Shown here in pieces: positions 1 to 64,000 of a DNA stretch of 64,000 nt (positions within the stretch are counted from its first letter, which is position 1; every line of letters starts with the position of its first letter). The notes under the pieces are model-generated. The model had not been told where the DNA came from. It ran no database searches and worked only from the letters and a program-made list of their open reading frames with translations. Source of the stretch: Podarcis gaigeae (Eukaryota). The stretch lies in assembly GCA_964106915.2 (NCBI GenBank), contig OZ066917.1. The stretch is one strand, 5' to 3'. Made by a program: the position numbers and the translations under genes.

Positions 1-3000
1 TCTTGCCCATGAAATGGCTTGAAGTTTTCCCTCTGTTCCCCTATGTCCAAAACCTCCAGGAACTAATATACAACTGGAATAAAATACAAAATGCAAGCAC
101 AGAAGCAGATGAGAAGATAGAATGGCGAGTTAGTTTAACATATTACTTGGGGGGGGGGTGACATGTATGTACAGGAACAGCAGCAAGACCTCACTGTACA
201 CAAAAGCTTTCAGCTTGTTCAGATTTCTGATCCAAGAGTAATATGGCTATGATACAACTAAATTCGCATCATGAAAACTGGACAGTACAAATACATCATA
301 ATCACCATACAGCAAATCAGTTCTGCTTCAAATACTGTAGATCTCTATAAACATTCACCAGATTGTTCAAGTTACTCCAGAGTTTCTAGTCACAAATTAC
401 AGACCAAAATGCCTAAGTGTACAGTGTACACACATTATGAATCCTAGCCAGTGCTTTGAATTGTAAACTTGAAATAATGGAAGCATTCAGAAAGGCTTCC
501 ACTATATTTTAATGAAAATATACACTTTAAAACACATTTGTTTTATTTTAATTTATGCCATTTGACAAATTTGTGCAAAACAAACTAGACTAGGCATATT
601 CTAAAACACAAGGCATTTGCAATCAGTTTAAGTCATCCTTCTTGTTATCCCTTAACAACCCATCAACATTGCATTTGTCAAGTGTTCAGTTTTAAAATTC
701 CATGTCTACATGGCATTTTATGTACATATTAAGAGTCTCAGAACAAATTGTAAGTTTTGCAGAAAGCTTTGCTTTAAATTAACATGTTCACAATCATAGT
801 ATCAGTTCAGCATGCATAAGCTCTAAATACAGGTATCCCAATGCTTAAGGCACAGCTTTCCAAACTGTGTGTCACGGCACGCTAGTGTGTCAGCTGCAGT
901 GTGTAGGTATATTGCGTGAACACTCCCTGTGCTCCTCCCAGGGCTGGAAAGGGGTTAGTTTAATCTTCAGTTTGCTGGTAAAACTGAATAACTGTGTTGT
1001 GAAATGATGTGTGTCTAAGAAGTGTGTCACCAACATGAAAAGTTTGGAAAGCCCTGGCTCAAGGTCTAATGTGAGTTTTTAACAAATCTAAGTGTCTTTG
1101 TACAATATATTTGCAAAGGAATAAACTAACAAAAGCAAGCACTTGAAATTATAAAACAACAAGGTATTGGAACTGGAAACTTTTAAAATTATTTGAGGTT
1201 AAGAACGAGACCATCACTTACTCTGCTTTGCATAGTTTTTGCCAGGCTTGGTGGAATTTCACTGGATTCTCAACCTCTGTATTATTTTCAAGGTCTGTTG
1301 AATCTATATACTAATTAAGAAAACACACACATACTCACATTCATGTGTAAGACAATACAATTATTTTCATATAATGATCTTCATACTCTATAACTAAGGA
1401 AAAAACTATAGGCAATTCCAGTGAAGGGAAAACTGAATACATGAAAAATACCATCGCCTCAGAATGGTACATACTTTTTCCCACAGATGACTAGGATTGC
1501 TGTAATTTAAACAACATGAAAGCTTTGCTATGCTACAAAACTATATTGTATCACTATATTCCCTTTTAACTTTCTGATAGAAAATGCCTGAAGCAGTTAT
1601 TTTACGTTTTTTGTTTTTCCAAATGATGGAAAGGCAAGTGTGGAGGAACTTTCAGCCTGGAGGACAAGCTTGAACCATTAGGGGGTCCAGTTTGGCCTGT
1701 GAAGCCATTTCCCCCCAAACCATGCCCACCTATCAATCAGCTGATATCACCCATGACATCAGCTGGGGGAGGGAAGGCAGGGTTCCATTTTGCATTGGCT
1801 GCAGGTGCCTGTTCCCAATAGCAATTAGCTGATGAGTGGGGGTGAGATCCTGCTTAGGTTATGTGCCAGGCACATGCAGCCAAAGAAAGCCTGTAAAATG
1901 CAGAAGCTTGCTGCTATCAATACTTCACATAAATGCTCCAAGGCTGGCATAGTTTGATCTCCTTGTTTGGGGCTGCGGTGGGGGATTGAGAAGTTGCTGG
2001 ATCTTTTGGATCCAAATCTTCCTCTGGTCCTCGCATGGCACACATCCCATTGACACTACTGACACTGCAGCTATAGGCCACGGATGTTTCTATGGGGAGG
2101 TGTCATCCAATACTGCATATTCCCCTCTTTCCTCTGAACTCTCTTTACTGCTTTGGAAAGTGAGATCTGATGTTTCCTATAAATACTGAAATGCTCTCCT
2201 GGGGAACACAGGAGTGCAGAGTTAAAACCACAGTCCACAGAACACTTACACCTAAAGTAGATTAGCCAGTTGAAAAATTTTAAGTGTAAATGGATATTCC
2301 TAGTCATATGTTAAATCAATGCCTTAGTACTTAATGCTGCAAATAGGCTTAATGAAGTCAACAAATATCCATGTTAGTATTTGTTAAATGTATGCAATTC
2401 CCTTCATAATGAACAAATCCAGTTAAGGGAATTACTGTATCGTTTTTCAAAATAAACATCATGTTCAAGTCACTCCATAGTTCTATGCCCATTAAGTTAT
2501 AATCAACTTATCCTTTATTTCTAAGCAATATTCATGAAGTGAAAGCCTAGCTATTAAGTAAGGAAGGAGAATGCAAAGAACGGAAGCAAGGTACCATATT
2601 TTTCCATGTATAAGATGATTTTTTTGCTAAATTATGTCTTATACGTGGAAAAATACAGTCTCTCTCTTTCAGCAACACAGAGACCAAGATTTCCTTGATC
2701 TTCCCAGCTGCAGTGAAAGCTTCCGCCACCAAAGACATGTTTCCACATGGGAGGCAGGCACAGCTCCCCGCAAGTGTCGCCTCCTCCTTCTCCTCCCCCC
2801 CTCCCCAGATGCACGTGCCGCTCTCTCTCGCACACACATGGGTACTGGGTAGCGCAATGCCGCGAACTGTGCAAGGTTAAGGGCAGCAGCTGGAGCACTG
2901 CAAGGAAAGTGCATCCTCTTTGCTTGGCAGGCGGCATTGGAGAAACATAGCAAGTGCGCACAGCTGCCTAGGGAGACTTAAGACTTGGGTTTTTAAAAAA

Positions 3001-6000
3001 GGGGGGTCTTATACATGGAAAAATACGGTAAGTCCTCACCATTAAATTGAGTCTGTGGTTAATTGCTAGGGCTGAATGTTCTAGGGCCTTGAAAACAGAG
3101 GTATAGCAATCACTCAGCTTTGTATACTTGCCAACCAGAGCTACAGAACAGGTCTTCAACATCCTTTCATACCTGACAATATAAAAGATCAATCAATGTG
3201 CAAATTTCCACAAGGAAGGGAGGAGGAAACATTTTTTCTTATATTTAGTAAGTCACTAAACCACTTATAAACTTGAATTACCTTTGGTCTAAATAGCTAT
3301 TTCTTACATATGGTTTTTTATTAAAAAAAACACATGGAAAAACATAATCTGAAGTGCTGTAAATTCAGATTCCTAAGACCTCTTTTACTAGGCTCCAGCC
3401 AATAAGCAGGACAAAGTGCTCTGTCTCAGATGGGAGATTTTGGACTATCATTAAAACCGATTCCTATGAATTCGGGGGAAAGGAAAGAAAGACAGAACAA
3501 AGAGATCCAACACGTGATTATTGATGATGGTATGGAAATAATTCTCATGCGGAGCCTGACTGATTCAGTAGTTACTGGGTATCACAAGTGGGGAGGGTGC
3601 TGCTGCTCTCTGGTTCTGCTCATGGGCTTCATCCAGGCATCTGGTTGGCCCCTGTGAGAACAGGGTGCTTAACTAATGGGCCTTTGACCTGATCCAGCAG
3701 GAATCTGAAGTTTTAAGAAGTAGAAATCAGCAAAGATCTTTCCCTCATACTTTCCTAATCAGTATTTACAGTGACGGGGATGCAAAATTGGGTACAGAAA
3801 TCAGAGAGGACAAGCTGGATACAATTTACCTTGCTAAGTCATATAAAACCTTTGTTTCAGTGTTCATTGTCCAAAATGACACATTTCAGGTTTAAGAAAT
3901 CATATTAACCTATGAACAAGTCTTACTAAGCCATTTCCCAGGATTATATATTAGCCCTGGGAGCACACTATAACTACTGTCTTGCTACAGTCATCACAAA
4001 ACTAACAGACCCTAAAAATTATGCCTGCATGTTGAGTTATTTACTACAGTGCAGCAAATAGATTTGCAAGTGCAAAGTAAAAAGAAGAAGAAGAAACAGA
4101 AGAACAGTACCTATCTGCCATTTTCTTCCATTTGAAAAGAAGATCACTTGGCTGGTCATCAATTGGCAAATTCAGCCTCTCTTTAAAATATTTAATTATC
4201 CCTTGCTCTTCCAGCAGAAGAGGCACTCGGTAAGTGGAAGAAACATCATGGATGAATATTACCTATGAAACATAAAATTTAAATTACTGATACGTGAAAC
4301 TTAAAATTGAAAGATACAGTACATCCATACAAATCATATACAATCATATAGCTATTTTAAAAATTTGCTAAAAAGGAAAAAAATACTTTAAAGTTGGTTA
4401 TCATTTTAATTAATTAATCAGTTCAATTAATTCATTAAAAAGTGCCCCAAATGAATCTGATACATGGCTCTTCTGCTATGGTGCCTAGTGCAACATATGC
4501 ACAGATAATCTAAACACAAAGGCCTGATTCACACATCACACCAAGCAAAGCCAATGTCAGGAGACGAGCTCAAAGGTGCTGCATGTTGCACTGAACTAAT
4601 GCAAGCTGGAACTAATATTTGTTCTTTGTTAAAACTTGTGATTGTTCTGGACCCCAGGTTTCTGAGTGCTCATGTATAACACTGCACCGCAAATAAGCTT
4701 GTAATATACTGGCCATCCAATATGAATTATTATTTTTAACGCTAAACAATTGCACTTCCTGCAAACCCAAATTGGGGGGGGGGAATCTGATGGGTCCAGT
4801 ATTTTAACTTGCATTGAGAAGGCATAATTTTCTATCAAACACATAAAGGGCCTGCTGGATCAGGCCAATGGCTTGTCTAGTCCAGCATCCTATTCTCACA
4901 GTGGCCAACCAGATGCCTGTGAAAAATCAGGAAGCAGAGCATGAGCACAAGAGCACTCTCCCCTCCTGCAATTTCCAGCAAGTGGTACTGAGACACATTT
5001 CACCTCCATCTGAGGAGGTAGAAAATGGTCACGATGGCTAGTAGCCATTGATAACCCTCTCCTCTATGGATTTGTCTAATCCTCTTTTAAAGCCATCTTT
5101 GCCTCTTAGGAGAGTGAGTGCTGGTGTTAAAAGAGAGGGGGGGGAACTTTTCTCTTTCTCCGTGCTATGCATAATTTTATAAACTTCTATTATGTCACCT
5201 CTTCCTTTGAGTTATCAGCCTCTAAACAAACAATTGCACTGGCGGGGCGGGAGGGAACTCATGAATCTGTTTTCATTTCATGGTTAGATAGTAAATTTTT
5301 AATCTGCAGGCTTGTCTAAGAATGCAACACTGACCTCTGCTGGGATGTAATGGGAGTCTGATTTCTGAATAAGTTGATTGTCCTAGTGATGAACAGCACA
5401 ATCACCTGATTACATTTAAGTAAATCACGCTGAATTCAAGGAGGATTACTCCCAGACAAATAAAGCTAGGTTTGTAGCCTATATTACTGTATGTAACATA
5501 ATGCATAAACTATTATAAATTACAGAATAAAGGAATCCTGAAAATAACTATTTACTTTTTGATTATCTCAATGAGCTGCTGTTTGTCCCCCGCAACCTGC
5601 CTCCAATGTCCCACATACTCGGTCACATGAACTAAAAATAAAACACCTAGAAAATGATTGCAGACATTAGAACAACTGTGACTGTTAAAAGACGTTACCA
5701 ACCTGTTCAGGTTCCACATGGCAAAACATGGAAATCTTTTCTTTCACAGCCATTTCTATAGGTTTAGTACTTCTGCAGACTATCTGTCAAAAATACAAAT
5801 CTACAGATAAGCAGCACAAATTGCGAAAAGACCAACATCTTCCTCCTTTTTATTTATTTAAATTATTAACATAATATTTAAATGTCCTGTTTTCTATGGA
5901 AGAAAAAACACACTCCCATTGAACAACTTACAGTCAAACAACAGCATCTTATCATCTAAACGGTTATAAGTTTCTTTTTCTGCCTACAGTGAGTTGCTCT

Positions 6001-9000
6001 GCATGAGCAGGGGATACACAAATTGCCTCCATGTTAAGAGCTTTTCTGATTGAAATAAATGGACATGTTAAACGTCTATATACTGGGGCCCCGCTTCCAT
6101 GTCTTGTACTTTTGTCAGAGAACATTCAATAATATATGTTCCCTGTTTTTGGAGGGGAGGGGGTTCACTGACTAATAAATAAGCAAAGCAGATTGGATCC
6201 AGAATTTGCCCTCCACATGTGGAAAAGCTCTTTCTATCCAATGGAAATATTTTGTGGATGGAGACGTGCTGTGAGGTGTTGCTGGGGCTGCAGAGCGATG
6301 AGTAAATCGGCAAATGTTGCCTGCTCACACCTCACCTTTCCAGGACAAAAATTACCCCCTAGTGGAACTCTACTCACAAAACACGCCTAAGGGAGTGAAG
6401 TCCAGATCCGAACCAATATGCACAGCCAAAGATTTAAGGCAAGCCCTTGAAGTAGAAAACTTATATGCATGTCTGTTTAAGGTACTTAACTTCACCATAA
6501 TTAAGTGTGAAGTACAATAAGTGGAAAACCAAACGGGCACAAAGTTTAGCTTAACATTCTAGCTTAACATTCCATTAGCATATTACCTGTTCCATTTGCT
6601 GTATTTAACAAAGTATTTGGATTCTGAACACATTTTCATGATTTTATTGAACACATTCCTATTCAAACCTGACAGGAGCAGCTGGTGGATTGGATTCACC
6701 ACTGTGCCAACTTCCCTGCCATCTCTCACAAACAACCTCTTGATAAGTGCAGTGACGATGCTGAAGAGAGACTAGGTATGTCGTAATGCCCCCCCCCCCC
6801 CCGTCACTCCTGCTGCCTGAGTTATATTGCTACCTTTATACTGGTCTTCCTTTCTAACATGATATTGTAAAATTTTATCAAACTCACCAAGTCAGGAGAA
6901 AGGCCAAGCCCTCTTAAAGCCCGGACACTATTCTGAGTAGGCTTTGTTTTCTGTTCTCCGGTAGCATTAGGCTGAAAAATAAATGTTTTGAATAAATGTT
7001 TTGTGCAATCTGATAGGCAACTATATTAATATGCATGGAAGCCACTAAAGTAGCTATTTCTCTGCTTTAATGACTTGTTCTATCGTTGCCCGAGCACAAA
7101 CGTCCACAGTAGGAGTTGTACACTACTTTGTCTCATTAGTATGAAGCCACAGACCCATGTTGGACATCTCTAAAAAGGAGTGATACAGTCTCCCAGACTT
7201 TCTAAAGCATATCTTCAAACAGAGTAACCTGTCTACAGCTAATGAAATATTTTATATTAAATGATTGCTTAAAATCTGTTATAAGGCTCAGTGCCATCCA
7301 TCTAAAATGTTTAGGTTTTATTCTATTTCACCAGCTGTAATAAATGTTTAGCTTCTCAAACCTTCCCCAAAAGATACTATATTTTTTGCAACCAAACCTA
7401 GGGTGAGAATAAGAGGAACAGGCATCAGCGCATCTATCACCAAGTTAATGTAATTTGCTCGTTGTTCACGGTCCTTAAAAATACCCTATATGAATATTTC
7501 CCCCAAAAAATTAGATGTGTAAAACAATAATGCACAATAAAGTATGAAAATGACTTACTTGTGGTACAAGGCTGACATGGATATTGCAGAAGTTCTCTCT
7601 TTTGGCCTTAAATTGAAATTGCCGGAAAGCTTCTACAAAAGGCATTCCTTCAATATCTCCAATAGTTCCACCCAGCTGAAAAGGAATATCTATAGTCAAC
7701 TAGTTTGAGCAACACGAAAGGAAATTGACTTCTATCACCTCTTTATGCTTCAATTTTAGTTTAGTGTTGCTTTTTTAAAAAAAGGAAAGAACTACCATCC
7801 TATGCAGAGTGCCAAAAATAACATAGGTCAATGAGTGGTGGCTACTGACTGATATGACAACTGTTTCTGTAATGCAACCCACGTATGTAATAGCAATAAA
7901 TAATGATTGTTTAATGATTATTTCCTTGCAGTTATTCAAAGTAGCTTTAGAATGACAGAATAAAACCAATGAGGAAAAACACTCTGCATTCACATAATAA
8001 AACAAACCGTGTCTTTATCCACTATTTCACATAATTTCTTACTTACCTCAATTACACATATCTGTGGTTCTTTCTTATCAGCATCCACAGGAACCTTTGC
8101 CTGATTCATTACCCATTCTTGAACAGCATCAGTAATATGTGGGACAACTGCAAGGCAAACCAAATGCTAGAAAAGGCGAAAAATGCATGACAAGATACAA
8201 CTCTGTTCTAAGTAAAAATCAGATGCAATCCAATTAAATTAGAATAAAAAGATAGCATTTAAAGCTATAGCAAATTCCTTTCATATATGAATCTGAAAAG
8301 GTCCCTCAAAAACTCCAAAGTAAAAAAGAATAAATGAAGGGAAAATAAAGTACAAATGCAACGGATGATATCTAAGAGGAGCATCCCACTTGTGCAACAG
8401 ACTACTTCTTGCACAAACATGATTTCCTCTTTAGGAAGCAGGAAACAATATGCTTAGAGGGTTGGGGGACTATCTGATGCAACCTGGGGGAAAGCTAACA
8501 GGGTGATTCAGGAGGGAGAAAAGGAATGAGAAATCCCACAGTATCAGCTAGTGAAATGTTGGAACTCACAAAATTTGGGCTGGTTTTATACTATTAGAAA
8601 CACTGGTAAAGTGGGTTTGAACACTTCTGCATAAGATTTTTAAAACATGCCTCTGTAAATACTGTACATACGTCGTCATCATTTGCTTTCAACATTTTGA
8701 ACAGTTTTATTGCTACTTGGCATCCAGAAAAGGTTATGCATTTAAATAAGAAAACAGTATCGCAGAGACAAATATGGCAACAGTGGGATGCCAGCCCTGC
8801 AAAGATTATTTCATCAGTCAAATACATTAGGTGTGTGTTTTGAACACTAAGCTAATAAATAAAGATTTTTTAAAAAACTTTTGGCAATTATACCACACTT
8901 TGGTTATAAGACACTAAACTAATCCATATGAGGATGACTGAAGACTTTGGATTTGGAAGTCCTATGATCAAACCTCTGCTCAAAGATCACTGGGTGGCCT

Positions 9001-12000
9001 TGGTCAAATCACAATCTCTCAGTCTAATCTAACACCCAGGGGTTGTTGTCAACAAGATAAATTGGGATCACGATAGAGGGAGGAAGGGAGGGCAGAATAG
9101 AAATATGATAAAGCACCTTGAACTGTTTTCCCCATGTAATCTCCATGCCTTTCTTTATTGATGACATGCTGATAGATCTTTCCAGTGGTGATGTTGTTAT
9201 CCTTGTAAAGGTTAATATCCAAGAATCGTTCATAGTTTCCCAAGTCAAGGTCAACTTCTCCACCATCGTTTAGCACAAAAACTTCACCTAAAGAAACAAA
9301 TCATGCTTTTACATATTTTGGTGAAACATACATTTTTATTCTTCAATCTCACAATGTTATGCACAAACATATATTTCAAGTACATCCGTTCTATATGTCC
9401 AAATTAAAGAATATGCCTTTTATGTTTGACTGTGAACCAAGAGCTTTTACTAGTTTCAGTGCACAGAGAAGTAAAGGTCTGCTCTAAGTACGTTTAAAAA
9501 AAATAAATCAAAGTCAATACAAAAGTAACAAGAAGCACAAAAACATAAAATAAGACAGAAGGCCAAGTTACTTTTAGGAGACACAGTACATATTTCAAAA
9601 GTACTGATGTTGAACGGAGGTAATTTCTTAGTAGAAGAAAGGCAATGTATAATGGTTAAAAATAAGCTAAAAACAAAACTAATTTCCACTAGCAGATGCA
9701 TTGTAAACAACTTGGAGAAATCTTAATATTTTAGTAAAATACTATTTTACTAAAATCATGGGGGGGAAATCATTTGGTAAAAATATGCAAATCCATGTAA
9801 TTACATGAACATTCATTATATATTAGAATGAGGCTGAAAAGGGATTTCCATTTCCCCACACTGTTTTTCTGTTCTGGGCCTATCATATATCCTTAATGCC
9901 CTGACACATTTTCTTCTTGTGTGCTTGGGTCAAGGAGAAATTAACTAACACAAAAAGAATGATTAGCTCAGCAGAAAGGCCACCTTGCATCATCTCTTAC
10001 AAAATAAAAATAATTAGTTAAGTCATAAAATATATTCCATGATCTGCATTACCATGGTCAGCTACCTCTACCAGAAATCGTATGTCACAGATGTCAGTGC
10101 CAAAGGCTACTGTTAAAAATTCACCTACTACATTAGGTCTAATATAAAATGCATCACATTTTACAGCTAGCTCTTTTGAGTGATTCTATGCTGTTGAGAT
10201 TCTTAACAATAAATCTCAAATTAATTACCCTGTAAAGTATGAGGATAAAAATCCTACAAATTAGTCGTTCCGTCTTAGTAGCTATGTCCTTGTAACCTCT
10301 GTCTGCAAGTTACCGTAATACCTTTTCTTTTATCCGCAACATTATATTAGTTCAAAAGTCCGAGTTATTCTAGTAAACCTGATTAGAACCACATAGAAAA
10401 CAGAGGCCCAAATTAGACATGATTGTGATAGACCTGTCTTCAAATATGGACTGGCCTCAATAGTGGAAAACACTTGATTTATAATGCAAAAGGAACACAT
10501 GGGTGGGGGATATTGAACTTTCCCCATCAGCTACTCCCAAAGTTCATCAAACCCTGGGAGACCTTTCCTCCAAACAGGCTCAAATAGTAAAAGTGATCCT
10601 GTCTGAAAGAAAAAGTCACTGGGGGTGAGTGAGGCCAAGGTTCAGAATCACCAAACCGCACACCATTCTGGTGCTTTAAATCTAACCCCTCAGTTTATAT
10701 TGTTACATAGGTTGCACGCCAACCCCCAAACTCTGCTGAGTGGTAGCAAGATTACAGGGGGTTCCAGGTGCTCACCACAGGTTTGTGTTTCTGCTGAGAA
10801 TCAAGATGTGGCAGCATATGATTTATTCACATATTTATACCTGAATTTGGATGGAGGGAGTTCAGATCTTACAGCATGGTCATCTCAAGAGGGGTTTGTT
10901 CCCCACAGCACTGCAACACTGGACTCCAAGGCATCTCTCCCAGCCTGCGTTCAGCCAGTCTACCAAGCCTTTGCTCTCCTTCTTCCCAGCACACCTCTTG
11001 CCCAAATAACTCCTCCTCATCCATCTGCTATTCCAAACCTAGTTTTCTACAGGAACATTTTTCCTGTGAGTACAACCTGCCCCCTCCCTGTCATCTAAGT
11101 AACTCCTGTCTGCCCAGGCCCAAGGATTCCTCTTGGATGTGGGTCATCAACACCTTTTGTCATGTTAACCTCTTTGGAGGTTACTTGGAAAGGAAGCTTA
11201 GCCTGTATTTTTCCACTGGCCTGGAATCTTCCCTTCAGTAGTACAAATATTAACTAGATTCTGACATTCATTAATTTCATGGGTTTAGGGGGATCTCTCC
11301 TCTCCCTCCAAATTTATGACAATATATAACTGGTTTACATCAACATCAAAAGTTATGCAGGCTTAGGCTGGATCAGAGGTTACTAGTGATAATCAAAGCA
11401 AGAGCAACGCCTCCCCCTTCCCCTAATTCTCATATGTCATGAGTCAAGAAACTCTGTAGAGACCAAATAAAATTCAGAAATCTCTATACACAGTTCAGAT
11501 GTTTCAGAAAAAAACCCAGTGCATAAGGACAGAAGATGGGTAATGATGTAGGAGGGCTGGCAGGAGAAGAACTAGATCCTAACAAATGTGAACCAATCTT
11601 ACACAAGATTAACACATGTTAAAGTAGATATTACACTGGGCAGTTGACTGAGAGAAATGCAAGATAAGTGTGTTTACTGAGACATAAGTCCTACCGAGTT
11701 CAATGAGACTTACTCGTAGTTAAATGTGCATTGGATTGCAGTTTTAGGAGCCTCATTGAACTCAGCATGACTTCTGTTTCTACAGTCATGCATAAATACA
11801 ATACTGAAGTATCTATATATCTATACAGCTTCATATTCCAAAAAAGAAAAAGGGATCAATTTCTCAATAAAAAGGAATGCAACCAAATTTGCAGGGAAAA
11901 GAAGTTTGTGTCACTCGTACCATGTTCATATGGCGAGAAGGTTCCAGCATCTATGTTAATGTAAGGATCTATTTTGATTGCAGTAACTCGTAGACCGCAT

Positions 12001-12086
12001 GATTTCAAGATGGTGCCTATGCTGCTTGCAATAATTCCTTTACCAATGCCTGAGATGACACCACCAGTTACCAGGATGTACTTCAT
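1..12086 (-). CDS. CTPS2: CTP synthase 2, 5' part (3'-partial). Coding exons on the minus strand: 12086-11921, 9287-9117, 8147-8047, 7675-7559, 6971-6888, 5783-5703, 4262-4111, 3172-3040, 1310-1222, 73-<1
   Basis: Spliced translation reads [56 protein letters not shown]...[22 protein letters not shown]...[10 protein letters not shown]...[14 protein letters not shown]...ILVPGGFG. Exon sizes are 166/171/101/117/84/81/152/133/89, all GT-AG and phase-consistent. CTPS2-type residues ([19 protein letters not shown]) and adjacency to SYAP1 favour CTPS2 over CTPS1. Confidence 0.96.
851..1056. mobile_element. hAT-type MITE (206 bp)
   Basis: Imperfect TIRs CACAGCTTTCCAAACT / AGTTTGGAAAGCCCTG; 8-bp TSD gcttaagg (843-850) / gctcaagg (1057-1064). 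Confidence 0.75.
2594..3028. mobile_element. Tc1/mariner-pogo-type MITE (435 bp)
   Basis: TIRs CCATATTTTTCCATGTATAAGA / TCTTATACATGGAAAAATACGG, flanked by TA on both sides; internal extra TIR copy at 2637-2658. Confidence 0.8.
3610..3705 (+). mobile_element. CR1-type LINE 3' tail fragment
   Basis: ggcatctggttggcc-ctgtgagaacagg...gacctgatccagcagg; same family as the reverse-oriented copies at 4845 and 51243. Confidence 0.6.
4845..5200 (-). mobile_element. CR1-type LINE 3' fragment
   Basis: gcctgctggatcaggccaatgg...tagtccagcatcct...gtctaatcctcttttaaagcc; clearly homologous to 51243-51465. Confidence 0.7.
8930..9070 (+). mobile_element. Degenerate CORE/MIR-like SINE (related fragment at ~13095-13155)
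   Basis: ctgggtggccttggtcaaatcacaatctctcagtctaatcta...gggttgttgt core-like motif. Confidence 0.45.
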
Positions 12087-12371
12087 GGGATAATTATGGA
12101 TACACTGTGGTACTTGAGCTTGAAATCTAAAAATGAAGAGTTAAAAGTGAACTTATGAAATACTATGAATTTCCCTATACTATGAAATAGCTGGAGCTAT
12201 TTTCAATATGGAAAAGTATTTTTCACGCTTTTCATGGAACTCCCTGTGAAATTTATGTTGTTCTAAAATTCTTCACTGACACCAGAAGACAGCAATATAA
12301 ATAGGTTCAAGGAAGGACAGATAAATTTCTAAAGACAGGACCTTCAACATCACCAGCAACAAGGCAGACTT

Positions 12372-12434
12372 AACAATTTCAGGTTAAGAATGGACCTCCA
12401 GAATGAATTAAGTTCTTAACCTGAAGTACCACTG
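12372..12434. mobile_element. Right-end fragment of the same MITE family as 32797-33016
   Basis: tttcaggttaagaatggacctccagaatgaattaagttcttaacctgaagtaccactg+TA aligns with the end of the 32797-33016 element. Confidence 0.75.
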
Positions 12435-12804
12435 TATTCCTAATGACAGGAATCATATCGACAATCCACAAATTTATGTGCTAAGTTAATGACAGCTATG
12501 TAGCCAAAACTGGGCTAATGAAAAAGAAGAGAGAGGGTGCCTCAAAGCTTACAATAGTAGAAAAAAATCTTTTTAACAATAAATGTTAAAGTGGTGGGGG
12601 GAAACATAACAGTTCAATGAGGACTGCGTATAGTGAGGAGCCACAGATTGCTAAACTTGATTGGGAGCAACAGAATGGAGAATTCTGAAAGAAGGTATGG
12701 CTGGCTCCCTAAAACCTTGAACAAGGAACTCCAAAGGGTCCACTCACAGTACAGTACTCTTGTTCTTGGACATGAGGCATTGCGAAAGGCAAAATACTGA
12801 GCTA

Positions 12805-12875
12805 AATGGACAGTGGTGGAGCATATGCTTTGCTTGCAGAAGGTCTCAGGTCTAATCCCTGGCATCTCTGGGAAA
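12805..12875 (+). mobile_element. tRNA-derived SINE head, degenerate (related copy ~37445-37575)
   Basis: cagtggtggagcatatgctttgcttgcagaaggtctcaggtctaatccctggcatctc has A/B-box-like motifs but no intact cloverleaf. Confidence 0.55.
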
Positions 12876-13299
12876 AACACTTATCTGGCATCCTAGGGAA
12901 CAGTGGCAATGCCAGGGATGAGGCCCTCCAGATGGGTTTTAATTATCCACAGTTTTAATTCTCCACCCTTGCAACGAATTATTTATTAACAAATAAATAC
13001 TTGTTTTGTGGCGCAGCAGTGCACTTTTTTTAAAAGCGCCAAAGCTGAACAACCATGTATAATAGTGCAGCGGTTGTACTGTTGGGGCACAGCAAGGGCT
13101 GGGCCAGTCACCATATCCCAGGTCAACCTACCTCACAGGGTTGTTTGGAGGGCGAACCGCGGAACAATAAAAACAATCAATAAATAATCTCGCTCTGGAA
13201 GGGACTCTATGATAAAGTGTGGCGTATTAAAAGAATCTCTCTTCCCGGGAATTTGAGGGTGGGCGGTAGTTGAGGAACTGAACCCGAATCCTGCACCTG

Positions 13300-13880
13300 T
13301 TATCGCCGTCGCGGAGAGGAGGGAGCCAAGCAAGGAGGAGGCCCGAAGCTTTGCTTTGCCTGCTCTAGGAACCAACCCCCCAGGAGCCAGCCGCCATGGC
13401 CGCGGGACGGGGCGCCCACTGCGACCCAGGGGGCGGGAGAGGGACTTGGCCGGCGCTTCTCCTCCTGCCGCCGCCGCGGGGCCTCTCGGGTGACGCGGGG
13501 GCCTCCCGTGGTCGCTCAGGAGAGCCAGCGCGCTCGCCCTGGCGGGGAGGCCCGAGAGGCCGCTTACCTGCGCCCGGCGCACTCCTAGAAGCGGCGTCGC
13601 CGTCGCAGCCAAGTTCCCCGGCCGTCGCCACCTCCTCCCCGCCGGCTGGTTGCAAGGAGACGGCCGCTTTCGCAGGAGCCCTATCCCAAGCGGCCGCTAG
13701 AGGCGGGGGGGGGGGGCTCAAAACTCTCAAGCCCAGCCGCTGTTGTTTTTTTCCTTCAGAAAAGGAAAACGGGTCCCTGAGGCGCAGAAGTCCTGCCTTC
13801 TTAACCCCAGAAGGAATGAGGCGGAATGCGCTCTGCACGCGCACAGAGGCAGCGCCGTTTGCCGCCACCCATTCCCACCA
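13300..13880 (-). promoter_or_regulatory. CTPS2: CTPS2 CpG-island promoter and non-coding exon 1 (donor CAG|gtaagc, exon ends at 13568; splices to the acceptor at 12126, 40 nt upstream of the ATG)
   Basis: CpG-dense GC-rich block with a consensus minus-strand donor at 13562-13570. Polypyrimidine-AG acceptor at 12127-12140. The TSS is not determinable. Confidence 0.75.
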
Positions 13881-13887
13881 CCCTTCT

Positions 13888-14090
13888 GAGTAATACCCCT
13901 CCCCACCCCCTCACTATATATAAGGGTCTGGTGACTTTTGTTTCAGTGTATCTGAAATAGTGTGCATGCACATGAAAGCGCATACCAATAACAAACTTAG
14001 TTGGTCTCTAAGGTGCTGCTGGAAGGAATTTTTTTATTTATTTTATTTTGTTTCGACTATGGCAGACCAACACGGCTACCTACCTGTAAC
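13888..14090 (+). mobile_element. Penelope-like element terminal repeat (solo) with a mutated hammerhead core
   Basis: 13952-14090 is nearly identical to the reverse complement of 52784-52925 (apart from that copy's 15-bp duplication). Assignment to Penelope comes from recalled squamate PLE termini. Left boundary is approximate. Confidence 0.7.
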
Positions 14091-15659
14091 CTGTTAATAA
14101 TGAAACTCGCTTTTTATCATGCATGCGAGCCACCAGATTTACCCCCAGGGCAGAGTTGTGCACCGTTCACATGCACAGTGGTGAAATAATCACTTCTGTG
14201 GGTGACTGAGGCGACAGGTAGGCAGCAAGGAAGGAGGGCTGGCTTTGCACCATAACCAGGTCCCCAAGACCTTCTTCAGCTGCTCCTGCAACTTATGGAG
14301 TACCAGTGCCACAGGCTGCCTGCCATCTGTGTCAGAGTTTTTTGGCCCACAAAAAAAATACATAGGGCCAGCTCAATACATTTTGGCACATGAGGCAAAT
14401 GACAAAATGGTGCCCCCTCCTCGCCAGGGAAGAAGCAGGAGTGGAATAGAAGTAGATTAAGGCTCATTTTTACAAAAGAGGCTGAATGATTTGCAAAGAC
14501 CTAGGAGTCCATAGCAGATGTCTGCTTTATAATATTGTCCCTTGGCCTACACTAAAGGCAAATATATGATTTTTGAATATTCAGCTACTCAGTTATTACC
14601 TTGAGACAGATGTGGGAACTTGCGGTCATTCAGATACTGTTGGACTCCATCAGCATCAGTCAGCATCGGCCAATGGGAAATATGGGAGTTGGAGTCCAGC
14701 AACCGGGACAGCTAAAGTTCCCCTCAGCCACCCATCCAATAGCCCTGGGGGCAGTTAATATGCTTGGTACCAAGCTATAGGGTCGCAACACAATCCTGCA
14801 TGTTTTATATGGCCAAGAACAAGTTTACTAGGAGCTACTCCCTAGAATATGCACAGAGATTGCAGCTTTACTAGCATGCATTTGATTCTCCTTTTAAATC
14901 TATGCGACTGAAGAGATGGCTGTATCATGTGCTAGTTTATCCTGAGATCTCTTTGGACAAGCTCTGGGACCTAATTATTCATTTGTGCTTTTCATTATTT
15001 GCTCTATTATAATTACTCCTTTTTTGGCACAAAACTCTAGTGTGACAGCCTTGACTAGTCCCTTTAGCATTAGTGCTCCTTAACAGTGTTCAGGATGGGA
15101 ACTGAAGTTCAATTAGCTGTATTTATTAATCCACGATTAATGTAGGATTACTAGTAATCACTGCTGAAAACCTCCAGGAGGGAATCTGCTACAGTAAAAA
15201 AAGCAAAAGAGAGTTGTAATAGCTGACAGTCTAATAAGGCAGCAGACCAATGCACACCTGTGAACAATTCCCATTGAACTAAGTGGGGCATCCTGAGCAG
15301 AGAAGCAGTGTTGCATCATTACGTATTTATGATGCACACTTTTGTGGTCTTCAGTTCCCTTCATGAAAGCTTATGCCATCATAATGTTACAGCGCAATCC
15401 TCCGCATGTTTGTTTGAAAGTAAATTCCCCTGTGCTGTGCCCACGTTAAGCGCGGGCTAGCCTCATTCTTTCAGGTGCTACAGTCTGGTTCTTTGTAGGC
15501 TCGCCTAAAAATATTGCATTTAAGGCTGGGGAGGGGGTGGAACTTCCACTACAACAATGCTTAACATAGAAACAATCTTAACATTGTCGAAGGAAGGAGC
15601 TCTTTCGAACAAACGCACACGAGCGGGACCGACAATATAACTATACCCAGCCAAAGCCA

Positions 15660-16320
15660 TTTGGAAGAGTGGAGCGGAAGCCTAGAGCGTCGGCGCCCGC
15701 CGTGACGCGTCGGGGTGACGTAACTCGGAAGTAGCCGAGCACCCTTTTCCGGAAACAAACAACGTTGCCTTGCTCTCAGGAAGGGGTGTCGTTCCCGTGA
15801 AGTCGTTGGAAACGGTTGAAGGAGTGGGGGGTGCGGGGCTTTGGCGCTGCATTAGTAGGCGACCTGCTCGAAGGGGGCGGCGTTTCGCCACTTAGCTAGG
15901 ATGCTGCGCGGCCTGAGCGGCTGGTTCGGCATGAGCCGGGAAGGCGAGGAAGAGAAGCCGCCTCTCCTCGAAGGGGAAGCCGGAGCTGCTGCTGCTGCTG
16001 CCGAGGAGGGAGAAGAGGGGACTGGAGGGGACGCGGCAGTGCGGAGCCCGGAGCAGGTGGAGCTGCAGAGGGACTCGGACCCGCTTCTGAACCAGGCGAA
16101 GGGGCTGGGCAGTGAGTGTCTCCCTTGCTCCCCTTTAACGCGCTTTTCCCAAAGGCCTTCCTCGCGTCCCTTCAAGCCTGCCCAGCTCATATAACTAACC
16201 CCCACAGCCGCCCTATTAATGTAGCAAGCAACCTGCTCAGGTACCCTCTTCGCAGTTGCTTGGCGTTAACCCCCCCCCCCGGACGTGCACTAGCGCAGCG
16301 TGGAGCTTCGCAGGAGTGTG
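15660..16320 (+). promoter_or_regulatory. SYAP1: SYAP1 CpG-island promoter, divergent from CTPS2
   Basis: CpG-rich; CRE-like TGACGTAA (~15716), ETS-type CGGAAGT (~15726) and TTCCGGAA (~15747) lie upstream of ATG 15901. Confidence 0.7.
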
Positions 16321-19300
16321 CTCACTAGGGATTACTGCCAACCTAAGTGCGGCTTTCAAAGCAGCAGCCTGTAGCCTGTTTTACTCCGTGGAAGTTGCTT
16401 CCGTTAGTATGGATTGTGGGTTGCAGCTAAGTAGTCCTATGTGCGAGTACTCCGGCAGTAAGTTTCACCCACTTCTGCCGGCCTTATTTCTGAGCAAGCT
16501 TCCTTTTGAAATTATTGCTTCTCCTTCAGTGAGCACCCCAACATCTCTTAAAGAGTTGCATCTTTTAAGCATGAGAAAAACGCACATCGCTCACCTCTTT
16601 CAGGGACACTAGAAAAGGTTCAAGAAATGCCATGCTGTGGCTATTTCTTTAAAACAGATATGTTCTGTTACAGTTCCATATATCTTAAAACATAAGTGAC
16701 ATTAACAAAAACAGTGGGATGTCAGCTTTGTGCCTAGTGTTTTCTGTGGTTTTGTGGGGTATGACTCTTCTTAAAAATAGGAACACTTCAAAATTATGGT
16801 CTCTGGATGTGTTATCAAAGGGAAATAACAGTACTGTATCTTTATGCAAGCCCTGTTGGTCCTTTCCAATTTGCAAAAATGATACCGCTTGAGTTATTAA
16901 AAGTAGTATGTGACTTCTCTGAGCATAACTAGATTTCTCTATCAACATTAACATTTTGAGCTTTACTAAATTGTCATTATTTGCTTTGAATTTAATAGAA
17001 ACTACCACAATTGACTTTAAATTACAACTGAGGAATGGAGATTTTTCTTAATGTAACAACAAATTCAGCTAAAATAAGGCATTAGGTTATCAGTGATACA
17101 AATAAATGTTAGCTGTTTATGTCTGCAAAACAGATTGTCTTCATAATGGATTCCTTTTCTATTGCTGTGTACTTTAGAACAGCTTCAAATGCAGCATCTT
17201 GGAAAAGGTACTGTTACCTTAAATTTTTACATAATATACATTCCCACTGTACAAGATGCACAGTCCAGAATTCCTCACATCTGCCACTTACACAAATAGG
17301 TAGATGGAAATTAATGTGGCCTGTGCATCAATACCATGTGTTTTTCTAGGACAGGGTGGTCCAACTTTTCATATCAAGTGGGCCGCAGGACTGCTTTGGC
17401 ACAGAACCCAAAGGCCACACACTACCTTATCACGTGGGGGGAGAGGCAAAAATCTGACACCCCCAAGTCCTTGTGCTGCATTCCCAAAGCTGGGTGAGGC
17501 CAGAGGTGGATTTAGGGCAGCATGGCCAGTTCAGCCGCCGTTGGCACTGAGCCTAGGGGGCACTGCAAGGTATTGCAACTATGATGTAGTGAACTGAGCA
17601 AAATTAAAATAAAAAAGACGGGGGTGCCAAATTTTGGCCTTGCATAGGGCACTGCTGAAATTTGAAAAACCAAAGTTCACCCCTGGCAAGGTACCAGGCT
17701 TTGGGAAGGAGAGGAGAGGGCTCTAGGACCCTGTCAGAGCCCTCACACTACCTTACCAAAGCCCATCCCTCACCTGGCTTTGGTAATGCAGCACAAGGCA
17801 AAGTGCGTATGGGGGTGTGAATTGTTGCTGAGGGCTACCAAAAATGCCTCAAGATCTGCACATTAGGCCACACTGTTCTAGGAATTGGAAGAACTGAATG
17901 ACTGACTCTGTAGGGCTCTAGTAGGTGATTGTGCAGCATATCTTAAAGACTTTGTAATAAAGAAAAAATTAATTGTCTTATTTCCAAAAGGTTATCTCTT
18001 CAGTTTTGCCACTACTGCCACAAAAAAGATATCTGAGTCAGTTGCTGAAACAGCCCAAACTATAAAGAAGTCTGTAGAAGAAGGAAAAATAGAAAATATA
18101 ATTGACAAGGTAACTTTTCTGTTGTAAATAATTTGTTAATAAATTTAGTATCTGCTCTTGCATGTTCTACTTATATTTAAGGCTACTGACATTATGGGTT
18201 TAGTGCCAATAAAGTGTTTTGATCAAGCACTGTACTCAAGGAAGAAAAACTGAAATGTAGGCCAGATCAGCAGCTAATAAAAACTTCATTGAGCTAATTT
18301 AGGAATATTTTAAACACAAGAATTAATCAGTACCACTCGTTTAAATTTTTATACTTAATAATGCAGTAAAATAATTCAGGCAAACCAAGCACACACAGGA
18401 AATATCCTGGAACAATTGTAAGCAGTTTACAAGAAATATATCAGTTATCAGTTTGTGTTGCAAAAAATATTATGTGTTAGGCCACTATTTGATATTTATA
18501 CTGCCTTTTCACAGTTGTTTGTGTTTATCAAAGGTAGTATGTGGGACTGAAAGCAATCAGAAACTTGTTGACACTATAATGTACAGTCTGCAGGACCAAA
18601 GCTTGAAACACCAGTCTAGAATAAGAACCCTTGATGTGTTGTGGTTTTAAAACTACACACAGCGGTAGCAGTTAAGGTTCTCCATGATGTTTTATTAGAA
18701 ATAAGTGTAGTCATTTCTAGCGAATATGACATGACAGACCCGGATCTGACTGATTGACTTGTTAAACCAAAATGTCAGTGAACCTTTTCCCAATGACACA
18801 GCTCCTTTTTAGCACAAACAATCAAACCAGAAGGCCTCTAATTAACTATAGCTTCTGATTTCATCCAAACTAGGAAGCTTTGGTTACCAGATTCCAAGAA
18901 ACTCAGGATATTAAACTAGGTTTAAAATTAAACATATTAAGATATGTTTTAATATCCTGACCTGACCTATTCAAAATGTGGCAGCCATTGCTTCCTGCAT
19001 GGATGAAATGGGAAACTGGTAGGTTTCCTCACACCAGGAAGGAACTGTGTAGATGAGCAAAAGGTGTCCCAGCTTATTAAACAGAGATATATGGCTTGAG
19101 TATTATATTTGAAAGCTATTGTTGACAATATGCAAATTTCTTTGTGTAAACAGTTTTAAGAGAAATAAAGATTAACAAAAGAGATCTGATAATGTTTCTC
19201 TTCTATGCAGTCAGTTAAACCTGCCCTCAAACTATTATTTGTTTCTGAAGCCTGTTACACATGAGCCTGCATACTGACTGCTGTAGGTGTCCCTATGCTA

Positions 19301-22300
19301 GCTCAGAAGATTGGAAGAAAAACTGCATTGGATCTTCTAGCAGTTTTCTCCGGATACAATAGAAAATTCCCAGTTGGTTCAATCACAGCTTACGCACACA
19401 CACTGCACATTTTTTAAGGTTTTTTTTTATAAAAAAGTTTATGGGATACTATTGGTTATTCCTCTCCTCTCATGCCTATAACATAACAAATAATTATGCT
19501 GGTAGAAGAAAAGGGGCAGAGTCTGACAGATTAAGAAAGGAAGGTATGTGGAGGCATCTCAGTACTCAGCCTGAAGTTCTTTAGGTTGGTCCAGACCCAC
19601 CTTTCATGAATGGAAGAACTCCTTTCATGAAAGCAAGAGATCAAGATCCAGTGGAGGTTCCTTCTGAAGAAAGATGGGTAGAGACTCTTTTGCCAATTCC
19701 CCCTACAGCCCTCTGTGCCATCTCCCTTGCTGTACCAGGACATACTCCAGTCCTTTGGACAAGATTTCCAGGTGGCAAATATATGAAAATAGCCTCCCCA
19801 ACCTTCCTCCAGAAGAGGGCTGCATGGATGGAGTTACATCTGTGCATAGTCTGGATCTAAACCTTTGTATTGAAGGCAGTTACATTCAAATCACTATACA
19901 ATGTGCAAGTATTTGGGTGTACTATTGGAATCTGATATATACATGTTACAGATAGGAATTTGGTTGACTTTGGGCAATACAAATAGATTCCAGTTTTACA
20001 TGTAAATAGGTTGTTGGCAACAGTGAGAACCCAAGTAATCTGGCAAATTAATTGTTGTTCTATATATAACTTTGTTTTTTCTTATAGACAATTATAGGAG
20101 ATTTTCAGAAGGAGCAGAAAAAATTTGTTCAACAGCAGCAAACAAAAAAATCAGGTAATGTATAACAGGTTAATCTTAACCAGGGCTGGGAAGACACAGG
20201 GCAATGGAATCCATGCTGCATCTAGCCAGGGTGTAAAGGTTTTGGGTTTTGTTGCAGGCCGGCACAGCACAGGTATTTAGATTGGGTCCTTCTTTTGGAA
20301 ATGAACCAGCTTTGGATCTAGTGGGTCCATCACAGGTCCTGTCCTACCACTGCAGCGTCCTATTTTGGAGCCTTAACAGTGATTTCTTTCTGCCAGTGAG
20401 AACACTGGCAGTAGTAGCATGCATTCCCCTATGCTTTCAGATAGCACAGCAGAGATCTCTGTGGTAGCAGACCCATGCACACACACTGCCAGGGGACACC
20501 TGAAGCATCCTAATTCCCTCAGCTAAAATGAAATTTAGTTGGGAACACTTATCACACAGATCTTGGCAAGAGGCCTTTTTCAATCAAAAATACCTGTAGT
20601 TCACATGTCTTCTACTACTGAATGCAATATACATATGCTCCCCTTTCCTTACAGAAGCAGCTGTGCCTCCTTGGGTAGACAGCAATGAAGAAGAAACAAT
20701 TCAGCAACAAATACTGGCATTATCAGCAGTAAGTAGTGTTGTGTTCTTTCTGTTTAAGGTTCTTCCTCCTCCTTTTTGCCTACCTAAAACAGGACTTTTG
20801 AGGCATCAATGTGTTGAATAATAAAACTGTTGATGGGATTTAGTGAGATCATGTTAATTGATGATATAAAGACTTCTTTTATTGAAAAATGTTTCCCCAT
20901 GTATCTGGCAGAGCTGCTTATGCTATAAGTTACTTTTCAATGTAATTATTGACAAGTGCTCTTTGGAAACAGAAACATAACTTTTTCACCATTGACAGAT
21001 AGATTTTTTTTTTTTTTTGCAAAGGACCGAAGAAACTTCCTACGTGACCCACCAGCTGGGGTTCAATTTAATTTTGACTTTGATCAGATGTATCCAGTGG
21101 CATTGGTAATGCTCCAAGAAGATGAACTTCTGAACAGAATGAGATTTGATCTTGTCCCAAAGCAGTGAGTGATCTCCCTATATTTTCATAAGCTGTTGAA
21201 CAATTTTTTAAGTCTGAGTAAAAATAATAGCTTTGTGTAACTTGCAATATTTACTAATATTGTGTTTCCATTTGTACATTAAAATGTGACAATAAATAGT
21301 TCATGGTATTCTATTCTGAAATTTAAGTCACAGTCTAAACCTGAACATTAAATTATTTCTCAGTGGGGCTTTTGTTTGTTTGTTTTTTTGGAAACCTAAC
21401 TTGCCAAATACTGTTATGCCTACCTCTGAGGAATTTTATTTTATCTTTGTCAGAGCTAGTAACAGTTTAGTGCAAGCTCATAGCACAACCTTATGCATAA
21501 CTACTCCAAAGCAAGTTCCATTTAGTCCAATGGGAATTATTCCTGGCCAAATACATGTAGGTTTGTAGCCATCAGGTTGGATCCAGATATGCCCACCTGC
21601 AAACTCCAATCCAGCAGAGGCTTCCAGTGGAAAAGTAGGAAGAGTGATTTTTGTCAATTCCCCCTTTTTCCATGCCATCTCTCATACTGTTCTGGAAGGT
21701 CCTACGGCTCTTCCGAGCTGCTTTGCAGGGAAGAAACCGAAGCAGCTCTCCTGCTCCACTCATCCCTCCACTATGCATACAGTAAACTCCCACCTTGCAT
21801 GCATGTTTCATGTTATATTTATATAGCGTAGTTATCAAAACCATATATTTTGTTGTCTCCAGTGTAAAAGAAGATGTGTTTTGGAGGAATTACTTTTACC
21901 GTGTCTCCCTGATTAAGCAGTCTGCACAGCTCACAGCACTGGCTGCACAACAGCAAGCCGTGAGGAAAGAACAGAATGGCAGCCAAGAGGACAGACAGCT
22001 AGCAGGTAGAGATTTGTTTCACTATGTTGGGTGGCGACTCCTTTCTCGCCTGCCTGACAAATGCACATTCCAGACTTTCTCCCTCCGTCACTTTTTAAAC
22101 ATTTCTTATGGTAGAAGTTTCATAAATTATTAGCCTTCAAAAATTTGAGAACAAGCAAAATAGTTCTGTTACAGTTCCACAGATATTCTTATTGAGGAAG
22201 AGAAATCTAAGATACATATTTCCACAATATAAGCACAAGTTCAGGACTATAGTTCAATTTCTTCACAATATTCAGTTATATTACTTTCTCTGTTAAGAAT

Positions 22301-25300
22301 TAAAAATAGTTTCATGTAGAAAGTTTTGCTCTTCATGAAAGCTTGTGCTGCTGCCTTTTGGTGGGGATGAAGCCCTAGCCTTTTACCTCAGGAGCTGAAC
22401 ATGGGGGTGCGGATTATCATTGTTCCTTCCTTAGCTCTAAGGCTAGGGGGAAGATAGAGCGGTTTGGCCATTGCACTGAAACACAAGGAGTGCCTTGAAA
22501 GCACAAGGTCAAACTACCAAGGCTCCAAATTTGGAGCCTGAGGTGGAAGCAGAGTATTATCTCTAATCTCACATTATAGCACAGTATAAGGCCAGGGACA
22601 AGGAGATGGGTAGCTCCTGGCAACGACAAAATCCATTTCAGCTATCAAGGCCAGTCAAGAATTGTGGAATCAGACATGTGAATAAGCCATGCATATGCAT
22701 ATAAGCTGCAGCAAGCACAGAATTTGTATACACACACACACACTCTTTCTCTTTCACTCCACAAAAAAGAAAGCAAAGAGATTGCAAACTGTGACCAAAA
22801 ACCTTCAAACTACATTTTGTTCAACCATAGTTAACAAACCAGAAAATCAAACTGGATAACATGGCTTGTACAAACCACAATTTTACCTATTCATAAAGGG
22901 AAGCTGCAGCTTGTTACCAATCAGAACCAGAAGCTTTAAATATCCTTGGTGTGAAAAGAGAGAGGAAGAGGAGGAAGTGTGTGAGTGTATTGTACTTGGC
23001 TTGTTATGTTTGAGTCACTGTTCACTCAGCCACAACGTGAGCTTTAAATGCTCTTCTAAATTCTATCCTTTCTGTCTTTTTCCTAGAAACTGTACGACCA
23101 AAGACACCACCCGTAGCGATCAAATCTCAGCTAAAGCCTCAAGAGGTAACATTCTCCATTTAAGATTAATATGTGTATTTACAGCATAACCGTTTTTTAT
23201 ACTTTAAGTTTTTTAGGTGCATGTTAGTTTGGCCAACTCCAAAATTGCTTCACAAAAAGCCCTTAAACAAATGTACTGGAGGAATCAAGAATTTGGCTGA
23301 AACAAGGTTTAAAATGGTGGCTGTTTGAGGACCTTCAGAATCCTGCGCGAAGGAGGTCACCCTTTTAATCAAGTGATTGCCTATGATTGGCAAGTTCTGG
23401 CTGAGCAGCTAAAGTGCAATTTTCCCTTCCCCAACCCTGTATCACAGCACTTCCTCTCTTTGGGAGACTTTGCACTTTACTATGGTTGATTCAAGTATTT
23501 TATTTATACCATTAATGCCAGATGTGGGATGGGATAGTGGAAAGGAATAGTGCAAGGGCATAGCTCTGTGCTGAACTTTCCAGCTGGAAAACAAAGGTAC
23601 CTGTTTTTGTAATGTTAGCCAGCACCAGGTATGAGGAACCTTTGACCCTCCAGATGTTGCAGGACCTTCAAGCACACTGCCCAGGCTTGCACCCTGGGGA
23701 GGTCACTTCAGTGCTGCTAATGGTTTGACTTCATCCCCAGAGTCACACTCCATTGTCTCTTGAGACAGATGGATGCCAACAACCGCTCCCACTATTCCTG
23801 ACAATGTCTGCTGGAACTGATGGAGTTGTAGCTTAGTATCATGTGGAGGGCCAGAGATTCTCCACATCTGACTTTCTGCTGCATTGCATATCTCCTAAGA
23901 AAGTAATACAGAAGGAAAATGAGGGCAAAATGACTTTGTCTATCCCTTCTACCTGCCACGGTGATTCTCATGAAGATAAGCTATTTTACAAATTCCTATT
24001 AGGCCTTTGTTCAGTGTAGAGATTCTGTGCACGTGACCTCATTGTTTTCCCTTTCACTATAGGAAAATGGTGCATAACATTAAGGAGAAATGCCCACGAT
24101 ATTAGTGTATATATACACTTTTGAATTCCTTCACCATCTCCTGTAACTAAGGATTTCCTTCCTTTCTCATCTCCAATTTAAGGAGGAAGAAGAAATTTCA
24201 ACTAGCCCAGGTGTATCAGAATTTGTGAGTGACGCTTTTGATGCATGCAGCTTGAATCGGGAAGATTTGAGGAAAGAGATTGAACAACTTGTACTTGACA
24301 AGAGCAAGGAAACAACTATAGTAGAAGGTAAAAAAAACCCAATAACTTTTTGCATTCTGCTCCCTCTCATTATGGGTATATTAAATTTGTAAATATATTC
24401 CATATTTGAATCAAAAATAGCTTTAGAAATATCCCCTTACCCAAAGAGGATAGTCTATCTGAAATAGTAAGATTTGTGCCTTTATTTGCTTATTTATTTA
24501 TTTAGTAAGTTTCTATACCACCCTTTACCCAAAGCTCACAGGGTGGTTTATAATAAGCAAAGCTAGAAATGTGTCCTGTTCTTAACACTGCTCATCTTCC
24601 CTGCATTCTGAAGTCTTGAATTATCTTAATTGTTAACAGCAGTATCCTTTATTTCCTGGACTGTGGCTGAAGCAGTATGTGCAGGAAACTGGTTTTGCAG
24701 ATTTAGAGTACTTGGATGTCTAGGTTTATAGGAAGTGCATATCCCAAGGAAGAGAACAGTGTTGAAAAGGAAATCTAGATGTCACTAATTTGGGAACAGC
24801 TTTTTTATACAACTTACTTCCAAGTAAGGGTTTTATTTCTGTATGTGCTCAGCTCTGGCCCTTCCAGAGTATTCTTTCAATTGGCATGCCTTGCATGTGA
24901 TTAGATAATCTTGGACACCAGCAATTCTCAAATGCATAGCATTTGGAAGACATTTTAGTCAAAAATATAGCAGTAATTTCTTGGTGTACAGGTTTGTTTT
25001 CTACACATTCATGCTTAAGAAAGCTTGGAAATGTGAATGGCAAAGAGAAGAGAGTGTAAATTGACAAAGTAGAGAAGTATTTAAACAATTGTGATTTCCC
25101 CTTACTTGCAGTTTGAACTGGTACAAAACATTTTGTTGTGTGGATAGACTAGTCCTTATTAGCAAAATTAGTACTAAAATAGTGCAATATTTATCCAGTC
25201 CTGTGACATGTATATGTTTTGTTTTTAGAAGAAACTGCAGACTGGGAAAAGGAACTACAACAAGAACTTCAGGAATATGAAGTAGTTGCAGAGTCAGAAA

Positions 25301-25356
25301 AACGAGATGATAACTGGGACAAAGAAATAGAGGAAATGCTACAAGGAGAAAATTAA
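15901..25356 (+). CDS. SYAP1: Synapse-associated protein 1 (BSD domain), complete, 361 aa. Exons: 15901-16111, 17991-18109, 20088-20154, 20655-20728, 21025-21164, 21863-22005, 23087-23145, 24183-24327, 25229-25356
   Basis: Translation reads [10 protein letters not shown]...[32 protein letters not shown]...[34 protein letters not shown]...[21 protein letters not shown]...[16 protein letters not shown]...MLQGEN*. Exons sum to 1086 nt with canonical splice sites. Confidence 0.97.
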
Positions 25357-25447
25357 CCACTTTGCATAAATGTTTTTTGGAAACTGATGTGAACCCATTT
25401 TTATACTTGCTTCAGAGACTTTTCTAAGGCATAAAATTGCTCTTTGT

Positions 25448-25449
25448 GA

Positions 25450-25501
<52 letters not shown>

Positions 25502-25502
25502 A
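25448..25502 (+). repeat. (GAAA)n microsatellite, ~13 units, in the SYAP1 3' UTR
   Basis: Perfect tetranucleotide run visible ~90 nt after the stop codon. Confidence 0.95.
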
Positions 25503-27226
25503 CAGACTCCAGGTGATATGTAATCGGGTGTAAAAAACAGTTCTTTGAAAGTACTGTTAATCATCCAGTGGCATGTGAGGCAAGTTTTAAAAGTTAATGA
25601 AACGAAAGTTGCTGGAAAATGTTAACTGGATAACCAGAAGTGAATTTTAAAAATAATTTGTGAGCTGCTTTCTGTACTGGGGTAAAAATTGAAAACTTCC
25701 AATCATATTCCTACAAGTAATAGGAAGTCATGTTAATATTTTGATCCCTTTGGCTCATTTATAAATATAAGTTCATAATACATCTAGGTATTAGTCCCTT
25801 AATACCATATGTTCTCTTAGAAAGTGTTATCAGGCTTTGTCTATAGCTTTTTTTATCTTAGCAGAACCTTGGCACCTGGACATCAAAAGCGGTGAAGGTT
25901 TAGAGTGATGATATGGTGTGGCTAATCAAAAATTCAGTGATTCAATTATCCTCACTTTAGTCACTAGACAGATAAAACAATGACCGCTCAAGATATACAT
26001 AAATGGCACATCAACTGGCTCAGGGTTCACTTACTTTATTGGGATTTTTTCACTCCAAGAATAATAGAGCGTTTTAGAAGAAAAACGGTTCAGTTCTTCT
26101 GTTTAGGATAAAAGTATCTCTTCATTTAATTGCTAAAATGTATAATATACAGTACTTTAGAGTGAAGCATTGGTTAAATAGTAGAACCAAAGTGTAGCAG
26201 GAAATTCAGGCTTGGCCTGTGGGTGTGGTTGAGTAGTGCTATACTCATAAGTGTTAAATGTTTATTAAGGTGTGGGAGGAACACTCTAGTGTGAATAATC
26301 AGAAGTCAAAATATGACTGCCATCCTAGACAGACAAGACAACACTACAGCTGGATAAAGGGGTCAGAACTGAATGGAAGGTAATATGTTATATTTAGCAG
26401 TGTTGCAGGAGACTACGCATCTAACTTTGGGTCAGTAATTGACTTCTATTGCCTTTGTTTAAAAGGTAAAGTACTAGGAACTTGATTTTTTGAGCAAACT
26501 GATGGAGAATAAACTGGTTACTAGTAACTGAAATGATGGTTGCTAAAGCATAATGTTAACTTTGCTTGATGTCCAGATGTAAAGAATTCACAAGACATCT
26601 TTTCTTACTAATTCCCAAATAAAGATTTCACAGAATCATAAATAAGCTGTTGTTTTCCTACAGGAAATAGCTTGGTTCTCTGTAATACATGAGCAAGTTA
26701 TTTGGCTTTGTGTAAAGTATGCACTTCTGAAGATCCTTATGCTAATGTATATAGTGTAATACACTACTACTATACTAAAAGGCTAATACAAAATGGAAAC
26801 ATTATATAAAATGAAGTAGATACTGTGCATTAGAAGAGAATTTATCTGTTGTCAATTTATCTGTTGACAATCGGTGTTGTCAATTTTAAAAATAGACACC
26901 CTATTTTTTTTGAAAATGTAACAAATGTTAAAAGTCCAAAAATATTTATTAAGAGATGTTTCTATGCAGATTGAGTTTTCTGTTACACACTGCCAGATTA
27001 GATTAATTACGTTTTTCCTTTAAAGGGCACACTGGTTGCAAAACTAAGCTTGGGATGGGGGTGGGGGCTTTTCCTTTAGCAGGTATAGCCAAGCTGAGTC
27101 TTAACTTGTCTTGTAGGATGTCTTATAGGTTGTATTATTCTTCTCCTTTACCGAAACAACTACTAGGGGTGTGATTTACACACAGGAATACATACAAGGA
27201 TTTGACATCCCTGTATGCCTGCTTTC

Positions 27227-27232
27227 AATAAA
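27227..27232 (+). terminator. Candidate SYAP1 polyadenylation signal AATAAA (another candidate at 26618-26623)
   Basis: Hexamer followed by T-rich sequence, before the TXLNG CpG island. Usage is not verifiable from sequence. Confidence 0.4.
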
Positions 27233-28062
27233 CCTTGTTTATTTTAGATGTATAAACAGTATCCTGGACTGAAGCTAGTGTTCACTTACTACACTGTGGT
27301 TAAATTAGATGGGCACTAGGGGTGTATCCAAAATTACTCTTACCTGGAGTAGATCCACTGAAAATAATGGACACGACTCCCTTGGGTCCATTAATTTCCG
27401 GGATCTATTCTAACTTAGTTGCATGCTGTTCTAAAAGTGTGGAAGTGAAACCGTGATCTTAAAAATAAGTCTCCAGGCCTCCTCTTTGCTGATGCTACTC
27501 CTTTAATGCGAAGTACATTTCTTCCTGGATAAAGCAGGGCTAATCAGGCTGTTTCACGGTACTGTGTTCACACTGAATTGTCCCACCCCTTGAGAGACCA
27601 GAGTTTCACTCGCCAGCATTCCACGTTTAGCAGCTTCAGGAAACGTCGGAATGTCTGTCCAGGATTACAAAACAACTCCTGAAAATGAAGTGGACTCACC
27701 CCAGCCTGGAGTGGGGCGCTTTGCTGAGAAAGCGCCTCAGGAGCGGAAGGCATCCTGCAGCGGACATGTGCGCACCCCGCCGCTACCAGCGAGAGAAGGA
27801 AGCGCGCCTTGGACTACAACTCCCGCGAAGCAATGCGGGCGGAGGGAAAGCGAGAAGGCATGCTGGGAGTTGTAGTCCGAAGTTGCTCTCACGTCCGCCT
27901 CTCGAGCGAGTCCCTGGCTCGCTCCCTCACTCGCCTCTTCAGCCGGGCCCAAGCGGTGGGCGTTTCTTCTGCATCACATGACACGGGAAAGGGTGGCCGG
28001 TGATTGGCTGAGGGGAGGCGCTTCCGGCGTAGGCCGGCTTGTTTGGGTATTACCGTCACACT

Positions 28063-46737
<18,675 letters not shown>

Positions 46738-49700
46738 AAGTGTAAACACTGTATTGAGAGATATATTTTGTGTATAACTTTAACTGGTGGTGGTAACTAT
46801 TAGTTTTGTGGTGAAAATTTTCTTACTTTTTCTACCATATCTGTATTTTCTTAGAACAGAACTTGCCTGGTACAGGAAGCTGCATAGCGGCTATTGAATA
46901 GCTTATCTATAAATTTTCCACAACTGTGTTGCACATCTGCCTCGTTTTTTAAAACAACTCATAAAGGATGCATGCAGATTCCTTCCTTCTGACCCCATAG
47001 CACACATCACCATGTCATCTAAGACTCGTGTACAGATTTAACATCATGTCAGGGGAACAACTGTGGCCAGAGTGTCGCAGACTCGGGTTTGAGGGGGGGG
47101 GAGGGAATCGTTGCTTCTATTAAGTGAATTAAGGCTTAGTATTGAATTGTAATGACCAAATACTACAGTGAACTATAATTGGAGATGTGATGGCCAGTGG
47201 GAGCTCATTACTGGATTCATATATGAACAAAACTAAAAACTCTTACAGGGTTTAGTGTAGCTGCAGTCTTGCCTACCGCTTTGAAATCTATATAATTTTG
47301 CAACTGGAAAACAGGGTGTACAACTCACATATTTCTCAGGATTGTCCTGCACAGTCAATTCATAGATGGAGTGACTGTTGCCTGTTAAAGTGAAGAAATA
47401 AGGGAAGAAAACAGGTGCTCAAAAGTTTGTCCAATTAACCACTGACCAAAACTCAGATGCATTTTGAGCACACTTTTGCATCATCCTGGAGATAAAAGCT
47501 TAATAGTTAAAACCTACTGCCTACAAATGCATGTGTGTAGTTGTGGCTTGTCTGATAAAACAAAATGCAATGGGTTTTTGGTTTGTGGGTGCTAGGCAAA
47601 AGTACTTTTTCTGCCATTATTTCTTCACTAGGTTTGGTGCCTAATTAGCATAAAATAATGAACAGCTACAAAGGTGTTCACTGAAAATGGGTGTAATGAC
47701 CAATAACACTCCATCTCTTGGTCCCTTTAATAGACAGTACAGCAGACCATAATGCACATATTTGACTGGAAACATGTTCCCATGAAAACTTACTTGCCTA
47801 TTTAACAAGGATAGGTCAGAGTATAGATAATACAGTTTGTCGTCTAGGGATGGAGGGGGGGGATACTCTGATCTGTTTTCTCAACTATTGCTTTTTGTAA
47901 AATAAAAATGTATGACTAGATAAAACACACCTGTAAGCAAAAGTGCCTTCTGGTATCTATAGGTTACCTGGTAGATTTGGCACATCAGTTAACTAATATA
48001 CAGCAAGCGAGGCTCCACTTTATTTCTGTTGCGTTTGTGGTTAGTGTTGTGAATGTAGATTGACCTGGAAAAGCCCAGATACCCCCATAATTTGGAATTG
48101 TGTTTCTTTTATTTATTTAAAAGACAGGGACCAATAGTGTTTTCTTTGTTAGGCAGAGTGCTACTAGGTCAGAAGCTGCTGTTTAACTCTGCCTTGCAGT
48201 TAGTAGCTTTCTAGTTGCTGGTTGTTTTGAAAAATACAAATACTCCTAATTCTGGTATTTAATTTGGTTTTCATTTTTAAGGGATTTCTGACTCAAGCAC
48301 ATAATTGTTGGCAGGTTCTCTCCTTGCCTACCCATTCTCTCTGAGTTGCAGATTACTTGAATGTTCAGTTATGTTGCTATGTGCTACCCTTTTCCTGATG
48401 AAATGTACAGAATGGAAATAGATGTCTTGAAAGGAAATAAAGGTTGGATCACACCTACTGAATGTTACCTAATACCATTGAGCAAAATCAAATTGGCATC
48501 TGCAGTGACCAAATTTGGAAACTGGCCAGTTAATATTCCTTATAAGGTGCATTTGCAGTTTTTCCTTTTCTTTTTTGGTATGCATTTCAAGTACAGTAAA
48601 AGCAAGCAAAGCTGGTGGGAGGTTTACAGTGAGGAAGGGTAGAATGAGCTTTGTCAGTCATAACCATTTGATTGTAATTGATTCTGGAGAGAAATTTTCT
48701 GATGTTCCCTTTAAAAAACAAAACAAAAAACCTTGTCCAATACTTTAAAGCATATATGTGTAAGCAAAGAAGTCATAGTAAGTAATTTGAAACTGAATGC
48801 AATTTTGAAGGACCGAACTGCGGTGTATCTGAACCATTCCACCCCACCAACCCAATGTATGTGATAGCCTTGCCTGTAGCCAGGATTGGTGTAACGTTTG
48901 CTCTCTTTAGAGAAGAGTAGACTTTGGGTTCCGGTGCATTAAAAATTGCTTCCACGTTATAGCTAAAAACACCCTAAGGATTGTGGCCACAAATACTTAA
49001 AAGGAATTGAATTGAATTGACTATTCTTTCTGGTTCCTGTCTTTTCTAAGTGTAGAACTAAATTTTGTTTCCTGAAATCTTAAGACATTCCATACATTGA
49101 CCAGTGAGAGGGCCAGCATGGGATAAGCGCAGTCCTTGTCTGATCTGGAATTGCACTGCTGTTCTCCAGCTCTTCTTTCCAGTGTACTTCCGCCTGTACA
49201 ACCCATGCTTACCACTGGCAGCTGCTTCAATGTGCGAATTCCAGTAATCATGTGCTAAATTTAAGGCTGTTTCTTGTACCGTCCATCTCTTTATACCTTT
49301 TGCAATGATGCGTACAGTGGGGGGGGGGAGTGCACTGTTTTTCCTATTGCATAACCGGTGGTTCAAATGCACAGTTATCTGCCAATTAAGCCCTAGAATC
49401 CTAAACTATTCTCACACAGGACCCTCAAAGCCAACACTCTTTTTCATTTGTAATTCTTAAGTGTAATTTGCATACATGCTTGGGAGCTGTATCTTTCCAA
49501 TCCGTTCTCCTCTCTCTATTACACCTGGTTATGTTACCGTTCAGTTCTCAGGTGTTGCAGAAAATCTACCTCTTCAGACTGTAGATGGAAATAACTGTGA
49601 AAAGTGATGCAGATATTTAGTTTGTGCTGAACACTCTGCTTTATTTTTACAACCCATACCTGCTTTCATGAAAAAGAAATGCTGAATAAAATAGCCAGTC

Positions 49701-50504
49701 TTGTTTTTGCTTTTCAAGAACATTTTGTAGAGATTTTTCACTAATGTGAATCTGAAATTTTATCTACTCAGTTCTGTATAAATTAAGTAAATATGTGTGC
49801 TTAATATACTAGGCTATGTGTCTTATTTTTTTTTAGAGTTCTCAACTAAATTTCACTTTTCTGGCTGTAGGTCTTGTCCATAGATGTGTGGTGTTCACTG
49901 TACGTATTATTAAGTGAACTGCAAACATGCAGTTTTGTACTTCCATAGCTATCCTAAGGATTCAGAATTGAAAACAAAGCCCTTCCATCAGTGTATCTAA
50001 ACGTTAAACACCATAGCTGTCGTAAACATTCCTTTAATAATGGGATGGTAAACTCCATTCGATTTCCGTCAGTAGTGCATCAAAAGAGTTTACCAGCACC
50101 ATCTAGTGGCAAAAGACAGAGTCTTAACGAGCATCTATTATGGGTGTATGTCTTACACAAAACTGAGGACAACAATCCCTTTAAATTATCTATCAAACTT
50201 GTGGTCTGTACTATTTCTTCCATCTCAACTAATAAATTGAAGCAAAGTTCTCTCTTTAAAAGGAAGAAGTTAAGGATGGAAAGTGTCAAGATGTCATTCC
50301 AACATTCATTTTTGTTTTACCACTCACTTGTCACTGGCTATAGTGTGAACAAGCAGTATTTTGCCCAATAGTTTTCCCTCTGTCCTTTACAGGGAGCAAT
50401 TTGATTTAATGAACCAAACAGTGCTTTGTATTAAGGTGCCTAATGTGTATTTTCGCACACACACACACCCCCAAGTGCCAGGTGCTTTTTTCACGATTAC
50501 AAAA

Positions 50505-50510
50505 AATAAA
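50505..50510 (+). terminator. Candidate distal TXLNG polyadenylation signal AATAAA (others at 47901 and 49685)
   Basis: Last AATAAA before repeat-rich intergenic DNA begins, followed by GT/T-rich sequence. Confidence 0.45.
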
Positions 50511-50610
50511 ATACTTCTCTCTACATTAATGTGCAGCTAGTGGTTTGGAAATACCTGTTTTGCTGAGTGACCTTATGTGAAAGCATCCCAATCACACTAC
50601 TGTTAGGCAT

Positions 50611-50930
50611 GCCTGAGAGGAGATATGATAGCCATCTTCAAATATCCCAAGGGCTGTCACATGGAAGAGGGAACATGCTTGTTTTCTCCTGCTCTGGAGG
50701 GTAGGACTCGAAACAGTGGCTTAAAGTTTCTGACTAAATGTTCGAAAAACTTCGTGACAGTAAGAGCTGTTCAGCAGTGGAACAGACTCCCACAAGAGGT
50801 GACGGACTCTCCTTCCTTGGAGGTTTTTAAACAGAGGTTGGATGGCCATCTGTCATGGATGTTTTAGCTAAGATTCCTGCAGTGCTGGGGGCTGGACTAG
50901 ATAGCCCTTGGGTCCTTTCCAACTCTTTAT
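50611..50930 (+). mobile_element. CR1 LINE 3' end (ORF2 C-terminus remnant plus tail)
   Basis: ORF MIAIFKYPKGCH...EGRTR...NFVTVRAVQQWNRLPQEVTDSPSLEVFKQRLDGHL is the typical CR1 ORF2 C-terminus. Confidence 0.9.
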
Positions 50931-51242
50931 GTCACGAAAAGAGCTACAAAGTCTGACAATTAGGGACAGCTCTTCCACAAGAAGCATGACCTTGCTTCAC
51001 ATTGTTCTAGTTCAAGCACAAAAGGTAAATTCTATTGGTAAGGTAAAGATAAATGACCCCTGGACAGTTAAGTCCAGTCAAAGGTGGCTATGGAAACATT
51101 AGCAAATAGTGTCTTCAGTCAATTGAAAAGCCAGAAAGTGTCAAGTGTGTTGTCTTCTGTTTTCCTTTCATGATGAAAGGTGCGAGGTAATCTCTCTGGG
51201 CTTGGGTCTACGCAACTTGGTTTTCATAGTTAAAAATATATG

Positions 51243-51465
51243 AGCCTGCTGGATCAGGACAATGTCCCATCTAGCCAAGCATCCTGTTCTCACAGAGGCC
51301 TGTCGGAAGTTTGCAAGCAGAATTTGAGCACAAGAGCACTCCAGCTTCCTGTGGTAGCAACTGATATTACTGCCTCCAACTGCGGAGGCACAGCATAGCC
51401 ATTATAGCTAGTAGCCATCAATAGCCCCCACCTCCATGAATTTGTCTAATCCTCTTTTAAAGCTG
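51243..51465 (-). mobile_element. CR1-type LINE 3' fragment
   Basis: Homologous to 4845-5100. Confidence 0.7.
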
Positions 51466-52784
51466 TATGTAGAGTAGTTGAAGTCACCCGTGTCTCCTCT
51501 TTTGGGTGCTTCCTTGATTTCATTCTTCATCTCAAGATCTCCCTGAGCATTTTGATCAAGGGGATGATAGCATGCTGCTAGTACAAAATGGTTAAATTAC
51601 CCACATTGATTATGTGGGGAAGGTTGCCCCTTTGGGGATTTCTAGCTTGCTAGACTCCAAGGTTTCTTTGACATACAAAGTTCAAGGCTGACACCTTGAA
51701 ATAGATGATCCGGCTGACCAGAGAATTATGCTACGTAGAGGGAAATGGGCTTGATCCTATGTCCTTTCCCCAGGCACAGGAGTTGAGCATGAGAGAACAG
51801 TTAACGCAGTAGCTTGCTGGTGCTTTGGAATCTGAAATATTCTTACTCAAAGGCATTATTTTCTCAAAATGCCATTCTAATAGAATTGAAAGCACTACAA
51901 AAAAATTGCCACATTTAAAAAAAGATATTACATTTTTAACTAATACCAATCCATATTTCAGAGAGACATTTTAAATAATTGGGTTGTTTTTAAAAATGCC
52001 TTCTCTACTTGAAAAGTCTCCTTTTGTGGATTTATATTCAGTGGTTCTCAAGGGGCAGAAAACCTCAATATTAAAGTCTAAGGCGAGAAGAATGCCATCA
52101 GGTTTGCATTACTGTCTGAATAACTTAAAATATGCAAAGTTTCTTCCTTCTGCTTTGTCTGCATGTTGATCAGTATTTAGCTATAGTATGCACAAATATG
52201 AGGGCATTCAGTTGTTATATTTCAGCTGGTGAGTAGGCGTTAAATCCTGCTGCTTTGACTGCACATGCCAGTTCCTTTTGCAGAACCAGCAGGAGCAGCC
52301 AACACAGAATTGAACTCCACCCATCACCCCCAATTGCCCAGTGATGTCAGCCAATGGACAAGGTTTGGGGGAAATGGCCTCACTGGCTGCATTGGATCCA
52401 CTGGTAGGCCAACATTGTCCCATGGGCTGTAGGTTCCCCACCCAATTTACACATATGATAAAATAAATCCACACTCTTTTCTTTTCATGTTAGAGCAGAG
52501 CATGAAGGTTGTGAAACAAGCTCATTAACAAGGCTCATTAACTGCTTTATGCCTTACATAAATATGTATCACTGACCATTCAGAAAGGGATTTGAAGAAT
52601 GGAGCAAATATGAAGGAATGTCTCTTGTTCTCAGGCACTGTTTACTTATTAAATTCTTACATATGAGAAGTATAGTAAATTCCAAGCATACTTTGAACCA
52701 TAATGAGGCATAATGTACCTTAGCCTGCCTCCTTGTTTTTTATTGTTTTTCATATCTTCATAATAGGTCGTCCTTGGAAACAAG

Positions 52785-53027
52785 TTACAGATAGGTAGCC
52801 GTGTTGGTCTGCCATAGTCAAAACAAAACAAAATTCCTTCCAGTAGCACCTTAAAGACCAACTAAGTTAGTTCTTGGTATGAGCTTTCGTGGTATGAGCT
52901 TTCGTGTGCATGCACACTTCTTCAGAAATTCACTTCTTCTGAAGAAGTGTGCATGCACACGAAAGCTCATACCAAGAACTAACTTAGTTGGTCTTTAAGG
53001 TGCTACTGGAAGGATTTTTTTTTTTGT
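52785..53027. mobile_element. Penelope-like element insertion: two inverted partial terminal repeats with hammerhead cores and a 12-bp TSD
   Basis: TSD cttggaaacaag at 52773-52784 and 53028-53039; arms 52835-52927 and 52937-53014 are complementary over 78 bp; CTGAAGA..GAAA motif on both strands. Confidence 0.82.
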
Positions 53028-53574
53028 CTTGGAAACAAGGGTCAGGTGTCCTCCCAGAGATGCAGTAACATTCTTTGCATTATTCACTTACACATCAGGA
53101 AATTCACCAAGAATTAACAAAGGCAGTTGATGCTATAATCACTTTCACTCAGGAAGCTGTCCATGCAGAACCAACTACTGTATAGACTTTTAAGTTATAT
53201 GAACTGCTTGCAAAGTAAGGTTAGATAGAGCTTCAATAGTTTGTTTGCTTTTTGTGTTCACAAATCCTTACAGGAGGTAATACATTTTTAAATCAAAGTC
53301 TTTGCTCCCTCTTTCACATCCTGGGTTTTACATCTACTTCTAGCTGTTTTTGTTTAGCTTTAGAAGACATTTAACGATTCATCTTGAATGTAAGAGTTGG
53401 GAGAGGCAATTGCAGAACACCCACTAAAATAAAACACAGCTTGGGTGGCCTTCTGGCGGTATCCTTTTCAATGAAAGGAAAAAAACAGGTGTTAAGTAAC
53501 ACTCTGAATAATCTTGACATGCACACTCAAGATTACGGGAAGATCAAAAGCCATTCCTTGTAAGGGAGTTGCTA

Positions 53575-53790
53575 CAGCCCCTTGATCATTTTGGTTGACC
53601 TTAATGCACGGTTTCCAGCTCTACAATATCCTCCTTGAGATGTGGAGACCAGAACTGAACAAAATATTCCAAGTGTAGTCTCTTTCCAGATTTTCTGTAA
53701 TAGCATATTAGCAGTTGTATGTATGTTTGTTTGTTTGATTCCTTCCTTAACGATACAAAAATGGAATTCATATTATTCACAGCTGCCATA
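53575..53790 (-). mobile_element. CR1 LINE ORF2 fragment (degenerate)
   Basis: Minus-strand translation RLHLEYFVQFWSPHLKEDIVELETVH matches the CR1 motif RPHLEYCVQFWSP..KKD...LE.VQ. Confidence 0.8.
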
Positions 53791-55906
53791 TACTGGTGTG
53801 CTATCCTCCTAGTAATTGTATAAAGCAGCCATAAATATATTCTGTTAACATCAGCAGGACCAATATGGCTCTAATCCAGTATAAAACTCACGTGCTCCTT
53901 GGATGAATATTTGCATAGGAACTGCTTGCATATTTTCTATTTGTATTGAGCTTTACTTGCAAACCCAGATTTTGTTGTGCCTGGATTACCAGGTGTCTTT
54001 GCTGTACCTGCCCCTGCTTAAGTATTTACCTTTTTATAGACCTATAAAAGAAACTTAGGATAGTACCCCTTTTCTAATATGTGTTTGGACAATGTGAATG
54101 TATGGGATTGAGATCATGCCATTTCCACTGTGTGAAATTACAGGAATTATTGCAGAAAATAACAAAGTCATTGAATATACTTGGCATAGCATATTACCTT
54201 GCCATTTCATTATTCAGTGTAAGTCATCTAAAACTTGAAATAAACTCATTTTTATTATAAATGTGAAATAGATGGTCATAGTTGTAATAATTTGGAAATG
54301 GGTAATTTGGAAAGGCAACTAACTGCTGGTGACGAAGTGTGACAATTTCAAAACTGGTGACTAATATGCTGCAGTGGATGACAACCTGTTGACTAAATCG
54401 AGGCTTGTATCTTCATAGAACATATGTGGTGGCCTTGAGAAAGGTTGTGGTTAGAATAAATGTAAAACACTGAAAAGTACAGTAGAAAATGTTTTTAAAA
54501 TTGACTTTACATTAGCTGACAATTTAACAAGGAACAAAATCGCTAATATGAGTGCTGAGTTTATCAACTTCCTGTCAATCATTATTGACATATTTACCAG
54601 TCTTACATTTTGTGAAATTGGACTGAATAGTTTCTGGATTGTTTAGGATCTAATTTGGTGATGAACGGCTAGCTAAAAATTAACTTGTTCAAATTCATGT
54701 GTGGTGGCAATATTGGTTCACACATTTGCTCAACTATGATCTTAAAGAAAGGTCTGATAGAACGTTTAATTTATGCATGATAGTATTCCACCAAATGTGA
54801 TTCATTGCCAAATAAGACTGATTATTTTGTTTTTATGCACATTTATTAGCTGAGGCTCGAGCCATAAGCATATATTTAACTTTCTACAGCTGTGGCCATA
54901 CTTAAATATGCAGTTGGCTGTGTCTCTGTTTTCATTTGGCCTAAGGCACAAATGCCTGCAACAGAAGGTTAATAAAAGGATGCAATATCAACTTAAACAT
55001 TTCCTCAGTTTTCTATACCATTGAAACTAACCCAAACACTGTTTCTCCTTACATCTTCTTTTTTCTTCTCATCTCCATTATGATTGTCAGGTATGTGGAG
55101 AATCGAAGCATAAACAAGTATTAAAATATGTTTCATTTTATGTCTGTCTGTTAATAACTCTTCTGTAGTTCAAGAAACTATTCCTATTAAAATATAATCC
55201 TCCATCTGTTAAACTTGAATGGTTTCTTATGTCAGTAGGGTGGGTTATTTGAGGTCTACGTGTAGTAAAGGCAAAATAACATAACATACTGGAAAAATGG
55301 TCTATCCCTGCAAATCTGCCATCTTTGCAATGGAATGCACTGCACACCCAGCAGGTTGTTTTTAAAAGGCAAACAGGAGCATAGTAGGTTTTAACCGGGA
55401 AGACAGCAGGTGTTTGTCTGAAAACTTCACTGCAGGCCATTCTCTCTTCCCTGTTATTTATTTAATAATCACTTTTCTAAAGATAGGGTTCTCTAAAGCA
55501 GTTTTCAAAGCAAGCCAAAAACTCAAAGCAACCCAATGTCATCAAACCAGTTTTAAACTGCATGTCTATTTATATCCCACTCCAAGTACCTGAGGTAGTT
55601 ATGTTAACTGCAAAATCTTCTTGCCCTGTTGGTCACCTTTCCCTGGCCCACCAAATTAAAAGCTTGAGCACAAAGGTTTTTGCACTACTTCTGGAAAACC
55701 ATGTTGGTCTCCAAGACGCAACTCCTGGGGGCTGATATCCCTTTGGCCTCCCCAATAAAATATGTGAGGGGGTGCCCACCCCAAATTGATAGGCATTGCC
55801 ATTCAAATGGTGCGCGTGCGCCGCATCTTGTGATCAATTATGCGACGTGGGGTCTCTTTGGACCCCCCCCCCAATATTTCATTCAAGTGGGCACCCTTGC
55901 CAAGAC

Positions 55907-56039
55907 CAGGGCTTTTTTCGGGGGTACTCACCAGAACTCAGTTCCATAACCTTTCAGGTGAGTGCCATTGCTATTCTAAGAGAGAGGTGTCCCTGGTGAG
56001 TTCCGGCACCCCCTTTCTCTCCCTAGAAAAACAGCACTG
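55907..56039. mobile_element. hAT-type MITE (133 bp) just upstream of the REPS2 CpG island
   Basis: Ends CAGGGCTTTTTT / AAAAACAGCACTG; 8-bp TSD gccaagac / gccaagaa. Confidence 0.75.
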
Positions 56040-56199
56040 GCCAAGAAGTATCCATTTTGCTAAGACTTTTACCCCACGGTCACCTGCACCCACCCTCTGA
56101 ACTGGGCTTCGAGTTAAGTCTTTAGGTGAGAGGAAATTCCACAGCTAACCCCAGGTGGCCTCTGCTGGGCACACCTTGGTGCCCAGATGCCAGAGAGAT

Positions 56200-57150
56200 T
56201 TAAACGCGGTGGGGCTGCTTTTTTCATGGGGGGGGGGAGGGCTCTCTGCACATGCTCAGATGCGCAGCCCTACTGCGCTATTCTTCGAAGAGCAGGGCGT
56301 CAGGGTCAAGCAAGCCCGTCCCTGAGGTGGCCATGTGGGCATCTAGCGTTTCTCCTCAGAGTGTGGCTCTCACCCCACGGAGGCGGCGACGGCGGCGGTT
56401 GCCTCCTGCTCCAGCCCGGCGTGTGGAGGTGGAGGCTGCGGAGCGGGAACGCCGTTTTGGGCACGTGCCCTGAGGAAGCTTTTTTTCTTCCCCTTCCCTC
56501 CCCTTCCCTTTCCCGAGCAGCTGCCGCCGCCGCCGCTTCCCGCTCTCGGCTTTCTGAGGAAAACCTCTGAGGGAAGCAGAAGAAGAAGGCGCGAAGAAAG
56601 CTTCTCTCCGTCTCCCGCCGCCTCCTCCTCCGCCTCCCCCCTCGGGCAGCACTGCAGAGGCAGCTCCGCTCCGCACTGGGGAGGAGGAGGAGGCGGGGGA
56701 GGCCGCCGCCGCCGGACGGAGGACGAGGCTCAGCCGGGGCTGCTGCAGAGGCTCCTCGCTCGCCCCTCTCGCCCGCCGCCAGGAGTTTCTCTCCGGCCTC
56801 GGGAGTCGCGCCGCCCCCTGCCTGATTCCCCGCTGCCATGGAGCCTGGAGCAGCAGCAGCCGCCGCTGCTGGGCCGGCAGCCGCCGCCGGAGCCGCGGCG
56901 CTCTTCCTGGCTGCGAGCGAGCAGCAGGGCTACTCCGAGCTGTTCTCGCTTTGCGGCGGCGGCCAAGCTGCGCCCGAGGCGGGGGGACCGGCGGGAGCGA
57001 CCCCAGCCGCCGCCGCCGAAGGGAGCAAAGTGGCGGAGTTGTTCCGGGCGTCGCAGCTGCCTGCCGAGACGCTTCATCAGGTAAAGTAGTAGGAGGGGCG
57101 CGCAAACACACATAAACGTGCAGAGTGCCTTCTGGGCGTGTGCAGAGTGC
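56200..57150 (+). promoter_or_regulatory. REPS2: REPS2 CpG island, promoter and GC-rich 5' UTR
   Basis: Very CpG-rich block with GCC runs surrounding ATG 56838. Confidence 0.75.
56838..57080 (+). CDS. REPS2: RalBP1-associated Eps-domain protein 2, coding exon 1 (81 codons). Exon 2 is not seen, so intron 1 extends beyond the window.
   Basis: MEPGAAAAAAAG...SEQQGYSELFSLC...VAELFRASQLPAETLHQ|gtaaag matches the recalled REPS2 N-terminus (poly-Ala, EQQCYSELF, LFRASQLPAETLHQ). Kozak context GCCATGG. Confidence 0.92.
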
Positions 57151-60100
57151 CTTCATCCTAACTATTAGCGGGTGAGGTTTTTTCCCCAGGTTGGAGAGTT
57201 GCACTCTGGTTGTGCCTAAAAATAGAGAGATGCTGTGACTTTCTCCCACGAGGTTGTGTGATTCGCCTGTCTGATGTGCCCCCAGCCTCATGACGAGTCC
57301 TTGATATGTGGTGCAAGAACAGAAACATCTGTTTCTGTTGTCTTTCTCTGTGTCAACGTTTTTTTTTGTTTTGGTTTTTTGTACGCTCTTGTTCTGTTTC
57401 TTCTGTCTCCTTTCGTTAGTAAGGTACACACATGCCTTTGAGTACAGGGAGTGGTGTTTAAACTGTGGCTCCTGTCAGATTGCAGAGTATAGGTAGACAA
57501 ACCTTTTCAGTACAGAGTTGTAGGAAATATGTGTGCTGTTAGCTTGTAAAAGTGAACTGCTGTTTATTTTATACTCAAGAACATCTTGAGGATAGAAAAA
57601 GCAAATTCACCCTTTAGTTCCCATTGCCCTGTATACAGATTCTTGGTTTGATCTTTGCAAGAAGTAATCCTAATAAAACCCACACAAGAGTAGATCTCAT
57701 TACAGCTCCTATCTCACTTCTGAATTGTTTTTGAATTTTGTTACCTATTGCACCTATTGGTACTTGGTGTTTGATTCCAGAATGCTGTTCATTCGGTCAT
57801 GTAGTTCACATGTATTGTAACTGCTAATTTTTCACACTGGGAGTCAGATTGTAGATTGCAATGGAAGGGAGCCTTAGTTTTATGCTGTCTCATCATCCCA
57901 CTTCCTTTATTTCCTCAGAAGTCCACAAAGGGAGGTGAAAACAAATGAAAACTGTAGTAACTTGCAGCTGTAAAGGCACACACTGTTTGTTATTGTTTGA
58001 TATATACCTCCTCCTCTATCAGCTGCAAAAATGTTGCAGCTGTCTTTATATAATAGACATTTCCTGTTGCTTTTTTAAAAAAAATTATTTTTTTGGCAAG
58101 CAGTAGCCTCTGAAAATTTTGCTCCTGAGTTTAACATCGTTACTTTAAATATTAATTTTAAAATATTGCACTAACAATAGATGCTATTTCACCTTCAAGG
58201 GGCTAATATTTTTGCTAGTAGTGGATGATAGACACTTGTTGTATGCATTTGTGTTATTTTGGGATGAATTAAAGGTTGAGATCCTTTGGGATACAAACGA
58301 AACGTTACTCATGCATACCACTCCAGTTACAAGATAGAGTAGAAGAAGTTGAGTTTTTAGTTGCCTTTGAGAATCAAGTTGTTTGCTTGATCCAAAGAAC
58401 ACCGAATACAGTAGAGAACTGTACACCCACTGCTGTTTCCACATTTTGAGACCTCCAGCCCACTGTAACCTAACTTGGAAATAATTAGAACTGTCAAAGG
58501 AAGAAAAGGAATGTGCATCTGGCATCAGTCATACACAGACAACTTCTATTGATTGAAGTTGGTTTTATTTCTGATCAAGTAAGTTCAGGATTGTAGCCAA
58601 AGAGTAAAGTTTACACAAAAGCCAGTTAATGGATTCTATAGTTCTCTACCCCACTCCCACCCCACAGCAGCTGCCTTCTGCGCCCATACTGTGCAGATCC
58701 GGACATAGTCATATGTTCCTGTTCTCATTTTTGTTAGTGGATTAGAACAGAATGTTCTTGGGGATAGGGGTGGGGGGTTGGAAAGGCTGATATAACCCCA
58801 GATTTATTAATGATATTTCTCAATTGGATCTACATTTCTACCCATTTCAATAGACACAACTGTATTTTAAACTGATTGCATATCTGCAACAATTTGGGCA
58901 CCAACCTCCCTGGGGTTTTATTGGGTTTTTTTGCCTGTGGAACCATGCAGTATTGATTCATTATCACAAAGCTTCTAATAGTATGTGAAAAGGTAGAGGA
59001 ACACACAGACTGTAGTTCATATATAAGAATATAACTTCAAAACACTTGTTGTAAATCATATAGCAAGAAGTATTTTAAAATCTAGGTTGGGATGCAGGTA
59101 AAGCTAGCCAGGCCTTAAAGGCACTAATAATTGTCTCCTGTTTCCCTAGAAACTGTCTGTTGTTTGTTGCTTGCTGCTGTACCAATATGGGCACTTGTTA
59201 CTCTTTCAAGTGGTTCTGTGTTAAGTTTTTGAGATGTCATTCTGAGATGTCATTTGCATAAAATGTTATCTATAAATTATTCCACCAAACATTGTTCCTC
59301 TGCATTGTGCTAATCACCTTTCAGGAGAGCGAATAGTGGCCCTGATCCAGTGCACAGAAATACATTTTTCCTTTGCAAACCTCTTCCTGTGGTTTATGAT
59401 GTAAAGAAAAGCTTATCTTTGAACATGCCGGTTTTGGTTCTTGCATTGTTGCTTGATGTTATCTGTACAGAAGTGGTAGATTTTAAAAAATATTTCTCAG
59501 ACCTAGGTAAAGAATATGGTTTGAACTAGCCGTACATAAAATCTTCATTAGTTTTTGACACTTGCAAAAATGCACAGTCCTTGCCCTAAGTCCTTTTTAA
59601 AAAATGAGAGATAAGAAGGAATGTCATTATGGGGAAAAGTTGTCACCCCTTACATTGTAATGATCCTTCTAGTAGTGCAGATGGAAGCAGGTCAGATTTG
59701 AGGTATGCAGACTTGTAAAAGTTGGATGAACACTGAATACTATTGTAATTCAAGCCTCAAATGTTCTCCAGGTTAGATGAGTCCTAAAGGTTGTAGCAGT
59801 TCAGGCAGCTAGAGCACAAAGCTAGACCTGGCACCAGTAGTCAGCAAGGTCAGGTACTGGCCAAGGGCTCTAGGTGCTCAGAAGACTTCCTTACCAGCCT
59901 GTGCAAGTCATGTCATCACTCCTTTCGCCACTGGGCCCCTACATAACTGTTTCAGTGGCCAGCAGCTATGAATGAGAGTGAAGCTTGGGTTCCATCTGTG
60001 GTTGGCTGCCCACTATCATAATGTATCTCAAATGCAATGCCCTGCATTTGAGGTACATTATAATCTTTAAAACCCTATCTATAGACCTATAGAGGGGACA

Positions 60101-60654
60101 GACAGCAGGCATCAGCAGGACATGCAGATGGCCCCCTGAATCCTTGTGCTAGCCCTGATGAAAGCAGTGCTTATGGAACTGAACGGCAAGGCTGGTCTCT
60201 GTTGGTTGGATGATTTTGTAGAGTATTTGAGGGTAGCATTCTACAGTCAGTAGGTAACGTTACCCAGTTTGGGTAATAATGACTCCTATTACTTAGTACT
60301 CAACATAAAGTTAAGCTCCAGCTTTGGTAATATAGAAACTGCCATTTTTTGTTCTTTGTTTTGCTTGAGTTCTCAACCTAACAAGGAACCTGTCTGTTTC
60401 ACTTAAAGCTGGAGGCAGAGCTGCTAGATGTTATATTATTAAAAATGGGGGATCAGCTACCGTCTGTTTCATAGGTGTAATTTGAAGCCTGCATAGCACC
60501 TGGTAGAGACTAATCCCTTTAAGCCTGCTATCTCCTCTTACACTCCATCATATGACTTTGACTAAAAATGCAGACTTTGTAGCTTCAACTTCAAACTGGT
60601 TTCTTTTCTCTGTCACGCACACAGCCATACCACTTTGCTTAACATCCAAACATC

Positions 60655-60765
60655 CAGCCTGATGAATAGCTCTGAAAAACTTGAAAGCTTGCCCACTATT
60701 TTGTTAATAGCGTAGATTGCCTGACAGTTGATGTTAGATTTTTTCCTTATAGACCAACATGGAGT
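60655..60765 (+). mobile_element. Old Penelope-like terminal-repeat remnant with a degenerate hammerhead core
   Basis: CTGATGA-17nt-GAAAGCTT at 60659-60690, followed by agaccaacatgg, which resembles the agaccaacacgg end of the 14090 copy. Confidence 0.45.
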
Positions 60766-61583
60766 ATTGTGTTGTGTTGTGTTGTATTGTTTTTGGCTTT
60801 TTGTGAATTAGTAGTAGTTCATTGCTTAGTGTAATACCATCTTGGGCTTTCTCAGCAACATATTAGGTTCTTTTTATGCATCTTTTAAAAACATATTTGT
60901 GATAAGAAAGCTTTTCAGGTTTTTATTTTTCTGTGTAGAACATTACAGTCTTCTGTTTTTTGTTCTTAATTTTCTAAGTTATGCTTAAAATGCTCAGCTA
61001 TAGCATTAAGTAATTCATTGATACCACAGAATTTGGGTGTGGGTGTGTTAATTTATGTGGTAATCATATGAACTGCTATATATGATTTCATTATTCAACA
61101 TTTCTTTTTATCAGTTTGCTCTAAGACAAACAAAACTTTCTTTTTTAACCATTAGGAAATAAATGCTTTAAAAATGTGCTAGGAATATGAGGTGACAATT
61201 TTGTATGTTAGCTTTGCTGCTGATGGCAGGAGGAAGCACCCATTTCAGGAAAAGACTTTCAACTGCATTTAATAGATAGCTTATGTATTTTGAAATAAAT
61301 CTGTCAGTTGAAGTTACTGAGTGTTAAAATGTTTTCTCATTAGTACCTAGCATCTGAAGAAATCTTAGAGCTGTTTGAAATTTGCATGCAGGATACCTAT
61401 GTTTAGATGCCCTGGCTTAATTTTGGAGTACAGGTGATCTTTGAGAGACTATAGTAATACGTAATCTAGTTTGAAGTCTCTGCTGTTGTCTGGCCGGGTG
61501 GTCTTTCAATGTTTTGTCATCAGAACACTGTAAGATTTTGGTAAGTTTACAGTGCAGGATTACTGTCATTATGTGGCTGTAAC

Positions 61584-61720
61584 CATGCTATTTTTCTGGA
61601 AAAAGAGGTCCTGGAGCTCACTGTGAACTTCTCCCTTGTTCTCTTAGAATGGAAATGGTGTCTACCTGAGAGGTACTGGAGCTGAGCTCTGGTGACCTCT
61701 GCCTGAAAAAAAACACCTTG
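61584..61720. mobile_element. hAT-type MITE (137 bp), same family as 55907-56039, opposite orientation
   Basis: Perfect 8-bp TSD gctgtaac (61576-61583 and 61721-61728); internal similarity to the reverse complement of the 55907 copy. Confidence 0.78.
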
Positions 61721-62049
61721 GCTGTAACTCTGATAATGTGCCTCTTTCTGCATTAGATTTATCTTTCATTTCCTTCACCATTGCCACTCCAATCTTCAGT
61801 GAGGCTAACAAGTTTAGGGGGAGGTTTTTGTCAATTTTATGGAAACATGGCTGGCTTTTCTTTTTCTTTTTAAAAAAAGTGCAATGGTGCTGTGATAAGA
61901 AATAAAAATCAAGGTTTTTCTCTTGACCTTGCCAATTTCACTGGAAAACAGAAGGGCAAGGAGATGGGGGAAGGAAATGGAAGTTTTGGAGATATCCACA
62001 TTCACAGAAAAAGAGATGAACCAAGAAAGGAAACATCTGCTAATAATGT

Positions 62050-62237
62050 ACAAAGACATACTTTTCTGACGTTCAATGCCTGACATTCAGTGCCCTTAAA
62101 AAAAATTGGGTTGTGTGTGATTGGGTTCTTCTTGATTTTATTTTGATTATGTATTCTGTATTTTTATGTTGTGAGTTTATCCTGTGAACTTCCCTGAGAC
62201 CTGCGGATATAGGGCGGTATACTAAATAAATAAATAA
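62050..62237 (+). mobile_element. LINE (L2-like) 3' end with (TAAA)n tail
   Basis: tgtgaacttccctgagacctgcggatatagggcggtatactaaataaataaataa. Confidence 0.6.
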
Positions 62238-64000
62238 AGTTAAGGAAGGTGAGGTTAGCTGTAAAAAAAGGCCATTCCCAAATGTGTACAAGTCTATGGA
62301 AAAATTGATGGGTGAAGGAATTGTGCTTCACATAGAATCCATCTGTTTGTGGGTGATGTACAGTTCAGGAAAGGTGAAATTAGATTATGTATCTACTTCC
62401 TGTATGTCTATTTACAAATCTGATACAAGCATATTTTAAAACTGAATTCCTGTTTTTCACATAGGCATAACACCCACAGGAAATAGGCTTTATATTGCTT
62501 TGAATACCACTATGAAAGTGGTTTTAATTTTCTCAAGTTGCTATCTCAAAGCACTATGGAAGAAGCAATATTGAACTAAAAGTCCAAATGTCTACCATGA
62601 GGTTACATCACACCTACAAGTTTAGGACGTGATTAATCTCATGCAGCAATGAGTTAATAGCTAGTAGTTATAATTTGAAATGCAAAATTACTACAGACCA
62701 TTTTTAGCCAGACAGTATTCAGATCTGAATGCTGGAGAAAATGCACATCGCAAATACATTATTTTATTATCGCCCACAGTACATGTCTCAGAATTTCATC
62801 TGAAGCATCGGAAGGTAGTGTTTTAGATGGAGTGCTAACCTAATTTGATCTGATGGAACCTCTCCAGGAAACCTGAACTATGAATTTTTGTAAAGCTGTA
62901 TACCTGTGGAACAAGTCTGTCACCTGCATCAACTTGATACTATCAGGTTTATGCTTGTTGGAACTTAATGAGATGCTGATACGAAATTGCTGCTCAATAG
63001 GTGGCTACTGTTGTTGTAGCAACATCACTTTCTTTTATGGCCAATCATGTGTGACCTGACTTTAAAGGGCCTGCAAGTAAGTAGTGTATCTGCTGTTGTC
63101 ATACTATAATCCAGGAATATAGCCTTGGAAGGACATGTGCATAATTCCTACCCAAATTTTGTGTTTGCAGTGTTATGAAACATCTGCTGAAACTATTCTA
63201 GCAAAGACATTAATAATTTTTAAAATCTTTATATAGGGAACAAGAAGTAAAAATAATGGATCATATCCAACCAGGTTTTCTTTGGAGGAGCAATTGGAAT
63301 TGCTATGTTCATCAGTTTCAAAGGCTTTATTATGAGGAGGACTAATATTGGCTATAACCCTATGTTTGAAATACTGGGTTGCAAATTGATGCTAGATTCT
63401 CAGAATAGTTATTGCCGTGATGGGATGTTTGCTGGTATTTTCCTTATTCCAAACTGTACAGTGTTGTCATGGAAAAATGTTCCTATACCATTATTTTCTG
63501 TGGGGATACAGCATGTTGTATAGTGAATAACTATTCACTTAATACAGTGGAGAGAGATGCCTTTTCCAACATTTGATATTGTTTTATAGTCCAACACCTA
63601 GTCCAACATCTTGATAATATTGTGAAATATGGATGCAGGGGCTGATTTTGCTTTGTGATCTTGCTGAACAAAGGGAAGGACCATTGCCAAATAGTAGACC
63701 TCAAATCCTTGATGCCCCAGATTATCAGTTTCCCAGTAGCATGACAGATAAAGATCCTTGTCTAAGACCTTGGAGTTTTGACTTTCTTTCAGAATTAAAC
63801 AATGCTGTACTAGATGGCCTAGGCTGATTCTGGGTAAGGCAGCTTTCTGTATTCATACTCCATGACCCAGATTACCTGTCACACTAAGCCAAATGGGCAA
63901 TCGTATGAAGATCACAGCCACTGCACCACTTCTTTGTCCTTCTGTGCTGTGCTACCCAAGGGCTAAATGATAGTTTGGCTTAGCATTGCATTTGAACCTG

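What the first reader, a model, noticed from the sequence alone, without database searches (positions are those of the whole stretch)
50511..56200. RBBP7 is missing from its expected syntenic slot between TXLNG and REPS2: candidate gene loss or relocation
Known: in human the order is CTPS2(-), SYAP1(+), TXLNG(+), RBBP7(-), REPS2(+). RBBP7 (RbAp46) is a highly conserved ~425-aa multi-exon WD40 histone chaperone of the NuRD/PRC2/Sin3/HAT1 complexes and a paralogue of RBBP4. Seen: the other four genes are present in the same order and orientation. Only ~5.7 kb of continuous, N-free, AT- and TE-rich DNA separates the last TXLNG polyA candidate from the REPS2 island. It has no separate CpG island and none of the invariant peptides (EEYKIWKKNTPFLYD, HEGEVNRARYMPQ, GHQKEGYGLSWN, FIHGGHTAKISDFSWNP) in the ORF track or in my reading. 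Inference: RBBP7 was deleted or moved in this lineage, perhaps compensated by RBBP4. Short exons could be missed by eye.
Basis: partly seen in the sequence, partly recalled or inferred. Interest (0 to 1): 0.7.

Follow-up and report, generated by a model that had tools for sequence, protein, structure and literature searches.

The report
Lizard lacks RBBP7; loss already reported
This lizard genome assembly has no copy of the histone-chaperone gene RBBP7, either in its usual place or anywhere else, and likely relies on the unchanged sister gene RBBP4; a 2026 survey already listed RBBP7 as missing across lizards and snakes.

Summary
CTPS2(-), SYAP1(+), TXLNG(+) and REPS2(+) were each identified. 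No RBBP7 trace lies between TXLNG and REPS2 by tblastn, a profile HMM or real bird RBBP7 exon DNA. Three whole-assembly searches find only one gene of this family, on C17. It is intact RBBP4: 28 of 28 diagnostic residues, RBBP4 side of the tree 99/96. So there is no relocated copy or retrocopy in the assembly. Short-read contigs from another sample and another species match the interval, but no listed contig bridges three breaks, two in repeats and one at a repeat's edge. The genome is a lacertid (TXLNG C-terminus 99% to a Podarcis-named cluster). The loss is published: Salve, Sonal and Vijay, BMC Biol 2026 (PMC13005343), list RBBP7 as missing in 30 of 30 squamates, present in outgroups, with evidence of segmental deletion. 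They filed it in their weakest class, 'unretrieved ortholog'. This work supports true loss with RBBP4 retained. HAT1, RBBP7's exclusive partner in one human study, has exons here. The scan's earlier notes did not record this. Already known; low interest.

The parts
6828..12083 (-). CTPS2, four N-terminal coding exons (11919-12083, 9118-9294, 7550-7681, 6828-6992); the gene continues to the left
   Evidence: PF06418 hits on C8; exon 9118-9294 scores 112 bits to CTP synthase 2 against 99-100 to CTP synthase 1
15901..25356 (+). SYAP1 coding span
   Evidence: Exon ORFs read; exon 21025-21162 matches PDB 1x3a SYAP1, E 2e-24; start and stop read from ORFs, not separately tested
28063..46737 (+). TXLNG (gamma-taxilin) coding span; last exon 46411-46737
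   Evidence: C-terminal 76 aa hit 34 proteins; those named are gamma-taxilin or uncharacterised, best 99%; exon map by tblastn
46738..50510 (+). Probable TXLNG 3' UTR, with AATAAA candidates up to 50505
   Evidence: AATAAA positions; a contig of a guessed RNA run has depth 63 up to 50603 and later pieces have depth 4.5-12.5; contigs cannot show an RNA end
50511..56200 (.). Empty slot where RBBP7 lies in other amniotes: no exon, remnant or CpG island detected
50600..51530 (.). Cluster of high-copy repeat fragments; CR1-like (name recalled from the ORF 50607-50867, not tested)
   Evidence: depth 1,000-10,000 times single copy and loose ends; ORF
52773..53027 (.). Young 255-bp high-copy insertion with self-complementary halves; Sauria-SINE-like (name recalled)
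   Evidence: absent from contigs of two other organisms that join 52772 to 53028 (records 11 and 19)
53550..53800 (.). Old repeat fragment, 70-83% identical to many copies
56838..57080 (+). REPS2 first coding exon in its CpG island
   Evidence: translation; 3 of 5 relatives looked up are named REPS2, 2 unnamed; further exons follow on C8 to 42226168, and a second, less similar gene (likely REPS1) lies on C3

Best explanation
RBBP7 is absent from the TXLNG-REPS2 interval and from the rest of this assembly, likely because an old deletion in the common ancestor of lizards and snakes removed it. Shown here: the four neighbours are in place, no exon or remnant is detectable, and the single family member is an intact RBBP4. 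Taken from the literature: the gene is missing in all squamates examined and annotated in tuatara, which dates the loss to the squamate stem. Inferred: the loss was tolerated because RBBP4, about 90% identical and sharing NuRD, PRC2 and Sin3 roles, covers for it without any protein change, and likely also serves as the histone-binding partner of HAT1. One clean deletion cannot be told from inactivation followed by piecemeal erosion.
For: Whole-assembly searches with PF12265 (2 matches of 13 candidates, both C17) and two bird RBBP7 proteins (42 matches of 62 candidates; 22 of 63): every match above 50% identity lies at C17:57.259-57.265 Mb; all others are 27-47% WD40 matches. That gene has 11 coding exons with AG/GT borders (exon 1 not mapped), 419 codons with no internal stop, the RBBP4 residue at 28 of 28 diagnostic columns and the RBBP7 residue at none, and falls on the RBBP4 side of the tree (99/96) while RBBP7 forms its own clade (100/100). 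It equals the commonest RBBP4 residue at 419 of 419 positions; one exon is 53/53 identical to PDB RBBP4. A BSD-domain gene lies 59 kb from it and a CTP synthase on the same contig, as expected for the RBBP4 paralogon (gene names recalled). Bird RBBP7 exon DNA scores 66-236 on lizard RBBP4 but 40-81 on the interval; planted copies decayed by 40% were found in 10 of 10 trials for 6 of 11 exons and 9 of 10 for 2 more. Contigs of an independent sample and of another species match the interval. PMC13005343: missing in 30 of 30 squamates, intact in alligator, chicken, turtle, human, Xenopus (Table S2); no assembly gap in three long-read checks; 5 significant distance ratios; reads assemble to RBBP4 (Table S1); tuatara gene id given (Table S8).
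Against: No long read or contig spans the whole interval. One bird exon scored above all 25 control stretches at 48437-48606 and above all but 8 of 300 codon shuffles; it is one of 11 tests and is not collinear with the others. The paper files RBBP7 as 'unretrieved ortholog', one of its two regression tests gave p = 1, its synteny table prints RBBP7 in squamate rows (I read this as a placeholder; formatting is lost in the text copy), and Table S9 shows 92-99% of chicken exon bases aligned in squamates (I read this as alignment to RBBP4). Tuatara RBBP7 was not checked here. Compensation was not tested.
Confidence: 0.92

Rival explanations
1. Assembly artefact: RBBP7 is present but collapsed or mis-joined out of this interval, or lies in unassembled DNA.
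For: Three breaks at or beside repeats are not bridged by listed short-read contigs. Raw reads were not searched for RBBP7 here.
Against: No N in the window. Contigs from a second sample and a second species match in order; one 4.1-kb contig spans 51855-55764. The paper found no gap with long reads in three squamates and recovered only RBBP4 from raw reads in 5 of 6 data sets, with nothing assembled in the sixth. RBBP7 is not GC-rich (46% mean).
Confidence: 0.04
2. RBBP7 moved elsewhere, survives as a retrocopy, or diverged beyond detection.
For: The paper names sequence divergence as a reason to leave RBBP7 unclassified. The genome search scores only its best candidates.
Against: RBBP7 queries found the paralogue's exons at up to 93% identity and unrelated WD40 genes at 27-47%, so even a strongly diverged copy should show. 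Bird and mammal RBBP7 are 87.5-92.6% identical even to lizard RBBP4.
Confidence: 0.02
3. The C17 gene is an RBBP7 converted towards RBBP4, or a mosaic of the two.
For: The two paralogues are about 90% identical.
Against: 0 of 28 diagnostic columns carry the RBBP7 residue, and they are spread from residue 1 to 414.
Confidence: 0.01

Closest known systems
Squamate RBBP7 loss by segmental deletion (Salve, Sonal, Vijay, BMC Biol 2026;24:72, PMC13005343; preprint 10.1101/2025.07.03.663111)
   Same: Same gene, same CTPS2-SYAP1-TXLNG-[RBBP7]-REPS2 block, lacertids included, RBBP4 named as the paralogue recovered.
   Different: The paper leaves RBBP7 as 'unretrieved ortholog' and mentions it four times in the main text. 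Here the protein-level, remnant and power tests in one lacertid assembly support the stronger class, ortholog loss with retained paralogue.
Other squamate losses of chromatin genes with a retained paralogue: KDM3A and SUV39H2 (same paper)
   Same: Conserved synteny, segmental deletion, paralogue proposed to compensate.
   Different: Different genes and loci; filed by the authors as loss with retained paralogue.
Single RBBP4/7 gene of Drosophila (Caf1-55) and Tetrahymena (RebL1) (PMC10287929, PMC8216455, passages)
   Same: One protein serves the complexes that vertebrates split between two; RebL1 co-purifies with both Hat1 and CAF1.
   Different: Those lineages never had the duplicate; squamates returned to one copy after the vertebrate duplication.

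Membership tests
True gene loss by deletion at a syntenic locus | Flanking genes are the true orthologues, in conserved order | tested here: met
   outgroup order from Table S4
True gene loss by deletion at a syntenic locus | No exon or remnant in the interval | tested here: met
   power falls to about half at 50% decay, and is low for the three shortest exons
True gene loss by deletion at a syntenic locus | No copy elsewhere in the assembly | tested here: met
True gene loss by deletion at a syntenic locus | Interval spanned by independent long reads | tested here: inconclusive
   Only short-read contigs; three breaks unbridged. Published long-read checks in three squamates found no gap.
True gene loss by deletion at a syntenic locus | Gene present in the sister lineage | not testable with these tools
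   Tuatara gene id in Table S8, not inspected. Bird RBBP7 genomic DNA seen in L076 and L091.
True gene loss by deletion at a syntenic locus | Absent from raw reads and transcriptomes | not tested
   Only the paper's HybPiper result
RBBP4 (identity of the C17 gene) | RBBP4 residues at paralogue-diagnostic columns and placement in the RBBP4 clade | tested here: met
   28 of 28; 99/96 support; 12 RBBP7, 12 RBBP4 and 4 invertebrate rows chosen from 120 listed hits by source name or sequence
Paralogue compensation | RBBP4 replaces RBBP7 in its complexes (HAT1, NuRD, PRC2, Sin3) | not testable with these tools
   Two HAT1 exons found; no binding or expression data

The most novel reading that the evidence does not exclude
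Squamates are a natural knockout of RBBP7 in which an RBBP4 with no amino-acid change takes over RBBP7's own roles, including partnering HAT1 and supporting spermatogenesis. The RBBP7-only roles seen in mammals would then reflect expression or competition rather than a biochemical need for the RBBP7 sequence, or lizard HAT1 has changed to accept RBBP4.
Probability: 0.6. Interest if true: 0.4.

Novelty: already known. Interest (0 to 1): 0.2.

Why it matters
RBBP7 is a very conserved histone chaperone. In human cells Hat1 co-purified only with RBBP7 (PMC8216455, passages), and a human RBBP7 mutation is linked to arrested sperm maturation (PMC10575721, abstract). In mouse stem cells RBBP7 is dispensable and RBBP4 is not (PMC10287929, passages). 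A whole reptile order living without it offers a natural test of how redundant the pair is. The loss itself is already in print, so the gain here is firmer evidence for one entry in a published list.

Tried and rejected
Remnant search: best alignments of 11 bird RBBP7 exons are not collinear (exon 4 at 53.1 kb, 5 at 47.7, 6 at 48.5, 7 at 53.2, 12 at 49.6 kb). A tempting last-exon match at 49529-49587 was reached by 2 of 25 controls, and the bird 3' UTR does not continue it (63 of 96 controls as good). Of 38 tiles of bird DNA, 5 on the minus and 3 on the plus strand beat the best of 10 controls, against about 3.5 each expected. Bird non-coding DNA may be too distant to show remnants: L091 did not match the lizard TXLNG 3' UTR either. 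Lizard RBBP4 exon DNA against the interval: at shuffle level for 10 of 11 exons, one a point above the best of 20 shuffles. Of 79 metagenome loci, 2 were bird-type RBBP7 and 1 vertebrate RBBP4; the rest looked like non-vertebrate homologues and were not used further. Searches used wrong reading frames of REPS2 exon 1, so the blank means nothing; one search read the wrong strand. The protein atlas gave no usable hit for REPS2 exon 1. The EH and BSD family searches missed REPS2 and SYAP1 on C8, which shows that family searches can miss genes in short exons; the RBBP7 conclusion therefore rests on the protein searches. No RNA holder was listed. Low-depth contigs of a guessed RNA run cover 51044-55213: one run, may be DNA, not used. 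Paper searches for other reports of the loss found only PMC13005343; one search found nothing on chicken HAT1 partners. Additional files 2 and 3 of that paper (gene-wise evidence, RNA mapping) could not be read and may hold more on RBBP7.
Full report
Setting. The window is G000:C8:42098001-42162000 of a 1.51-Gb assembly in 211 contigs. The TXLNG C-terminus is 99% identical to a cluster named Podarcis muralis, 88% to an amphisbaenian and 74% to tuatara, so the genome is a lacertid lizard.

The neighbours. CTPS2 lies on the minus strand; one exon scores higher against CTP synthase 2 than 1 in the PDB. SYAP1 follows on plus (ORFs; PDB 1x3a, E 2e-24). TXLNG runs from 28063 to its stop at 46737. 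REPS2 starts at 56838; 3 of 5 relatives looked up are named REPS2 and 2 have no name, and its later exons continue on C8. The order in chicken, human, turtle and platypus is CTPS2, SYAP1, TXLNG, RBBP7, REPS2 (Table S4 of PMC13005343).

The interval. It has no N, GC 39.8%, CpG o/e 0.20 and no CpG island. tblastn with 6 RBBP7 and 2 RBBP4 proteins gave nothing above noise in the window, while the control locus gave E down to 1e-62. An RBBP7 profile scored -5.6 bits at best, reached by 39 of 100 shuffles. A metagenome scan returned two contigs with bird-type RBBP7 genomic DNA, L076 and L091. Their 11 exons score 66-236 on lizard RBBP4 but 40-81 on the interval. Planted copies decayed by 40% were detected in 9-10 of 10 trials for 8 of 11 exons, and about half the time at 50%. 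One exon stood out (score 81; 0 of 25 control stretches, 8 of 300 codon shuffles), but it is one of 11 tests, lies inside the probable TXLNG 3' UTR and is out of order with the rest. A last-exon look-alike was not continued by the 3' UTR. I conclude that no remnant is detectable; a very decayed one cannot be excluded.

The rest of the genome. PF12265 matched 2 of 13 candidates, both exons of one gene on C17. Two bird RBBP7 proteins gave 42 of 62 and 22 of 63 candidates as matches; all those above 50% identity are exons of that gene, and the others are 27-47% WD40 matches. The gene has 11 mapped coding exons with AG/GT borders and no internal stop. It carries the RBBP4 residue at 28 of 28 diagnostic columns and sits on the RBBP4 side of a 29-row tree (99/96); the rows were 12 RBBP7, 12 RBBP4 and 4 invertebrate proteins picked from 120 listed hits, several of them odd isoforms. 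It matches the commonest RBBP4 residue at all 419 positions. Family searches did miss REPS2 and SYAP1, so the conclusion rests on the protein searches, which found the paralogue's exons except the short last one.

Assembly. Three runs of the same organism hold 86-94% of sampled words of 46400-56300; the best two are one sample and may be the assembly's source. Contigs were laid on 50300-56500 only. In the independent sample X3 they cover up to 50640, 51064-51459, 51529-52805, 53001-55812 and 55816 onward. A contig of another species spans 51855-55764 and lacks a 255-bp insertion at 52773-53027. No listed contig bridges the breaks near 50640-51064, 51460-51529 and 55812, which lie in or beside repeats, and the table is cut. 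My own data therefore do not fully exclude a collapse there.

Literature. Of PMC13005343 I read the abstract, all four RBBP7 passages, section 6 (part 1 of 2), sections 10 and 18, part 1 of supplementary file 1, and places 1-32 and 281-340 of 358 RBBP7 hits in it. RBBP7 is one of 53 genes not retrieved in squamates and one of 19 named with evidence of segmental deletion. It is missing in 30 of 30 squamates and intact in 5 of 5 outgroups (Table S2), has a tuatara gene id (Table S8), shows no assembly gap in three long-read checks, and its reads assemble to RBBP4 (Table S1). Against this: the authors class it only as 'unretrieved ortholog', one regression gave p = 1, Table S4 prints RBBP7 in squamate rows, and Table S9 shows 92-99% exon alignment in squamates. 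I read the last two as a placeholder and as alignment to RBBP4, without being able to check. Additional files 2 and 3 were unreadable. Searches found no other report; the library lacks most subscription papers.

Mechanism. Shown: absence at the locus and in the assembly, and an intact, unchanged RBBP4. From the paper: loss in the squamate stem after the split from tuatara, about 250 million years ago. Inferred: deletion of the gene while both neighbours survived, later repeat insertions into the gap, and tolerance through RBBP4. Mouse stem cells need RBBP4 but not RBBP7, and the two share most binding sites (PMC10287929, passages). Human Hat1 co-purified only with RBBP7, whereas the single Tetrahymena protein binds both Hat1 and CAF1 (PMC8216455, passages). 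Two HAT1 exons are present in this genome, so RBBP4 likely partners it; the gene's completeness and the binding were not tested. A human RBBP7 mutation is linked to arrested spermatogenesis (PMC10575721, abstract).

Verdict. A real and well-supported gene absence, already published for squamates as a whole. The scan's own notes held nothing on it. Novelty: already known. Interest 0.2.

Noticed in passing
window 52773-53027: A 255-bp high-copy insertion with self-complementary halves, absent from contigs of two related organisms; a usable phylogenetic marker. A similar element lies near 13900-14100.
   Followed up: partly
window 51044-55213: Contigs of a guessed RNA run from a related organism cover this stretch at low depth and stop near 55213 while DNA runs go on: possible TXLNG read-through, or DNA in the library.
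   Followed up: no
G000:C17:57.20-57.27 Mb and 70.03 Mb: A BSD-domain gene 59 kb from RBBP4 and a second CTP synthase on the same contig mirror the SYAP1, RBBP7, CTPS2 block, as expected for a whole-genome-duplication paralogon (gene names BSDC1 and CTPS1 recalled).
   Followed up: partly
window 27001-29000, 32001-33000, 38001-39000: Besides the promoter island, TXLNG has two internal CpG-rich kilobases (o/e 0.96 and 0.82). The first is next to exon 2; the second is unexplained and may be a repeat.
   Followed up: no
PMC13005343 Table S4: The Anolis carolinensis and Crotalus tigris rows print CTPS2 and SYAP1 in swapped order next to TXLNG, hinting at a local rearrangement not present in this window.
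   Followed up: no
window 46738-50510: The probable TXLNG 3' UTR is about 3.8 kb with six candidate poly(A) signals.
   Followed up: no
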